DNA of 63,807 nt, counting the filler, from an uncultured Acidimicrobiia bacterium (GTDB taxonomy: Bacteria > Actinomycetota > Acidimicrobiia > Spongiisociales > JAOTWH01), in assembly GCA_964347285.1 (NCBI GenBank). It is 3 parts of 3 records of this genome, joined end to end, with 100 filler letters (N's around TTAATTAATTAA, not from the genome) between each part and the next. Parts side by side here need not be neighbours in the genome. Positions count along the whole stretch, not along the records: positions 44,561 to 63,807 come from CAYFYE010000047.1; 2 more parts are not named here. One strand, 5' to 3'. Of this stretch, positions 1 to 63,807 are shown in pieces (the stretch's first letter is position 1; each line of letters begins with the position of its first letter). The notes under the pieces were generated by a model, which was not told the DNA's origin, did not search any database, and saw only the letters and a program-made list of their open reading frames with translations. Position numbers and translations under genes: made by a program.

Positions 1-267
1 CCTGCAACGCTACGGGACCAACCCCCGCAACGCTCCCCTAAGACCTATCAGGCACACTCTCTCGCCACCAAGTCCACCTGCGTGCCGGCGCGGCCCTCCG
101 GTCGAGCTGTCGGGGGTCGTTCGGCTCTATCCAGCACGAGGCCGGGCACGTACGTTGGGCAGGAGTGCCCGAAAAGCCATCGATCAACGCAATCGCACGC
201 CACCGGTGCGGGCCACCGATGTCTTCGAGATCGACGTGCCGGTGGGTGAGGGCGAGGAGGTGCAGGC

Positions 268-1266
268 ATGAAGAATCATCGCGTCGTCGTACTGGAGCGC
301 GGCGGTCCGGACGTGCTGGCGGTGATAGAAGAGGATCTCCCCGAACCCCGTTCCGGAGAGGTCCGGGTGAAGGTGCTGACCGCCGGGGTCTCCGCCTTCG
401 ATCTGATGGTCCGCTCACGGCGGTTCCCGGGGTTTCCCCGCCCGCCGTTCACGCCGGGGTGTGACGTCGTCGGCGTGGTGGAGGAGGTGGGCGAGGGCGT
501 GTCGACGGTCCGGCCGGGGCAGACGGTTGCCGGCGGCCCCTTCTTGACGGGCGGGTACACGGAGTTCATCTGCCTGCCCGCCGCCGAGGTGGTGCCCGTT
601 CCCCAGGGCGTGGATCCCGGCGAGGCCGTTTGCCTGGTGGCGAACTACGTCACCGCCTACCTGGAGATGCACCAAGTGGCCCGCGTGAAGAGCGGCGAGC
701 GCATCCTGATCCACGGGGCGGCGGGAGGCGTGGGGACCGCCCTGCTCGAGCTCGGCCGGCTGGCCGGGCTGGAGATGTACGGCACGGCGTCCCGACACAA
801 CCACGAACTGGTGTCCGCACTCGGGGCCACACCGATCGACTACCGCACGGAAGACTTCGTCGCCCGCATCCGCAGCCTCACCGGTGACGGGGTAGATGTG
901 GTGTTCGACCCCATCGGCGGCGCACGGCAGCTGTGGCGCTCGTACCGGACCCTGCGCAAGGGAGGGCGGCTGGTGTGGTTCGGGGTGGCGGCCTCGTCCA
1001 GGGCCGGGATCAAGGTCATTCCCCTCAGCCTGCTGACACGGCTCTTCCTCGCTCTCATTCCCGATGGCAAGCGGGCCCCGCTGACTCCCAATGCCGGCAA
1101 GGGGCCGCAGACGGAAACGCTGGCGGAGCTCCTCGATCTGCTGGCCGCCGGCAAGATCAAGCCGGTGGTGGCCGAACGCATTCCGCTGCTCGAGGCCGCC
1201 CGCGCTCACGAGCTGCTGGAGCGCGGCGGACACGCTGGGAAGGTGGTGTTGGGAGCGAGCGGATAG
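268..1266 (+). CDS. Medium-chain dehydrogenase/reductase (MDR) family, NADPH:quinone oxidoreductase-like
   Basis: GroES-like N-terminus (PFTPGCDVVGVVEEVGEGV), Rossmann motif ILIHGAAGGVG, C-terminal GKVVL; AGGAGG SD upstream. Confidence 0.9.
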   Translation: MKNHRVVVLERGGPDVLAVIEEDLPEPRSGEVRVKVLTAGVSAFDLMVRSRRFPGFPRPPFTPGCDVVGVVEEVGEGVSTVRPGQTVAGGPFLTGGYTEFICLPAAEVVPVPQGVDPGEAVCLVANYVTAYLEMHQVARVKSGERILIHGAAGGVGTALLELGRLAGLEMYGTASRHNHELVSALGATPIDYRTEDFVARIRSLTGDGVDVVFDPIGGARQLWRSYRTLRKGGRLVWFGVAASSRAGIKVIPLSLLTRLFLALIPDGKRAPLTPNAGKGPQTETLAELLDLLAAGKIKPVVAERIPLLEAARAHELLERGGHAGKVVLGASG

Positions 1267-1325
1267 TCGGGGCCTTCCGTCGTGTGACAACCGGCCCTAT
1301 TACGACGGGGGACCGGGATGGGACG

Positions 1326-1943
1326 ATGGAGCATCTGATGGCCGTCAAACGCTTCGTTCTGCTCGCGTCGATCACGCTTTTGCTCTCGGGATGCGGCGGT
1401 GGCGAGATGTCGCTGACCGAGTACGTCGATCGCGTCGACGCGATCATGCGCCGGGCCCTGCAGCGGTACGAGGTGCTCATCGCCGGCCCGCAGGGGGAGG
1501 TGCTGGTTGCCGAAGGGGCGCAGCTGGCCGACTTCACTCCGCAGGACCTCGGGGCGGCTCTCGAACGACTGGGGGAGATTCAGACCGAGGCCCTGGAGGC
1601 CGCCGCCGCCATCGAGCCCCCCGAGGACATCGCCGATCTCCACACGCTCTTCTTCAGGAGCCTTCCGATCGAGGAGCTGGCCGTTCGGGCGAGCACCGCC
1701 GCGGATTGGGAGGAGCTTTCCGAGAGTCCGGAGATGATGGCCTACCGGGCTGCTCTCGTGGCCGACGAGCAGGTGTGCAACGACTTCCAGGCCGAACTCG
1801 ATGCCACCGCCGAGCGCGGCGTCTTCGCCGCCACCCCCTGGATGCCGGGTGAGCTGGAGGAGATCGTCGACTATGCACTCGGCTGCGGCACGCTCCTCGA
1901 GTATCCCGAGGACGTGTACCGCCCGCCGCCGACCACCCCATAG
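1326..1943 (+). CDS. Hypothetical lipoprotein
   Basis: Signal peptide with lipobox (KRFVLLASITLLLSGC) followed by an acidic helical domain; start ATG 1326 or 1338. Confidence 0.75.
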   Translation: MEHLMAVKRFVLLASITLLLSGCGGGEMSLTEYVDRVDAIMRRALQRYEVLIAGPQGEVLVAEGAQLADFTPQDLGAALERLGEIQTEALEAAAAIEPPEDIADLHTLFFRSLPIEELAVRASTAADWEELSESPEMMAYRAALVADEQVCNDFQAELDATAERGVFAATPWMPGELEEIVDYALGCGTLLEYPEDVYRPPPTTP

Positions 1944-2077
1944 AGCCGCGGCATCTCAGCGCTCCCTTCGGTTCCTGCCCGGCAGCCGTGGAGTTCGTGG
2001 CTCGGGCCGCCGAACCTGTCTGCGGCGGGGGCCCGCGGACTTCCGTGCCGGGTCGGATGGTTTCCGCCGGTGCCGCC

Positions 2078-2830
2078 CTAGGAAGAATGGGTGGCCGCTC
2101 CTCGCGCTTCTGCCACGATTGCGAGCACAGGCGCGACGTGCGCCTGCGTATCGATGCACCACGGCGCGACCGTTTCCCCTCGACCCACTTTGATCGCCAC
2201 GTCACGAGCTCCGAGTGCGGAGAAGCCGGCTTCGTCCGTTACGTCGTCACCGAGGAAAACCACTGCCTCGGAATCGAGCCGCTGCCGGAGCCGGTCCAGA
2301 GCCACTCCCTTTCCGGCCGGCCCGAACAGCAATTCCACCACCATCTTTCCTTCGATGATCCCGGCGCCGGCTCGTCTTCCTGCGGCCCCGGCAGCGGCGG
2401 CAGCCACCGGTGGGTTCGCACAGTGACGAACGTGGAACGCGGCTCCGAGTGGTTTGGCCTCGACCACACTGCCGGGATACGACTCGGCGATGTCTTGCAA
2501 CGTCGTCGTCAGTTTTGACACCGCTCGTTGCACCTCGGGATCGACATCCAGGTCCGCCTCCTCTGCGCCGTGCGAGCCGATCAGCACAACACCCGGAGGC
2601 CATCCTGTGAGACGGCCGAGCACTGGTCGCGACCGGCCGGAGATGACGGCGGCGTGCGTGCGAGGCAGCGCTGCGATCGCCATCAGGGCATCGACCGCCT
2701 CGCGGTCCGCCAAAGCGGCTTCCGGATCCGGCACGATCGGCGAGAGCGTACCGTCGAAGTCACTGGCCACCAGAAGAACCCGAGCCTTTGCGACCTCGTG
2801 CAGGGCGCGGCGAAGGTCGGGCTCGATCAT
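2078..2830 (-). CDS. otsB: Trehalose-6-phosphate phosphatase
   Basis: HAD motif I DFDGTL, ISGR, GSHGAE, FLGDDVTDE; start overlaps the otsA stop (TGATG). Confidence 0.93.
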   Translation of the reverse strand: MIEPDLRRALHEVAKARVLLVASDFDGTLSPIVPDPEAALADREAVDALMAIAALPRTHAAVISGRSRPVLGRLTGWPPGVVLIGSHGAEEADLDVDPEVQRAVSKLTTTLQDIAESYPGSVVEAKPLGAAFHVRHCANPPVAAAAAGAAGRRAGAGIIEGKMVVELLFGPAGKGVALDRLRQRLDSEAVVFLGDDVTDEAGFSALGARDVAIKVGRGETVAPWCIDTQAHVAPVLAIVAEARGAATHSS

Positions 2831-4266
2831 CAGCGATCGAGCAGTGCGAGACACCCCTCGGCCCAGTCGAATACCGTTTCCCGGCGTACGGTCCGAATGA
2901 GCCTCTTCATCCTGCTCTCGACCTCGGCGGCCGGCATATCGATCGCCGCCTCCAGGGCCGCGGCCACGCCGTCTACGTCGTGGGGGTTGACGATGAGTGC
3001 TGTACGGAGTTGTTCGGCCGCGCCGGCGAACTCGCTGAGCACGAGAACGCCTGTGGGCTCGCAGCGCGAGGCGACGTACTCCTTGGCGACCAAGTTCATC
3101 CCATCTCTGAGCGGCGTCACCAGCATGATGTCGGCCGCGACGTAATAGGCAATCAGCTCCTCCAGATCAAAGCTTCGATACAGGTACGAGACCGGGACCC
3201 ATCCGACCTCTCCATGGTCGCCGTTGACCCGACCGACGAGTTGTTCGATGGTGCGGCGCAGTTCCTGATAGACGGGGACATGTTCCCGGCTGGGCACCGC
3301 GATCTGGACGAACGTGCACCGCTCTTCACAACCACGACGGTCCAGCAACGAGGCAAACGCTTTGAGCCGGAGATCAATGCCCTTCGTGTAGTCGAGGCGA
3401 TCGACGCCAAGGATGATCCGACTGGAGTTGCCCAGCTCGTGACGGAGCTGAGCGGCACGGCGCTGCACGGACTCAGATCTCGCCAGTCGTTCGAAGTGGG
3501 GGGTGTCGATGGCAATAGGGGCCCGTTGCAGCCTGATACGACGACCACGCCAGCGCAGCTCGTAGCGGGAAACCGGTGTGGCATCGCCGTAGCGCTGGGC
3601 GGCCTTGGCGAAGTTGGCCACACTGGCGCGCGTCTGAAACGCCAGCACATCGGCTCCCAGCAGGCCTTCGATGATCTGGGCGCGCCACGGAAGCCGCGAA
3701 AAGAGCTCTATCGGGGGAAACGGGATGTGGAGGTAGAAGCCGATGGTGACGTCATCGCGCAGGGTCCGAAGCATGCCGGGGACGAGCTGCAACTGGTAAT
3801 CCTGCACCCAGGCAATGTCGCCTGTGAAGAGGCATTCGGCAGCTGCACGGGCATAGCGATCGTTTACGTTCCGGTACGGGTACCAGAAGCGGCGGTGGTA
3901 GGCGGGAGGTGCCAGTGCATCGTGGTAGAGCGGCCACAAGGTGCCGTTGCAGAACCCGTAGTAGAAGCCGGCGACCTCTTGCTCGCTCAGGGCGAGTGGC
4001 CGCTGCTCGATCCCGCCGTACTCGAACGGTTCGGGAGCGAAGTCGGCGATACCCGGCCACCCCACCCACGCCCCTTTGGCGTCCTGCAGGATGGGGCCGA
4101 GGGCACGTACCAGCCCGCCCGGGCTAGTCGTCCATTTGTCCCCGGTCCAGGAGACCGGAAGCCGATTGGCAACAACCACGATCCGTTTGACGCTGACCTC
4201 CCCCGTGCCCCCCCGACCATAATCCCTTGCTGCAGCTCGGCGAAAAGCTCGAGCAATTGCCACCAT
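2830..4266 (-). CDS. otsA: Trehalose-6-phosphate synthase (GT20)
   Basis: ANRLP, SPGGLV, LWPLYH, GVDRLDYTKG, DGMNLVAKEY, LSEFAGAA motifs; start uncertain (ATG 4266, GTG 4179). Confidence 0.93.
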   Translation of the reverse strand: MVAIARAFRRAAARDYGRGGTGEVSVKRIVVVANRLPVSWTGDKWTTSPGGLVRALGPILQDAKGAWVGWPGIADFAPEPFEYGGIEQRPLALSEQEVAGFYYGFCNGTLWPLYHDALAPPAYHRRFWYPYRNVNDRYARAAAECLFTGDIAWVQDYQLQLVPGMLRTLRDDVTIGFYLHIPFPPIELFSRLPWRAQIIEGLLGADVLAFQTRASVANFAKAAQRYGDATPVSRYELRWRGRRIRLQRAPIAIDTPHFERLARSESVQRRAAQLRHELGNSSRIILGVDRLDYTKGIDLRLKAFASLLDRRGCEERCTFVQIAVPSREHVPVYQELRRTIEQLVGRVNGDHGEVGWVPVSYLYRSFDLEELIAYYVAADIMLVTPLRDGMNLVAKEYVASRCEPTGVLVLSEFAGAAEQLRTALIVNPHDVDGVAAALEAAIDMPAAEVESRMKRLIRTVRRETVFDWAEGCLALLDR

Positions 4267-4379
4267 CACCGCATCTTCAGATTGCAATTGCGGGGTCAGA
4301 TGGCCATGGGGGTCTATCGGCCCTTTCCCCGTCCGGGGTCGATCACGTACCGTCGCAGCACGCGGCCGAGGAGGACCCG

Positions 4380-5357
4380 ATGAAGGCAGTCGTCTACCGC
4401 GAGTACGGCACACCCGATGTTCTCGAGCTCGCCGATCTCGAGAGGCCCGCCCTCGAGGACGACGAAGTGCTGGTGCGCATTCGGGCTGCGGCCGTCAACC
4501 CGGGCGACTGGGACGTGCTGCGCGGCATGCCGTACGTGCTCCGTCCCACGACCGGGCTCCGCAAACCGAAGAACCAGGTCCTGGGACTGGCCGTGGCCGG
4601 AGAGGTCGACGCGGTCGGCAGCGCAGTGTCGAGCTTCCAACCCGGCGACGAGGTGTACGCCGAAACTCGCTATGGAGGCTTCGCCGAATACGCCGGCGTC
4701 TCGGAGGACGCAGTGGCGCCGAGGCCGTCCAACCTGACGTTCGAGCAGGCGGCGGCCGTCCCGGTGGTGGGCACCACCGCTCTGCAGGCTCTGCGCGACG
4801 TAGGCCGGGTTCGGCCGGGGCAGCAGGTGCTGATCAACGGGGCGTCGGGAGGGGTGGGGACGTTCGCCGTGCAGATCGCCAAGTCGTTCGGGGCAGAGGT
4901 GACCGGCGTGTGCAGCACCACCAACGTCGACCTGGTCCGATCGATCGGCGCCGACCACGTCGTCGACTACACCCGGGAGGACTTCGCCGCCGGCGGGTCC
5001 CGCTACGACCTGATCCTCGACAACGTGGGGAACCGATCGTTGTCCCATTACCGGCGAGCCCTCGCCCGGCGAGGCATGCTCATACCCAACAGCAACAAGG
5101 GCGGCGGTCGGTGGATCGGCGGCTTCCTGGCTCGGGCCGTCGGGGCGCTGGTGGTGTCTCCGTTCGTGTCCCAGAAGCTCCGCCCGTTCGCCGCCAAGGA
5201 GAAGAGCGAGGACCTGGTGGCGATGAAGGAGCTCATCGAGGCCGGCGAGGTCACCCCGGTCATCGACCGCACCTACCCGCTGAGCGAAACCCCTGCGGCC
5301 CTCGCCTACTACGGAGAGGGGCACGCTCGGGGAAAGGTCGTCATCAGCGTCTCCTAG
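4380..5357 (+). CDS. NAD(P)-dependent MDR-family oxidoreductase
   Basis: MKAVVYREYG start after GAGGAG, VLINGASGGVG, C-terminal GHARGKVVI. Confidence 0.9.
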   Translation: MKAVVYREYGTPDVLELADLERPALEDDEVLVRIRAAAVNPGDWDVLRGMPYVLRPTTGLRKPKNQVLGLAVAGEVDAVGSAVSSFQPGDEVYAETRYGGFAEYAGVSEDAVAPRPSNLTFEQAAAVPVVGTTALQALRDVGRVRPGQQVLINGASGGVGTFAVQIAKSFGAEVTGVCSTTNVDLVRSIGADHVVDYTREDFAAGGSRYDLILDNVGNRSLSHYRRALARRGMLIPNSNKGGGRWIGGFLARAVGALVVSPFVSQKLRPFAAKEKSEDLVAMKELIEAGEVTPVIDRTYPLSETPAALAYYGEGHARGKVVISVS

Positions 5358-5359
5358 CG

Positions 5360-5374
5360 CTCCCCGGAGGGGAG
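5360..5374. repeat. Solo mini-hairpin of the REP-like family
   Basis: CTCCCC-GGA-GGGGAG, the core hairpin of the larger repeat clusters, right after a stop codon. Confidence 0.5.
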
Positions 5375-5498
5375 TGGAGCGGCATCCGGTTGCTTGGTCA
5401 CTTCCACATCGCGAGTGACGATCCTCGGCCCGGGGGCGACCCATAGCTCGCACGTACACTGGATCGAGAGTCACCCGGCCCGCAAGGAGGTGGCGTTG

Positions 5499-5996
5499 AT
5501 GAGAAGAATCGCAATGCTCGTGGGGGCGGTGTTCGTGGCACTGCTGTCCCTGTGGGTCGCCCTTGTTCTTGCGATGCGAGGGAAGTCCGCGCCGGTGCTC
5601 GACGTCGTCCGCCGGTTCGCCCGCGACGTCGTCAACCCGCGCCTGCTCAAATCGGCCGGCACTCCGGGCGCGTACGCATCGGTGATCCGACATGAAGGCC
5701 GGACGACGGGCCGAGCCTACGAGACCCCGGTTCAGGCGGTGCCCACCGACGACGGGTTCGCGATCGCGCTCCCATATGGATCAGGCACGGATTGGCTCAA
5801 GAACGTGCTGGCGAGCGGTTCGGCCACCATCGTCAACGAGGGGCGCACCTACTCGGTCGACCGGCCGGAGGTTCTTCCGATCGAAGCGGCCGCGGCCGAT
5901 TTCCCGCCCCAGGACCAGCGCAGCCACCGCCTGTTCGGCGTCGAGGAGTGTCTCCGCGTTCGGCGGGTTGCCGCCGAAGAGGCCGCAGCTCTCTGA
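5499..5996 (+). CDS. Deazaflavin (F420)-dependent nitroreductase-like / split-barrel protein
   Basis: HEGRTTGRAYETPV and YGSGTDWLKNVLASG resemble the GRxSG...TP and WxxN motifs of Ddn-like proteins; N-terminal TM segment; AAGGAGG SD. Confidence 0.75.
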   Translation: MRRIAMLVGAVFVALLSLWVALVLAMRGKSAPVLDVVRRFARDVVNPRLLKSAGTPGAYASVIRHEGRTTGRAYETPVQAVPTDDGFAIALPYGSGTDWLKNVLASGSATIVNEGRTYSVDRPEVLPIEAAAADFPPQDQRSHRLFGVEECLRVRRVAAEEAAAL

Positions 5997-6209
5997 CACG
6001 GCGGCACCGGGGGACGAGCGCGGTTCGGGCGATCTGGCGTCACCGGCTCGACCCGCTCGAGGTGGGCGATGGCGGCACCGGGGCTGTCGAGCGCGAACCG
6101 AGTGGCTAGATTCGGCCGTCGAGGAGTCGTTGCGGCTCGCCGAGGGCAAGAGGTTCACAGGAATTGGTACCGCTCGGTGCTGGGCGGGACGACAGAGAGA
6201 GAGGTGGAC

Positions 6210-6470
6210 ATGACCACGCTGATGGCGTTCCACGAGGTCGACGACGTCGATCACTGGCTCAGCTCGCCGCGGCGCAGTGAGATCTTCGGACCGATGGGGA
6301 TCACGGTGCGGACCTTCACCGATCCGGAAGGTTCGAACCGGACCGGGGTGCTGCTGGAGGTCCCCGACATGGCGGCGTTCCAAGAGGTGATGGAGTCCGA
6401 GGCTGCCGCCGAAGCGATGGAGTTCGACGGGGTCCGGCCCGAAACGCTGCTGCTGCTCGTCGAGGCGTAG
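6210..6470 (+). CDS. Small dimeric alpha-beta barrel (ABM-like) protein
   Basis: HEVDDVDHW...DPEGSN...AMEFDGV pattern; GAGG SD; resembles each half of 19883-20485. Confidence 0.7.
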   Translation: MTTLMAFHEVDDVDHWLSSPRRSEIFGPMGITVRTFTDPEGSNRTGVLLEVPDMAAFQEVMESEAAAEAMEFDGVRPETLLLLVEA

Positions 6471-6635
6471 CCGGCCCGGCGGGTTGCGGGCGCAGATGGG
6501 CGTCTCGGGTGACGGTGCCCGACTCGGGATGTGGCCGTCCGGCCCGTCTTGGCCGAAGCTTCACCTACCGAACGCGATGGTATGGAACATTTTCTCACGC
6601 GGCGGCTGGGACACCTCTCTGAATAGGTCGGACAA

Positions 6636-7169
6636 ATGAGCCAACAGCAGGGCCCGGCGGTCAACCGAGAGGTCCAGATCGCGGTCGAGGACCCCTCGAG
6701 CGCCGACGCCCAGTTCTGCATAGACGAATACTTCGCAGAGCTCGACGTCCGCTTCGAAACCGGTTTCGACCCGGCGCGCAGCATCTCGGCCGACGTGGAT
6801 GAGCTCACCGAGCCCGCCGGTCTGCTGCTGGTCGCCCGGCTGCGGGAGGTACCCGTCGGATGCGGTGCGCTCAAGTTCCACCATGACGGGCCGGCCGAGA
6901 TCAAGCGGATGTGGGTGTCCCCCTCCGTCCGGGGAATCGGACTGGGCCGGCGGCTGCTCGCCGAGCTCGAGTCTCGGGCCGCCGACCGGGGCGTCGGCGT
7001 GGTCCGCCTGGAGACCAACCGGTCCCTGATCGAAGCCATCGCCCTGTACCGGTCGGCCGGCTACCAAGAAGTCGATGCCTTCAACGACGAACCCTTCGCC
7101 CATCATTGGTTCGAGAAGCGGCTCGACTCCCCGCCATCGGAACCGAGAAAGGAGGATGTCGATGAGTGA
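6636..7169 (+). CDS. GNAT family N-acetyltransferase
   Basis: AEIKRMWVSPSVRGIGLGRRLL acetyl-CoA motif, RLETN, AIALYRSAGY. Confidence 0.9.
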   Translation: MSQQQGPAVNREVQIAVEDPSSADAQFCIDEYFAELDVRFETGFDPARSISADVDELTEPAGLLLVARLREVPVGCGALKFHHDGPAEIKRMWVSPSVRGIGLGRRLLAELESRAADRGVGVVRLETNRSLIEAIALYRSAGYQEVDAFNDEPFAHHWFEKRLDSPPSEPRKEDVDE

Positions 7170-7635
7170 GGTGTCCGGACTACATCCGGGCCTCGAGCAG
7201 CTGGCCTTTCTCCTCGGGACCTGGCGGGGCGAGGGCGACGGTCGGTTTCACACTGTTGGATCCTTTCGCTTCGAAGAAGAGATCCGGTTTTCGCACCGGG
7301 GGGGGCCCTGGCTTGTCTACGAACAGCGAGCGTGGTCGCCGGAAGACGGATCACCTCTGCACACCGAGATGGGTTTCTGGCGCATGATCGACTCAGAGCT
7401 CATCAACGCCTACGTGTCCTTGACCGCCGGCTCCGATTTCTCGGAGGGGAGGTTGGAAGGGACGTCCATCTCGCTCGAGGCGAAGGCGGCGCCGATGGCC
7501 GAGGGGATCGAGCGGGTCACCCGGCTCAGACGTAGCTATCGGGTCGACGGCGACCTACTCCGCTACGAGATCTGGCTTGGCACCGACCAGCAGCCCTTTC
7601 AGAGTCATGTCAGCGCCCGACTGAACCGGGCCTGA
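7162..7635 (+). CDS. FABP-like / nitrobindin (DUF1794) protein
   Basis: LAFLLGTWRGEG, PLHTEMGFWR, C-terminal His (SHVSARL) at the heme-ligand position. Confidence 0.85.
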   Translation: MSEVSGLHPGLEQLAFLLGTWRGEGDGRFHTVGSFRFEEEIRFSHRGGPWLVYEQRAWSPEDGSPLHTEMGFWRMIDSELINAYVSLTAGSDFSEGRLEGTSISLEAKAAPMAEGIERVTRLRRSYRVDGDLLRYEIWLGTDQQPFQSHVSARLNRA

Positions 7636-7639
7636 TCCT

Positions 7640-7932
7640 TCCCTCCAATGCTCCCTTTGCTCGCTGGGGGACCGAGCTCGCTTCGCTTGCTGGGGGGAGA
7701 AACAAGCGCGTTTCCTCCCCCGGAGGGGAGGTGCCTCGAAGAGGCGGAGGGGGCGCGTCCTGGCGGCGCGAAGGCCCCCCTCCCGGCTTCGCCGGACTCC
7801 CCCCAACGCTCGCTTCGCTCGCTGGGGGGAGAAACGGGTCGACCTGCGGTACTTCCCCCCAACGCTCGCTTCGATCGCTAGGGAAAACGAGCTCCCTCCG
7901 TTCGCTGGGGGGAGAAACAGGGCGGAGGGGGC
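7640..7932. repeat. REP-like palindromic repeat cluster 1
   Basis: Modules TTTCCTCCCCCGGAGGGGAGGTGCCTCGAAGAGGCGGAGGGGG and CCCCTCCCGGCTTCGCCGGACTCCCCCCAACGCTCGCTTCGCTCGCTGGGGGGAGAAAC, recurring at 14775, 17538 and 19040-19860. Confidence 0.9.
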
Positions 7933-7969
7933 GCGGCCGTCGTGCGCGGAAACCCCTAGTTCGGACGAC

Positions 7970-8623
7970 TCACACCGACACCTTCTCCTCTAAGTGTGGG
8001 TGCTCGACGGGCACCACTGGCTCGGTCGGTGCGAGCATGAACCCGGCGAACGCACGCCATGCCCGGGCGACCCAGTTGTTGAGGTGCAGCAGGATGAAGC
8101 CGGCGAGGAGAACGCCGCCGGCCGCCAGGAACGACTCGCCCAGGGTGTCGACCACCCAGAACGAAGACGGCCAGTTGTCCCTCGGGATCCACCACTCCAT
8201 GACGTAGAAGAGCGGGGTGGCGATCAGCGCGAAGGAGGCCGCGGCCGTGACCACCAGCGTGAAACCGATGATTCCGAAGAGGAACTCTGCGAAGAGGTAT
8301 GCCACCCCCTTCCAGGTCTCGGAGCTACGCAGCAGCGCCTTCACCTTCTCCCGCAGGCCTCCGGTGACGCCCAGGCGGTGGGCCGGGGGCGTGTTCTGGT
8401 CGAGCATCAGGTTGGTCAGCCCCCGTTCGAACTCGCCCAGGCCGTAGGCGGCCGCCAGCATGCCCACCAGGATCGGGATTCCCACCACGGTGATCAGCAA
8501 GCCGAAGCCGAGCGACAGACCGGTCACCAGGAACACGAAGTAGAAGATCCCCAGCGGAAAGGCCAACAGGAGATATCCGGCATTCCGCCACGTCTGCGCT
8601 CTGACGATCACGTCGAAGAACAT
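7970..8623 (-). CDS. Putative sensor-domain (PF13796-like) membrane protein, probably 5'-truncated
   Basis: QTWRNAGYLLLAFPLGIFYFVFLVTGLSLG...VGIPIL...ER pattern with 4 TM segments; ATG abuts the istB fragment with no promoter or RBS space. Confidence 0.75.
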   Translation of the reverse strand: MFFDVIVRAQTWRNAGYLLLAFPLGIFYFVFLVTGLSLGFGLLITVVGIPILVGMLAAAYGLGEFERGLTNLMLDQNTPPAHRLGVTGGLREKVKALLRSSETWKGVAYLFAEFLFGIIGFTLVVTAAASFALIATPLFYVMEWWIPRDNWPSSFWVVDTLGESFLAAGGVLLAGFILLHLNNWVARAWRAFAGFMLAPTEPVVPVEHPHLEEKVSV

Positions 8624-9009
8624 TGGGCTATCGGGTGGCCTTCGCCACGGCCACCGAGTGGGTGCTGCACCTCTCCGAAGCCAAGAAGGCCGGCAGGCTG
8701 GCCGACGAGCTCACCCGCCTGGGGCGGATCCCCCTCCTCATCGTCGACGAAGTCGGATACATCCCCTTCGACCCCGAAGCCGCCTCGCGGTTCTTCTCGT
8801 TGGGGTCGTCCCGTTACGAGCGCAGCTCGCTGATCGTCTCCTCCAGCAAGAGCTTCTCCGCCTGGGCGGAGATCTTCGGCGACGCCGTGGCCGTGGCCGC
8901 CATGGTCGACCGGTTGGTCCACCACGCCGAAGTCATCGTCCTCAAAGGCGACAGCTACCGGCTCCGCGGCAAAGGCAAGGAGGTGATGGCCACCGAACAG
9001 ACCCGCTAG
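8623..9009 (+). pseudogene. istB: IS21-family helper ATPase IstB, C-terminal half only
   Basis: LLIVDEVGYIP (Walker B), RYERSSLIVSS, WAEIFGD, AMVDRLVHH, GDSYR; Walker A and N-terminus missing. Confidence 0.9.
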
Positions 9010-9062
9010 AACGCGCAGTTTTCAACCGGCGATTCCCGCGCAGTTTTCGACCAGCGTTGACA
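8623..9062 (+). mobile_element. Truncated IS21-family element (right end)
   Basis: istB fragment, two tandem repeats GCGCAGTTTTC(A/G)ACC(G/A)GCG, and terminal TTGACA at 9062 (IS21 ends in CA). Confidence 0.85.
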
Positions 9063-9384
9063 CCTTGGGGACTGCGGCTGCGAAACCATCTTCGTCTTGG
9101 GGCTCGAAGTAGATGCCCTGGCCGTTCGGAAATATCAGGTGAAACCTCTTTGACTCGACGCGCTTCACAGTCAGCGCCTCGATTGGAGAGGAGCCCCATC
9201 GATCTGTCGGCCCGTAGCCAAGCGACGCTTTCACGGCGTGGGTCAGGGTTCACGAATGTTCCTAGAGGAGTTCGAGTAGCGAGCGCAGGCGTGCCGTTCT
9301 CGAGCTCGAGCATTTGGCGAGATGCGTGATATCGCCCGTATTTGGCGATCTGTGTGGGCGTGGAGCAGCGGACGCCGGGTTCGA

Positions 9385-9417
9385 ACAGCCCCCACCGGCG
9401 GATGCGGTGGAGGCTGT
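9385..9417 (-). terminator. Hairpin downstream of 9443-9982, possible terminator
   Basis: ACAGCCCCCACCG...CGGTGGAGGCTGT inverted repeat; weak U-tract. Confidence 0.4.
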
Positions 9418-9442
9418 GCGATCGTTTCGAGTCGGTTGCTAA

Positions 9443-9982
9443 TTAGCCGTGCGGGTCGATGATGACTACCTGGGTGAACGTGAGCCCAAGAGGGTCACAT
9501 GGTGGAGGCGGAGGCGCGGGCGCACCTTCTGGGGGTGCCCCCAGGAGGGTCGTCTTTGCGATCTTCCCGGCGTCGTCGCCTACGCCCTTGCCGGAGGCAC
9601 GTCCGTTCGGGGAGTTGCCCCAGCTCCATGTGCCGTCGAAGTCGCCGATGATGTCGGCCCGCAGGCTGTAGGTGCCCCAGAACGAACCTTCGAACGTGGC
9701 TGCCTCCACGTTGACGTTAGCCACGGTGGTGTTGGTACCCACTTGTTGCCACACATCGTCGACCAGCACGTACTCCACAAGAGAGTTGACGACCCCGCGG
9801 GCATGCATCAGCTTGTCATCTTGACCGCTGAACCAGATCCTCGCCTCGCTGGTGTCGCTGCCGCACATCCACTCGAACGTCGTGTATTCCGTCTTCGCTG
9901 GCGCATCGGCCCCAGCCGGAACGGCGGTCGCCATCACCAGACCCACAACCGCCAACAGCACCAGCAGCACTGATCGTCTCAT
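9443..9982 (-). CDS. Secreted hypothetical beta-rich protein
   Basis: Sec signal peptide MRRSVLLVLLAVVGLVMATAVPAGA; GC3-biased codons; purine-rich SD. Confidence 0.75.
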   Translation of the reverse strand: MRRSVLLVLLAVVGLVMATAVPAGADAPAKTEYTTFEWMCGSDTSEARIWFSGQDDKLMHARGVVNSLVEYVLVDDVWQQVGTNTTVANVNVEAATFEGSFWGTYSLRADIIGDFDGTWSWGNSPNGRASGKGVGDDAGKIAKTTLLGAPPEGAPAPPPPPCDPLGLTFTQVVIIDPHG

Positions 9983-10403
9983 AGATGCCCCTTTCCCCGT
10001 TTCCTCGACGGTGCTTACCTAGGACGAGGTCGTCGTGGCCTCGTCGCTTTGTTGCCCGATGGCGTTGACCTCAGCTCCCCGCGATATGGGCAGAGCCGTG
10101 CAACACCGCAAAAGCTACACCTCTACGCAGAGTGGTGTCGGCTCACAGTGCCCAGGCGCCGACTGCGCCAGATCAGGGGAGGCCTCCGCCCGGTGGCTGA
10201 ACGTATTGCTACCGCTGAAGGCCTTCGTCGATCACGGTGTCGACCTGCGATCTCACGACCCAACCCGCACCTGGGATGACGGCTACGTCGATCAATGAGC
10301 GGGTTGAGCCGACAAGAGGGGAGTCTGTGCGGCGGGTCCAACCTTCGCGTGGCTCCAGGAGGGCTCGGGACGGGTGACCTCCTCCTGGACCACTCGAGAG
10401 GGT

Positions 10404-11417
10404 TCATGCGCACCACTGGGTTCGGGTCAGTGATGATGCGGTGCGCATCTGCTCGACCATGTCGCCGGTGGACAAGTAACCGGCCGGGTTGGGCACCAGA
10501 ACCACTCGATCGGCGCCCGCCTCCAGCAAGTCGGCAACGGTGTCGGCACAATCCGCGATGTTTCCGGCGGCCACGAAGCGGCCCAGCAAGGGTTCCGGGA
10601 TCTGGGAAGCCCGATTTCCGTCGTGCCCTTCCCGTTCGAAGTGAGCGAGCAGCTCGGCGCCCTCGCTGGAGGCGGTGAGCTGGGGCGAAGCCGCCAACTG
10701 GGTGAGCATCGGTGTGGCCCAGCCGGCGATCCTCTGCTTGGCGTCGACCGGGTCTTCCGCCGATATCGACAGCACACACAGCGCCACCAGTTCGTGTACT
10801 TCGGGCCGATCGGCTCGTGCCCGACCTTCTTCGATGCAGTCCCGGGCCCAGGCCACGTAGCCCGGCGAGCTGAACCATCCCAGCACGGTCCCGTCGGCCA
10901 ATTCGCCGGACAGGCGCAGAGACGCCGGACCGTGGACCCCCAAATAGAGGGGCACCGGGCCGGGCGGGGGGTGGCGGAGACGAACTCCGTCGAAGTGGAA
11001 GTAGTCGCCGTCGCCGGAGACTTCGTCGCCGGCGAGGAGCCGCCGGATGGCGGTGACGGCCTCTCGCAGCGCCCGAAGCGGCGAGGCCGGCTGCAGGCCC
11101 ATCTGGCGCACCCATCCTGGGGCGCCGTGTCCGATCCCGGCCATGAAGCGGTGGGGATGGGCGCCGCCGAGTGTGGCGTACTCCATTGCCGTCACGGCCG
11201 GGTGTCGTGCCACGGCAGAGACCACGCCGAGGCCCACCGGGATTCTCTGGGTGGCGGCCAGAGCCACGCCGGCCGATGAGACGCCGCCCAGCTCGAAGTA
11301 ATCCTCCGCCAACCAGACCTCGCCGTACCCGAGCCCTTCCGCTTCGGAGGCGATTGCTGCTACGTCGCCCGGTCGCGTTGACGCTCCGATCTGAACACCA
11401 ACCCGGGGGCGGTTCAT
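10404..11417 (-). CDS. LLM-class (luciferase-like) flavin/F420-dependent oxidoreductase
   Basis: AEGLGYGEVWLAEDYF, RHPAVTAME, RFMAGIGHG, GELADG. Confidence 0.9.
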   Translation of the reverse strand: MNRPRVGVQIGASTRPGDVAAIASEAEGLGYGEVWLAEDYFELGGVSSAGVALAATQRIPVGLGVVSAVARHPAVTAMEYATLGGAHPHRFMAGIGHGAPGWVRQMGLQPASPLRALREAVTAIRRLLAGDEVSGDGDYFHFDGVRLRHPPPGPVPLYLGVHGPASLRLSGELADGTVLGWFSSPGYVAWARDCIEEGRARADRPEVHELVALCVLSISAEDPVDAKQRIAGWATPMLTQLAASPQLTASSEGAELLAHFEREGHDGNRASQIPEPLLGRFVAAGNIADCADTVADLLEAGADRVVLVPNPAGYLSTGDMVEQMRTASSLTRTQWCA

Positions 11418-11521
11418 GCCACCGTTCCCTCTCTGCCGGTTCACACTGCGGTCGGGCCGGTCCATCGATGCGCGGCAACCCGTCGCAGTGCCGGCCGTCG
11501 GCTTTGCATCGCCGGTTGCGC

Positions 11522-11992
11522 TCAACCCACCGGGGTCTCGACCAGAACCCGTTCCAGTCCGCCGAGGGATCTGCGCATGTCCCGGGCCGTGAGCCTCTCG
11601 ATGAAGAGGAGCTGTTGGAGGGCATCCTGGAAGAAGCCAGCGGGATCGTCGGTATGCACGGTCAGGGTGAGGGTGAACGCACCGGATCCGGCGTCGGCGA
11701 ATCGGCACTCGATGGGCATGGCCGGCAATCCGGTGGTGGTCAGGGTCATCCGCACCAGTTCATCCGCAACCACCTCGTCCAGCACGGCGGTGCCCTGCAT
11801 GGGGAATCCGGGGAGACCGCTCGTGCGGGAATACCGGATCGTGTCGCCCGGCTGCTGCCACACGGCTGCCTCTACGTCGGTCACGTCGAGGGTGGTCCAG
11901 TCTGCCCACGACCCGACGTCCATGAAGTACTCGAATCCGTGGTGCCGAGGTACGGGATAGGTTCGGGACAATTCCACTTGCATGCCTGTCAC
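11522..11992 (-). CDS. SRPBCC (START-like) family protein
   Basis: N-terminal strand, F-E-Y...W..W pattern, C-terminal helix DMRRSLGGLERVL; GGAG SD. Confidence 0.65.
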   Translation of the reverse strand: MTGMQVELSRTYPVPRHHGFEYFMDVGSWADWTTLDVTDVEAAVWQQPGDTIRYSRTSGLPGFPMQGTAVLDEVVADELVRMTLTTTGLPAMPIECRFADAGSGAFTLTLTVHTDDPAGFFQDALQQLLFIERLTARDMRRSLGGLERVLVETPVG

Positions 11993-12370
11993 CTCCGCTT
12001 GGGTGTCCTAGATCTTCGATCGTGACTGTCGCCCCGGTCGATGGGGCAGGGGCGAACGGCCGGAATCGGAGATACCAACGGCTCTATCCGGTCCTCAGAC
12101 CACTTGGAGCTCGGTGGAGCGGCCCATTGTCCATCGCTAGATCGCGTGACGGTCTCCGCCCGGACAGATCGTCGGCGCCGGGCGTTCGGGGGGTCAGGCC
12201 CCGGGGGGTTCAGCCTCCCACTATGCGCAGCCTGTCACTTCCGGCGATGCAGGTGCCAGCGAAGGTCTGGCCGGTCAGCGCTCTCACTGTGGAACCGTGC
12301 GTGAGGGCGGTGTTCCCCGAGTCGGAAGTGCAAGAGAAGATCGAGGTCCCCGTCGCCGTCCGCGTCCCGC

Positions 12371-13489
12371 CTAGTGCTGGTGTTGACCACCGCCGATGTC
12401 TGGGTTCAGCTGGAGCATGATGCCCAGCGTGTTCCTCGTCTCCCAGATCTCTGCGATCTGACCGTCCTCGATGCGGTACATCGACAAGCCGGTGTAGTCG
12501 ACTGGTTCGCCCGTCGGAGGAAGCATCAAGAACGAGCCCCTCGACGTGCCCCGTGCCGTCCAGCGCACCGCAACGATGTCGCCCTGGGCGACTGAGGCGT
12601 CATCGACAATGCTCAGATCGGGAAACGCCTCCCAGGCCTCCCTCAGCCAGCCGCTTACACCACCGATGCCGTAGAAGCTGGCTTCGCAAGGCATGGCCGT
12701 GGCATGGATGAGGATGTCCGGCGAAGCGATCTCGACCAGAGTATCCAGATCACGTCTGTTCAACACGTGCTCGAAGAATCGCAAGACCACCGCCAGGCTG
12801 AGGTCCGCATCCACCGACAAGGCACCCGCAAACGGCGGGATGGTGGGGAACTCGTGGGATCGCACCAGCGACAGAGCGTCGGCTTTGGCCCGGTAGATCT
12901 CGAGCGTGCGCACCTTGGCATCTTCGGCGTACTGGGGAGGCCCCATCGCCACGACGACATCACCGAAGGCGGTCACGTTGTCGTACTCCAGACCGGCGGT
13001 GTTGACGGTCTTCCGGAAAAGCTCGATGTTCGCCGTCTCGACATCGCTGAGCGGGCGGGGCGGCGGTGACGGCGCGGCGCCCATCTGCTGAGCCTCCGCC
13101 AGCGGATCCATTCCAAACCACCCCTCAGCCACCTTGCCGTCCCGGAGGCGCACGATGTTCACCATGCCGTACTCCAGCCATTCCCCGGTCGGGGGAATGC
13201 CCTGATGGGGATTACCGGTGAAATGGCCGTAGGTGGGCAGCAGCACCGCCAGCAGGTCGCCCTCCGTGATCATGATCGGGATCGGATGCCATGAGTCCGG
13301 CAGTGCAGATTTGAAGTGCGACCACACGGCGATCATGCCTTCCGGTCCCAGCTGGTTGGTGCCGCCGATCGGATGATGCAGGACGAAGTCGGTGGCAACC
13401 ACCTCCCGGACGGCTTCCCAATCGTCCGTGTTGAAGCCCTCGATGAACCGGGTTGCGGCCGCCCTGTTGGTCTCGCTGATGCTGGTCAT
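12371..13489 (-). CDS. Tandem SnoaL-like ester cyclase domain protein
   Basis: Two NTF2/SnoaL domains (HQGIPPTGE...RLRDGKVAEGW; FLMLPPTGE...RIEDGQIAEIW); AAGGAGG SD. Confidence 0.85.
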   Translation of the reverse strand: MTSISETNRAAATRFIEGFNTDDWEAVREVVATDFVLHHPIGGTNQLGPEGMIAVWSHFKSALPDSWHPIPIMITEGDLLAVLLPTYGHFTGNPHQGIPPTGEWLEYGMVNIVRLRDGKVAEGWFGMDPLAEAQQMGAAPSPPPRPLSDVETANIELFRKTVNTAGLEYDNVTAFGDVVVAMGPPQYAEDAKVRTLEIYRAKADALSLVRSHEFPTIPPFAGALSVDADLSLAVVLRFFEHVLNRRDLDTLVEIASPDILIHATAMPCEASFYGIGGVSGWLREAWEAFPDLSIVDDASVAQGDIVAVRWTARGTSRGSFLMLPPTGEPVDYTGLSMYRIEDGQIAEIWETRNTLGIMLQLNPDIGGGQHQH

Positions 13490-13720
13490 GACAATCCCTC
13501 CTTCCGGTTGGCCTCCGTTTCCCCCGCCCCAGAGCTTCCTCCTGCGGTGGTCTGCTCGTTAGAGGCGAACGGTCACTGCATCAGGGCCTTTGCGAAGGTG
13601 CCGCCTGTGTAGACGATCGTGATCTCGTAGTAGCTCCCGCTTGCCAGGGAAATCGAGTGCCTGACGCCCGATGCCAGGGCGGACCAGGGCTCACGCCAGC
13701 AGGTGCCGGCTCGCTGCCGA

Positions 13721-14728
13721 TTAGCCGCGGACGGCGGCCGGCTGCACCTCGTTGCCCGACGGCCGGCCGGACGAGTAGGCGTCGACGTTGGCGAGCGTCG
13801 TTTCGGCGATCTGGACCATGGCGTTGTGGGTGAAGAAGGCCTGGTGGCCGGTGATCAGCACGTTGGGAAAGGTGAGCAGCCGGGTGAACACGTCGTCCTG
13901 GATGACCTGATCCGACAGGTCCTCGAAGAAGAGGTCACCTTCCTCCTCGTAGACGTCCAGCCCCAGGTGTCCGATGCGGCCGTCCTTCAGTGCGGCGATG
14001 ACCGCCTCGGTGTCGACGAGCGGCCCCCGGCTGGTGTTGATCAGCATGACCCCGCGCCGCACCCGCTGCAGCGCCTCGTCGTCGATGAGGTGGTGGGTGT
14101 CGGGGGTGAGGGGGCAGTGGAGGGTGATGATGTCGGAGCGGGCGAGGAGATCCTCGAGTCCCACGTAGGTGACGCCGAGCGACCGGGTCCGGTCGTTGGG
14201 GTGGAGGTCGTAGGCCAGGACGCTGCAGCCGAAGCCTTTGAGGATCTGTGCCACGATGTGGCCGATCTTGCCGGTGCCGACGATGCCCACGGTGCGGTCG
14301 TGAAGATCGAATCCCTTCATCCCTTCCAGGGAGAAGTTGCCCTCGCGCACCCGGCTGTAGGCCCGGTGGTACTTGCGGTCGAGGGCCAGGATCATGCCGA
14401 CGGTGAACTCGGCGACGGCGTGCGGGGAGTAGGCCGGTACCCGGGTCACGGTGACGCCGAGCTCGTCGGCGGCTTCCAGGTCGACGTGGTTGAACCCGGC
14501 CGATCGCAGCGCCAGCAGCCGGGTGCCGTCGGCATGGAGCCGCTCCAGCACCGGGCGTGACGCGACGTCGCTCACGAAGATACAGACGGCCGGTGCCCCG
14601 CCGGCCAGGGGAGCGGTCTCCTCGTTCAACCGCGACTCGAGAAAGACGAGTTCGTGGCCGTGCTTCTCGTTGGCCGCCACGAGGTACTGCCGGTCGTATG
14701 GCTTGGTGCTGAAGACGGCGATCCGCAT
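13721..14728 (-). CDS. ldhA: D-lactate dehydrogenase (D-2-hydroxyacid dehydrogenase)
   Basis: ALRSAGFNHVD, RVPAYSPHAVAE, GTGKIG, INTSRG, LDVYEEE, LITGHQAFFT. Confidence 0.92.
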   Translation of the reverse strand: MRIAVFSTKPYDRQYLVAANEKHGHELVFLESRLNEETAPLAGGAPAVCIFVSDVASRPVLERLHADGTRLLALRSAGFNHVDLEAADELGVTVTRVPAYSPHAVAEFTVGMILALDRKYHRAYSRVREGNFSLEGMKGFDLHDRTVGIVGTGKIGHIVAQILKGFGCSVLAYDLHPNDRTRSLGVTYVGLEDLLARSDIITLHCPLTPDTHHLIDDEALQRVRRGVMLINTSRGPLVDTEAVIAALKDGRIGHLGLDVYEEEGDLFFEDLSDQVIQDDVFTRLLTFPNVLITGHQAFFTHNAMVQIAETTLANVDAYSSGRPSGNEVQPAAVRG

Positions 14729-14774
14729 CGTTGGCACAGCCTAGGGAGGCCGCCGTCGAACCCGCTCGAAACTC

Positions 14775-14925
14775 GTTTCCTCCCGGAGGGGGAGGTGCCT
14801 ATGACCCCTCTCGCCTCGTCGCTGCGCTCCTCGGCACTCCCCCCAAACGCTCGCTTCGCTCGCTGGGGGGACCGACGGCGCGTTTCCTCCCGGAGGGGGA
14901 GGTGGCCCTAAAGGCCGGAGGGGGC
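14775..14925. repeat. REP-like palindromic repeat cluster 2
   Basis: Two GTTTCCTCCCGGAGGGGGAGGTG modules flanking CTCCCCCCAAACGCTCGCTTCGCTCGCTGGGGGG. Confidence 0.88.
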
Positions 14926-15599
14926 GGCGCTCCACGCGGAAGCCCTCCTGCCCAGCCCTCGAGCACGGCGGAGCGGTTCGAGGCGTCCGGTGCGGCCTCG
15001 ATCAACGGCCGGGATAGCAGCACAATCCGCAGAAGAAACGGCCAGCCGGGGATCAGTTTCTTGTATCCGTTCACGATCGCGCCGGTCCACGAGTTCTTCA
15101 GATGTACGATTCGCCCCAGCGCCCGACCGGGTCGGCCGATCCGGCGGTGACATCCAGCGACGAGGTTCCTCGACCACCACCCATTCTGCTGCGGAGATCT
15201 GGAAGGGATGAGATCGCCCGCGAATCCGAAAGCCATCGCCGGCGAGCGCATCCGCACTGCCGCGGTTGCCCTCCAGGACTACTCCCGGACTCCGGAAGCT
15301 ACCGGCTCGCGACGCCATGCCGATGCGGCGCCAGAGGCGGAATCGATTGTCGAAGTACCGGCCGTGAACCAACGTTGTGGTGGCAGGACCGGGAGAAGGT
15401 CGCCGGCCTATTGGGAGGCGCCGCAGGGGTGCCCCTCGATCGCCGCAATTCATGCTCCGAACCAGGCGGCCGGCCCAGGTGTCGAGTCGACCTCGCCGGG
15501 CTGCTCGTCCAACTCGAGGTCGATTCTGCTGGTACACGGTCGGGCGGTCCGGCCCGATGCCGCCTCTCGTGGCCGCCGGCTCTCTCCGGGTAGGTGTGT

Positions 15600-17480
15600 A
15601 TGAGCGATCGGCGGCCCCCCGGGTATTTGCTGCTGTTGTCGGTCGGTGCCCTCGGGATCGTCTACGGCGACATTGGCACGAGTCCCTTGTACGCGTTCCG
15701 GGAAGCCTTCGTGGCGGCGGAGGGCCTGCAGGTGACTCGTGACAGCGTCCTCGGGATCCTGTCTCTGATGTTCTGGGCACTCGTGCTGATCGTTTCGGTC
15801 AAGTATCTGGCGTTCGTGATGCGCGCCGACAACCACGGTGAGGGAGGCATTATGGCGCTGACGGCCCTGCTTGCGCCGACCGGGCTGCGGAAGGCGCGGG
15901 GGCTTCGGTGGGCGTTGATTCTCATCGGGTTGTTCGGCACCGCCCTGCTGTATGGCGACGGCATGATCACGCCGGCGATATCGGTGCTCGCGGCCGTTGA
16001 GGGTCTCGAGGTGTCAGCGCCACGTCTCGAATCATTCGTCGTGCCGCTTGCCGTGTTGATCGTCATCGCGTTATTCGCCATACAACGGCGGGGGACGGCC
16101 GCCGTCGGCGCGTTGTTCGGTCCGGTGATGATCGTGTGGTTCGCGGTGTTGGCAGTGCTCGGTTTGACTCAGATCGCACGGGAGCCAGGTGTGTTTGCCG
16201 CGGTGAATCCGTGGTTCGCCGCTCGGTTTGTTGCCTCGCAGCCCCGGCTGGCATTCTTGGCGTTGGGCGCGATCTTTCTGGTGGTTACGGGGAGTGAGGC
16301 CCTCTACGCCGACATGGGTCACTTCGGGAGACGACCGATCCGTTTGGGCTGGCTCGTCGTGGTGTTTCCCGCGCTGGTGCTCAACTACCTCGGACAGGGT
16401 GCGCTGCTGTTGGTCGACCCTTCCGCTGTCGACAATCCGTTCTACCGGATGCCTCCGGCCTGGGCGTTGATGCCGATGGTCGTGCTGGCGACGGCCGCCA
16501 CAGTCATCGCCTCGCAGGCACTCATTTCCGGGGCGTATTCGCTGACCATGCAAGCGGTCCAGCTCGGGTATCTGCCCAGGGTGCGGATCGATCACACATC
16601 GCCACGTGAGATGGGCCAGGTCTACGTCGCGGCCGTGAACTGGGGCCTCATGCTGGCGTGCGTGGCGCTGGTGGTCGGGTTCGGGTCGTCGACCAACCTG
16701 GCGGCAGCGTATGGGGTTGCGGTGGTGACGACGATGCTGATCACGACGGTGCTGTTGTTCTCAGTGATGAGGGAGCGATGGGGCTGGCCGGCGCCGCTCG
16801 CCGCTGCAGTTACCGGAGTGTTCCTCGTCGTCGATCTCGCGTTCTTCTCGGCCAACATCGTCAAGGTTTCGGCCGGTGGGTGGATCCCGCTCGTGGTCGG
16901 CGCCGGCCTGTTCACGCTCATGACGACTTGGACGCGGGGCCGATCCTTGCTGGCGGCGCGGCTGCGGCGGGGTGAGTTGTCGCTGGAGCGGCTCATCGGC
17001 TCGCTCGCCACCCATCCCCAGGCACGAGTGCCCGGCACGGCGGTGTATCTCTTTCCCGAGCCCGGGGCGGTTCCACCGGCGTTGCTGGCCAACCTGCGCC
17101 ACAACGAGGTGCTTCACGAGACGGTCCTCGTAGTAGCGGTTCGGACGGGGCCCGTTCCCAGGGTCCCGCATGCCGCCCGGGCAGCGGTTCACGAGATGGG
17201 TGAGGGCTTCTATCAGGTCGTGCTGACATACGGTTTCTTCGAGCCGCCCGATGTTCCGTCAGCGCTCAGCACGATCGTTGCAGCCGACTTTGGGTTCGAC
17301 CCAACCGACGCGGTGTACGTTGTCGGTCGCGAAACCGTGATACCTTCGGAACGACCCGGCATGGCTCTGTGGCGGGATCACCTCTTCTCTTTTCTACAAC
17401 GGAATGCCTCTGCCGCCACCGGCCACTTCCAGCTTCCTGTAAACCAGGTCATAGAGGTGGGAAGCCAGGTCGAGATCTGA
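15600..17480 (+). CDS. kup: KUP/HAK/KT potassium transporter
   Basis: GIVYGDIGTSPLYA, RADNHGEGG, YGDGMITPAISV, GSEALYADMGHFG, AAYGVAV. Confidence 0.96.
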   Translation: MSDRRPPGYLLLLSVGALGIVYGDIGTSPLYAFREAFVAAEGLQVTRDSVLGILSLMFWALVLIVSVKYLAFVMRADNHGEGGIMALTALLAPTGLRKARGLRWALILIGLFGTALLYGDGMITPAISVLAAVEGLEVSAPRLESFVVPLAVLIVIALFAIQRRGTAAVGALFGPVMIVWFAVLAVLGLTQIAREPGVFAAVNPWFAARFVASQPRLAFLALGAIFLVVTGSEALYADMGHFGRRPIRLGWLVVVFPALVLNYLGQGALLLVDPSAVDNPFYRMPPAWALMPMVVLATAATVIASQALISGAYSLTMQAVQLGYLPRVRIDHTSPREMGQVYVAAVNWGLMLACVALVVGFGSSTNLAAAYGVAVVTTMLITTVLLFSVMRERWGWPAPLAAAVTGVFLVVDLAFFSANIVKVSAGGWIPLVVGAGLFTLMTTWTRGRSLLAARLRRGELSLERLIGSLATHPQARVPGTAVYLFPEPGAVPPALLANLRHNEVLHETVLVVAVRTGPVPRVPHAARAAVHEMGEGFYQVVLTYGFFEPPDVPSALSTIVAADFGFDPTDAVYVVGRETVIPSERPGMALWRDHLFSFLQRNASAATGHFQLPVNQVIEVGSQVEI

Positions 17481-17537
17481 GCCGTGGTCGACGGGGCTCA
17501 TCGAGGCGCGCTGGGCCCGGCAGGAAATGATCGGATT

Positions 17538-17748
17538 CCCCCCCGGCTTCGCCGGACTCCCCGCAAGGCTCACTCCGTTCGCTGGGGGGAGAAACGGGCG
17601 GAAGGGGCGCGACCCCCCGACGCGAGGCCTTCACAAGCCCCCTCCCGGCTTCGCCGGACTCCCCCCTATCGCTCGCTTCGCTCGCCGGGGTGACCAACGG
17701 CGCGTTTCCTCCCCCGGAGGGGGAGGTGCCTCGAAGAGGCGGAGGGGC
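17538..17748. repeat. REP-like palindromic repeat cluster 3
   Basis: Two CCCGGCTTCGCCGGACTCCCC modules plus an intact GCGTTTCCTCCCCCGGAGGGGGAGGTGCCTCGAAGAGGCGGAGGGG. Confidence 0.9.
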
Positions 17749-17854
17749 CGCTAGTTGCGGGGAGTCCGGTTTGGGGTCTTTGGCCTCTAGAGGGTCGATA
17801 GGGTCGTCCGCAGACTCGTGGGCAAGTAAGTCGACCGTACCGGGGGGTGACGCA

Positions 17855-19036
17855 ATGGGCGGCACGACGACGCTGATTCTGGGCGGAGGCTGGGGTGGGT
17901 TGACCACGGCCCATCATCTTCGGAGCCTCTTGCCGTCCGAACACCGGGTCGTGGTGGTGGAGCGCAGCGACACCTTTGGGTTGGGCGTGTCCAACCTGTG
18001 GCTCATGACCGGTGAGCGGGATGGCCTCGATGCGGTGCGGCGGCCGATGGACAAGCTCAAGCGGTCCGGCATCGAATGGATCCGTGCCGATGTGCGCGGC
18101 CTCGATCCCGTTGCCCGCACGGTGGACACGGATGCCGGCCCGCTGGCCGGGGACTACCTGGTACTGGCACTCGGTGCCGAGCTGGCGCCCGGGTCCGTGC
18201 CGGGGTTCTCGGAGGCCGCCTACAACCTGTACGAGGCCGAAGGAGCACTGGAGCTGCACCAGGCGCTCGAAGACTTCGACAGCGGCAGCATCGTCGTGCT
18301 CGTCGCCGGTGCACCCTTCCGCTGCCCGGCCGCTCCCTACGAAGCGGCAATGCTCATCGAGTCCATGGCTCGGGCGCGCGGCATTCGGGACCAGATCGAG
18401 CTGTCCATCTACACGCCTGAGCCGCATCCCATGCTCGTCACCGGACCGGCGGTCGGTGAGGCGCTCGAGGGCATGCTGGCCGACCGGGGAGTCGCCTACC
18501 ACCCGCAACAACTGGTGAAGAGCATTGATCCTGGTTCGCGCACCCTCCATTTCGAGCAGCAGACCGTGCCCTGCGATCTGCTCGTGGGGATTCCACCCCA
18601 CCGGGCCCCGGCGGTGATGGCCGACGCCGGGCTCATCGACGACAGTGGCTACGTGCCGGTCCACCCGCAGACCCTCGAGATCCTTTCCGACCACGAGACC
18701 CTCGAAACTCAGTATCCGGGGGTGTTCGCCATCGGCGATGTGGCCGCCGTCAGGCTGCTCAATTCGATGCTGCTCCCCAAGGCCGGGGTTTTTGCCGAGA
18801 GTCAAGCGCAGGTGGTGGCCGCTGCGATCGCCGCCGACATCCAGGGTGAGGCCCGGCCGGGCGTATTCGACGGACACGGCTTCTGCTACGTCGAGATTGG
18901 CGACGGGCTGGCCGCCCACGGCAGCGGGGACTTCTATGCCTACCCCGCTCCCCGGGTGACCCTCGAGCAACCCTCTGCCGAGGCCCGAAGAGCCAAAGAG
19001 CAGTACGAGGACGTGCTGGACACCTGGTTCGAGTAG
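17855..19036 (+). CDS. FAD-dependent oxidoreductase, sulfide:quinone oxidoreductase-like
   Basis: LILGGGWGG, DYLVLALG, CPAAPYE, FAIGD, LPKAGVFA, GFCYVEIG with two catalytic-type Cys. Confidence 0.8.
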   Translation: MGGTTTLILGGGWGGLTTAHHLRSLLPSEHRVVVVERSDTFGLGVSNLWLMTGERDGLDAVRRPMDKLKRSGIEWIRADVRGLDPVARTVDTDAGPLAGDYLVLALGAELAPGSVPGFSEAAYNLYEAEGALELHQALEDFDSGSIVVLVAGAPFRCPAAPYEAAMLIESMARARGIRDQIELSIYTPEPHPMLVTGPAVGEALEGMLADRGVAYHPQQLVKSIDPGSRTLHFEQQTVPCDLLVGIPPHRAPAVMADAGLIDDSGYVPVHPQTLEILSDHETLETQYPGVFAIGDVAAVRLLNSMLLPKAGVFAESQAQVVAAAIAADIQGEARPGVFDGHGFCYVEIGDGLAAHGSGDFYAYPAPRVTLEQPSAEARRAKEQYEDVLDTWFE

Positions 19037-19106
19037 GCCCCTGCTCCCCGGAGGAGGAGGGGCTCCGCTCGCTGGGGGGACCGACGGCGCGTTTCCTCCC
19101 CCGGAG

Positions 19107-19614
19107 CTGTCGCATTTCGCGATGGGTGCGACGCCTGGGCCTTCATGAGGTGAGCTTCTCCTTGGGTCGGATGATGAAAACGGGAGTCCTGCCCCGGTTC
19201 CACTTGCCGCTGTGGCGGCGTTCCCAGTTGTAGTAGGCGAGGTAGTCGTCGAGATCCCGGCGCAATCCGGTGATCGAGGGCTCCAGGTAGCGGGACAGCA
19301 CCGGCAGATCCACCACCTGGGAATCGATGCGCAGGTCCCGCCACCGCCGCCGTGGGACCTCGATCCGGGGATCGGTGCGGAGGCGGGCCCGCCACCGATA
19401 GAAGGTGGAGTGGTGGATCCCGGCCTGGCGACAGGCGGCCCGTTTGTTCTCGGAGCGCTCGATCAGCGCTACCAGCTGGCGTTGATGGCTCAATACGGCA
19501 TCATGGACACTCATCAGCGGCGCACCTCCTGGTGGTTTGTGCTTCCCAAAAGGATGCGCCGCTGGTGCTGTTCGATGCCAACCCGTCGCACCAACGACGC
19601 GACAGGACACCGTT
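19107..19614 (-). mobile_element. Internally deleted, non-autonomous IS481-like element
   Basis: Inverted ends CTGTCGC (19107) / GCGACAG (19605), transposase remnant inside, flanks rejoin into an intact repeat module. Confidence 0.78.
19143..19514 (-). pseudogene. IS481-like transposase remnant: HTH fused in frame to the C-terminal tail, DDE core deleted
   Basis: ACRQAGIHHSTFYRWR (HTH) joined to YLAYYNWERRHSGKWNRGRTP (integrase-core tail); AGGAGG SD. Confidence 0.8.
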
Positions 19615-19882
19615 GGGGGAGGTGCCTCGAAGAGGCGGAGGGGGCGTCCTACCGACGCGAGGCCTCGCGAGCCCCTCCCGGTTTCGCCGGACTCCCAAGC
19701 CCCCTACCCCAGCCCTTCGCTGCGCTCCGGCCTGCGGTACCTTCGCCGAAAAGCCCCCCTACCCCAGGCCTCCCTTCGGTCGGCCTGCGGTACCTTCCCC
19801 CCAACGCTCACTTCGTTCGCTGGGGGACCGAGCTCGCTCCGCTCGCTGGGGGGAAACAGCTCGGCCGAACGCGTTCGGGCGA

Positions 19883-20485
19883 TCAGTACTGCTTGCCCCA
19901 GCCTCCGGTGTGGTAGGTGACCTCGGGGTCGGAAATGACTCCTGCCTCCTTCATCACCGAGCGCAGCTCGTCCAGGGCCATGAACGCCCGCAACGTGTCG
20001 AACGACTCGGCCTGGTGATACACCACGATCATCGACGGATCGTCCATCGATTGATTGGCGGCATGGCCGACGATCCCGTTGGCCCGCTGCAGTTCGCCGG
20101 CTGCGTCGTACCCCGCCAGCCAGGCGTCCACGTCCTCGACCCGGTGGCTGATGATCATCGCCGGGAGCTCTCGGTCCCACACGACGGCTTCTCTCAAGGG
20201 GGTCATCCACGAGAAGTCGGGCTCGCCCTCCACGCCGGCCTCCTGCATCAGAGCTTTCAGCTCGTCCGACGAAACGTAAGCCTTGAACTTGTCTACGTCG
20301 GCCACGGCGAAGTACAGGCTGAGGTTGTTGGGATCGTTCTCGGCACGGTTGATGTGGTGCCCGAGGAACCCCGCCCCTTTGCGGCCCGATTCGTTCCGGT
20401 CGAACACGGCTTTCCAGGCGTCGAAGTCGGCGACCCGATAGCGCACGACTACGGCGGCCGGCGGCAACTGACTGGCATCTGACAT
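19883..20485 (-). CDS. Duplicated ABM-like (dimeric alpha-beta barrel) protein
   Basis: Two internal repeats: YRVADFDAWKAVFD...MQEAGVEGEP and HRVEDVDAWLAGYD...MKEAGVISDP; GGAGG SD. Confidence 0.8.
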   Translation of the reverse strand: MSDASQLPPAAVVVRYRVADFDAWKAVFDRNESGRKGAGFLGHHINRAENDPNNLSLYFAVADVDKFKAYVSSDELKALMQEAGVEGEPDFSWMTPLREAVVWDRELPAMIISHRVEDVDAWLAGYDAAGELQRANGIVGHAANQSMDDPSMIVVYHQAESFDTLRAFMALDELRSVMKEAGVISDPEVTYHTGGWGKQY

Positions 20486-20787
20486 GGTGCACCTCCCTGT
20501 GCGGCGACGGCCGAGCCATATGCGCGGCCCCTCGTATCGCGATTGCCGACCCTACTCGTTGCGGTCGCGTGGTGTCGGTCGATTGGGGCCGTGAGTCCCA
20601 CCGTGGACGGGTCGCCGGCGTGGTATCGCTCGGCCGTGTGCTCCGGGAGGAGCGATCCGCCGGCGGCCCATCATCGGTCGCTGCCCGGCCGGATCGCCGG
20701 GCTGTAGAGAGTGCTCAGGTCGACGGGCTTCCGGACCATCCCCCGGAGCGGGTGACGGCATCTGGAACCCACGGTGACGCCGGACGT

Positions 20788-20815
20788 TTAGCCTGTTTTC
20801 AGCAACTCTTCAGGT
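20788..20815 (+). promoter_or_regulatory. Candidate OmpR/PhoB-family regulator box (11-bp direct repeats)
   Basis: TTAGCC-n5-TCAGCA-n5-TCAGGT upstream of the lipoprotein gene. Confidence 0.4.
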
Positions 20816-20854
20816 ACGCAGTCGTTTACTGCGGGAGACGATCCGAGGGAGAAG

Positions 20855-21706
20855 ATGCATCCGAGCGCGCTGCATCGAGTCGTCGGCTCGGTCCTGGCGA
20901 TGGCCGTGGTGGCGGCCGCCTGCGGTGGGAGCGGCCAGTCGGCCGTCGAGGAGTTCGGGTTCGGGCTCGACGAGTTCGGTCTTCCGTTCGACCAGCTGGT
21001 GGAGCGCGCCGAAGCCATCGAGGTGCTGATCGGTGAGTGCATGAGCGCAGCCGGCTTCGAGTACGTTCCCAACGATTGGTCGACGATCAACCGGGCGATG
21101 GGATCCGACAAGTCGGCGCCCGGAATGAGCGGCAGCGAGTTCGTGGAAACCTACGGCTTCGGTATCACCACCCAGTTCCCCAAACCGATCGTCGAGGTGG
21201 GGCTCGGCGAGGAGAACGCGGCCATCCTCGGAAGCCTGTCGGAGACCGACCAGGACGCCTACCGCCGCACCCTGTGGGGCGACAACCAGGAGGCCACCCT
21301 GGCGTATGCGCTCGAACTGGAGGACTTCTCCCGCACCGGGGGCTGCACCCGGGAGGCCGCCGCACAGCTGTTCACCGAGGAGGAGATGTCGACCACCTTC
21401 TTCAACCCGGCCGACGCCCTCGTCGAACAGGACCCGCGCGCCCAGGACGCCATCGTGGCCTTCTCCGATTGCATGGCGGTCGGCGGCTTCGATGTCGCCC
21501 ATCCCGACGACGTGGAGCAGGACCTGGCCGACCGGCTCGAGGCCATCACCGACGGCGAGGACCCGACCTCGCTGACCGGTGAGGCCGCCGAGCGGCTGCG
21601 CGACTTGCAGGACTACGAGCTGGCGATCGCCCCGATCTTCGTGCGCTGCGAGGCGACCGTCCTAGACCCGGTCTTCGAGAAGATCGAAGACGAGATCTTC
21701 GGCTAG
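20855..21706 (+). CDS. Hypothetical lipoprotein, paralog of 52883-53773
   Basis: Lipobox VAAAC; shared blocks ECMSAAGFEYVP, YGFGIT, TGGCTR, NP.D.LVE.DPR. Confidence 0.8.
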   Translation: MHPSALHRVVGSVLAMAVVAAACGGSGQSAVEEFGFGLDEFGLPFDQLVERAEAIEVLIGECMSAAGFEYVPNDWSTINRAMGSDKSAPGMSGSEFVETYGFGITTQFPKPIVEVGLGEENAAILGSLSETDQDAYRRTLWGDNQEATLAYALELEDFSRTGGCTREAAAQLFTEEEMSTTFFNPADALVEQDPRAQDAIVAFSDCMAVGGFDVAHPDDVEQDLADRLEAITDGEDPTSLTGEAAERLRDLQDYELAIAPIFVRCEATVLDPVFEKIEDEIFG

Positions 21707-21721
21707 GTCCCCGCTCCCGCC

Positions 21722-22292
21722 ATGAAGCGCCGCACCGCCGTCACCGTGCTGGTCCTGGCGGTGGTGGCGGCGGCCGCAGGCGGATGGATCGCCGGTCAGA
21801 ACATCAGGTCGCCGGCCGAGGAGGCCGCCCGCACCGCGCCGCCCGAGGCCTCGCCGATCCTGGTACCGGCCGAGAGCAGGGTCCTGTCCACCGACATCGT
21901 CACGCGGGGCACGGGCCGGTTCGGCTCCCCCCAGGAGCTGTGGCTCCCCGAGACTGGGCTCAAGAGCGCCCCCCGGGTCGCCACCAGCCTCCCGTCGCCC
22001 GGCGATGTCATCGAGGAGGGCGGACTGGTGCTCACCGTTTCCAACCGCCCCGTCTTCCTGCTGGAGGGGGAGCTTCCTTCCTTCCGCGACCTCGGTCCCG
22101 GCATGCAGGGCGAGGACGTCGAGCAGCTGGAGGCGGCACTGAGTCGATTGGGGATCGACCCCGGGCCCGAGGACGGCTTGTTCGATGTGGCCACGGCCAC
22201 GGCGGTGACCTCTCTCTACTTGCGTCACGGATTCCAGCCGCTCCAGGTCACCGAAGAGCAGATCGCCGAGATTAGGCCGATCGAGGCCGATT
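21722..22292 (+). CDS. Peptidoglycan-binding efflux adaptor-like protein, cut by contig end
   Basis: N-terminal TM, RPVFLLEGELPSFRDLGPG, GEDVEQLEAALSRLGIDPGPEDGLFD (PG-binding 1); paralog of 53889-55061. Confidence 0.82.
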
Positions 22293-22392
22293 NNNNNNNN
22301 NNNNNNNNNNNNNNNNNNNNNNNNNNNNNNNNNNNNTTAATTAATTAANNNNNNNNNNNNNNNNNNNNNNNNNNNNNNNNNNNNNNNNNNNN
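22293..22392. other. Artificial contig linker
   Basis: N-run with TTAATTAATTAA (stops in all six frames). Confidence 0.98.
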
Positions 22393-22420
22393 CCTGAGCC
22401 AGGATCAAACTCTCCGTCGA
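22393..22420 (-). rRNA. rrs: 16S rRNA, 5' end only (contig edge)
   Basis: Reverse complement reads GGAGAGTTTGATCCTGGCTCAGG (27F primer site). Confidence 0.92.
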
Positions 22421-22580
22421 AAGACTGCCGGACGGAGCCGGCCGATCTTCGAGAGAGTACGCGGGTGTGGGGCCAACCCTGCACCCGCACTGGCACCAGT
22501 GTCGTCGTCCGACCTGATGCTTGAGTACGTCCGTCCGACCGTCGAGCGGTCGAACGAAATGGCTACTGACTTTGGTTCGT

Positions 22581-22605
22581 GGCACGCTGTTTAGTTGTCA
22601 AGGAG
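22581..22605 (-). promoter_or_regulatory. rrn leader conserved box (boxA-like / processing stem)
   Basis: CTCCTTGACAACTAAACAGCGTGCC resembles the actinobacterial rrn leader motif TTGAGAACTCAACAG. Confidence 0.6.
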
Positions 22606-22661
22606 CCCGGGTCTCACGACCCACCCGCGCGCGCCAAAGAGGCCCGCGAGGGCTCGTAGTC

Positions 22662-22690
22662 AGTGTACCGGCCTGGAGCCGTCTCCACAA
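22662..22690 (-). promoter_or_regulatory. Probable rrn sigma-A promoter
   Basis: TTGTGG-N17-TACACT upstream of the 16S leader. Confidence 0.6.
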
Positions 22691-22770
22691 CACGGCCGCT
22701 CCAGGACCGGCCACACCGGCCGAAACCTGCCACTCGGTACAACGCCGGGCCAACGCCCCGCCTTCCGCTC

Positions 22771-23196
22771 CTACGGGACAATCAGCAGTGGCCACGCCCG
22801 GTCGAGCCGTGCCAGCTCGGCCGCCACGGAACCCAGGCGCGCCGAGGGGCTCTCGTGGGCTCCGCGGTGGCCCACTACCACGAGGTCGTAGTCGCCGGTC
22901 GTAGCTTCCTTGGCCAGCGCCTCGGCGGCGTGGCCTTGCAGCACCCGGATCGATGTTTCGATTCCTTGCTGCCGGAGGAGGTCCGCTCCTTCCTCAGCCC
23001 AGCGCTGCGCCTCTTCGGCCGGAATGGCATGGTCGGTGGGCTCGTCACTCCAGGCGCTGACGGCTTGATCGTGAGCCACCGCTACCGCGGCCACCACCAC
23101 TTCACTCGCGAGGGCTGTGGCCAAGTCGGCCAGTTCCGTACAGGCTCGCCGAGCGGCCGGAGAGCCGTCGGTTCCGAACAGCACCCTCTTGTACAT
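22771..23196 (-). CDS. Universal stress protein
   Basis: MYKRVLFGTDGS, DLVVVGHRG, LGSVA, PLLIVP; GGAGG SD. Confidence 0.9.
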   Translation of the reverse strand: MYKRVLFGTDGSPAARRACTELADLATALASEVVVAAVAVAHDQAVSAWSDEPTDHAIPAEEAQRWAEEGADLLRQQGIETSIRVLQGHAAEALAKEATTGDYDLVVVGHRGAHESPSARLGSVAAELARLDRAWPLLIVP

Positions 23197-23237
23197 GTTG
23201 CCTCCGTCACCTGGCACAGTAGCTGAGTGCGAGGCCG

Positions 23238-24464
23238 CTACCCACCTCCGGTGTTTCGTGCTCCCCCACGGTACACGAACCGCATGAACCTCCGCTTGCC
23301 GACCCGGGTCACCCGCCCGACCAGCTCCGACCGGGGTATCTCCTCACTCTCGACGACCGTACCGTCGACCCTGACGGCGCCTTGGGTGATGAGACGCCGC
23401 CCTTCGGAACTCGACGCTACCAATCCGACATCGCGCAGGAGGCCGGGGATCCACACCGGATCGTCGGCGGGAAGCTCGGCTTCCGGAACGTCTTCGGGGA
23501 TCTCGTGTTCGCGGAAGACGCTGTCGAAGGCGCGCTCTGCCTTTTCTGCCTCCTTGCCTCCCCAATAGCGCTCGACAATCGCCCTGCCCAGGCGTCGTTT
23601 GGCTTCGCCGGGATGCAGCTCACCCGACGCCAGACGGGCCTCGATGCCGGAAATCTCAGCCTCGGGAATGCGCGTGGCGAGCAGGAAGAACTGTCCCATG
23701 ACCTCATCGGGCAGGCTCATCACCTTCCCGAACATCTCGCCGGCCGAGTCTTTCACCGAGATGTAATTGTCGAAGGACTGTGACATCTTGCGCTTGCCGT
23801 CCGTCCCGACCAGCAGAGGCACCGTCATCGCCACTTGCGGGCGCAGACCGTGTCTCGCCTGGAGTTGGCGGCCGACGAGCAGGTTCCACAATTGGTCGGT
23901 ACCGCCCAGCTCTACGTCGGCCGCAACGGCGACCGAGTCCATTCCCTGGAGCAAGGGGTACAGGAACTCGATGAGCGAGATCGGCTTGCCGGCTCGCACC
24001 CGCTGAGCGAAATCGTCCCTCTCCAGCATCTGGGCGACGGTCACCTGGGATGCCAGGTCCAAGACGTGCTCCATGCCGAGCACCGCCAGCCATTCCGAGT
24101 TGTAACGGATCTCCAGCGGCTCTTGGAGGAGCAGCCCCCGCAACATGTCGAGGCAGCGCTCGGCATATCCGCGCACTTGGGCGGGTGTCAATCGGGACCT
24201 GGTCTGGCTCGTTCCGCTGGGATCGCCCACTTGCGCAGTGAAGTCTCCAACGATCAGGACGGCAGTGTGTCCGAGTTCCTGGAACCGGCGAAGCACGTCG
24301 AGGACGACCACCCAGCCCAAATGGACATCGGGTGCAGTGGGATCGACCCCGAGCTTCACCCGGAGGGGGCGGTCTTCGGAGAGGCGCTGTTGCAGCTCGT
24401 CCTCGGGAACGACTCGGTCGATACCACGCATGAGGTAGGCGAGCTGCTCCGAGGCAGGTGGCAT
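23238..24464 (-). CDS. tyrS: Tyrosine--tRNA ligase
   Basis: KLGVDPTAPD, GDFTAQVGDPSG, YPLLQGMD, GGTDQ, KMSQS, C-terminal S4 domain. Confidence 0.96.
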   Translation of the reverse strand: MPPASEQLAYLMRGIDRVVPEDELQQRLSEDRPLRVKLGVDPTAPDVHLGWVVVLDVLRRFQELGHTAVLIVGDFTAQVGDPSGTSQTRSRLTPAQVRGYAERCLDMLRGLLLQEPLEIRYNSEWLAVLGMEHVLDLASQVTVAQMLERDDFAQRVRAGKPISLIEFLYPLLQGMDSVAVAADVELGGTDQLWNLLVGRQLQARHGLRPQVAMTVPLLVGTDGKRKMSQSFDNYISVKDSAGEMFGKVMSLPDEVMGQFFLLATRIPEAEISGIEARLASGELHPGEAKRRLGRAIVERYWGGKEAEKAERAFDSVFREHEIPEDVPEAELPADDPVWIPGLLRDVGLVASSSEGRRLITQGAVRVDGTVVESEEIPRSELVGRVTRVGKRRFMRFVYRGGARNTGGG

Positions 24465-24544
24465 GGTTCCCACGTTGGCGCCGGAGGTTAGCCGGGGGTA
24501 CCCAAATCCCCGTCTTCGCGGAACCGCACCGTTACCGTTGCCGG

Positions 24545-26929
24545 ATGAAGCGCTGGCTCCCGGGGCTGGCAGCCCTGGCGGTTCTTGCTGCCTCTTGCTC
24601 GGTGGAGCCGCTGGATGATCCGGGTATCGGCGAGCGGGGCCTGACCACCGTCGTCTATGCCTCGGATGGATCTGTGCTCGCCACCTGGCACGCCGAGGAA
24701 GACCGAACCTTGGTGTCTTACCCGGAGATGCCCAAAGCCTTCATCGATGCGGTCGTGGCGATCGAGGACGAGCGTTTCTGGACGCATCCGGGAGTAGACG
24801 TGCGGGCGCTGGCTCGTGCCCTCGTGGCCAACGTCGAAGCCGGCGAGGTCATTCAGGGCGGTTCGACGATCACCCAGCAGTACCTCAAGAACGTCCTCCT
24901 GACTCCGGAGGTGAGCGTCGACCGGAAGCTGGAAGAGGCGGCGCTGGCGCTGCGCCTCGAGGAGTCTCTCGACAAGGAGGAGATCTTCGAGCGTTATGCC
25001 AATACGGTCTATTTCGGCCGGGGAGCCTACGGAGTGGGCACTGCCGCCCTCCTGTATTTCGGTAAGCCGGTGTCCGAGCTCGACCTGGATGAGGCCGCCC
25101 TCCTGGCCGGGCTGATTCAATCGCCGGCTGCCGGAGATCCATACCTCGATACCGACGCGGCGCTGTCCCGCCGCCGGGAGGTGCTCGACAAGATGGCCGC
25201 GCTGGGGTGGATCAGCGCCCAACAAGCCGCCGCGGCCGATGACCGGCCCTTGCGGCTCCAACCGCCCGCCACCGAGGAAGAGGCTCGCTTTCCGTACTTC
25301 ACCGAGGAGGTGAAGCGGATCCTCCTCTCCGACCCTGCCCTCGGGCAGACGGCCACCGACCGCTACAACGCCCTCTTCAAAGGCGGGCTGCGCATCCACA
25401 CAACGGTCGACCCGGTCGTCCAAGAAGCGGCCGAGGTGGCCATCGCCTCGGTCCTTCCCGAGGATGGTCCGTCGGGAGCTCTGGTGGCGCTCGACCCCCG
25501 CACGGGAGCGGTGCTCGCCATCGTCGGCGGGCGCGATTTCTACGACGCCGACGATCCGATCTCGCAGTTCAATCTGGCTACTCAGGGACGGCGCCAGCCC
25601 GGTTCATCGTTCAAGCCGTTCGTCCTGGCAGCCGCGCTCGAAGCCGGCTTCGGTCTCGACGACGTCTTCGAAGGGGGCCGCGAAGTGGTCATTCCTACCG
25701 ACTCGGAGCCTTGGTTCGTCGAGAACTACAACGGGGCCGCCTTCCCCGACCTCACCCTCTTGGAGGCAACAGTCTTCTCGGTGAACATCATCTACGCCCG
25801 TCTCATGGAGGCGGTGGGACCGCAGCGGGTGGAAAGGTTGGCCGAGGCGGCCGGCATCAGGACCGACCTCCAGCCGTTCCATTCGCTTGCCCTGGGGGCC
25901 CAGGAAGTTTCCGTTCTGGAAATGGCGTCGGCATTCGGAACGTTTGCCGCCGACGGCATCCACGTGGAACCCGTTCTGGTGACGTCGATCGAGAGTCACG
26001 ACGGCATCAACCTCTTCGAGGCGACTCCCGCCGTGACCGAGGTAATGGACCGATCTGTGGCCGAGGGTGTGAACGCCGCTCTGGGAGAGGTGGTCAAGCG
26101 AGGCACCGGCCAGCAAGCCCGCATCGGGCGGCCAATCGCCGGAAAGACCGGAACGTCACAGCAGCACCACGATGCCTGGTTCGTCGGCTACACGCCCGAG
26201 CTGGTCGGGGCGGTCTGGGTCGGGTTTCCCAGTTCCCTCGTCCCAATGGAGCATCCCAACACGCCCTACAGCATCACCGGCGGCACGTGGCCGGCCGAGA
26301 TCTGGTCCCGTTTTGCCTCGGGTGCCCTGACCGGCGTTCCCTACGGACAGCTGGCCTCGGCCAAAATGGGCGACACGATCACCACCGAGATCGATACCTC
26401 CACCGGTTTTCTGGCCGGGCCCCTGTGCCCTCGCCAGCACGTGCAACGGCTGCAGCTTCCCGCCGAAATGGCGCCCACCGTGATCTGCCCGATTCACAAT
26501 CCCTCCGGTCTGGCCACCATCGGAGCCGGAACCGTGCCCGACGTCTTGGGGGGTAGCTTGGACGAGGCGGTCGGCCTCCTCGAGGGGGCCGGTTTTCGAG
26601 CAACGATCGACTGGGATGAACCGGGTCCTCTGGCACCCGGCACCGTGTACGGCCAGGATCCCTCTCCGGGATTCCCCGCCCAGTCGGGCAGTGCCGTCCG
26701 CCTGACGGTGGCCGGGCCGCGCCCGGGCGCGGCCACTCCCCCCCTGCTCGGCCTGCCGCTCGACGACGCTACCGCGGTTACCGAGGAGCTAGGCATCAGC
26801 TTGGAGGTGGTGATGGAGGCCGATTCCGATCCGGAGGCGGCTGCCGCTCGCCGGGGCTTGGTGTGGAAGCAGCAGCCGGCGGCGTACACCGATCTGGGCG
26901 AAATGGTGACGGTCTGGGTGAACCCCTAG
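24545..26929 (+). CDS. Class A penicillin-binding protein (PBP1A family) with PASTA domains
   Basis: AIEDERF, QGGSTITQQ, RKLEE (transglycosylase); GSSFKP, SVN, GKTGT (transpeptidase); C-terminal PASTA repeats. Confidence 0.95.
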   Translation: MKRWLPGLAALAVLAASCSVEPLDDPGIGERGLTTVVYASDGSVLATWHAEEDRTLVSYPEMPKAFIDAVVAIEDERFWTHPGVDVRALARALVANVEAGEVIQGGSTITQQYLKNVLLTPEVSVDRKLEEAALALRLEESLDKEEIFERYANTVYFGRGAYGVGTAALLYFGKPVSELDLDEAALLAGLIQSPAAGDPYLDTDAALSRRREVLDKMAALGWISAQQAAAADDRPLRLQPPATEEEARFPYFTEEVKRILLSDPALGQTATDRYNALFKGGLRIHTTVDPVVQEAAEVAIASVLPEDGPSGALVALDPRTGAVLAIVGGRDFYDADDPISQFNLATQGRRQPGSSFKPFVLAAALEAGFGLDDVFEGGREVVIPTDSEPWFVENYNGAAFPDLTLLEATVFSVNIIYARLMEAVGPQRVERLAEAAGIRTDLQPFHSLALGAQEVSVLEMASAFGTFAADGIHVEPVLVTSIESHDGINLFEATPAVTEVMDRSVAEGVNAALGEVVKRGTGQQARIGRPIAGKTGTSQQHHDAWFVGYTPELVGAVWVGFPSSLVPMEHPNTPYSITGGTWPAEIWSRFASGALTGVPYGQLASAKMGDTITTEIDTSTGFLAGPLCPRQHVQRLQLPAEMAPTVICPIHNPSGLATIGAGTVPDVLGGSLDEAVGLLEGAGFRATIDWDEPGPLAPGTVYGQDPSPGFPAQSGSAVRLTVAGPRPGAATPPLLGLPLDDATAVTEELGISLEVVMEADSDPEAAAARRGLVWKQQPAAYTDLGEMVTVWVNP

Positions 26930-26979
26930 GGGCCGAGCGTCGGCCCGCTTCTTTGGGATCTTGGGTTAGGGTCGTCAGC

Positions 26980-27447
26980 ATGGACGTGGGCTTGGGCACC
27001 GACACCGATCGGCGGGTGGGGCCGGATCGGCGCCGATCCCGGCTGGCCTTTCGATATCCCGATCGGCGGCTCGGGTACCCGCGCCGGCTGCTTCAGCAAT
27101 CTCCCATTCGGCTCGGGTACCTGCGGTTCCTGGCCGCTTATCGCGACAACGCTCCCCTGATCGTTCTCACCCTCATTGCGTTGCTGGCACTCAATGCCTC
27201 TGACCTGGTGCTCACCCTCCACTCTCTGGGAAGAGGCGCAACAGAAGCCAATCCGGCCATGGCGTTTCTGCTCGAGCACACCCCGGCGCTGGCCGTCACT
27301 GTGAAGCTGGCGGTGGGCGTCCTCGTCGCCGGTGCCCTGTGGGTACTGCGTCGCTATCGGCGCGCCCTCGAGGCATCGCTGTTGCTCATGGTGATTCTGA
27401 CGGCCCTGGCCGCCTATCACGGAACCGTGCTGGTCGCGCTGGCCTGA
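26980..27447 (+). CDS. DUF5658-like membrane protein
   Basis: LNASDLVLT...GATEANPAMAFLL...K pattern; N-terminal DRR repeats. Confidence 0.7.
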   Translation: MDVGLGTDTDRRVGPDRRRSRLAFRYPDRRLGYPRRLLQQSPIRLGYLRFLAAYRDNAPLIVLTLIALLALNASDLVLTLHSLGRGATEANPAMAFLLEHTPALAVTVKLAVGVLVAGALWVLRRYRRALEASLLLMVILTALAAYHGTVLVALA

Positions 27448-27477
27448 TCCGTTGGTGGCACTCCGCTGCAGGGTGGA

Positions 27478-28032
27478 CTACGGCTCCTCGGCTGCGACAA
27501 AACGCCACGGCCGGTCCGCTGCTTTCGTGATCCCCACCCGGGTCGTGGCAACGATGCGACTCGGGACGTCACCGGGGAGGAGGCGAAGCTCCCCCCTCAG
27601 CAGGCTGACACCGTCCTGCTCTCCGCTCACCGCCAGGCCCTGAGTCAGCTTGCCGGGCCCGTCGGTGAGGTGGTCGGTCCTTCCCCGGCGACGGATCACC
27701 ACGTCCCGACCGGTCATCACCCGTCCCCCCCGCAAGAGCACCGCGGCCGGGTAACCCTCCTCCCCCACCACCACATTCAGGCACCAATGGATGCCGTAGG
27801 AACGGTAAACGTAGGCGGTTCCGGGGGGCCCGAACATAGCTCCGTTGCGAGCCGTCCTCCCCTCAAAGGCATGACTGGCCGGATCGTTGGGGCCGTCGTA
27901 GGCCTCGACCTCGCACAGCACCACTTCAGTCCTTTGGCCCCCGATCTCACTGCGCAATCGGGTTCCGAGTAGGCCGGGAGCGGCTTCGAGCACGGACCCG
28001 GCCAGGAGCGCGACGAGCTCGTCTCGCGTCAC
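27478..28032 (-). CDS. DNA-3-methyladenine glycosylase (MPG/AAG family)
   Basis: EVEAY, DPASHA, MFGPPGTAYVYRSYGIHWCLNVV, GPGKL, RVGI; GTGA overlap with argF. Confidence 0.93.
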   Translation of the reverse strand: MTRDELVALLAGSVLEAAPGLLGTRLRSEIGGQRTEVVLCEVEAYDGPNDPASHAFEGRTARNGAMFGPPGTAYVYRSYGIHWCLNVVVGEEGYPAAVLLRGGRVMTGRDVVIRRRGRTDHLTDGPGKLTQGLAVSGEQDGVSLLRGELRLLPGDVPSRIVATTRVGITKAADRPWRFVAAEEP

Positions 28033-28940
28033 TTTCCGAAGAGATGAAGCAGCAGCGCCTTGAACGAGTGCAGCCGGTTCTCGGCTTGGTCGAAGATCCG
28101 CGACCGAGGATGATCGAAGACGCCGTCGGTGGCCTCCTCTCCCCGATGGGCCGGCAGACAGTGGAGAAAGATGGCATCTCCTGATGCGGCGCCGAAGCGC
28201 TTCTCGTCGATCTGAAAAGGAGCGAACCGCTCTCGCCTTTGCAGCGTTTCTTCCTCGAGACCCATCGACGTCCACACATCGGTGTAGACCACGTCGGCGC
28301 CGGTGACTGCGGCTTCGGGGTCTTCGCCGATCGACACCGATCCCCCGCTGCCGGTCGCCAGGTGCCGAGCGGTTTCGACGACATCGGGTGCCGGGGAGAA
28401 GCCGGCCGGCGTGGCCACTCTCACCTCCATGCCGCAGGAGGCCGCTGCCAGCATCAATGAGTGGCACACGTTGTTGCCATCGCCCACGTACGCCAGCACG
28501 GTGCCGGGAAGGGACCGGTGCTCGGCCACGGTCTGCAGATCGGCGAGCGACTGGCATGGATGTTCACGGTCTGAGAGCAGGTTGATCACCCCCGCGTTCG
28601 CATAGGCGGCCGTCGTCACCAGATCCTGATGATCGAAGACCCGGAATGCCAGAACGTCGAGGTAGCGATCGAAGACCCGGGCCACATCGGCGACCGACTC
28701 CCGCTTGCCGAGGCCGATCTCGTCCGCCTTGAGAACGATCGGTACTGCTCCGAGCTCGGCGGCCCCGACTTCGGTGGAGATCCGAGTGCGGGTCGAGGGT
28801 TTTTCGAAGAAGAGCCCGATCCGCACCCCCCGAAGGGAGCCGGCGACTGATTCCGGTTCCCGCTTCACCCGCGCCGCCCTTGCCAAAACCTCCGCCAGCT
28901 CGCCCGGTGTCAGGTCGGTGACGCTGAGAAAGTCCTTCAC
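28029..28940 (-). CDS. argF: Ornithine carbamoyltransferase
   Basis: KPSTRTR, HPCQ, GDGNNV, YTDVWTSMG, HCLP, QAENR; GTGA overlap with pheT. Confidence 0.95.
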   Translation of the reverse strand: MKDFLSVTDLTPGELAEVLARAARVKREPESVAGSLRGVRIGLFFEKPSTRTRISTEVGAAELGAVPIVLKADEIGLGKRESVADVARVFDRYLDVLAFRVFDHQDLVTTAAYANAGVINLLSDREHPCQSLADLQTVAEHRSLPGTVLAYVGDGNNVCHSLMLAAASCGMEVRVATPAGFSPAPDVVETARHLATGSGGSVSIGEDPEAAVTGADVVYTDVWTSMGLEEETLQRRERFAPFQIDEKRFGAASGDAIFLHCLPAHRGEEATDGVFDHPRSRIFDQAENRLHSFKALLLHLFGK

Positions 28941-31330
28941 GCCGTTCTCAGCATTCCGCCCAGCCGATCGGTCACGGCCGCTTCGATGGACTCCCGCACC
29001 AGGGTTGCCTCGTCGTCGGTGAGCGTTCGATCCGGTGCCCGAAGCGTCAGGCGAAGTGCAATGCTCTTGCGTCCCTGCTCGAGCGGTTCTCCTTCGAACA
29101 CGTCGAATACCTCGGCCTGCTCGAGGAGGGGACCGGCGGCGTCGGTGGTCACCTCGAGCAGGTCGGCCGCCGGCACACCGACTTCGAGCTCGAAGGCGAG
29201 ATCGATGAACACCGGGGGGTAGATGCTGGGGGCCGAGAAACTCCACGCCGGCGGGGTGACGAGGACGCGGTCGAGCCGTAGCTCTCCCCCGGCCACCCGT
29301 CCCCGGAGGCCGAAGGCGGCCGCCACCGTGGGGTGGATCTCCCCCACGGCACCGATCACCTCGTCGTCCCAAACCACTTCGGCGCTCCGCTCGGGATGGA
29401 AGGGTGGATGCGATGTGGGGCGGAGCGCGGCCTCGTCGAGACGCATTGCCGCCCGCAGGAGGCTCCAAACGCCCGTGGCGTCGAAGACGTCGATCGACCG
29501 GCCCTCACCATGCCAGTGGTAGCCGCGCCCCGCCGCAACCCAGGTCAGCATCTCGGGTTGAGCCGGGATCTCGGCGGCCGGATCGTCGAGGAAGACTCTT
29601 GCGGTTTCGAACAGTGCCACGTCGCGCACGCCCCGAGCGGCATTGTTGGCTGCGGCCCGCAGCAGACCGGGGAGCAGCGTGGTGCGCAATACGCCTTCCT
29701 CCTCGCGGAGCGGATTGGTCAACTCGATCCCGTCCCGACGCGGGTCGTCATCTGCGAGGCCCAGCCGATCGAGATCTTCCTGACCGAGGAACGACAGCAT
29801 GATCGCTTCGAAGTAGCCGGCACCCACCATGACTCGGCGCAGCTCACGGAGCCGCTTCTCCGAAGTGGGGAGTCCTCCGCCCGTTCCGACCGCTATGCGA
29901 TCGGGGAAGTTCTCGTAGCCGTGGAGGCGGGCCACCTCTTCGATCAAGTCGACCGGTCGACCCACGTCGGGCCTGCGGGTCGGGGATGTCACCATCAGCG
30001 GATCGTCACCCTCCACCTCGAAACCGAGTCGAGTGAGCAGGTCCTTCGCCACTTCGGCCTCAATGGTCTTGCCCATCACCCGGGTCACTTCAGACAGGGC
30101 CAGTTCGACGGTGCGGGGTTCGATGACCCTCGGATAGGCGTCGACTGCTCCCGGGGCCGGGATCCCGGCGGCGTGCTCGGCGAGCAGTTGGGCCACTCGT
30201 CGGTTGGCCCGCTCGGCGCCGTTGGGATCCATACCCCTCTGAAAACGGGATGAGGCCTCGGTGTGGAGGCCATGTCGCTTGGCGGTGAGCAGCACGCTGG
30301 GGGGATGGAAATAGGCCGCCTCGATCACCACGTTCTTGGTGGTTTTCCCCACCTCGCTCTCGCCACCGCCCATGACCCCGCCGATTCCAACGGGTCGCTC
30401 GGCATCGGCGACGACGATGTCATCGCGATGAAGTGATCGCTCCACGCCGTCCAGCGTTCGGATCGTTTCGTCATCGCGAGCCCGACGAACCACGATCTCA
30501 TCGCCGAGCAGGTCCTTGTCGAACACGTGATTCGGATGCCCCAGTTCGAGCATCACGTAGTTGCTGATATCGACGACGTTGCTGATGGCGCGTACTCCAC
30601 AGGCTTCCAGGCGAATCCGCATCCACAACGGCGATGGGCCCACCGACACGTTGCGAACCTCGCGGGCCGTGAAACGGGGGCAGCCGTCCGGATCTTCGAT
30701 CCTCACCGATACGGTGGCCGGCGGCCCATCCTCGGCCAACGTGATTTCCGGCTCACGGAGCGGCAGGCCGTAGTAGGCGGCCAGCTCGCGAGCCAGACCC
30801 AGAGTGGACATGACGTCGGGGCGGTTGGGTCCCACGTCGACGTCGAGCATCAGGTCCGGGTACGGGAGCGTCGATGCGAAGTCGGTGCCCACGGGCGGGG
30901 CGTCTGGGAGCACCAAGATCCCGGCGTGATCCTCGCCCAAGCCCAGCTCTCGCAGGCTGCAGATCATCCCGGGCGACTCGAACCCGCGAATTGTCCGCCG
31001 CTCCACCACGAACGGCTCACCGTCCGGGCCCCGGAGAGTGGCTCCCGGCGGAGAAAACGGCACTATCGCTCCCTCGTCGAAGTTCCACGCTCCACACACG
31101 ACTTCGACCGATCCGGTCCCGTGGTCGACGGTGGCCAGCCTGATCCGATCGGCATCGGGATGAGGCCGGATCCCGGTAACCCTCGCTACCAGCACCCCGG
31201 AGAAGGGGGCTCGGAGCTCTTGGGCGCCTTCTACCTCGAAACCCAGAGAGCCGAGCACGTCGGCCAGCTCATCGGCATCGTCGATGGGCACGTCGGCGAA
31301 CTCTCGTAGCCAGCGCAAGGTGGTCCTCAT
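28937..31330 (-). CDS. pheT: Phenylalanine--tRNA ligase beta subunit
   Basis: HPDADR, VVCGA, NRPD, SNVVDISNYVMLELG, DLIEEVAR, FDX-ACB tail. Confidence 0.97.
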   Translation of the reverse strand: MRTTLRWLREFADVPIDDADELADVLGSLGFEVEGAQELRAPFSGVLVARVTGIRPHPDADRIRLATVDHGTGSVEVVCGAWNFDEGAIVPFSPPGATLRGPDGEPFVVERRTIRGFESPGMICSLRELGLGEDHAGILVLPDAPPVGTDFASTLPYPDLMLDVDVGPNRPDVMSTLGLARELAAYYGLPLREPEITLAEDGPPATVSVRIEDPDGCPRFTAREVRNVSVGPSPLWMRIRLEACGVRAISNVVDISNYVMLELGHPNHVFDKDLLGDEIVVRRARDDETIRTLDGVERSLHRDDIVVADAERPVGIGGVMGGGESEVGKTTKNVVIEAAYFHPPSVLLTAKRHGLHTEASSRFQRGMDPNGAERANRRVAQLLAEHAAGIPAPGAVDAYPRVIEPRTVELALSEVTRVMGKTIEAEVAKDLLTRLGFEVEGDDPLMVTSPTRRPDVGRPVDLIEEVARLHGYENFPDRIAVGTGGGLPTSEKRLRELRRVMVGAGYFEAIMLSFLGQEDLDRLGLADDDPRRDGIELTNPLREEEGVLRTTLLPGLLRAAANNAARGVRDVALFETARVFLDDPAAEIPAQPEMLTWVAAGRGYHWHGEGRSIDVFDATGVWSLLRAAMRLDEAALRPTSHPPFHPERSAEVVWDDEVIGAVGEIHPTVAAAFGLRGRVAGGELRLDRVLVTPPAWSFSAPSIYPPVFIDLAFELEVGVPAADLLEVTTDAAGPLLEQAEVFDVFEGEPLEQGRKSIALRLTLRAPDRTLTDDEATLVRESIEAAVTDRLGGMLRTA

Positions 31331-32370
31331 CGGAATTGCCTCAAAACCCGCAGATCGGCTTCGAAGAACTGGCGGATGTCACGGACCCCATGGCGGACCT
31401 GGGCGAGCCGATCGGCCCCCATGCCGAATGCAAAACCGGTCACCCGGTCCGGGTCGTAGCCGACCGCCTCGAAGACTGCCGGGTGGACCATGCCGCAGCC
31501 GAGAATTTCGATCCATCCGTTGTGTCCACAGACGCGACACCCCGAGCCATCGCACGAGAAACAGGACACGAACATCTCGGCGGACGGCTCTGTGAACGGG
31601 AAGTAGCTGGGATAGAACTTGACCCGATGACGCGCTCCGAAGAACTGCCGGGCAAAGTACGCCAGGGTTCCCTTGAGATCGGCAAACGTGATGTTCTCGT
31701 CGACGGCCAACCCCTCCATCTGGTGGAACATCGGGTAGTGGGTGGCGTCGATCGTGTCGCGTCGGAACACCCTTCCCGGAACGACGAGGTAGACGGGCGG
31801 ATCGTGATCGATCATGTAGCGGGCCTGCATGGGCGAGGTGTGGGTGCGCAGCAGCACCTCTTCGCTCTCGGCCCCGTAATCGACGTAGAGCGTGTCCCAT
31901 TCCAGGCGGGCCGGATGGGTGGGCGGCATGTTGAGGGCCGTGAAGTTGTGCCAGGCGGTCTCGACTTCCGGCCCCGTCGCCACCGTGTAACCGAGGGCGA
32001 CGAAGATGTCCACGATCTCCTCGAGCGTCTCGGTGATCAGGTGATGAGTGCCCCGCGGCGGCGTTCGTCCCGGAAGGGTTACGTCCAGGCGATCGGCCGC
32101 CAATTCTTCGGCCACGGCAAGCTGTTGAAGCACCCGACGCCTTTCGGCGATGAGGCCGCCGAGGAGACTCGATACCTCGTTTATCAGCGCTCCTAGTTCT
32201 CGTCGCTCATCCGATGGTGCTCCTCCCAGAGCGCGCCGCGCCTCGGCCAACATCGATTTGCGTCCCACCATGGCCGCTTCGAGCGCGTCGAGCTCCTTCA
32301 GAGTGGATGCCGAGGCGATCTCGGCCTCGGCTCCGGAGCGGAGCTTGATCAGATGTTCTCGAATGTCCAT
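31327..32370 (-). CDS. pheS: Phenylalanine--tRNA ligase alpha subunit
   Basis: LLRTHTSP, GRVFRRD, FHQMEG, YFPFTEPS, GCGMVHP, GFAFGMG. Confidence 0.97.
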   Translation of the reverse strand: MDIREHLIKLRSGAEAEIASASTLKELDALEAAMVGRKSMLAEARRALGGAPSDERRELGALINEVSSLLGGLIAERRRVLQQLAVAEELAADRLDVTLPGRTPPRGTHHLITETLEEIVDIFVALGYTVATGPEVETAWHNFTALNMPPTHPARLEWDTLYVDYGAESEEVLLRTHTSPMQARYMIDHDPPVYLVVPGRVFRRDTIDATHYPMFHQMEGLAVDENITFADLKGTLAYFARQFFGARHRVKFYPSYFPFTEPSAEMFVSCFSCDGSGCRVCGHNGWIEILGCGMVHPAVFEAVGYDPDRVTGFAFGMGADRLAQVRHGVRDIRQFFEADLRVLRQFR

Positions 32371-32381
32371 GCCATCAAAGG

Positions 32382-32406
32382 GGCCCGGAGCGGGTGGCTC
32401 CGGGCC
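32382..32406 (-). terminator. Terminator/attenuator-like hairpin just upstream of pheS
   Basis: Perfect 10-bp stem GGCCCGGAGC/GCTCCGGGCC followed by CCTTT on the minus strand. Confidence 0.45.
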
Positions 32407-32547
32407 TCGGGTCCTCGATCCTCGGGATCGCTCAGCGCGCTCCCTCGACCGGGGCGCCCGGCCCGGTGGAGGCGAAGGCGGAGGAATCGAGGAGCAGCAC
32501 GGAGGTCACGATATCGGAGGCTTCGGGCAGTGGCAACAACGGCCGGC

Positions 32548-33264
32548 TCACGGAAGGGAGAGATGGTGGAGGGCGATCGAGCCGGCCACCGCTGCGTTGA
32601 GGCTCTCGATCGGGCCGACCATCTCAACGGTCACCCGCTCGTCGGCGTCCGCGGCCACCTTCTCCGGGAGCCCGTGCGCTTCGTCACCCACCAATACGGC
32701 TACCGGTCGCTCCCCCACCGCCAGTTCCCGGAGCGGTCTCCCTCCGGACGGCACGGCGGCCACCGTGAACAGGGCGAGGCCACGTAGGTCGGCGACCGCG
32801 AGATCGCTCGCTTCGACCACGACGGTGTGGAAATGCGCACCCGCGCCGGCCCGCAGCACCTTGGGAGCCCACAGATCGGTCGTGCCCAATGCTGCTGCCA
32901 CTTCGAAGCCGAAAGCGGCGGCGCTCCGAATGAGGGTCCCGGCATTACCCGGGTCGCCCACCCCCCACATCACCAGCACACGGCTCCCCATATCCGACAG
33001 CCGGTGCCGGGGCGGAGTGAACACCGCTATCGGCCCCCGGGGATTTTCAGTGCCGGACAAGCGGTCCAGCACGGCCGGCGTGACAGTCACGACCTCGGCG
33101 CCGGAGCGCTCGCTCAGATCCCTGCCTTCGGCGTCACTCTCGGCAACGAAGACGACGTCGATGGCCACACGATCCAGGGCGGACTCGAGAAGGTGAGGCC
33201 CTTCGAGGAGTGACCGCCCTGCCGCGGCCCTATGGCGACGCTGATGCAGTTTGGCCGCCGCCAA
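32548..33264 (-). CDS. TrmH/SpoU family RNA methyltransferase
   Basis: LEGPHL, DPGNAGTLIRSA, PKVLRA, GDEAHG, ESLNAAVA; true start may be upstream (CTG 33318). Confidence 0.92.
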   Translation of the reverse strand: MAAAKLHQRRHRAAAGRSLLEGPHLLESALDRVAIDVVFVAESDAEGRDLSERSGAEVVTVTPAVLDRLSGTENPRGPIAVFTPPRHRLSDMGSRVLVMWGVGDPGNAGTLIRSAAAFGFEVAAALGTTDLWAPKVLRAGAGAHFHTVVVEASDLAVADLRGLALFTVAAVPSGGRPLRELAVGERPVAVLVGDEAHGLPEKVAADADERVTVEMVGPIESLNAAVAGSIALHHLSLP

Positions 33265-33314
33265 TACGCGGCGATTGCGCGGCGAACGGATGACGGTTCG
33301 AGGGATGGGTACCG

Positions 33315-33674
33315 TCAGTCCCCGACTGCCTTGGCGGCGGTCTTCACCAGCTCGCCGAAGGCCTTGGGATCATTGACGGCCATATCGGCGAGCATCTTGC
33401 GGTCTACCTCGACTTGGGCGGCCTTCAGGCCGGCCATCAGGCGGGAGTAGGTCGTGCCGTGCGAGCGGGCCGCCGCATTGATACGGGTGATCCACAGCCG
33501 GCGAAACTCGCCTTTGCGGGCCCGACGGTCGCGGTAGGCGTCGTCCATGGCTCCCAGGACTTGCTCGCGGGCAGCCCGGTAACGGCGACTGCGGGCTCCC
33601 TTGTAGCCCTTGGCCCGGTCGAGGACCTTCTGCCTCTTCTTCTTGGCGGGTACTGCCCGCTTCACCCTCGCCAT
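33315..33674 (-). CDS. rplT: 50S ribosomal protein L20
   Basis: MARVKRAV...AKGY...YRDRR...[12 protein letters not shown]. Confidence 0.98.
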
Positions 33675-33684
33675 CTCGGTCTCC

Positions 33685-33879
33685 TCAACCCCCCAGCATG
33701 CGCCGCACCCGCTTGCGGTCGCCGCGGCTGACGTCCATGTCTCCCTGCTCGCGCCGCCAGCGCGCCGCGCTCTTCTTGTGGCGGTTGTGGCCCCGAAAGG
33801 CCTTGCGACGACGAATGCGGCCGGAGCCGGTGGTCTTGAAGCGCTTGGCCGCTCCTTTGTGGGATTTCATCTTGGGCAT
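33685..33879 (-). CDS. rpmI: 50S ribosomal protein L35
   Basis: [20 protein letters not shown]. Confidence 0.98.
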
Positions 33880-33890
33880 GTGGGGGACCC

Positions 33891-34463
33891 CTAGTCGTCG
33901 GTCGCGGATGCGGCTTCGGTCGCAGCCTGCTGCCTCTTGGCCCGAGACCGCCGCTTGCGGTTGGGGATCAGCAACATCGTCATGTTGCGGCCCTCGAGTT
34001 TGGGCGTCAGCTCGACCTCCCCGTAGTCTTCGACCTCCCGGGCCAGGCGTTCCAGTAGGGCGCGGCCCAGTTCGGGATGGGTCACCTCGCGGCCCCGAAA
34101 CATCATCGTCACCTTCACCTTGTCGCCCTCATCGAGGAACATCTCGATTCTCCGCCGCTTCACTGCGAAGTCGTGGTTATCGATCTTGGGCCGGAACTTG
34201 ACTTCCTTGATGACCGTGCGGGTCTGCTTCTTGCGGGCCTCCCGTTCCCGCAGCGACTGCTCGTATTTGTGTTTGCCGTAGTCCATGAGACGGGCGACCG
34301 GAGGCTTGGCGTCGGGCGCTACCTCCACCAGATCGAGCCCCAACTGATCTGCCAACCACAGGGCTTCGTCGCGGTTCTTGATTCCGATCTGGCTGCCGTC
34401 GGGCGCTACCAGTCGGAGCTCCTTGGCGCGAATCTTGTCGTTGATGCGCGGTGCCTCGGCTAT
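33891..34463 (-). CDS. infC: Translation initiation factor IF-3 (ATA start)
   Basis: [49 protein letters not shown] followed by ATA. Confidence 0.96.
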
Positions 34464-34512
34464 TGCTGTTCTCCTCTCATGGGGTGTCGTTCCGCCGATG
34501 CCCCATCGGCCG

Positions 34513-34607
34513 AAAAGAAGGCAGCAAGGAAAGCCTTGCTGCCGTCTGCTCGACCCGCGACGCACCTGTGGTGGCGGGGTGGGAAGCGGCTGCTTCCGCT
34601 TTCAGTG
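34513..34607 (-). ncRNA. L20 leader with intrinsic terminator
   Basis: AAGCGGAAGCAGCCGCTTCCCACC resembles the L20-leader 5' motif; terminator GGCAGCAAGG-CTTT-CCTTGCTGCC-TTCTTTT before infC. Confidence 0.8.
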
Positions 34608-34613
34608 GCGGGA

Positions 34614-34641
34614 AGTATACGGAGCGGCCCTGGACTGTCAA
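34614..34641 (-). promoter_or_regulatory. sigma-A promoter of infC-rpmI-rplT
   Basis: TTGACA-N16-TATACT; the -35 box overlaps the ribH stop codon. Confidence 0.8.
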
Positions 34642-35102
34642 CGGTCGAGGCTCTGCAACACCCGGACGCTGCGCACGACTGCCTCGGCCGCCTCGGCCCC
34701 CTTGTTCCCGGGTCCCGGGCGCGAACGCTCCACGGCGTGCCTCGAATCGCTGACGGTGAGCACCCCGAAGCCGACCGGTACACCGGTTTCGAGAGTGGCC
34801 CGCATCAGCCCGGCGGCTGCTTCCCGGGCGATGTGCTGATAGTGATCGGTTTCGCCTTCGATCACGGCGCCAAGGGCCACGATCCCATCGAAGCCGCTTT
34901 CGGCCAGGCGCCGGACGATGAGCGGTAGCTCGAAGGATCCGGGGGTGCGTACCACCGTGACGTCGCGGCATCCGGCCCGCCGCAGCACGTCCAGGGCGCC
35001 GTCGAGCAATCCGGAAGTGATCTTGGGGTTGTACTCGGCAGCCGCAACGGCGATGCGCAGGCCGGCAGCGTCGAGCTCGCCGCCCAGCTCACGCCCTCCC
35101 AT
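34638..35102 (-). CDS. ribH: 6,7-dimethyl-8-ribityllumazine synthase
   Basis: PGSFELP, LGAVIEGETDHY, FGVLT, NKGAEAA. Confidence 0.96.
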   Translation of the reverse strand: MGGRELGGELDAAGLRIAVAAAEYNPKITSGLLDGALDVLRRAGCRDVTVVRTPGSFELPLIVRRLAESGFDGIVALGAVIEGETDHYQHIAREAAAGLMRATLETGVPVGFGVLTVSDSRHAVERSRPGPGNKGAEAAEAVVRSVRVLQSLDR

Positions 35103-36336
35103 GGCTCTCCAGGTCGATGATGTGGCCCAGCTTGTCGGCCTTGGCGGCCAGATAGGCCGAGTTCTCGTCGGTAGGTGCGGCCTGCAGGGAGATCCTTTCG
35201 ATCACGCGGATCCCACCTGCCTCGAGCCCGGTCTGCTTGTCGGGGTTGTTGGTCATCAGCCGAATGGTCTCCACCCCGAGATCGGAGAGAATGGCGGCCG
35301 CCGCTCGATAGTCGCGCCCGTCGGCCGGCAAACCGAGCTCCTCGTTGGCCTCGACCGTGTCCCAGCCCTCGTCCTGGAGGGCGTAGGCTGCCAGTTTGGG
35401 CATGAGTCCGATTCCACGGCCTTCGTGGCCCCGGAAGTAGACGACGATCCCCCGGCCGTGGTCCGCGATCGTGCGCATCGCCTCGTCCAGCTGGTAACCG
35501 CAGTCGCAGCGAAGACTCCCCAGCACGTCACCGGTGACGCACTCCGAGTGGAGGCGGACCAGGACTCCCTCTCGCCCGGCCACCTCCCCCTTCATCAGGA
35601 CCACTATCTCACTTCCCTTGGACGTGTAGCCAATGATGCGGAAGTCGCCGTGGCGGGTGGGAAGACGTGATTCGGCGTGTCGCTCCACGGCGGGCGGTCG
35701 GGCGGCCGGGGTGGGCCGGGCACCGCCCTCGGCCCACAATCGGTACTCGATGAGATCGGAAATGCTGATCATCGGCAACTCGTGTTCTTTGGCGAATCGC
35801 TCCAACTCGATGCCCCGGGCCATCGTGCCCTCATCGGTCACCACCTCGCACACGGCGCCCACCGGGTTGAGGCCGGCGAGGCGGGCCAGATCCACGGCCG
35901 CCTCTGTGTGCCCCGGCCGCTTCAGAACGCCCCCCTCGCAATACCGCAGCGGAAATACGTGCCCGGGACGAGCGAGATCGCCGGGACGGACGGACGAGTC
36001 GGCCAGGGCCCGAATCGTGGCCGCTCGGTCGGCAGCAGAGATCCCGGTGGTCGTCCCATGCCGGTAGTCCACCGATATCGTGAACGCGGTGTCGTGGGTG
36101 TCGGTTGGATCGGACACCATGAGGGGTAGCTCTAGTTCGTCGAGCCGGTGCCCGGCGGTGGGTACGCAGATGAGGCCGCTGGTGTAGCGGACCATGAAGG
36201 CAATGGCCTCGGGAGTGACCTTCTCGGCAGCGATGACCAAGTCGCCCTCGTTCTCCCTGTCGACGTCGTCGACCACGATCACGAACCCACCGCGACCGAT
36301 CTGCGCTACGGCCTCTTTCACGGCGGTTCGGTTCAT
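35089..36336 (-). CDS. ribBA: Bifunctional DHBP synthase / GTP cyclohydrolase II
   Basis: DRENEGD, TTGISAADR, RPGHVFPL, GHTEA; RLHSECVTGD, RCDCG, EGRGIG, TNNPDK. Confidence 0.97.
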   Translation of the reverse strand: MNRTAVKEAVAQIGRGGFVIVVDDVDRENEGDLVIAAEKVTPEAIAFMVRYTSGLICVPTAGHRLDELELPLMVSDPTDTHDTAFTISVDYRHGTTTGISAADRAATIRALADSSVRPGDLARPGHVFPLRYCEGGVLKRPGHTEAAVDLARLAGLNPVGAVCEVVTDEGTMARGIELERFAKEHELPMISISDLIEYRLWAEGGARPTPAARPPAVERHAESRLPTRHGDFRIIGYTSKGSEIVVLMKGEVAGREGVLVRLHSECVTGDVLGSLRCDCGYQLDEAMRTIADHGRGIVVYFRGHEGRGIGLMPKLAAYALQDEGWDTVEANEELGLPADGRDYRAAAAILSDLGVETIRLMTNNPDKQTGLEAGGIRVIERISLQAAPTDENSAYLAAKADKLGHIIDLESHGRA

Positions 36337-36926
36337 CGCCCGCTCTCCATCAAACGCTCCACGTACTTCGCCAGGATGTCCACCTCGAGGTTGACCAAAT
36401 CGCCCGGACGGCGCTCCCCCAGCACCGTGACGTCGAGCGTGTGCGGAATGAGGACCACCTCGAAGCTTTCCGTGTCGACCGCGGTGACCGTGAGGCTCAC
36501 CCCGTCTACAGCAATCGAGCCCTTCTCAACGACATAGCGGAGGAGGTCGGGCGGCGTTGCGACCCGCATTCGGACCGCGTTTCCCTCCCGGGAGATGCCG
36601 GCCACCCGGCCTACTCCGTCGACATGGCCCTGGGTGATGTGTCCATCGAACCGTCCATCGGCCGACACCGGGCGTTCCAGGTCGACGCGGTCGCCTTTCA
36701 CCAGGTGGCCCAGGTTGGAGCGGGCCAGGGTCTCTGCCACGGCTTCGACCGAGAAGGCGGCGCCGTCCCGCCAGGTCACCGTGAGGCACACTCCGTTGAC
36801 GGCCACAGAACGGCCCGGGCTCATGCCGTCCAGCGTGTCTTCGGCGGCGATGGTCAGGCGGCGGCCACCATCGGACGGTTCCACGGCGATGATCTCACCG
36901 AGCTCGGAGACGATGCCGCTGAACAT
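36333..36926 (-). CDS. ribE: Riboflavin synthase
   Basis: MFSGIV, SVAVNGVCLTV, GHITQGHVDG, KGSIAVDGVSLTV, VNLEVD. Confidence 0.96.
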   Translation of the reverse strand: MFSGIVSELGEIIAVEPSDGGRRLTIAAEDTLDGMSPGRSVAVNGVCLTVTWRDGAAFSVEAVAETLARSNLGHLVKGDRVDLERPVSADGRFDGHITQGHVDGVGRVAGISREGNAVRMRVATPPDLLRYVVEKGSIAVDGVSLTVTAVDTESFEVVLIPHTLDVTVLGERRPGDLVNLEVDILAKYVERLMESGR

Positions 36927-37972
36927 CAGCTTCTCTCTCCCAACGTGAACTCCACCCTGAGGTCGGGCCCCACCGCCCGAAAGTCGGCGAACGACACCGG
37001 GCGGGCATTGCCCAGCGTGACGAAGGCTCCCGTCAGGGCCCCCCGACCCTGCCCTCCGGCCACCAGCGGCCCGTAGTAGAAGACGCCCCGGTCGACTAGT
37101 CGCCGTTTCAGCAGGGCGGCCGCCAACGTCGGGCCTCCTTCCAGCAAGAGGTCCAGGTGACCGCGCTCGGCGAGATCGGACAGCATGCCCGCCAGGTCAA
37201 CGCCGCCGTTGCCCGGCAGCACCACCACCTCGGCCGGGACCTCGATGGGGAGCGGGGAGTAGACGATCGTCTTGCGAGCAAAGATCGCGGCATCGGGAGG
37301 CAGCGGACGTCGACCGGCCACCACGACTGCCGGCGGTTGCAGTCCGTCGTAGCCGGGAAGACGCACGGAGAGCCGGGGATCGTCGGCGAGAACGGTACCG
37401 GCCCCGACCAGCACTGCATCGGCGGCAGCCCGGAGCCGATGAGCATCCTCGCGGGCCTGGGGCGAGGTGATCCATTGGGAGGTGCCGTCGTCGGCCGCCG
37501 CCTGACCGTCCAGCGTGAGTGCGGCCTTCCAGGTCACGCGGGGACGTCCGGTGCGGCGATGGTGGAAGTAGCCCGGATCACCGGCCTCGATATGGTCGGC
37601 CAGCACACCCGCCTCCACCTCGATGCCGGCGTCCCGGAGCGCCGCGATCCCTCGTCCCGATACCCGGGCATCCGGATCCACGGCGCCGACGACGACTCGG
37701 GCTACCCCGGCCTCTATCAGGACACGGGTACACGGTGGGGTGCGTCCCTGATGGACGCACGGCTCGAGGGTGACGACCACGGTTCCGTGGCGGGCCCCCT
37801 CCCCCGCCAGCCCAACGGCGAGCGCTTCGGCGTGGGTATGGCCGGGACCGAGGTGGGCCGCCTCGGCCAGTACTTCGCCTCCCGGTGAGAGCACCAACGC
37901 CCCGACGGCTGGATTGGGGTGCGGTCGCGTACCGACCGTAAGGTCGAGTGCTCTCCGCATCAATCTCTCCAC
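36926..37972 (-). CDS. ribD: Riboflavin biosynthesis deaminase/reductase
   Basis: PNPAVG, HAE, TLEPCVHQGRTPPC, SQWITS, EGGP. Confidence 0.96.
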   Translation of the reverse strand: MERLMRRALDLTVGTRPHPNPAVGALVLSPGGEVLAEAAHLGPGHTHAEALAVGLAGEGARHGTVVVTLEPCVHQGRTPPCTRVLIEAGVARVVVGAVDPDARVSGRGIAALRDAGIEVEAGVLADHIEAGDPGYFHHRRTGRPRVTWKAALTLDGQAAADDGTSQWITSPQAREDAHRLRAAADAVLVGAGTVLADDPRLSVRLPGYDGLQPPAVVVAGRRPLPPDAAIFARKTIVYSPLPIEVPAEVVVLPGNGGVDLAGMLSDLAERGHLDLLLEGGPTLAAALLKRRLVDRGVFYYGPLVAGGQGRGALTGAFVTLGNARPVSFADFRAVGPDLRVEFTLGERS

Positions 37973-38020
37973 GCTGCGCCTCCGAGGTGAGTTTGGGACC
38001 GCGCGCGCGGACGAGCGGCC

Positions 38021-38133
38021 CTCCTTCTCCCATCCGGACTGTCACCGTCGGCCCCGGAATCGCACCGGGTCGACCCAAAGGGTTCGCGGGCTTTCACCGC
38101 CGGTCGGGAATTGCACCCTGCCCCGAAGGTGGG
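38021..38133 (-). ncRNA. FMN riboswitch (RFN element)
   Basis: CTTCGGGGCAGGGTGCAATTCCCGACCGGCGGT...AGCCCGCGA...CCGACGGT.ACAGTCCGGATGGGAGAAG upstream of ribD. Confidence 0.95.
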
Positions 38134-38169
38134 CTGGGAGCCAGTGTAGTCGTCGGGCAGGGGGTGAGA

Positions 38170-39102
38170 TCAGCCGGCGGTCCGGCGATCGATCTGGTAG
38201 GAGGAGCCGGCCTGGCGCTTGGCGTACTCCTTCATCTCCGAGGCGATCGCCGATGCTTCCCACTCGCTGGTGATCTTGCGATGAGTGTTGGTGGCTACCC
38301 CCAGCGAGATCGACGACACCGGGAACGCGTGACGCTCCCCGCGACGGTCGGTGACCTCGATGTAGCCCTGGAGGGCGTCGGAGGTGTCGTAGAAGTCGAG
38401 GATTCCATCGTCGTAGATCGTCACGACCGCCTTGCAGAACTCCTCGACGTGATCGGGGTGGACCACCGCTACGAAATCGTCGCCGCCCACATGTCCGACG
38501 AAGACATCGGTATCCCCGCACTGGGCGGCCGCTTCGAGCAGCACGTGGGCGCTGAACTTGATCACGCTGTCGCCCCGCATGAAGCCGTAGTGATCGTTGA
38601 ACGCCTTGAAGTTGTCGAGGTCGGCATGAACGATGGCGAATGGTTCGGCTGCATCGACCCGCCGTTCGAGTTCGCGCGAGATGCGGAAGTTTCCGGGAAG
38701 GCCGGTCAGCGGCGAGAGATCCCGCATCGCCTGGGCCCGGCGCAACACCGTCTTGACACGGGCCACCAGCTCTTCGAGGTCGAAAGGCTTGGTGACGTAG
38801 TCGTCGGCTCCCAGCTCGAGACCCTTGACCCGGTCCTCAGCCAGCGCTTTGGCGGTGAGCAGGATCACCGGGACGTTCATCGTCGGCGGAGAGGTGCGAA
38901 GGCGCCGCAGCACGGTCAGGCCGTCCATCTCCGGCATCATCACATCGAGCAGCACCAGATCCGGCGGAGACTCTTTGGCCGCCTCGAGCCCGGCCGGGCC
39001 TCCTTCGGCGGTGCGGACGTCGAACCCCTCCAGCTCCAGGTTCATCCGAACGAACTGGAGAATGTCGGGATCGTCGTCGATGATGAGGACCTTGGCGTTC
39101 AT
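38170..39102 (-). CDS. Response regulator with GGDEF domain (REC-diguanylate cyclase)
   Basis: IIDDD, LLDVMMP, LTAK, KPF receiver; DLDNFKAFNDHYG, GHVGGDDF. Confidence 0.92.
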   Translation of the reverse strand: MNAKVLIIDDDPDILQFVRMNLELEGFDVRTAEGGPAGLEAAKESPPDLVLLDVMMPEMDGLTVLRRLRTSPPTMNVPVILLTAKALAEDRVKGLELGADDYVTKPFDLEELVARVKTVLRRAQAMRDLSPLTGLPGNFRISRELERRVDAAEPFAIVHADLDNFKAFNDHYGFMRGDSVIKFSAHVLLEAAAQCGDTDVFVGHVGGDDFVAVVHPDHVEEFCKAVVTIYDDGILDFYDTSDALQGYIEVTDRRGERHAFPVSSISLGVATNTHRKITSEWEASAIASEMKEYAKRQAGSSYQIDRRTAG

Positions 39103-39764
39103 GTCACATCGTCTATCGCAGCTCGCAGATCGGCCACCGCCGCGCCCGGATCAGGGGCGCCGAAGATCGCCGTTCCGGCAACAAACACGTCGGCGCCGGC
39201 CCGACGGGCCCGCTGGGCCGTTTCCGCCGTAATGCCACCATCCACCTGAATATCGGCACGATGACCCTTCGAGTCAATGAAATTCCTGGCCGTTTCGATT
39301 TTCGAGATCATCTCCGTCAGGAATTGCTGCCCGCCGTATCCCGGCTCGACGGTCATCACCAGGAGGAGGTCGCACAGCTCTATGAAAGGTGCGACGGCCT
39401 CGAAGGGGGTTCCCGGATTGAGGACGAGGCCGAACTCGAGGCCTGCGGCCCGGGCCGCGTCGGCCGCGTCGGTCGGATCCGGAAGAGCCTCGATGTGCAC
39501 CGTCACCAAGTCGGCGCCGGCCGCCCGAAATTCAGCGAGATAGGCATCCGGGTTGGTGGTCATCAAGTGACAATCGAATGGGAGCTTGGAGTGGGGTCTC
39601 AACGAGGCGATGACCGGCAGCCCCAATGAGAGGTTCGAGACGAAATGCCCGTCCATCACATCGATGTGGAGCAGATCGACGTAGGGCTCGACCCGGGCCA
39701 CTTCCTCGCCGAGGCGGGCGAAGTCGGCCGCCAGTATCGAAGGAGCGATCTTGGCCGGCTTCAC
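39099..39764 (-). CDS. rpe: Ribulose-phosphate 3-epimerase
   Basis: IAPSILAADF, HIDVMDGHFV, DCHLM, MTVEPGYGGQ, VDGGI. Confidence 0.96.
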   Translation of the reverse strand: MKPAKIAPSILAADFARLGEEVARVEPYVDLLHIDVMDGHFVSNLSLGLPVIASLRPHSKLPFDCHLMTTNPDAYLAEFRAAGADLVTVHIEALPDPTDAADAARAAGLEFGLVLNPGTPFEAVAPFIELCDLLLVMTVEPGYGGQQFLTEMISKIETARNFIDSKGHRADIQVDGGITAETAQRARRAGADVFVAGTAIFGAPDPGAAVADLRAAIDDVT

Positions 39765-39844
39765 GGGCGCCGAGTGTAAACGGGCCCTCCGGCCGAACCG
39801 ATCATCCCATCTAGGCTCCGTTCCCACCCAGCGAGCGAGGAGTC

Positions 39845-40642
39845 ATGAACCGCTATCGCGTCTCCGCCGAAGTCGACTTGTCACAGTGGGACCCCAACGA
39901 TTCGTCGCTGTTCGCAGGCGGCAAGAGGGAAGGTCGCGCCCATCTCACGATCCTCAACAAGCGCCTCGGCGAGCTGCAGCGCCTGCTGTGGGCAGAAGGC
40001 CGACACAAGGTGCTCGTGGTCCTGCAGGCTATGGACACGGGCGGCAAGGACGGCACGATCCGTCACGTGTTTCGGGGCGTCAATCCCCAGGGGGTGGTGG
40101 TGACCGGTTTCAAGGAACCCACTCCCGAGGAGCTGGCCCACGACTACCTGTGGCGGGTGCACGAACATACTCCGGGAGCGGGTCAGATCGCCATCTTCAA
40201 TCGCAGCCACTATGAGGATGTCTTGGTGGTACGAGTCCACGCCCTGGTGTCCGCAGAGCGTTGGCAGCCGCGCTACCGACACATCAACGAATTCGAGAGG
40301 ATGCTGGCCGAGGAAGGGACGACGATCGTCAAGTTCTTCCTCCACATCGATCTGGACGAACAACGCGATCGGCTCCAGGCCCGCCTCGAGGATCCCGCCA
40401 AGCGTTGGAAGTTCCGCGTCGGCGATCTCGACGAGCGGGCCCGCTGGAACGACTACGTGGCCGCCTACGAAGAGGCGCTGACCCGGACCAGCACCGAATG
40501 GGCCCCGTGGTACGTGGTACCGGCCAACCGCAAGTGGTATCGCAACCTCGTGGTCAGCACCGTGCTCATCGAAACCCTGGAAGGTCTGGGTATGCGCTAC
40601 CCCGAGCCCGAGGAAGATTTGTCGGGTGTGATCGTCGAGTGA
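39845..40642 (+). CDS. ppk2: Polyphosphate kinase 2 family (polyP:nucleotide phosphotransferase)
   Basis: LQAMDTGGKDG, HDYLWR, FNRSHYEDVL, KFFLHI, PWYVVPA. Confidence 0.94.
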   Translation: MNRYRVSAEVDLSQWDPNDSSLFAGGKREGRAHLTILNKRLGELQRLLWAEGRHKVLVVLQAMDTGGKDGTIRHVFRGVNPQGVVVTGFKEPTPEELAHDYLWRVHEHTPGAGQIAIFNRSHYEDVLVVRVHALVSAERWQPRYRHINEFERMLAEEGTTIVKFFLHIDLDEQRDRLQARLEDPAKRWKFRVGDLDERARWNDYVAAYEEALTRTSTEWAPWYVVPANRKWYRNLVVSTVLIETLEGLGMRYPEPEEDLSGVIVE

Positions 40643-40666
40643 CCCTGCCGGGCGAACCGGCCACCC

Positions 40667-41575
40667 TCACGACAGGGTCGCCGGTTCGCCGCGCCGCCCG
40701 TTGCCCCAAGCCCCACCGCTCATGACGCTGCGTCCGGCCTGCTGCACGACCGTCAGTTGAACGACCCCGGTGCCGGTCCCCATCAACAGTGCGCCGCCCA
40801 CCAGCTCGATCCGGCCGGGCGGCAGATCCGGGAGTGACGCCGCCTCGACTGCGCCGAGGACTCTGAATCGCTTCCCCTCGACCTCCCCCCACGCCCCCGG
40901 TGCAGGAGAGAAGGCCCGCACCGCCCGCACCACCTCCTCGGCCGGCCGGGCCGGATCGATTCGGGCCTCGGCAGGGTCGACCTTGGGCGCCGACGTCGCC
41001 CCATCTTCGGGTTGGGGAAGAGGAGTGATCTCGCCTCGGACGTAGGGGGCCAGGGTCGCTCCGAGGAGGTCGGCGCCCAGAAGAGAGAGGCGCTCGGTGA
41101 GGCGGCCCGCCGATTCTTGGGGATCGATCGGCGTTTCGACGCGGGAGAGAATGGGTCCGGTGTCCAGCCCCTCGTCCATTTCGATGAGTGTCACCCCGGT
41201 GTGGGCATCTCCAGCGAGGATGGTCCGGGCCACCGGGGCAGCTCCCCGCCACCGGGGCAGCAGTGAGAAGTGCACGTTTACGAACCCCTTCCGGGGGGCG
41301 CTCAGCAGCGCCGGCTTGATGATCTTGCCGTAGGCCGTGACCACGGCCGCCTCCAACTCGGTCGCCCGGTCGGCCAGCTCATCGGGCTCATCGGGCTGGA
41401 ATACGGGCAGGTCGAGACGTCGGGCCGCCTCCTTGACCGCAGAGGGCCGGGGCCGCCCCGATCGGCCTCGAGGGCGGTCCGGCCTGGTGACCACGAATCG
41501 GATTTCGGTTTCGGCCGCCAGCGTCTCGAGGGACGGGACGGCTGCCGGCGGCGTGCCGAAGAAGGCGGTCTGCAT
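40667..41575 (-). CDS. fmt: Methionyl-tRNA formyltransferase
   Basis: FFGTP, TRPDRPRGR, NVHFSLLPRWRGAAP, GLDTGP. Confidence 0.96.
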   Translation of the reverse strand: MQTAFFGTPPAAVPSLETLAAETEIRFVVTRPDRPRGRSGRPRPSAVKEAARRLDLPVFQPDEPDELADRATELEAAVVTAYGKIIKPALLSAPRKGFVNVHFSLLPRWRGAAPVARTILAGDAHTGVTLIEMDEGLDTGPILSRVETPIDPQESAGRLTERLSLLGADLLGATLAPYVRGEITPLPQPEDGATSAPKVDPAEARIDPARPAEEVVRAVRAFSPAPGAWGEVEGKRFRVLGAVEAASLPDLPPGRIELVGGALLMGTGTGVVQLTVVQQAGRSVMSGGAWGNGRRGEPATLS

Positions 41576-42078
41576 CACTCCCCGGTGGGCAGGCCCATCG
41601 CCTCGGTTCGGAGCTCCCGGAGTGCCTCCTTGCGGGCCCGGCGCGACAACCGCTCCAGGAGAAGTTTTCCCTCCAGGTGGTCGACTTCGTGCTGAAGCAC
41701 CCTCCCGAGCAGCTCGTCGCCGGCGAGCTCGACCGACTCGCCGTCGCGATCGAGTCCTCGCGCCCGGGCGAATGCGGGCCGGGCGATCGGCCAGAATTTG
41801 TCGGGGATCGACAGGCATCCCTCCTCGTATTCCCACGACCCCGAGGTTTCCACCAGCTCGGGATTGACCATCGCCTTGGGTCCCTCGCCTACGTCGAAGA
41901 CGATGACCCTCTTCGAAACGCCGATCTGCGGCGCGGCCAGGCCCACCCCGGGAGCGTCGTACATGGTCTCGAGCATGTCGTCGATGAGACGGCGCACGGC
42001 GTCGTCCACGACCGCGACGGGTTCGGCTACGGTGCGCAGCACCGCATCGCCCAGGGTGCGGATGGGGAAGATCGCCAC
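41575..42078 (-). CDS. def: Peptide deformylase
   Basis: GVGLAAPQIG, EGCLS, QHEVDHLEG. Confidence 0.97.
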   Translation of the reverse strand: MAIFPIRTLGDAVLRTVAEPVAVVDDAVRRLIDDMLETMYDAPGVGLAAPQIGVSKRVIVFDVGEGPKAMVNPELVETSGSWEYEEGCLSIPDKFWPIARPAFARARGLDRDGESVELAGDELLGRVLQHEVDHLEGKLLLERLSRRARKEALRELRTEAMGLPTGE

Positions 42079-42146
42079 GTCGCCGGAGCATAGTGAGCAC
42101 GGCCGGACGGGTATCGTGCCGGCCGATCCCGGTCCCGGAGCGTGCC

Positions 42147-42734
42147 ATGAAGCTGCTGAAGCGTTACGCCTTGCCTGCTGCCGCCGTCCTCCTGGCCGGC
42201 GGCCTCATCACGATCCTCGTCTTCCATCTGGATACCCGCCGTCGTCTCGACGATCTGGAGGAGGCGGTGACGCCGATCGCGGTGAGTTTCGCTGCCCTTC
42301 AGGGAGTAGCCGGCCCGGTCGTCGACGATGTGGCGGCCGGTCTCGCCGAGTTCCGCACGTCCACACTCTCATTCGAGGTCACGGTCGACGAGACCCTTCC
42401 GGTGGATGTAGAGATCCCCTTCCGGCGCACACTCCAAATCCCGATCGAGGAGGTCATTTCCATCGACGAGGAGTTCGAGACCACGGTCACCATCCAGGGT
42501 CCGTTCGGAGTCGACATCCCACTCGACGTCCGCATCCCGGTCCAAATCGATGTACCCCTGTCCCTGACCGTGCCCATCGAGATCGACGAAACGGTGCCGA
42601 TTCAGGCCGAGGTGCCCATTCGGCTCGATGTACCGGTCGAGGTGAGCATTGCCGGGACGGAGCTGGCCGATCTGATCGAGAGACTCGAGGAGGCGGTCCG
42701 CTCGGCGAGCCAATTTCTGGGCGGTTCTTCCTAG
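42147..42734 (+). CDS. Membrane-anchored hypothetical protein with long amphipathic beta-repeat region
   Basis: N-terminal TM, helix, about 95 aa of alternating V/I/L with periodic Pro, C-terminal helix. Confidence 0.75.
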   Translation: MKLLKRYALPAAAVLLAGGLITILVFHLDTRRRLDDLEEAVTPIAVSFAALQGVAGPVVDDVAAGLAEFRTSTLSFEVTVDETLPVDVEIPFRRTLQIPIEEVISIDEEFETTVTIQGPFGVDIPLDVRIPVQIDVPLSLTVPIEIDETVPIQAEVPIRLDVPVEVSIAGTELADLIERLEEAVRSASQFLGGSS

Positions 42735-43043
42735 GCCTCGGCCGGGGCGGCGGGACTCCAACGTGTCCCACTGCCGGCCCCCATCACCAGGAGGGCGGTG
42801 GCCGGTCGACCGCTCGGCTACGTCCTAGCCGGGAGCCGGAGGTCGTGGCTATCCAGACCAGCGAGCACGTCGGGTGGCAATCGCCGCCGGTGGCGGTTAC
42901 GCTGCGTTGCATCGGGCGACAGGGGACCCGGGGAGGCGGCCGACGGGCGTCGACCGCATCCGGTCGGGAAGGCCTTGCGTTCCGCATCGAGGAGAGCGAC
43001 GCGCCTGGGAGAGGGCGCGGGCAGGAGGAAAGGAGGCCACGAA

Positions 43044-44460
43044 GTGGTATCTCGTCTCAAAGCGACGTGGTCGCTGCTGGCGGTCTTGGCGATGGCAGCC
43101 GCATTGCTGCCGAGCGCAGCCGCCGCCAGCGGCCACGGATTCATGACCAGCGATCCGGCCCTGGTGACCCTGAACGTCCAAGGCGGAAAGGTCACGCCGA
43201 TCATCAGCGTCGGCGAAACGGTCGACGAGGTGATGTTCGAGGGGATTCCCGACGGCATCGGGCTGGCACCCGACGACGACGGCGACCCCGACTCGAAGGG
43301 CCGCCGCGGCCAACGCCCCGCCACCGTGGACGTCTACGTGTCCCACGAGCAGTCGACGGTTCCCTTCCGCAGCGAGCGTGACTTCACCGACGCCTCGGTG
43401 ACCAGGTGGACGCTGGACACCCGCACCGGACGGGTGCTGAGCGCCGAGGTGGCGATCTCGGCGGACAACGGCTTCCTGCGGTTCTGCTCGGCATCGATGG
43501 CCACCCCTGCCGACGGGTTCGACACCCACGTCTACTTCGCCAACGAAGAGACCAACGACGTCGTTCCCGTGCCCGCCGGCGCCCCCTACGAGCCGGACCC
43601 GGCGACGGCGCCCGACCGGCAGGGCGGCTATGTGGTGGCGCTCGACACGGCGACCGGGGATTTCGCCCCCATCGCCGGCATGGGGCGCCACAACCACGAG
43701 AACACGGTGGCGGTGCCGGGGTACGACGATCTCGTGCTGCTGTCGACCGATGACACGTTCACCGCGACCACATCGCAGCTGTACCTGTACCTCGCCGCCG
43801 ACCAGGACGCCATGTTCGCCGACGAGGGGACCCTGTATGCCTTCCGGGTGACCCACAAGAACGGGGCGCCGGTCGTTGCGATCGACCCATTCAACGATGC
43901 CAACGACTACCTGGACCTCGGGGTCGACGACGAGATGAGCGGCGAGTTCATCCCCGTGCCCGACGACATCGCCCGGGGCACCACGCCCGACCGGCCGCAG
44001 GACGCGCTGGAGGAGTGGTCGATCGTCAACAACGTGTTCACGTTCGTCCGGCTCGAAGATCTGGCGGTCGACAAGAACGACCGGCGGGTGGTCTACGTGG
44101 CCGACACCGGAGCCAGCCGGGTGAAGCCCGACGCGGCGACCGGCCGGCTGAATCGCGATCCCGGTCCCGGCTTCGCCGACAACGGGCGCATGTTCAAGTT
44201 CGTGTTCGACGCCGACAACCCGCTGGCGGTGGACAGCTTCACCGTGCTCGCCGACGGAGACGCGCCGGCCGATCACCCGAAGTTCGTCGGCTTCACGTCA
44301 CCGGACAACATCGACACGAGCAAGAAGAGCCTGATGGTGCAGGAGGACGCCGACTTCGCCCAGATCTGGCAGCACAAGTTCAGCAACGGCGCCTGGACAG
44401 CGGTCGCCGACGTGGTCGACACCGGCGGCGAGTCGTCGGGGATCGTGGACGCCTCGACGT
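43044..44460 (+). CDS. Secreted PhoX/DUF839-like alkaline phosphatase, cut by contig end
   Basis: Signal peptide, PDG, HE, RFCSA, NEE, GRHNHEN, RLED, PDN, QED, GESSG; AAGGAGG SD. Confidence 0.8.
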
Positions 44461-44560
44461 NNNNNNNNNNNNNNNNNNNNNNNNNNNNNNNNNNNNNNNN
44501 NNNNTTAATTAATTAANNNNNNNNNNNNNNNNNNNNNNNNNNNNNNNNNNNNNNNNNNNN
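44461..44560. other. Artificial contig linker
   Basis: N-run with TTAATTAATTAA. Confidence 0.98.
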
Positions 44561-44792
44561 CTCCGGATTGCACGGCCTTGGACACCGCCAGGGTCATGCC
44601 CCGGTCCTTGAAGGAGCCGGTGGGGTTGAGCCCTTCGAACTTGAGGAAAACCGGTCGACCCGCCTCATCGGAAAGGGTCGCAGCCGGAATCAGCGGGGTG
44701 TTGCCCTCCAGCAGCGTGACCACCGGGGTCTCGTCGTCCACGGGAAGGCGTTCCCGGAACGCCTCGATGACACCCGGCCAGGGAGCGCTCAC
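44561..44792 (-). CDS. thrC: Threonine synthase, N-terminal part (contig edge)
   Basis: [29 protein letters not shown] overlap with hom. Confidence 0.93.
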
Positions 44793-46084
44793 ACCTCGTC
44801 GCTCTCCACCCGGATCACCGCCGCCACCTTCTTCACCACCGAAAGGCCCTCCAACGACTCGACAGCCTTGCGCTGCCGAGCCTCCGGAGCGCCGTGGGTG
44901 ACCATGAGCACGGTGGCCTCTTCTCCCAGTCCCTCCTGCCACACCGATTTGATGCTGACCTCGGCGGCACCGAAGGCCGCAGCAATCTGGGCCAGGACAC
45001 CGGGGGCGTCCACCACATGCAGGCGCACGTACCACTTGGTGCTCACCTCGCTGAAATCGAGGATCTCGCCGGGAGAGAAGCGCACCCTTGGCGCCGCATG
45101 TGACCCCGATAGCAGCTCACGAGCGGCATCGATGACGTCGCCGAGGACGGCGGTGGCAGTGGGCTCTCCACCCGCTCCAGGGCCGGCGAACAGCAGCTCA
45201 TCGACCCAGGGACCCTCGACGAAGATGGCATTCGTTGCTCCCCGGATGGCCGCCAGGGGATGGCCGAGACGGACCATCGCCGGATGCACGCGAGCACTGA
45301 CTCCGGACCCGGTGCGCTCGGCGATCGCCAGCAGCTTGACGACGTAGCCCAGCTGATCGGCGAACTCGATGTCGATCGGCTCGAGATCCTCGATGCCCTC
45401 CCGGTAGATACGCTCACTGGGTACCCAAGTCCCAAAGGCCAGACTGGCCAGAATGGCCGCTTTGGCTGCGGCGTCGCCTCCACTCACGTCGGCGCTGGGG
45501 TCGGGCTCGGCATAACCCAGCTCCTGGGCCTCGGCCAGGGCCGCTGCGTAATCGGCCCCCGCCTCGCTCATCTGGGTGAGGATGAAGTTGGTGGTCCCGT
45601 TCACGATGCCCAGCACCTTGGTCACCTGCTCGCCGGCCAGCGTCTCGGCCAGGGGCCGGATGATCGGGATTCCGCCGCCCACGGCCGCCTCGAACAGCAG
45701 CGGCACCCCCGACTCTCCGGCAGCGGCTATGAGCTCGGGGCCTCGCAGCGCCACCAGCTCCTTGTTTGCCGTCACCACCGGCTTGCCCGCTCGAAGCGCT
45801 CTCAGGACCAGCTCGCCGGCCGGTTCGGTGCCTCCCATGACCTCGACGACCAGCCGTACGCCCGGATCGTCGATCACCTGCCCCGGGTCATCGGTGAGCA
45901 CTCCTGGGGGAACCGCGAATGAACGGGTCTTGCCGGCGGTGCGCACCGCGACCCGCCTCACCTCGAGATCGAGACCGGTTTTGGCTGCAATCGAGGCGCG
46001 TTCGTCGACCAATCGCCTGATCACGGAGCCTCCGACGGTACCTGCGCCGAGGATTCCGACGCCGACTGAGCTGCTGGCGGACAT
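44789..46084 (-). CDS. hom: Homoserine dehydrogenase with ACT domain
   Basis: [36 protein letters not shown]. Confidence 0.96.
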
Positions 46085-46200
46085 GGTGCGGCGATGGTAC
46101 CGGCGGCAACGGGCCTCACGTTGTCGGGGCTCGGTCGTCGACCGTCAGCGGGGCAGACCGAGCGAAGAGTTCCTGCCTCGAGACCTCATCCTGCCCAGCC

Positions 46201-47868
46201 TCACATCTCCTCCGGGGCGGAGATGCCGAGTATGTGCAGCACCGCCAGCAGGGTGTTCTTGGCCGCTTCGACCAGCCAGAGGCGGGCCTGGGTGGTCTCG
46301 ACGGGGATCGGCCGCCCGCCGCTCTCGCCGATGACACGCACGTCGGTGTAGAACTTGTGGAAGGCGCCGGCCAGCTCGTGGCCGTAGGCAACGACCCGGT
46401 GAGGAGCCCGGCGCAGGGCCGCCTCCTCCACTTCCTCGGGGAGCCGGTCGATGTGACGAAGCAGTTCTATTTCGGCGGCATGGGCCAGCAGCGAGAGATC
46501 GGCTTCTTCGAGTGGTCCCCTGCCAACCTCTCGAGCGGCGGCGAACCGCTCCAGGCTGGCTACCCGGGCGTGAGCGTATTGGAGGTAGTACACGGGGTTG
46601 TCCATCGACCGCTTCTTGGCCACGTCGAGGTCGAAGCTCACCGCAGTGTCTGGGCTGTAGGCGGAGAGGAAGTAGCGGGTGGCGTCGCGGCCAACCTCCT
46701 CAAGCACCTCGCGGAACGAGACGAACTCACCGGCCCGCGTCGACATCTTCACCTCTTCACCGCCCCGCAGCACCTTGACGAGCTGGGTGATGATGATCTC
46801 CAGCGTGTCGGGGTCTCTACCGAATGCTCCTACCGCCGCCTTGATTCGCGGCACGTAGCCGTGGTGGTCGGCCCCCCAGATGTTGACGAGGGTTTCATAG
46901 CCCCGGGAGTACTTGTCGTAGTGGTAGGCGATGTCGGGGGTGATGTAGGTGAAGCTGCCGTCGCCCTTGATCAACACGCGATCCTTCTCGTCGCCGAAGT
47001 CGGTCGTCTTGAACCAGGTGGCCCCCTCCGACTCGTACACGTAGCCGAGGTCCCGCATCGCCTCGAGGGCCCGGGCCACCTCGCCCCGCTCCACCACCCA
47101 TCGCTCTCGGAACCACTCGTCGTCGCCGAAGTGAACACCCGCCATCTCGAGCGTCTCGCTGATGTCACGCAGCGCCCGCCCGAGGCCCCATGCCCTGACC
47201 GCTTCGAGGTCACCGACGAGATCGGCCCCTCGCTCCTCGGCCAGCTCCCGTCCCCAGTCCTCCAGGTATCGGCCCCGGTAGCCCTCCCCGGGAAGGTCGG
47301 CTTCCCGGCCTAGGGCCTGGAGATAGCGGGAATGGAGGCTGGCAACGTAGAGATCGATCTGGGTGCCCGCGTCGTTGAGGTAATACTCCCGGCCCACGGC
47401 AAAACCGGCGTAGCCGAGCAGATTGCACAAGGCGTCACCGAGCACCGCGCCCCGCCCATGGCCGATGTGGAGGGGCCCGGTGGGGTTCGACGAGACGAAC
47501 TCCACCAAAACCCGCGATCCGGCGCCCAGTTCGCTGCGGCCCCAGTCGGGGCCGCCGGCCGCGTTTCGCAGCACCTCTTCCAGCCAGGAGTGGGCGAGGT
47601 GGAAGTTGAGAAAACCGGGCCCGGCCACTTCGACCCGGGCCACGTGGGGAACGGCGGGCAGGTGGCGTGCCAGGATCTCGGCGATTTCACGGGGCGACCT
47701 GCCGGCCGGCTTGGCCGCGGCCAGGGCGAGATTCGAGGCCCAGTCGCCGTGCTCGTGCTCCCGGGGCCGTTCCACTTCCACCGGAACGTCGACGACCGGC
47801 AGCTCGCCGGCAGCAGCTGCTCCAGTGAGCGCCGTCTGGAGTGCGTCGATGAGGGCAGCCGGAAACAT
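46201..47868 (-). CDS. argS: Arginine--tRNA ligase
   Basis: GPGFLN, SSNPTGPLHIGH, GADHHGY, KMSTRAG, YLQYAHAR, APEEM. Confidence 0.97.
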   Translation of the reverse strand: MFPAALIDALQTALTGAAAAGELPVVDVPVEVERPREHEHGDWASNLALAAAKPAGRSPREIAEILARHLPAVPHVARVEVAGPGFLNFHLAHSWLEEVLRNAAGGPDWGRSELGAGSRVLVEFVSSNPTGPLHIGHGRGAVLGDALCNLLGYAGFAVGREYYLNDAGTQIDLYVASLHSRYLQALGREADLPGEGYRGRYLEDWGRELAEERGADLVGDLEAVRAWGLGRALRDISETLEMAGVHFGDDEWFRERWVVERGEVARALEAMRDLGYVYESEGATWFKTTDFGDEKDRVLIKGDGSFTYITPDIAYHYDKYSRGYETLVNIWGADHHGYVPRIKAAVGAFGRDPDTLEIIITQLVKVLRGGEEVKMSTRAGEFVSFREVLEEVGRDATRYFLSAYSPDTAVSFDLDVAKKRSMDNPVYYLQYAHARVASLERFAAAREVGRGPLEEADLSLLAHAAEIELLRHIDRLPEEVEEAALRRAPHRVVAYGHELAGAFHKFYTDVRVIGESGGRPIPVETTQARLWLVEAAKNTLLAVLHILGISAPEEM

Positions 47869-47971
47869 CGGGCGATGGTACGGCATCGGCCGTCGCCGGG
47901 AGCGGCGATCACGGATCTCCCCACCGCCGGGGCAGGGGCCGCCGCTCGGCCCACGAGTACCATGACCGTCG

Positions 47972-48043
<72 letters not shown>

Positions 48044-48287
48044 CCCTTCGCACGCCCAGAACCGGCGGCTACCCGGTCTGTGCACTCGCCGGCTCCGGCA
48101 TCTCGTGAACGACTCCCCCGGCTCCCGTCCGGGGAGCCGGCCCGGCCCATCCACGCCCCCGCCCCGAGAGGCCGACCAATCACGATTTGCCGGGTATTCG
48201 CCACGACACAGACCGCCGCGTCCCGTACAATCCCTTTTCGCGATCTGTCGGTACTTGTCTTCTCTCTCCTGGTGTTGGTGATCCGAT

Positions 48288-49070
48288 ATGCGAGCCATCT
48301 GGAAAGGCGCCATCTCCTTCGGCCTGGTGACGATCCCGGTGGGCCTGTACACGGCCACAGAGAACAAACGGCCCAAGTTCCGCCAGCTGCGCGACGAAGA
48401 CCACAGCCTGATCCGCTACAAGCGGGTAGCCGACCGGGACGGCCAGGAAGTGCCCTACGAGAACATCGTCAAGGGCTACGAGATCGACAAGGGCCGCTAC
48501 GTGGTGTTCAGCGACGAGGAGCTGGAAGCCGTGGGCAAAGGCATCGCCGGCACCGTGGAGGTGGTCCAGTTCGTCGATGCCGCCGAGATCGATCCCATCT
48601 ACTACCGGGCCTCCTACTACTTGGCCCCCGAGAAGGCCGGGCTCAAGGCATACAAGATCCTCCTCGAGGCGTTGCGTGACAAGGACGTGGTCGGGCTGGC
48701 CCGGGTTGCCATCCGGGAGCGAGAGTACATCGCAACCGTGCGAGCGGAGGAGGACGTCATCGTCATGGAGACGATGTTTTGGCCCGATGAGATTCGCGAG
48801 CCCCGCTTCGACCTCCTCGAGGAGGAGGTCGAGGTCACCGCCGAAGAGCGGAAAATGGCGGAGATGATCATCGACAACCTCACCGCCTCATTCGATCCGT
48901 CGATGTGGCAGGACGAATCCCGGGAGGCCGTCGAGGCCATGGCACAGCAGAAGCTCGAGGGGGAGGAAGTGGTGGTTCCGGAGGCACCCCAGCCCACCGG
49001 CGTTGTCGACCTCATGGATGCCCTCAAGGCCTCGGTCGAGGCGACCAAGGCCAAGAGGGCCGCCGGCTAG
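48288..49070 (+). CDS. ku: Non-homologous end-joining protein Ku
   Basis: MRAIWKGAISFGLVTIPV, IVKGYE, IDPIYY, VVDLMDALKAS. Confidence 0.96.
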   Translation: MRAIWKGAISFGLVTIPVGLYTATENKRPKFRQLRDEDHSLIRYKRVADRDGQEVPYENIVKGYEIDKGRYVVFSDEELEAVGKGIAGTVEVVQFVDAAEIDPIYYRASYYLAPEKAGLKAYKILLEALRDKDVVGLARVAIREREYIATVRAEEDVIVMETMFWPDEIREPRFDLLEEEVEVTAEERKMAEMIIDNLTASFDPSMWQDESREAVEAMAQQKLEGEEVVVPEAPQPTGVVDLMDALKASVEATKAKRAAG

Positions 49071-49207
49071 CCGCGCCGGCGCTGATTCGTCTGCTCGCCC
49101 TCGGCCTGCTCCAGCACCCGTAGCTGTTCGACGACGCGTATCGCCACCAAGACGAGCACCAGCGTCGTGGCGGTGGCGAAGGCCTGGGCGATGTCGAGAA
49201 ACGACAT
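49067..49207 (-). CDS. Small single-TM hypothetical protein
   Basis: 46-aa ORF with one hydrophobic helix downstream of the ligase gene. Confidence 0.4.
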   Translation of the reverse strand: MSFLDIAQAFATATTLVLVLVAIRVVEQLRVLEQAEGEQTNQRRRG

Positions 49208-49238
49208 GGCGTTCCATCGGGTCGACGCCGGTCCTGCT

Positions 49239-50198
49239 TTATGGGGAGTTTTCGCGCTCTGGCCGGGGGCCCTCGGCCTCCCAGGTGACCGACAGGGGAT
49301 CGTCATCGGTGAAGCCGACGAAACGAGGGGCCCGCAACCGGCCCGCCGACGTCCACTCCTTGTAGCCCACCATCGCCACCAGCTGAGGTTCCACCCACAC
49401 AGATTCCGTTGGGAGCTCGGGGTGGCTCAGGAAAGGGCACCGATCGGATCGCATCTCGTCGAGGGCGGCCCGAATGGCTCGCAGGACGTCCGCGCCAAAG
49501 CCAGTTCCGACCGAGCCGATCCAACGCAGCCCCTCGTGGCTCCGGAGGCCGACGAGGAGCGATCCGAAGGCACCGGCGCGGGCACCATGGCCCGGAGTGA
49601 ACCCTCCTACAACGGCCCGCACCCGAAGCACCCTGGAGATCTTCCGCCAGTGGTCCGAGCGCTTCCCGGGTAGGTATGGGGTGCCGAGTCGCTTGGCGAC
49701 GATGCCCTCCTGACCCCTTCCGATGACGCTCCTCCACAGTCCCATGCCATCACCGATCACGGTCTCGCATCGTCCTATGGAGGTGTCTGCAACGAGGGCA
49801 TCGAGCCGCTCGAGGCGGTATTCGATCGGTCGTCCGATGATCTCCCGGTCGTCGTAGAGCGCATCGAACGCCACAAAGGTGACCGGAAAACGCTCGATGC
49901 GATCCTTCCTGGGCGCGCCCATCCTCTGTTGCATGAGCTCGAAGGACGACCGACCGGACGCGTCGAGCACGACGAGCTCGCCATCGATCACACAGGGCCG
50001 ATCCGGGGCCAAGCCGCCCAGCTCCGGATAGGAGGCGGTGACGTCGTTGCCACGCCTGCTGCGCAGAACGATCGCCTTCCCATCCCAATACAGAAGCGAG
50101 CGGAAGCCGTCGAGTTTCTGGTCGAACAACCACCCCTGGTCACTGAAGGGCTCGGGCCACGGCGTGGCCAGCATTGGCTGGTAGCGCGGCAGGATCAC
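49239..50198 (-). CDS. ligD: ATP-dependent DNA ligase (LigD ligase domain, stand-alone)
   Basis: PMLA, KLDGFR, IDGELV, FDAL, EGIVAK, GSVGTGF, GRLRAPRF; no POL or PE domain. Confidence 0.88.
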   Translation of the reverse strand: MILPRYQPMLATPWPEPFSDQGWLFDQKLDGFRSLLYWDGKAIVLRSRRGNDVTASYPELGGLAPDRPCVIDGELVVLDASGRSSFELMQQRMGAPRKDRIERFPVTFVAFDALYDDREIIGRPIEYRLERLDALVADTSIGRCETVIGDGMGLWRSVIGRGQEGIVAKRLGTPYLPGKRSDHWRKISRVLRVRAVVGGFTPGHGARAGAFGSLLVGLRSHEGLRWIGSVGTGFGADVLRAIRAALDEMRSDRCPFLSHPELPTESVWVEPQLVAMVGYKEWTSAGRLRAPRFVGFTDDDPLSVTWEAEGPRPERENSP

Positions 50199-50656
50199 TC
50201 GGCCCCGAGCGCCTCCCGGACCAGCCGATTGACGAGGGCCCCGTCGAGGCGGTCGTCGCCCGACTTCATGATGTGCCCGGTCACCTTTCCCCCCAACTTC
50301 GGGTCGTCGACTCCCAGCTCGGCGATGGCCTCGGCCACGATCGCCCTGGTCTCTTCCTCGCCCAACGCCTGCGGCAGCCATCGGGCCAGGTACTCGACCT
50401 CGAAGGCGAGCTTGGCGGCCTGAGCGGCGCCGCGCTCACCGGCCGCTTGAAACTCGTCCCGGGCCTTGGTCATCTTCTTGGAATAGGAGGCGATCACCCG
50501 CCGGCACAGATCGTCGTCGACATCACCCGAGAAGCCGGGCGCCGACTTGGCGATGGAGATCTCCGTCTGGATCGAGCGTATGACGTCGGATCGCCTCCGA
50601 TCGCGAGTGCGGATGGCGTCCGTGAGCTCGGCGGCCAGCTCCTCGGCGATGCTCAT
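50195..50656 (-). CDS. GatB/YqeY domain protein
   Basis: AIRTRD...IRSI, YLARWLPQAL, GKVTG, DGALVNRLVR. Confidence 0.88.
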   Translation of the reverse strand: MSIAEELAAELTDAIRTRDRRRSDVIRSIQTEISIAKSAPGFSGDVDDDLCRRVIASYSKKMTKARDEFQAAGERGAAQAAKLAFEVEYLARWLPQALGEEETRAIVAEAIAELGVDDPKLGGKVTGHIMKSGDDRLDGALVNRLVREALGAE

Positions 50657-50789
50657 GTTCGGAGGGTACCCCACCGGATGCCGAGGTCCGAGAGCGCGAA
50701 AACTACCCGTCAAAACCTCTGGTCTGGCCGCAAGCGGCTCGGTAGCATGCCGCGAGCGCGGTCCACCACGCTTTTATTTTGTCGGGCTT

Positions 50790-50805
50790 TGTGAACGCAT
50801 TCACA
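50790..50805. promoter_or_regulatory. CRP-family binding site upstream of whiB1
   Basis: Perfect TGTGA-ACGCAT-TCACA. Confidence 0.8.
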
Positions 50806-50835
50806 AGTCCCGTTTCGAGGGAGGAACTGAAAACC

Positions 50836-51102
50836 ATGCTGGCCGTAAAGGAGTGGCGCGAATTAGCCGCCTGCCGAAACAGCGACCCCGAGTTGTTCTT
50901 TCCGGTGGGCACCACCGGCCCTGCGCTCGGGCACATCGACAGCGCCGTGACCATCTGCAAGCAGTGCCCCGTGATCGACGAGTGCCTGCTCTACGCCTTG
51001 GAAACCAACCAGGAGTTCGGGGTATGGGGGAGCTACCCCGAAGACGACCGTCGCCGGCTACGCAAGCGCTGGCTGGCCGAAAAGCGGCGGCGGGCCAGCT
51101 GA
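50836..51102 (+). CDS. whiB1: WhiB family Fe-S transcriptional regulator (WhiB1-like)
   Basis: WR..AAC..DPELFFPVGTTGPA, C..CPV...CL.YAL, GVWG. Confidence 0.88.
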   Translation: MLAVKEWRELAACRNSDPELFFPVGTTGPALGHIDSAVTICKQCPVIDECLLYALETNQEFGVWGSYPEDDRRRLRKRWLAEKRRRAS

Positions 51103-51257
51103 GGCCGATCGCCCCGCCCATCGACCCTGGATCAGGTCCGACGGCTGCGGCTCCCTGACGTGGAGCCCGGCCGGTCCTGACGGAGGACCGGAACCGCGGC
51201 CTTGGGCCCCTCGACACGCTCGGTCGGGCCGTGGGCGCGGCGCCCTCCGCCGGATGA

Positions 51258-51488
51258 TTACTCGTCGTGAGGGGCGAAACCGATTCCGGGCCGCTCGGGA
51301 GGCTCGACGCCGAAGTAGAGGATGGCGGCGACGCTCACAACCGTTCGCCCTCCCCCCTGCTCCTGAATCGAGAGCAGCTGCTCCCCGGCCTCGAGGGTAT
51401 GGCGGTATTCCTCCAGCACCGCCTCGGCATCAGCGACGTCGACGTCGAGCTCTTTCGTGGCGTTGGCTATGCCGATGCGAAGGTGCAC
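51258..51488 (-). CDS. DUF3107 family protein
   Basis: LRIGIANATKEL...GRTVV...Y...E..RPGIGF; AGGAGG SD. Confidence 0.75.
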   Translation of the reverse strand: MHLRIGIANATKELDVDVADAEAVLEEYRHTLEAGEQLLSIQEQGGGRTVVSVAAILYFGVEPPERPGIGFAPHDE

Positions 51489-51530
51489 GGTCCATCCTCC
51501 TCTTGGCCTGCGCTCGATCGTAGCCCTGCG

Positions 51531-52622
51531 TCAACGGATCACCAGCTCGGGGTGGGTGCGCACCTTGGGGCGCCGCTGCACCACCGCGGCGGCGATGTCG
51601 CGAAACGCTTCGGCCGCCTCCGAGTCGGGAGCGGCCGCTGCCACCGGGAGACCTTCGTCGGCACCGCGACGCAGGGCGGGGACCAGCGGCACCCTGCCCA
51701 GCAGGGGCACGCCGAGCTCGGCCGCCAGTGCTTGCCCACCGCCTTCTCCAAAGATCTCGTAGCGCGTGCCGTCGTCACCCGTGAACCAAGACATGTTCTC
51801 CACCACCCCCATTACTTCCTGGTTGACCTTCTCCGCCATCAGGGCGGCCCTCTTGGCGACTCGCTGGGCGGTCGGCTGCGGCGTCGTGACGATGATGGCC
51901 CGGGCTCTCGGTAAGAACTGAGACAACGAAATGGCCACATCTCCGGTACCGGGGGGGAGGTCGATCAGCAGGTAGTCGGGCTCACCCCAGAGAACGTCGG
52001 AAAGGAACTGCTCGAGGGCTTTGTGCAGCATCGGTCCTCGCCAGATCACGGCCTGATCGGGAGGTACGAAGTAGTCCATCGAGATCACCCGCACGCCGTG
52101 AGCCTGGGTAGGCAGCAGGGCTTCTTCGATCACCCGGGGCTGCTGGGCGGCTCCCAGCATCTTGGGAATGGAGAATCCCCACACGTCGGCATCGACGATC
52201 CCCACGGCGTAGCCGGCCTGGGCGAGGGCGACACCGGTGTTGGCGGTGACGGAGCTCTTTCCGACCCCTCCCTTGCCGCTGGAAACGGAGATGACCTGTG
52301 TGGGCGACTCCGGCCCGCCCACACGAATACCGCCCTCTCCCTTGATACGGCTGATCACGGCCGCTCGCTGGTCGGGGGGCATGTCTTCGATCTCGACCTC
52401 GGCTCGCTCGATGCCGTCCACCGCCGTGGCCGCCGCCGCGACGGCCTGCGCCAGGACCGAACGCAGCGGCGAGTCGAATACGAGCATGGCCACTCGAATC
52501 GCTGCCGAGCCGTCCGACGACACCTCGACGTCGAGCACCGCATCCAGCTTCTCAAGGGGGGTATGAAGCTCCGGATCGCGGACTGCGCCGACAGCAGATC
52601 GAACGGATTGTTGGTCACTCAT
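51531..52622 (-). CDS. mrp: Mrp/NBP35 (ApbC) Fe-S cluster carrier ATPase
   Basis: DPEL N-domain, SGKGGVGKS, DADVWG, WRGPMLHK, DLPPGTGD, VENMS. Confidence 0.94.
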   Translation of the reverse strand: MSDQQSVRSAVGAVRDPELHTPLEKLDAVLDVEVSSDGSAAIRVAMLVFDSPLRSVLAQAVAAAATAVDGIERAEVEIEDMPPDQRAAVISRIKGEGGIRVGGPESPTQVISVSSGKGGVGKSSVTANTGVALAQAGYAVGIVDADVWGFSIPKMLGAAQQPRVIEEALLPTQAHGVRVISMDYFVPPDQAVIWRGPMLHKALEQFLSDVLWGEPDYLLIDLPPGTGDVAISLSQFLPRARAIIVTTPQPTAQRVAKRAALMAEKVNQEVMGVVENMSWFTGDDGTRYEIFGEGGGQALAAELGVPLLGRVPLVPALRRGADEGLPVAAAAPDSEAAEAFRDIAAAVVQRRPKVRTHPELVIR

Positions 52623-52882
52623 CGAGGAGCGCGCACTATAGGGGGACGTCGCCGTGATCCGGTCCCCTCCCAACGCACCCTCGGAACCTGAGAGGCAATT
52701 GGATCTCGTATCGGCGTCAAGACGCTGGTTGGGATGGGGCTAGTACACGGGGCCCGTCCGGCTGGTCGAGCTCGATGCCGACGCCGGCAACTGCGGGATC
52801 TCGACCGTTTCGTTGCCACTGCTGCACGCTGCCAACAGGCACTCCGCCGGCGAGGACGGCGATGAGGCGACGACGATCGGCC

Positions 52883-53773
52883 TCATCCGCTGACCGGGGT
52901 ACCGTACAGTTCGATCTCGACTTGGCGAACCGCCTCGTCGACCGGCGCCTGGCACTCCAGGTCCCGCATCGCCACTGCGATCTCCTCGGCCTGCAACTCG
53001 TTGAGGGCGTCGAGCCTGGCACCCGTGAGCTCCTCCGGATCCTCTCCTTCGCTCACGACATCGAGACGCTCTTCGTACTCCTCGATGATCTCGTCCTGGT
53101 CCTCATAGTCGTAGCCTTCCTCCTGCATGCAGTCGATCCACTCCTCTTCGGCGGCCTGCACCCGCGGATCGAACTCCACAAGGATGTCCTTGGGGTTTAC
53201 GAACGTCGCGGCGAGCATCTCCGGTGGGAATACCTCCTCTACCGCGGACCTGGTGCAGCCCCCGGTGGAAGAGAAGTCCTCGTCGTCGAGGGTGATCGCA
53301 AACGTCGCATCCGTGTCGTCGCCGAAGAGGGTGCGGTCGTACGCGACCTGATCGGCTTCGGACAGCTCGTCGTAGATCGCGAGGTTCTGCGGGCCCAGCC
53401 CCACTTCCCTCGCCGGGAAGTCGAAGCGAGTCGAGATGCCGTATCCCCACTGGCTCTTGTACTCCTCCCGGCTCATCGTTGGAGCCGTCCGGAGCCACTC
53501 TTCCACCTCCAGGATGGCCGTCACGTCGACCGGGACGTACTCGAAGCCGGCGTCGGCCATGCAGGAGGCGATGAGCGACTCGGTTGCCTCCACCTTCTCG
53601 GCGAACTCCTCGTCGGTGAGGCCAAAGGCCTGGGTGCCGGGGAGGTCGGCCGGGAGGGTAGTCGCGGCCTCCGAGCCACCATCGTCGGCCTCCGACGTAT
53701 CTGTGCCTTCAGATCGCCCACAAGCGCTCGTCAACAGGACGAGGATCGCCGAGATCGCAAGCAACGCCTTCAC
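52883..53773 (-). CDS. Hypothetical lipoprotein, paralog of 20855-21706
   Basis: GTG after AAGGAGG, lipobox LTSAC, SCMADAGFEYVP, TGGCTR. Confidence 0.8.
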   Translation of the reverse strand: MKALLAISAILVLLTSACGRSEGTDTSEADDGGSEAATTLPADLPGTQAFGLTDEEFAEKVEATESLIASCMADAGFEYVPVDVTAILEVEEWLRTAPTMSREEYKSQWGYGISTRFDFPAREVGLGPQNLAIYDELSEADQVAYDRTLFGDDTDATFAITLDDEDFSSTGGCTRSAVEEVFPPEMLAATFVNPKDILVEFDPRVQAAEEEWIDCMQEEGYDYEDQDEIIEEYEERLDVVSEGEDPEELTGARLDALNELQAEEIAVAMRDLECQAPVDEAVRQVEIELYGTPVSG

Positions 53774-53804
53774 CCTTTCCTCCTTGTGTGATATCGGGCT
53801 ATGC

Positions 53805-53866
53805 AAGCTCATCTAAGCTGAGTCTGCACTGAAAGTGTTCGACTCGCGCTCAGCTCTCCTTCAGCT
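53805..53866. promoter_or_regulatory. Candidate OmpR/PhoB-family boxes in the divergent promoter
   Basis: TCAGCT-n5-TCAGCT (53850, 53861) on +, and AAGCTCA/AAGCTGA (53805, 53815) facing the other gene. Confidence 0.45.
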
Positions 53867-53888
53867 TGGCTACTTCATAGTGAGATAG

Positions 53889-55061
53889 ATGAGACGAACC
53901 CGGCAACTCGCAGTAGCGACCATTGTCGCAATCGTGGCGGCGGCGATCGCAGGATGGGTCGCCGGTACGAGGATTCAGTCTCCGGCCGAGGCCGCCGCCC
54001 AGACGGCTGCGCCGGAGCCTTCTCCCATTCTGGTTCCGGTCGAGGAGCGGGAGCTCTCTACCGACGTCGTGACGCGGGGCACCGGACGCTTCGGTTCGCC
54101 GCAGGCGCTGATGCTGGCGCCATCCGCCCTCAAGAGCGAGGCCGGCGTGGCCACCAGTCTCCCCGAGCTGGGGGCGCAAATGGCCGAAGGTGACCTGCTG
54201 CTGACGGTCTCGGGGCGACCGGTCTTCATCTTCCAAGGGAACGTACCGTCGTTTCGTGATGTCGGCCCTGGAGTGCGGGGTGAAGACGTGCGGCAGCTCG
54301 AGGCGGCCCTGGCCCGGCTGGGACTCGACCCCGGGCCGGCGGATGGGCTCTTCGACGAAGCAACCGGCGAGGCGATGACCGAGTGGTACCGGAGCAAGGG
54401 CTTCGAGCCGGTGATCGCCACGGACGAACAGCTGGCCGAGATCCGCTCGTCCGAGACGTCGTTGATCGCCGAGGCCACCGCGGTCGGTGGCGTTCAGGTT
54501 CCCGCCGACGAGGTGGTATTCGCGCCGTCGTTCCCGCTGCGGGTATCGGAGCTACCGGTGCCAATCGGCGCCACCGTCGATGGGCCGGTGGTCCTGGTGA
54601 CGGACGCTGCAGTCGCCGTCGACGGGTCGCTGCCCATCGAGAGCGCAGGCCTCGTGACCGAAGGCATGACGGTCCTGATCGACGAGCCCGACCTGGGGAT
54701 CGAGGCTACGGGAGTGGTGGGCTTTGTCGCTGAGGGACCCGGGACCAATGACCTCGACGGATTCCACGTGTATTTCGAGGTCGTCGTCGACGAAGCCCCG
54801 GCCAACCTCGTCAACGCCTCCGTTCGCCTCACCATCCCGACCGAGTCCACCTCGGGGCCGGTGCTTGCAGTGCCCATCAGCGCCCTGTCGCTGGGGCCGG
54901 ATGGGTCGTCGCGTGTCCAGCGCCGGGCCGGCGACTCGCTCGAGTACGTGGCCGTGGAGCCGGGGCTGTCGGCGAAGGGTTATGTGGCAGTGGCTCCCAT
55001 CGAGGGCACGCTGCAACCGGGAGATCTGGTGGTGGTGGGTTTCGACCGGCAGGCCTCATGA
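53889..55061 (+). CDS. Peptidoglycan-binding efflux (MacA-like) adaptor protein
   Basis: TM anchor, PG-binding domain GEDVRQLEAALARLGLDPGPADG, C-terminal VLAVPISAL...V.PGL....V.V...LQPGDLVVVG. Confidence 0.87.
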   Translation: MRRTRQLAVATIVAIVAAAIAGWVAGTRIQSPAEAAAQTAAPEPSPILVPVEERELSTDVVTRGTGRFGSPQALMLAPSALKSEAGVATSLPELGAQMAEGDLLLTVSGRPVFIFQGNVPSFRDVGPGVRGEDVRQLEAALARLGLDPGPADGLFDEATGEAMTEWYRSKGFEPVIATDEQLAEIRSSETSLIAEATAVGGVQVPADEVVFAPSFPLRVSELPVPIGATVDGPVVLVTDAAVAVDGSLPIESAGLVTEGMTVLIDEPDLGIEATGVVGFVAEGPGTNDLDGFHVYFEVVVDEAPANLVNASVRLTIPTESTSGPVLAVPISALSLGPDGSSRVQRRAGDSLEYVAVEPGLSAKGYVAVAPIEGTLQPGDLVVVGFDRQAS

Positions 55062-55190
55062 CGGAACCGACCCGGCCCCGAGACGAGCCGGCGGAGAGCA
55101 AAGTCGAGCTCGGCCGGCCCAAGAGGAATCCCCCAGCGCGGTGCAGCCTCCCACATGGCACGGAGCAGCTCGGGAGGTGACGGCCGGACA

Positions 55191-56408
55191 ATGCGCGTCT
55201 ACGAGCTAGCCCGTGAGCTCGATCGCAAATCGAAGGATGTGCTGGCACGCGCCCGAGAGCTCGGCATCGAGGTGACCGCGGCCTTGTCCGGTCTACACGA
55301 GGAATATGCCGAGCTGCTGCGAGCGTCGTATGCAGAAGAGGCCGGGACGCCTGCTCCCTCCTCCGACGGCCCCTCGGAGACAGAGGCCACCTCCGAAGCC
55401 GAGGCGCCGACCGAACCTGAGGCCGAACCACCGCCGCAGGCGCCCACCGAGGCAGAGGCGGAGCCGGTGCCGGAGCAAGCAGCCGGGGAAGCGGAAGTTG
55501 GTAGGGGGATGGAACCGCTCGAGGTGCCGACCGGGGTCACCGTCGCCGAGTTCGCCGATGCCATCGGCGAGGGGCCGGGGACGGTCAAAACGGAGTTGGA
55601 GGCAAAGGGGAAAAGGGTGACGGCCGACTCGCCGCTACCCGTCGATGCCCTCGAGCTGTTGGGGGAGGCCTTCGGCTACCAGGTGCGCGTGACCGAAGCT
55701 CCCAAACGGGAAGCGGAACAGCAGCCGAAGCCTCCGGCCCCGCTCGTCGAGCTCGAGGCTGTGACGAAGACCTATGGCGCCGATCCCCCGGTGCGGGCGT
55801 TGCGCGATGCGACGCTGAGTATCGATCGCGGTGACTGGCTGGCCGTCGTCGGTCCCTCCGGCTCCGGCAAGTCGACCCTGCTGCACATCATGGGCCTCTT
55901 GGATCGCCCTTCGACCGGGCGCTACCTGCTCGACGGCACCGACGTCGGCGCCCTCGCCGACCGCCAGCGGGCCGGTGTGCGGAGCAGGGACATCGGCTTC
56001 GTCTTCCAGACGTTCCACATGATGTCGCATCGGTCGGTCACCGAGAACGTGATGCTCGCCGACGTGTACCGGCGCGGATCGCGGCGAGATCGGCGAGACC
56101 GCGCGTTGCGGGCACTCGAGCAAGTTCATCTGGCTCACCGTCGCGACTATTTACCGTCGCGGCTCTCGGGGGGCGAGCGCCAGCGGGTCGCGATCGCTCG
56201 AGCGATCTTGGGCGAACCACAGCTGTTGCTGTGCGACGAGCCCACCGGCAACCTCGACGTCGCCACCGGGGCGACGATTCTGGACCTGTTCGGCGAGATG
56301 TATCGGGAGGGGCTGACCATCGTGATGATCACCCACGACGACGATGTGGCGACCCGGGCGAGGCGTCGGGTCCGCATCGTCGACGGCCGAATCGATGGGA
56401 TGGAATGA
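55191..56408 (+). CDS. ABC transporter ATP-binding protein (LolD/MacB type) fused to two IF2_N domains
   Basis: MRVYELARELD..SKDVL...ELG and VTVAEFADAIG...LELLGEAFGY (IF2_N-like); GPSGSGKST, FVFQ, LSGGERQRVAIAR, LLLCDEPTGNLD, ITHD. Confidence 0.9.
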   Translation: MRVYELARELDRKSKDVLARARELGIEVTAALSGLHEEYAELLRASYAEEAGTPAPSSDGPSETEATSEAEAPTEPEAEPPPQAPTEAEAEPVPEQAAGEAEVGRGMEPLEVPTGVTVAEFADAIGEGPGTVKTELEAKGKRVTADSPLPVDALELLGEAFGYQVRVTEAPKREAEQQPKPPAPLVELEAVTKTYGADPPVRALRDATLSIDRGDWLAVVGPSGSGKSTLLHIMGLLDRPSTGRYLLDGTDVGALADRQRAGVRSRDIGFVFQTFHMMSHRSVTENVMLADVYRRGSRRDRRDRALRALEQVHLAHRRDYLPSRLSGGERQRVAIARAILGEPQLLLCDEPTGNLDVATGATILDLFGEMYREGLTIVMITHDDDVATRARRRVRIVDGRIDGME

Positions 56409-57625
56409 TCGAGCGGAAACGATCGTCCATGGCTCCCGCCGACATGGTGAGCGAGGCCGTGGCCGGTCTCCTCGCTCGCCCGGGGAGAACGGGGTTGACC
56501 ATCCTCGGTACCGTCATCGGGTTGGCCGCGCTGGTCGCCACAGTCGGCCTCTCGCAGACGGCGGGTAACCGCATCGTGGGCCGGTTCGACGAGCTGGCGG
56601 CGACGGAGATCTTCGTCACTTCCAAGCCCCCCGCCCTGAACGCCCTCGACAGCGATCTTCCCTGGGACGCGCCGGCACGCCTGGAACGGCTCGAAGGGGT
56701 GGTCGCGGCCGGGAACATCAGCGTGATCGATGTCGGCGAAGCACTGGTGACGACCTCACCCGTTCGCGATCCGGCCCAGCGCACCGACTTCAAACTCAGC
56801 GTCCAGGCGGCATCCCCCGGGCTCTATCGAGCGGTTCGGGCCGAGCTCGCCACCGGCATGCTCCCCGACGAGCTCCACTCGCGGCGAGGCGAGCAGATCG
56901 CCGTCCTAGGGGCGAGTGCGGCAGACCGTCTCGGGATCACCAGCCTCGAGCAACTGCCCGCGATCCGCGTCGGCGACGATGTCTTCCTGGTCGTCGGCAT
57001 TGTCGACCAGGTCGCCCGCCAGTTCGATCTCCTGGGCGCCGTGATCATCCCGGAGGGGACGGCGCAGCGGCTCTACCGCCTCTCCAGCCCGGAGAGGGTC
57101 GTCGTCGAGACCAACATCGGAGCCGCCTCGGTCATTGCCGCCCAGGCGCCGCATGCCCTGAGGCCGGACAACCCGACCGGCCTCAAAGTCGCCTTCCCGG
57201 CAGAGCCGCAGCGGGTCCGGGAGGCGGTCCAGAGCGATCTCAACCTGCTCTTTCTCATCCTGGGCAGTGTGGCTCTGCTCGTGGGAGCCCTCGGCATTGC
57301 CAACGTCACCCTGGTCTCGGTGATGGAGCGCACCGGGGAGATCGGCCTACGCCGCTCGCTCGGTGCCACCCGCCGCCACATCGCGATGCAGTTCCTTCTC
57401 GAGAGCAGCACGATGGGAGTCGTCGGCGGCGTGCTCGGGGCTGCCGCCGGCACGCTCATCGTCGTCGGGGTGGCGGCGAGCCAGTCGTGGACCCCGGTGC
57501 TGCATCCCCTCATCCCGATCGGCGCACCCCTCGTCGGCGGGCTCATCGGCTTGCTCGCCGGCATCTACCCCTCGCTGCGGGCCGCTCACCTCGAACCCGT
57601 CGAGGCGCTGCGGTCGTCGACCTAA
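56405..57625 (+). CDS. ABC transporter permease (MacB/FtsX type)
   Basis: RTGLTILGTVIG, LLVGALGIANVTLVSVMERTGEIGLRRSLGA, QFLLES, YPSLRAA.LEPVEALR; ATGA overlap. Confidence 0.94.
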   Translation: MIERKRSSMAPADMVSEAVAGLLARPGRTGLTILGTVIGLAALVATVGLSQTAGNRIVGRFDELAATEIFVTSKPPALNALDSDLPWDAPARLERLEGVVAAGNISVIDVGEALVTTSPVRDPAQRTDFKLSVQAASPGLYRAVRAELATGMLPDELHSRRGEQIAVLGASAADRLGITSLEQLPAIRVGDDVFLVVGIVDQVARQFDLLGAVIIPEGTAQRLYRLSSPERVVVETNIGAASVIAAQAPHALRPDNPTGLKVAFPAEPQRVREAVQSDLNLLFLILGSVALLVGALGIANVTLVSVMERTGEIGLRRSLGATRRHIAMQFLLESSTMGVVGGVLGAAAGTLIVVGVAASQSWTPVLHPLIPIGAPLVGGLIGLLAGIYPSLRAAHLEPVEALRSST

Positions 57626-57803
57626 GTCGACCCTCCTCGGCCGGAAGTGCAGGCGAGGGATCACGGGACATCCTGTCCGAGACGATCTTCCCGAGGGCCG
57701 GGTTCACGCGGTTTGAGAGCGAAGCGAGCCGGGCTACCCCCTCCTGGACCGGCAACATCCTCCCTGCCGGTTCCCGATACGATTGAGGCCAGAAACAAGG
57801 ACG

Positions 57804-60086
57804 GTGAACCAGGCAATGGCACTGCTCGATCAGGCCGAGGCGAGCACGATCTACCGCCGGTATCCAGACCGCATTGCTCACGCCCGAGAGCGTTTTGGGC
57901 GACCGCTGACGTTGGTGGAGAAGGTGCTGTACGCCCATCTGGCCGACCACACCGTGGCCGATCTGGAACGAGGGATCACGTACACCTACTTCAACCCGGA
58001 CCGGGTGGCCATGCAGGACGCCACCGGGCAGATGGCACTCCTCCAGTTCATGCTGGCGGGTCGGGACCAGGTGGCGGTCCCCACGACCGTCCATTGCGAC
58101 CATTTGATACGTGCCCACGAGGGGGCGGGCGACGACCTCGAGACGGCTCTGGCCGAGAACTTCGAGGTGTACGAGTTCCTGAGAACGGCATCAGAGAAGT
58201 ACGGCATCGGATTCTGGAAGCCGGGGGCGGGAATCATCCACCAGGTCGTGCTCGAGAACTATGCCTTCCCGGGCGCCATGATGATCGGCACCGACAGCCA
58301 CACCCCCAACGCCGGCGGACTTGGCATGATCGCCATCGGGGTCGGCGGTGCCGACGCCGTCGACGTGATGGCCGGTCTCCCGTGGGGACTGCGCTATCCC
58401 AAGCTGATCGGCGTCCATCTGACCGGGTCGTTGTCGGGCTGGACGGCGCCCAAGGACGTGATTCTGAAGGTGGCCGAGTTGCTCACCGTCAAGGGCGGTA
58501 CGGGAGCCATCCTGGAGTATTTCGGACCCGGGGCGGCGTCGGTCAGCGCCACCGGCAAGGCGACCATCACCAACATGGGAGCGGAAATCGGGGCCACGAC
58601 TTCGGTCTTTCCGTACGACGAGCGTATGTCCGCCTACCTGCAGGCCACCGATCGGGGGGCCGTGGCCGAACTGGCCGATGGCTACGCCGAGTTCCTCACC
58701 GCCGACCACGAGGTGGCCGACGACCCCGAGCAGTTCTACGACCGGGTCATCGAAATCGACCTCGATGCCCTCCAGCCGCACGTAGTCGGGCCGCACACTC
58801 CCGACCTGGCCCGTCCCATCTCCCGACTCGGGGCCGATGCGGTCGAGAGCGACTACCCGGTCGAGATCTCCAGCGCCCTCATCGGTTCCTGCACGAACAG
58901 CTCCTACGAAGACATGGGTCGGGCTGCCCATGTAGCCGAGCAAGCCATCACACACGGAGCCAAGGTCCAGACGCCCCTCCTGGCCACTCCGGGATCGGAG
59001 CAGATCAGGGCAACGATCCAACGGGACGGCCAGCTCCGGGCCCTGGAAGAGATCGGAGCGGTGGTGCTGGCCAACGCCTGCGGTCCGTGCATCGGGCAAT
59101 GGAAGCGGAACGACATCTCCGAGGGAGAGCGCAACAGCATCGTCACCTCGTACAACCGCAACTTCCCCCGCCGCAACGACGGCAACTCGGAGACGCTGGC
59201 CTTCATCGGAAGCCCGGAGGTCGTGGTCGCCTTGGCTTTGGCCGGCCGGCTCGACTTCAATCCGCTGACCGACGAGCTCGCCGGAGCCGAAGGGCCCTTC
59301 CGGCTGGAGCCGCCCGAGGCCCCCGAGTTTCCCCAGGCCGGCTTCGATCCGGGCGAATCCGGCTACATACCGCCCGCCGGCGACGGAGGTGTCGTCGACG
59401 TCGTCGTCGACCCTGGGTCGGACCGCTTGGCCTTGCTGAAACCGTTCCCGGGCTGGGACGGCCGAGACCTCGAGAACCTGGCCGTGTTGGTCAAGGCGCA
59501 GGGTAAGTGCACCACCGACCACATTTCCCCGGCCGGCCCCTGGCTGCGCTTTCGGGGCCACCTGGACAACATCTCCAACAACATGTTCATCGGCGCCCAC
59601 AACGCCTTCACCGGCAAGTACGGGTCGGGCCTCGACATCCTCGACGGCGACTACAAGGACTTCAGCGAGGTGGCTCGACATTACCGAGCCGAGGGATTGG
59701 GCTGGGTGGCGGTGGGTGACGAGAACTACGGGGAAGGGTCGAGCCGGGAGCATGCCGCAATGGAGCCGCGCCATCTGGGGTGCAAGGCGGTCATCGCTCG
59801 CTCGTTTGCCCGGATCCACGAAACCAACCTCAAGAAGCAGGGCATCTTGCCGTTGACGTTCACGGACCCGGCCGACTACGACAAGGTCGGAGAGCGGGAC
59901 CGGATCTCGATCATGGGGCTTCGCGATCTGGCACCGGGCCGTACGCTCAAAGTGGTGATTCGCCATCCCGATGGCTCCAAGGACGAGATCGAGGCCGACC
60001 ACACGATGGCCCAGGACCAGATTCCGTGGTTCCGCCACGGAAGCGCTCTCAACTACATCGCCGCCCAGAATCGCCGGGAGGTGTAG
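57804..60086 (+). CDS. Aconitate hydratase, mitochondrial-like subtype
   Basis: [72 protein letters not shown]; start GTG 57804 or ATG 57816. Confidence 0.95.
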
Positions 60087-60124
60087 GTAGGCGGCAGCCC
60101 CCGCTAATTTTGGCGGGACACGCC

Positions 60125-60763
60125 ATGAACCCCGACACGACGCCGGTCGAGCCCGACCAGGGCCAACCCACCGGCCGCCGTCACCGCATCCTCCCCTGGG
60201 CGCTGGCCGCGGCAGCGGTCGTGGTCGGCGCGGCCATCTGGGCCACAACCACCGGCGCCGGCAGCGATCCGAACGGGGAGAGCGATCGTGTGGAGCAAGG
60301 GCCGATCGAGGCGGCACCGGTGCCGGAAGGGCCCATCGGGGCAGTGGACCCCTTCTTCGCCCATCCCTTCGAGGCCGATCTGTTCGACGGCACCACCTTC
60401 CGGCTCACCGAGCACCTCGCTTCCGATGGTCGGCCGGTGTTCCTCAACCTGTGGGCGTCGTGGTGTTTCCCTTGTCGGGAGGAGATGCCGGCCATCGACG
60501 CCGTGGCTGCCCGGCATCCCGAGGTCTTCTTCCTCGGGGTCGCCGTGGAGGATGATCCAACCGCAGCCGAGGACTTTGCGGCCGAGATCGGGGTGGACTA
60601 CACGCTCGGCATCGATGAAACCGGTCTGGTCGCCCAGATGTACCCCGCTCTCGGACTGCCGGCCACGTTCCTGATCACCCCCGACCAACAGGTGGTGGGG
60701 CGCTTGTTCGGGGGGGCCAGTGAGCAGACCTTCGAGGAGTTCCTCACCAACCTGAACCGTTGA
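60125..60763 (+). CDS. TlpA/ResA family disulfide reductase
   Basis: TM anchor, FLNLWASWCFPCREEMP, LGLPATFLI. Confidence 0.92.
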   Translation: MNPDTTPVEPDQGQPTGRRHRILPWALAAAAVVVGAAIWATTTGAGSDPNGESDRVEQGPIEAAPVPEGPIGAVDPFFAHPFEADLFDGTTFRLTEHLASDGRPVFLNLWASWCFPCREEMPAIDAVAARHPEVFFLGVAVEDDPTAAEDFAAEIGVDYTLGIDETGLVAQMYPALGLPATFLITPDQQVVGRLFGGASEQTFEEFLTNLNR

Positions 60764-60764
60764 G

Positions 60765-61532
60765 TCAGCGACCCGTCCACTCGGGAACGCGCTTGTCCCG
60801 AAAAGCGGCGATCCCTTCACCGGCGTCCTCGGTCAGGGCCGCGGCGGTCAAGCCGTTCTGTAGGAAGTCGAGAGCGGCGTCGAAGGGCATGTCTTCAGCG
60901 GCATAGAAGGCGTCCCGGCCCAGTCGCAGCGTTGCGGGACTCTTGGCGGCGAGCAACTCCACCACCTCGTCGACCACTTCGTCCAGCTCGGCAGCGGGAA
61001 CGACACGGGTCACTACACCCAGCTCCTGGGCCTCGGCCGCCGACAGCCGGCGCCCGGTCATCATCAGCTCCAGTGCCGGCTTGGGACCCATGGCCCGCAC
61101 CAACGCCGGCGAGATCATCATCGCCCACAGGCCGACATCGATCTCAGGGCTGCCCAAGGTGGCGTGATCGGCGGCAATGACGACGTCGCACATGGCGGCA
61201 ACGCCGAACCCGCCTGCCAGGGCATGCCCGTTCACCCGGGCCACGGTGGGCTTGCCGGCCCGGCGCAGTGCCCGCAGCAGATCGGCGAGCGCACCTCGAG
61301 CTGCGTGCAGAGCGATTGGCTCCTCGACAAAGCCGCCGGAGAGGTCGCCGCCCGCCGAGAACGCTCTGTCTCCGGCACCGGTGATGACGATCACCCGCAC
61401 CTCCGAATCGGCGGCGGCCCTGTCCACGGCTGCTCGCAAATCAGCCATGACCTTCGTGGACAGCGGATTGTGCCGCTCGGGATCGTCGATGATGACTGTG
61501 GCCTGCGGCGGGTGGGACTCGTAACGAAGCAC
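60765..61532 (-). CDS. Enoyl-CoA hydratase/isomerase family protein
   Basis: ITGAGDRAFSAGGDL, KPTVARVNGHALAGG, PEIDVG, EGIAAFRDKRVPEWTGR. Confidence 0.92.
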   Translation of the reverse strand: MLRYESHPPQATVIIDDPERHNPLSTKVMADLRAAVDRAAADSEVRVIVITGAGDRAFSAGGDLSGGFVEEPIALHAARGALADLLRALRRAGKPTVARVNGHALAGGFGVAAMCDVVIAADHATLGSPEIDVGLWAMMISPALVRAMGPKPALELMMTGRRLSAAEAQELGVVTRVVPAAELDEVVDEVVELLAAKSPATLRLGRDAFYAAEDMPFDAALDFLQNGLTAAALTEDAGEGIAAFRDKRVPEWTGR

Positions 61533-61617
61533 GGGGCCTCCTCGATGGGAAGCCGAGAGCCTACCGGCCGAGCTCTCCCCAACCCGGCGCCGGCCCTCCA
61601 CTGGTACCGTGCCTCCC

Positions 61618-62196
61618 ATGGCCTGGATCGCCATCGTGCTGGTGGCGGCGATCGCAGTGGCACTCCTGAGAGGGGGAACGCTGAGGAATCTCGCCGATAT
61701 TCCTCTGCGGGCTTGGTGGCTCCTCGTCTTCGGTGCGGCGATGCAGGTCGCGGCCGGCCTGCTGCCCGATGACCAGACATGGTCCACACGAGTCGGTGTC
61801 GGCCTGATCCTGTTCTCCTACATCCCACTCTTCGCCGTGGCGCTCCTCAACCGTGCCCAGCCGGGGATGTGGCTGGCCGGTGTGGGCATCCTCATGAACT
61901 TCACGGTGATCTCGCTGAACGGCGGCATGCCGGTCCTTCCCGAGGCGGCGGTATTGGCAGGCGCCGAGAGCTCCGACCTGGTGCTGAATGCCAAGCACGT
62001 TGTTCTCGACGAGGGGACCCGTCTGGTCTTCCTGGCCGACGTGATCCCGCTCCGCTTCTTGGGTCAGGTGATATCGGTGGGTGATGTCTTCCTCGCCCTG
62101 GGCCTGGGACAGTTCCTCGAAGGACAGTTGCGTCGCCCGACCCGCTATTTCCGGCGTACCGGCACCAGTCGGCCCGGCTCGGCGGCCGGTCAGTAG
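61618..62196 (+). CDS. DUF5317 family membrane protein
   Basis: RGG.L.NL, N....GMWL...G...N..VI..NGGMPV, LADVIP, SVGDV. Confidence 0.8.
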   Translation: MAWIAIVLVAAIAVALLRGGTLRNLADIPLRAWWLLVFGAAMQVAAGLLPDDQTWSTRVGVGLILFSYIPLFAVALLNRAQPGMWLAGVGILMNFTVISLNGGMPVLPEAAVLAGAESSDLVLNAKHVVLDEGTRLVFLADVIPLRFLGQVISVGDVFLALGLGQFLEGQLRRPTRYFRRTGTSRPGSAAGQ

Positions 62197-63410
62197 GCGA
62201 TCGTCCCACGCCGGGCCAGCACCCGCCGCAGGGAGCTCACCACCTTGGGATCGAAATCGTATGCCGCCCCCCGGTGCAACACCTCGACGGCCTCGAGAGG
62301 ATCGAGTCCCGTCTCGCTCACCGCCTGGTCGAAGGCGCTCGCCACCTTGATCACGCGGGAAGCCGTGGGGAGAGCCTCGTCGCGCTCTTCGCCGGGCTGA
62401 CGGAACGGATGGTGCTGTTGGCGGACGGCGCCGACCACCCGTCGCAGATATGGTGCTTCGGCGATGATCTCGGCCCCCCAGCGAGCGATGTCCTCGTCCG
62501 TATAGCCGGCCTTGAGAATGGCCGGCTCGTTCAACGCAATCCGTCCTATGTCGTGCATCAAGGCGGCGTATTCGAGCTCGGCCACGCGGCGGGGCTCCAA
62601 CCCCAAGTCGCGGCCTATCGCCTCGGCGATGGCGGCCGTGCGTGCGGCGTGTCCTTCGATGGCCAGCCCGGCCGCCTCCGGAATGCGGGCCAAGGCCCGG
62701 ATCGTCTGACCGTAGGTCACCCGGGTGCCCTGATAGCGGACGAAGGCGAGGTGGCTGAATCCGTACGACATCCCGGCCATGGGAATAGCCCACCAGCGCA
62801 GTACCGGAAAGGCGAGCCCGAAGAGAGCCCCGGCCGCCACCAGGCCCACCACGACCGGCCAGTCCTCGAGCCCGCGCAACCACAGGTAGCGGAAGGCGAA
62901 GTGGTCTCGCTGGTAACCGGCCACCGCTCGAACCAACGCCGAAACCATGTACCAGGTCAGCCCGGCGGCAGCCACCGCCAGCAGCTCGGCGACCTGCTGC
63001 GACAACCCGGCCTGATCCCCTCTTGCAAGCGCCCCCTGGAAAATGAGCCCGTAGCCGGCCAATCCCAGGGCGGTGGGAAGGAACTTGGTGGCCCCATCGG
63101 AAGCGCCCAACACCACCAAGCTCGACGCCAGCAGGCCGAGCGAGTAGATGGCCCCGACGGCGAAACCGTCTGGGGCCAGGAAGGGGACCGCCGCCGCCAC
63201 CGCCAGCCCGATGTCGAGGGAATCGCCGGATGGGGTGGGGACCCGAATGAGCTGGGCTGCTCCGAGCAGCGCCGCCCCCAGCAGGATCCCCCATAGGGGA
63301 GCTTCGGAGGCGGTCGCCAGCACCGAGCCGGTGCCGGCGGTGGCGGTCCACACCACCAGGGACACTCGATCGAGGCCCGAGCTAGCCGTAGATCCGATAG
63401 GCATTGGCAT
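62190..63410 (-). CDS. Membrane-bound HD-GYP-like protein (degenerate)
   Basis: Multiple TM segments, GHAART, AALMHDIGR, KVASAFD, FDPKVV; no GYP motif. Confidence 0.8.
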   Translation of the reverse strand: MPMPIGSTASSGLDRVSLVVWTATAGTGSVLATASEAPLWGILLGAALLGAAQLIRVPTPSGDSLDIGLAVAAAVPFLAPDGFAVGAIYSLGLLASSLVVLGASDGATKFLPTALGLAGYGLIFQGALARGDQAGLSQQVAELLAVAAAGLTWYMVSALVRAVAGYQRDHFAFRYLWLRGLEDWPVVVGLVAAGALFGLAFPVLRWWAIPMAGMSYGFSHLAFVRYQGTRVTYGQTIRALARIPEAAGLAIEGHAARTAAIAEAIGRDLGLEPRRVAELEYAALMHDIGRIALNEPAILKAGYTDEDIARWGAEIIAEAPYLRRVVGAVRQQHHPFRQPGEERDEALPTASRVIKVASAFDQAVSETGLDPLEAVEVLHRGAAYDFDPKVVSSLRRVLARRGTIAY

Positions 63411-63807
63411 CCGTTTCGGCAAGTCTCCTGGCCTCCTCCTCATCGGCAAGATCGAGCGATCCGTAGACCTCACCGGTCCGTTCCAGACCCCGGATCAGCG
63501 CCTTCACGGCCTCCGGATCGAATTGCGTGCCGGCGTTACGCCTCAGCTCTTCGAAGGCGTACTCCTGGGTGAGCGCCATGCGGTAGGAGCGAGTGCTCGT
63601 CATGGCATCGAATGCGTCGGCCACCGCCAGGATGCAGGCCTCTTCACCGGGCGAATCGCCGTGGACGTGGCCCGACCCTCCGTACCCGGAGCCGTCGAAG
63701 TTGGCGTGATGGCTGGAGGCGATCAGCACCATCGGTTGCAGGAAGTCCACCTCGGCCAAGAGATGTTCGACCGTGTGGACATGCGCTTGCATGACCTCAT
63801 ACTCCTC
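63382..63807 (-). CDS. HD-GYP domain protein, C-terminal part (window edge)
   Basis: HHANFDGSGYG, ILAVADAFDAMTSTRSYR, GTQFDP. Confidence 0.88.
   Translation of the reverse strand, partial: EEYEVMQAHVHTVEHLLAEVDFLQPMVLIASSHHANFDGSGYGGSGHVHGDSPGEEACILAVADAFDAMTSTRSYRMALTQEYAFEELRRNAGTQFDPEAVKALIRGLERTGEVYGSLDLADEEEARRLAETDANAYRIYG

What the first reader, a model, noticed from the sequence alone, without database searches (positions are those of the whole stretch)
55191..56408. ABC-transporter ATPase carrying the IF2 N-terminal region (two IF2_N subdomains)
Seen: the LolD/MacB-type ATPase (from about 55743) is preceded in frame by MRVYELARELDRKSKDVLARARELGIEV (55191-55331), an acidic Pro/Glu/Ala linker, and PLEVPTGVTVAEFADAIGEGPGTVKTELEAKGKRVTADSPLPVDALELLGEAFGYQVRV (55515-55691). 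Known: initiation factor 2 has this N1-linker-N2 layout ahead of its P-loop GTPase, and the region contacts the ribosome. Here an ABC ATPase with intact Walker A, LSGGE, Walker B and H-loop replaces the GTPase, inside an intact adaptor-ATPase-permease operon. Inference: a membrane transporter or mechanotransducer that may dock ribosomes or RNA, linking envelope export to translation. I do not know of this architecture being described.
Basis: partly seen in the sequence, partly recalled or inferred. Interest (0 to 1): 0.82.

Follow-up and report, generated by a model that had tools for sequence, protein, structure and literature searches.

The report
IF2 N-terminal region fused to ABC ATPase
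An uncultured Acidimicrobiia bacterium copied the front end of its own translation initiation factor IF2 gene onto the motor subunit of a membrane exporter and has kept the hybrid, a real but so far single-species oddity whose function is untested.

Summary
ORF 55191-56408 encodes 405 aa: IF2 sub-domain N1, an acidic linker, sub-domain N2, then a complete MacB/LolD-type ABC ATPase. It sits between a peptidoglycan-binding adaptor gene and a MacB_PCD/FtsX permease gene.

It is not an assembly artefact. One short-read contig spans both junctions, and three other metagenome contigs carry the same gene.

The origin can be traced. About 0.65 kb of this organism's own nusA-tail/infB-5' DNA, including infB's ribosome-binding site and ATG, was inserted a few codons into the ATPase gene. 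The old start survives as a 40-codon upstream ORF. A normal infB (676 aa) sits elsewhere in the genome.

The copy groups with the organism's own infB (99% bootstrap). It evolves about four times faster than infB, yet far below the neutral rate if both copies are assumed equally old.

I found no second IF2_N+ABC protein in any search. IF2_N does head other membrane proteins and NusB in the same class.

Ribosome or NusA docking is plausible from the literature but untested; I put it at about 25-30%. I call this a new variant of a known kind, of moderate interest.

The parts
53889..55061 (+). Membrane-anchored periplasmic adaptor with a peptidoglycan-binding domain; first gene of the operon
   Evidence: ORF; PG_binding_1 E 2e-7 and PG_binding_2 E 6e-6. 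Its C-terminus aligns with the adaptor end of the own paralog operon in L016.
55058..55180 (+). 40-codon upstream ORF (MTEP...). It is the likely remnant of the ancestral ATPase start, with an ATGA overlap onto the adaptor stop. It ends at a TGA inside the new Shine-Dalgarno sequence.
   Evidence: Translation. The paralog ATPase starts MPEP and overlaps its adaptor's stop. A second paralog operon has a 4-nt overlap between adaptor stop and ATPase start. Calling it a remnant is inference from 4 codons plus position.
55101..55190 (+). Leader copied from the nusA 3' end and the nusA-infB spacer, including SD GGAGGTGA at 55173-55180
   Evidence: DNA alignments with own L001 1410-1503. Homology begins between about 55101 and 55115.
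55191..55343 (+). IF2 sub-domain N1 (aa 1-51)
   Evidence: IF2_N 44.9 bits; 78% aa and nt identity to own IF2 N1; AF2 pLDDT 80-93, three helices.
55344..55514 (+). Acidic Pro/Glu/Ala linker (aa 52-108), about 20 residues longer than in own IF2. It contains an in-frame ATG at 55509.
   Evidence: pLDDT 50-60.
55515..55691 (+). IF2 sub-domain N2 (aa 109-167)
   Evidence: IF2_N 18.6 bits, against 19.8 for own IF2 N2; 67% identity to own N2; pLDDT 88-94. Foldseek: 7uiu (IF2 N2 on 30S) prob 1.00; 4b47, rmsd 1.0 over 52 columns.
55692..55742 (+). Remnant of the IF2 N2-G linker and the fusion junction. The breakpoint lies within about 55728-55745, at a short CCCCG/CCCG microhomology.
   Evidence: Three-way DNA alignment of the fusion, own infB and the paralog ABC gene. 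Homology to the paralog ABC gene starts at 55739.
55743..56408 (+). Complete MacB/LolD/FtsE-type ABC nucleotide-binding domain (aa 185-405)
   Evidence: ABC_tran E 4.6e-31; LolD, FtsE and MacB models match at E 1e-57 to 1e-60 but below their equivalog cut-offs; motif positions; 60% identity to own paralog.
56405..57625 (+). MacB-type permease (MacB_PCD + FtsX); its start overlaps the ATPase stop (ATGA)

Best explanation
SHOWN. This is a genuine gene fusion seen in one lineage. About 0.65 kb of the organism's own nusA-3'end/infB-5' DNA was inserted about four codons into the ATPase gene of a MacB-type adaptor-ATPase-permease operon, in frame at its 3' end. The insert carries the Shine-Dalgarno sequence, the ATG, N1, the acidic linker, N2 and the first part of the N2-G linker. 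The ATPase can now be made only from infB's start signals, as a 405-aa protein with a 184-aa IF2-N appendage. That appendage is cytoplasmic by inference from MacB topology. The former start survives as a 40-codon upstream ORF that stops inside the new SD, which could keep translation coupled to the adaptor gene.

SHOWN, WITH ONE ASSUMPTION. If both paralogs have diverged for the same time, the appendage has been under purifying selection. It evolves about 4 times faster than IF2's own N region, but far below the neutral rate.

INFERRED. The appendage works as a docking module that keeps IF2-N's usual contacts. N2 would contact the 30S shoulder (h16). N1 would contact NusA or the transcription complex, although two N1 residues that are invariant in IF2 have changed. 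This would place the exporter's motor at sites of active translation and transcription, or make it sense them. I give the docking step about 25-30% on its own.
For: Architecture and reality.

Origin:
- The fusion region is 77% identical in DNA to own nusA-tail/infB-5', and the homology runs about 90 nt upstream of the ATG, through the SD.
- Own IF2 (P0002) is the best hit of the N region among 64 hits.
- The codon ML tree groups fusion and own infB at 99% UFBoot, against 4 relatives' infB.
- Homology to the ABC paralog starts at 55739, and the paralog ATPase starts MPEPVVDL overlapping its adaptor's stop.
- The uORF is confirmed by translation.

Only this copy is extended:
- 9 loci of paralogs and relatives were examined, and 7 held an ATPase gene. 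In all 7 a start codon lies 37-52 residues before Walker A, against 220 here.
- None of the 7 other genomes of the family has a second IF2_N locus.
- Of the 120 best ABC-domain homologs listed, only the query itself carries PF04760.

Selection:
- NG86 for fusion against own: dN 0.177, dS 0.88, omega 0.20.
- Branch model with equal time for both paralogs: omega 0.10 for the fusion against 0.026 for own IF2. Neutrality is rejected (2dlnL 47, p 7e-12) and equal omega is rejected (p 0.0016).
- The fusion keeps 36 of 44 positions that are at least 80% conserved in 39 IF2 rows (N2 12/12, N1 21/26). Own IF2 keeps 39/44.
- The ATPase motifs are intact despite dS of about 0.9 since the event, and there is no alternative start that keeps strand beta-1.

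Plausibility of docking:
- IF2 N2 binds h16 of the 30S shoulder (PMC9192638, passages read; 7uiu is a top fold match).
- E. coli N1 binds NusA (PMC12297416, passages read).
- IF2_N heads other membrane proteins (Wzy_C, a weak DUF7551 match that I recalled as Wzz-like, single-pass proteins) and NusB in the same class.
Against: - There is no expression evidence. No RNA run holds the stretch and no proteome is available.
- Only one species carries the fusion, so conservation across species cannot be tested.
- Without the equal-time constraint the codon model cannot reject neutrality (p 0.11). Synonymous sites are near saturation, only 108 codons are alignable, and the branch model is my own script.
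- N1 has lost T30 and S32, which are invariant in 39 IF2 rows, and L45 (92%). So an IF2-specific N1 contact may be gone.
- In IF2, N2 contributes only part of a large interface, about 1173 of 5146 square angstroms (PMC9192638). An isolated N2 may therefore bind 30S weakly.
- Own NusA lacks the AR1 domain used in E. coli: Pfam finds NusA_N, S1 and KH domains only, plus an acidic tail.
- E. coli IF2 N regions are dispensable under laboratory conditions (bioRxiv 10.64898/2026.02.08.704698, abstract and three sections read in full, plus searched passages).
Confidence: 0.45

Rival explanations
1. Tolerated passenger. The insertion was kept because it supplies the only working start site for an ATPase that the cell needs. 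The IF2-N region is a harmless flexible appendage with no partner. Apparent constraint reflects selection against misfolding or aggregation, or an over-estimate of the copy's age.
For: - Single species only.
- The fusion branch is 3.5 times longer than own infB's.
- Its omega is about 4 times higher than IF2's.
- Residues invariant in IF2 N1 are lost.
- Neutrality is not rejected without the clock constraint.
- IF2 N regions are dispensable in E. coli (10.64898/2026.02.08.704698).
Against: - With equal divergence time, neutrality is rejected at p 7e-12.
- N2 keeps 12/12 widely conserved positions.
- The 184-codon region stays open and foldable (pLDDT about 90 for both sub-domains) after dS of about 0.9.
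- A pure spacer would be expected to shrink or decay.
Confidence: 0.3
2. Expression rewiring. What matters is the DNA or RNA, not the protein appendage. The insert gave the ATPase gene infB's strong translation-initiation region and perhaps infB-like regulation, while the uORF keeps coupling to the adaptor gene. The protein extension is a by-product.
For: - The copied segment includes the SD, spacer and start of infB.
- The first 29 coding nucleotides are identical to infB.
- The uORF ends 10 nt before the new ATG.
Against: - This explains constraint on the first codons only, not on N2, which lies 320-500 nt downstream. For N2 alone neutrality is still rejected (2dlnL 30).
- No promoter-like site was found in 53600-57900.
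Confidence: 0.12
3. Decoy or competitor. The membrane-tethered copy of IF2's N region titrates an IF2-N partner (NusA, 30S, or an unknown factor) away from IF2, tuning initiation rather than transport.
For: The N region is a near-complete copy of IF2's partner-binding part without the GTPase. IF2_N copies occur on other proteins in this class.
Against: No evidence on abundance. A transporter ATPase is an odd carrier for a decoy. The ATPase and the operon remain intact, which suggests that the transporter is the selected unit.
Confidence: 0.05
4. Artefact: a chimeric MAG contig or a dead pseudogene.
For: The genome is a MAG of 187 contigs. All supporting assemblies may come from one study.
Against: - One short-read contig of even depth (5.45) crosses both junctions without a mismatch.
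- Three further contigs with their own SNPs carry the fusion.
- The insert is only 77% identical to own infB, so it is not a mis-join of infB reads.
- The frame is open and all ATPase motifs are intact.
Confidence: 0.02

Closest known systems
N-terminal region of bacterial initiation factor IF2 (sub-domains N1 and N2; Pfam IF2_N PF04760; PDB 7UIU, 4B47)
   Same: The same N1-acidic linker-N2 layout. It is 78% (N1) and 67% (N2) identical to this organism's own IF2, with the same predicted folds. It also keeps infB's SD and start codon.
   Different: There is no G domain and no IF-2 or C domains; an ABC nucleotide-binding domain follows instead. T30 and S32, invariant in IF2, have changed. The linker is about 20 residues longer.
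MacB / LolD / FtsE-type (type VII) ABC ATPases of tripartite adaptor-ATPase-permease systems such as MacAB
   Same: A single NBD with all motifs, a MacB_PCD+FtsX permease next door, and a membrane-anchored adaptor upstream. It is 62-72% identical to ordinary 222-290-aa ATPases and to MacB-type ATPase-permease fusions of 652-677 aa.
   Different: A 184-aa IF2-derived N-terminal extension, found in none of the other 119 listed homologs and in none of 7 paralog or relative genes. It scores below the LolD, FtsE and MacB equivalog cut-offs. The adaptor carries a peptidoglycan-binding domain.
ABC-F proteins (ribosome-binding ABC ATPases such as EttA; named from my own knowledge)
   Same: An ABC ATPase that might contact the ribosome.
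   Different: ABC-F proteins have two tandem NBDs and no membrane partner, and they bind the E site through their own linker. Here there is one NBD with a permease, and any ribosome contact would come through a borrowed IF2 domain. No ABC-F model was among the 25 best of 190 NCBIfam hits shown; the rest were not displayed.
Other IF2_N-headed proteins
   Same: A small IF2_N module on a flexible tether at the cytoplasmic N-terminus of an unrelated protein. In Acidimicrobiia these are IF2_N+Wzy_C, IF2_N+TM proteins and IF2_N+NusB. Earlier notes of this scan list it on a sigma factor, NusA, a dynamin-like GTPase and a CpcD protein (unchecked AI notes).
   Different: Those carry one or two IF2_N units of older origin. 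This one carries the whole N1-linker-N2 region, still traceable at DNA level to the host's own infB, and its partner is an ABC ATPase.

Membership tests
IF2_N domain (PF04760) | Profile match above Pfam's gathering score | tested here: met
   Whole protein 53.6 bits against 25.3, in 2 stretches. N1 alone 44.9 bits. N2 alone 18.6 bits, below the cut-off but equal to the genuine N2 of own IF2 at 19.8.
IF2_N domain (PF04760) | Small helical IF2N/N2 fold | tested here: met
   AF2 with a 40-row IF2 alignment gives pLDDT 80-94 for both sub-domains. Foldseek hits include 7uiu (prob 1.00) and 4b47 (rmsd 1.0 over 52 columns). The model leans on the IF2 alignment.
Initiation factor IF2 (InfB) | Translational GTPase G domain plus IF-2 and C-terminal domains | tested here: not met
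   No GTP_EFTU or IF-2 hit in the fusion. Own IF2 P0002 has them.
ABC transporter nucleotide-binding domain | Walker A, Q-loop, LSGGQ-type signature, Walker B, H-loop | tested here: met
   ABC_tran E 4.6e-31; motif positions.
MacB-type (type VII) tripartite exporter | Partner permease with a MacB periplasmic core domain and an FtsX C-terminal domain, plus an adaptor gene in the same operon | tested here: met
   MacB_PCD E 2.6e-15 and FtsX E 9.4e-18 in the downstream gene, and a PG_binding adaptor upstream. The substrate and any outer partner are unknown.
LolD / FtsE / MacB equivalogs (NCBIfam) | Score above the curated equivalog cut-off | tested here: not met
   LolD 202.6 against 307.75; FtsE 197.7 against 264.85; MacB 193.2 against 966.
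ABC-F ribosome-binding ATPases | Two tandem NBDs joined by a linker, with no transmembrane partner | tested here: not met
   One ABC_tran stretch only; a permease gene is adjacent.
Ribosome- or NusA-docking function of the IF2 N region | Physical binding to the 30S shoulder (N2) or to NusA (N1) | not testable with these tools
   Known for IF2 from PMC9192638 and PMC12297416 (passages read). For this protein it is only inferred.

The most novel reading that the evidence does not exclude
IF2's N region may be an autonomous address tag for the initiating ribosome or the NusA-bound transcription complex. By borrowing it, this bacterium would have wired a membrane exporter directly to the translation machinery, so that export or envelope mechanotransmission happens at sites of ongoing translation or is gated by it. 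IF2_N heads on Wzy-like, other single-pass membrane and NusB proteins in the same class would then be further uses of the same tag.
Probability: 0.15. Interest if true: 0.8.

Novelty: new variant of a known kind. Interest (0 to 1): 0.45.

Why it matters
The role of IF2's N-terminal region has been unclear for decades: it is dispensable in the laboratory, and a NusA contact was found only in 2025. Here the whole N1-linker-N2 region has been naturally transplanted onto an unrelated membrane-associated ATPase, its origin is still readable in the DNA, and it shows signs of purifying selection. That argues that the region is a self-contained module with a job of its own, and it offers a simple construct for asking what the region binds.

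It is also a clean example of how a new multi-domain gene arises in bacteria. A partial duplicate of an essential gene lands in another gene's first codons and brings its own ribosome-binding site.

The limits are real. There is one uncultured species, no expression data and no tested function.

Tried and rejected
- Complex prediction of own NusA (25-row alignment A5) with fusion residues 1-60: no verdict (score 0.00, controls not run). This is neither for nor against binding.
- The look-up of sequencing runs: no RNA holder listed, so nothing can be said about expression.
- Unconstrained branch codon model: synonymous branch lengths ran to the bounds and neither omega=1 (p 0.11) nor equal omega (p 0.06) was rejected. 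I replaced it with an equal-time model, which rests on that assumption.
- Mixed alignment of the full fusion with IF2 N regions and ABC ATPases (A2): MAFFT pushed the IF2 N2 segments into the ABC columns. I did not use it for folding, and only the N region was modelled (A3). No model of the whole fusion was made.
- Genome-contig scan with the N region: the two hits (L021, L022) are ordinary infB genes.
- ESM Atlas: only plain ABC ATPase clusters.
- HMMER search of 1.84 billion representatives with the N region: 231 hits, of which the best 150 were listed. I scanned 23 of these (260-551 aa) with Pfam and 0 of 23 had ABC_tran; they are IF2 fragments. The shorter and the IF2-length rows were not scanned.
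- Literature search for IF2_N / PF04760 / 'IF-2 N-terminal domain-containing': 32 papers, 20 listed. None of the listed titles or abstract openings describes an ABC fusion. InterPro architectures could not be queried.
- The search of earlier findings by place and by sequence: nothing.
- Promoter and terminator scan of 53600-57900: 0 promoter-like sites and 1 minus-strand terminator-like site, no more than in shuffles.
- Chimeric assembly and pseudogene readings were rejected (see rivals).
Full report
WHAT THE WINDOW IS. The window is three contigs joined by N spacers: 1-22292, 22393-44460 and 44561-63807. The finding lies in the third, which is contig C47 of a 2.63-Mb, 187-contig, 90%-complete genome.

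THE OBSERVATION. ORF 55191-56408 (+) encodes 405 aa.
- Pfam finds IF2_N (E 2e-14, 53.6 bits against a cut-off of 25.3, two stretches) and ABC_tran (E 4.6e-31).
- Scanned separately, N1 (aa 1-51) scores 44.9 bits and N2 (aa 106-170) scores 18.6 bits. The true N1 and N2 of this organism's own IF2 score 53.8 and 19.8, so the second segment is as IF2-like as a real N2.
- The ABC part matches LolD, FtsE, DarD and MacB models at E 1e-57 to 1e-60, but below every equivalog cut-off.
- Walker A (aa 221-229), the Q-loop, LSGGERQ (325-331), Walker B (345-352) and the H-loop (380-383) are intact.
- Upstream lies a membrane-anchored protein with a PG_binding_1 domain (53889-55061). Downstream lies a MacB_PCD+FtsX permease whose ATG (56405) overlaps the ATPase stop.

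So the description is correct at the stated coordinates.

IS IT AN ASSEMBLY ARTEFACT? No.
- In run X1 one Logan contig of 1047 nt, at even depth 5.45, lies on 54837-55883 with no mismatch or gap. It crosses the adaptor end, the whole IF2-like region and the junction, up to Walker A.
- In X2, a second sample of the same study, a 206-nt piece covers 55545-55750.
- Three metagenome contigs from three other assemblies (L018, L019, L020) carry the same gene order, with 2, 6 and 8 mismatches (N positions included) over 3.5, 2.3 and 2.2 kb.
- These sources may all be one study or population, so they show that the DNA exists, not that it is widespread.
- The IF2-like segment is only 77% identical to the genome's real infB, so it cannot be a mis-join of infB reads.

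WHERE IT CAME FROM. The genome has a normal infB on contig C74, directly after nusA. It encodes 676 aa with the full set of IF2 domains.
- A DNA alignment of window 55100-55800 with that nusA-infB junction gives 77% identity. The homology does not stop at the ATG. It runs about 90 nt upstream, through the Shine-Dalgarno sequence (GGAGGTGA, 55173-55180) and into the last codons of nusA, starting between about 55101 and 55115.
- At protein level N1 is 78% and N2 67% identical to own IF2, against 40-62% for the infB of four relatives in the same family.
- Own IF2 is the best of 64 hits in the 5.8-billion-protein search.
- A codon ML tree groups the fusion with own infB at 99% ultrafast bootstrap. 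The fusion branch is 3.5 times longer.
- On the 3' side, recognisable infB homology fades at about 55695-55745. Homology to the closest ABC paralog of the same genome (contig C30, L016) begins at 55739, 9 nt after that paralog's ATG.
- The paralog ATPase begins MPEPVVDLRGV and its ATG overlaps the stop of its adaptor gene. A second paralog operon (C132) has a 4-nt overlap between adaptor stop and ATPase start.
- In the window, an ATG (55058) still overlaps the adaptor stop (55059-55061) and reads MTEP. It then runs through the inserted DNA for 40 codons and stops at the TGA inside the new SD, 10 nt before ATG 55191.

The simplest reading is that about 0.65 kb of nusA-tail/infB-5' DNA was inserted after about codon 4 of the ATPase gene, in frame at its 3' end, at a short CCCCG/CCCG microhomology. 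The remnant-start reading rests on four codons plus position, so it is inference.

IS THE EXTENSION PECULIAR TO THIS GENE? Yes, as far as I searched.
- I examined 9 loci holding homologous permease genes from paralogs and family relatives. Seven contained the ATPase gene, and in all 7 a start codon lies 37-52 residues before Walker A, against 220 here.
- Of 8 genomes in the GTDB family, only this one has an IF2_N match outside infB. The other seven are 70-89% complete.
- Of the 120 best ABC-domain homologs listed (62-72% identical), only the query itself carries PF04760.
- An exhaustive HMMER search of 1.84 billion representatives with the N region gave 231 hits, of which the best 150 were listed. 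I scanned 23 of these, of intermediate length (260-551 aa); none has ABC_tran, and they are fragments of IF2.
- The ESM Atlas returned only plain ABC ATPase clusters.
- A full-text search for IF2_N / PF04760 returned 32 papers, 20 listed, and none of the listed titles or abstract openings describes such a fusion.
- I could not query InterPro architectures, so I write 'not found where searched', not 'absent'.

IS THE APPENDAGE DECAYING OR KEPT?
- Pairwise NG86 over 108 alignable codons gives dN 0.177, dS 0.88 and omega 0.20 between the fusion and own infB. That is within the range seen among orthologous infB genes (0.19-0.38).
- Splitting these distances with the nearest outgroup (my arithmetic) gives roughly dN 0.146 / dS 0.52 on the fusion branch, against 0.031 / 0.36 on the infB branch.
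- A GY94-type branch model that I wrote could not separate the hypotheses when branch lengths were free. Synonymous sites are saturated in the outgroups, so neutrality was not rejected (p 0.11).
- I then required that the two paralogs have diverged for the same time, which follows if the duplication happened within this lineage. Omega is then 0.10 for the fusion and 0.026 for infB. Neutrality is rejected (2dlnL 47, p 7e-12), and so is equal omega (p 0.0016).
- N1 and N2 each reject neutrality separately. The relaxation is significant for N1 (p 0.0019) but not for N2 (p 0.09).
- The absolute omegas depend on the model. The ranking is the result.
- Against 39 IF2 N regions, the fusion keeps 36 of 44 positions that are at least 80% conserved (N2 12/12, N1 21/26). 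Own IF2 keeps 39/44. The losses include T30 and S32, which are invariant in all 39 rows.
- AlphaFold2 with that alignment folds N1 (pLDDT 80-93) and N2 (88-94), with a disordered linker (50-60). Foldseek's best PDB matches are IF2 entries, including 7UIU (the N2 sub-domain on the 30S subunit) and 4B47 (rmsd 1.0 over 52 columns).
- No in-frame start codon exists near the ABC domain that would keep its first strand. An intact ATPase after dS of about 0.9 therefore implies that the fusion frame has been the expressed form.

WHAT THE IF2 N REGION IS KNOWN TO DO (papers, passages read).
- In Pseudomonas aeruginosa 70S initiation complexes, N2 sits on the 30S shoulder against helix h16. It buries about 1173 of IF2's 5146 square angstroms (PMC9192638).
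- In E. coli, Domain I (N1 plus the following segment) binds NusA's KH2/AR1 region in vivo. Earlier work is cited there as finding no noticeable ribosome binding by Domain I. N2 is said to act in subunit association (PMC12297416).
- N-terminal extensions are dispensable under standard conditions but matter under temperature and pH stress (bioRxiv 10.64898/2026.02.08.704698; abstract, introduction and NusA section read).
- Own NusA has NusA_N, S1 and KH domains and a roughly 100-aa acidic tail, but no AR domains.

CONTEXT: IF2_N IS A TRAVELLING MODULE IN THIS CLASS.
- In 301 Acidimicrobiia genomes, 299 have IF2_N matches. This tally includes three genomes flagged unpublished (G204, G235, G252) and rests on nothing else from them. 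Only the best 150 of 569 matches were listed.
- I looked at 13 genomes that had extra matches. Ten were re-scanned in full and three were looked at only at a fetched locus. Eleven loci were fetched from eleven of them, of which 10 were read and 8 were scanned with Pfam.
- The non-infB carriers found were: N1 + one TM helix + a Thr-rich 751-854-aa protein in one family of about 1.1-Mb genomes (L023, L024); IF2_N + acidic linker + TM + a domain with only a weak DUF7551 match (E 0.0038), which I recalled as Wzz-like (L027); two IF2_N + Wzy_C (L029); weak IF2_N + Pro-rich linker + TM (L031, L032); IF2_N-like + NusB (L026, L030); and a protein with two IF2_N and a basic tail (L028).
- None of them is an ABC ATPase.
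- Earlier notes of this scan list IF2_N on a sigma factor, on NusA, on a dynamin-like GTPase and on a CpcD protein. I treat those as unchecked leads.

HOW IT MOST LIKELY WORKS.
- Shown: the exporter's ATPase is encoded as a fusion behind infB's start signals. The appendage is a folded N1 and N2 on flexible linkers. It would be cytoplasmic, because MacB-type NBDs are cytoplasmic (my own knowledge of the family).
- Shown under the equal-age assumption: it is under purifying selection, relaxed relative to IF2.
- Inferred: it still docks to an IF2-N partner. The better-kept N2 points to the 30S shoulder. N1 may have shifted partner. The result would be an exporter motor held at, or informed by, the translation and transcription machinery. 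I put this docking step at about 25-30%, and the whole statement at 0.45.
- The main rival (0.30) is a tolerated passenger that persists because it provides the only start site.
- An expression-only role (0.12), a decoy role (0.05) and an artefact (0.02) follow.

COMPARISON AND NOVELTY.
- It works like, and is, a MacB-type ABC ATPase. It is not an IF2 (no GTPase) and not an ABC-F protein (one NBD, with a permease partner).
- Fusions of IF2_N to other proteins exist. This particular one is the whole N region, freshly traceable to the host's infB, on an ABC motor, and it was not found elsewhere.
- I call it a new variant of a known kind. Interest is 0.45: real, cleanly explained in origin and mildly surprising, but a single uncultured species with no functional data.

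Noticed in passing
L023:791-3046 (+) and L024:374-2938 (-): In one Acidimicrobiia family with genomes of about 1.1 Mb, a 751-854-aa protein starts with an IF2 N1 domain (43.8 bits), followed by one TM helix and a long Thr-rich extracellular part. It sits about 17 kb (G024) and 53 kb (G087) from the real infB. Many genomes of that genus show 3-4 IF2_N matches.
   Followed up: partly
L029:216-2072 (-); L027:621-2366 (-): IF2_N heads on envelope-polysaccharide membrane proteins. One has two IF2_N units plus a Wzy_C (O-antigen ligase-like) multi-pass protein. The other has IF2_N, an acidic repeat linker, a TM helix and a domain with only a weak DUF7551 match, which I recalled as Wzz-like.
   Followed up: partly
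L026:726-1289 (+); L030:360-938 (+): NusB with an N-terminal IF2_N-like domain (30.9 bits in L030; 21.2 bits, below the cut-off, in L026) in two genomes of the same order. This is of interest given the reported IF2 N1-NusA contact.
   Followed up: partly
L028:410-1447 (+): A roughly 346-aa protein with two tandem IF2_N domains (58.5 bits) and a Lys/Ala-rich basic tail, with no other Pfam hit.
   Followed up: no
L016:395-2344 (G000 contig C30): The closest paralog operon in the same genome has its ATPase and permease fused into one 649-aa MacB-like ORF. Its permease part is 66% identical to the window's, closer than any relative in the family (at most 42%). So the operon itself was duplicated in this lineage, and each copy was then remodelled differently.
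   Followed up: partly
window 55509-55511: An in-frame ATG (Met107) directly after a G-rich run (GGTAGGGGG), just before N2, with no counterpart in own infB. An internal start here would give an N2-ABC isoform, reminiscent of IF2 isoforms. The spacing to the G-run looks too short for a good SD.
   Followed up: no
window 22293-22392 and 44461-44560: N spacers show that the window is three separate contigs laid end to end. Features should not be read across these points.
   Followed up: yes
P0292 (407 aa): A database protein that combines an IF2 N region and half a G domain with a piece of SBP_bac_5. It is probably a frameshift or chimeric gene call rather than a real fusion.
   Followed up: no
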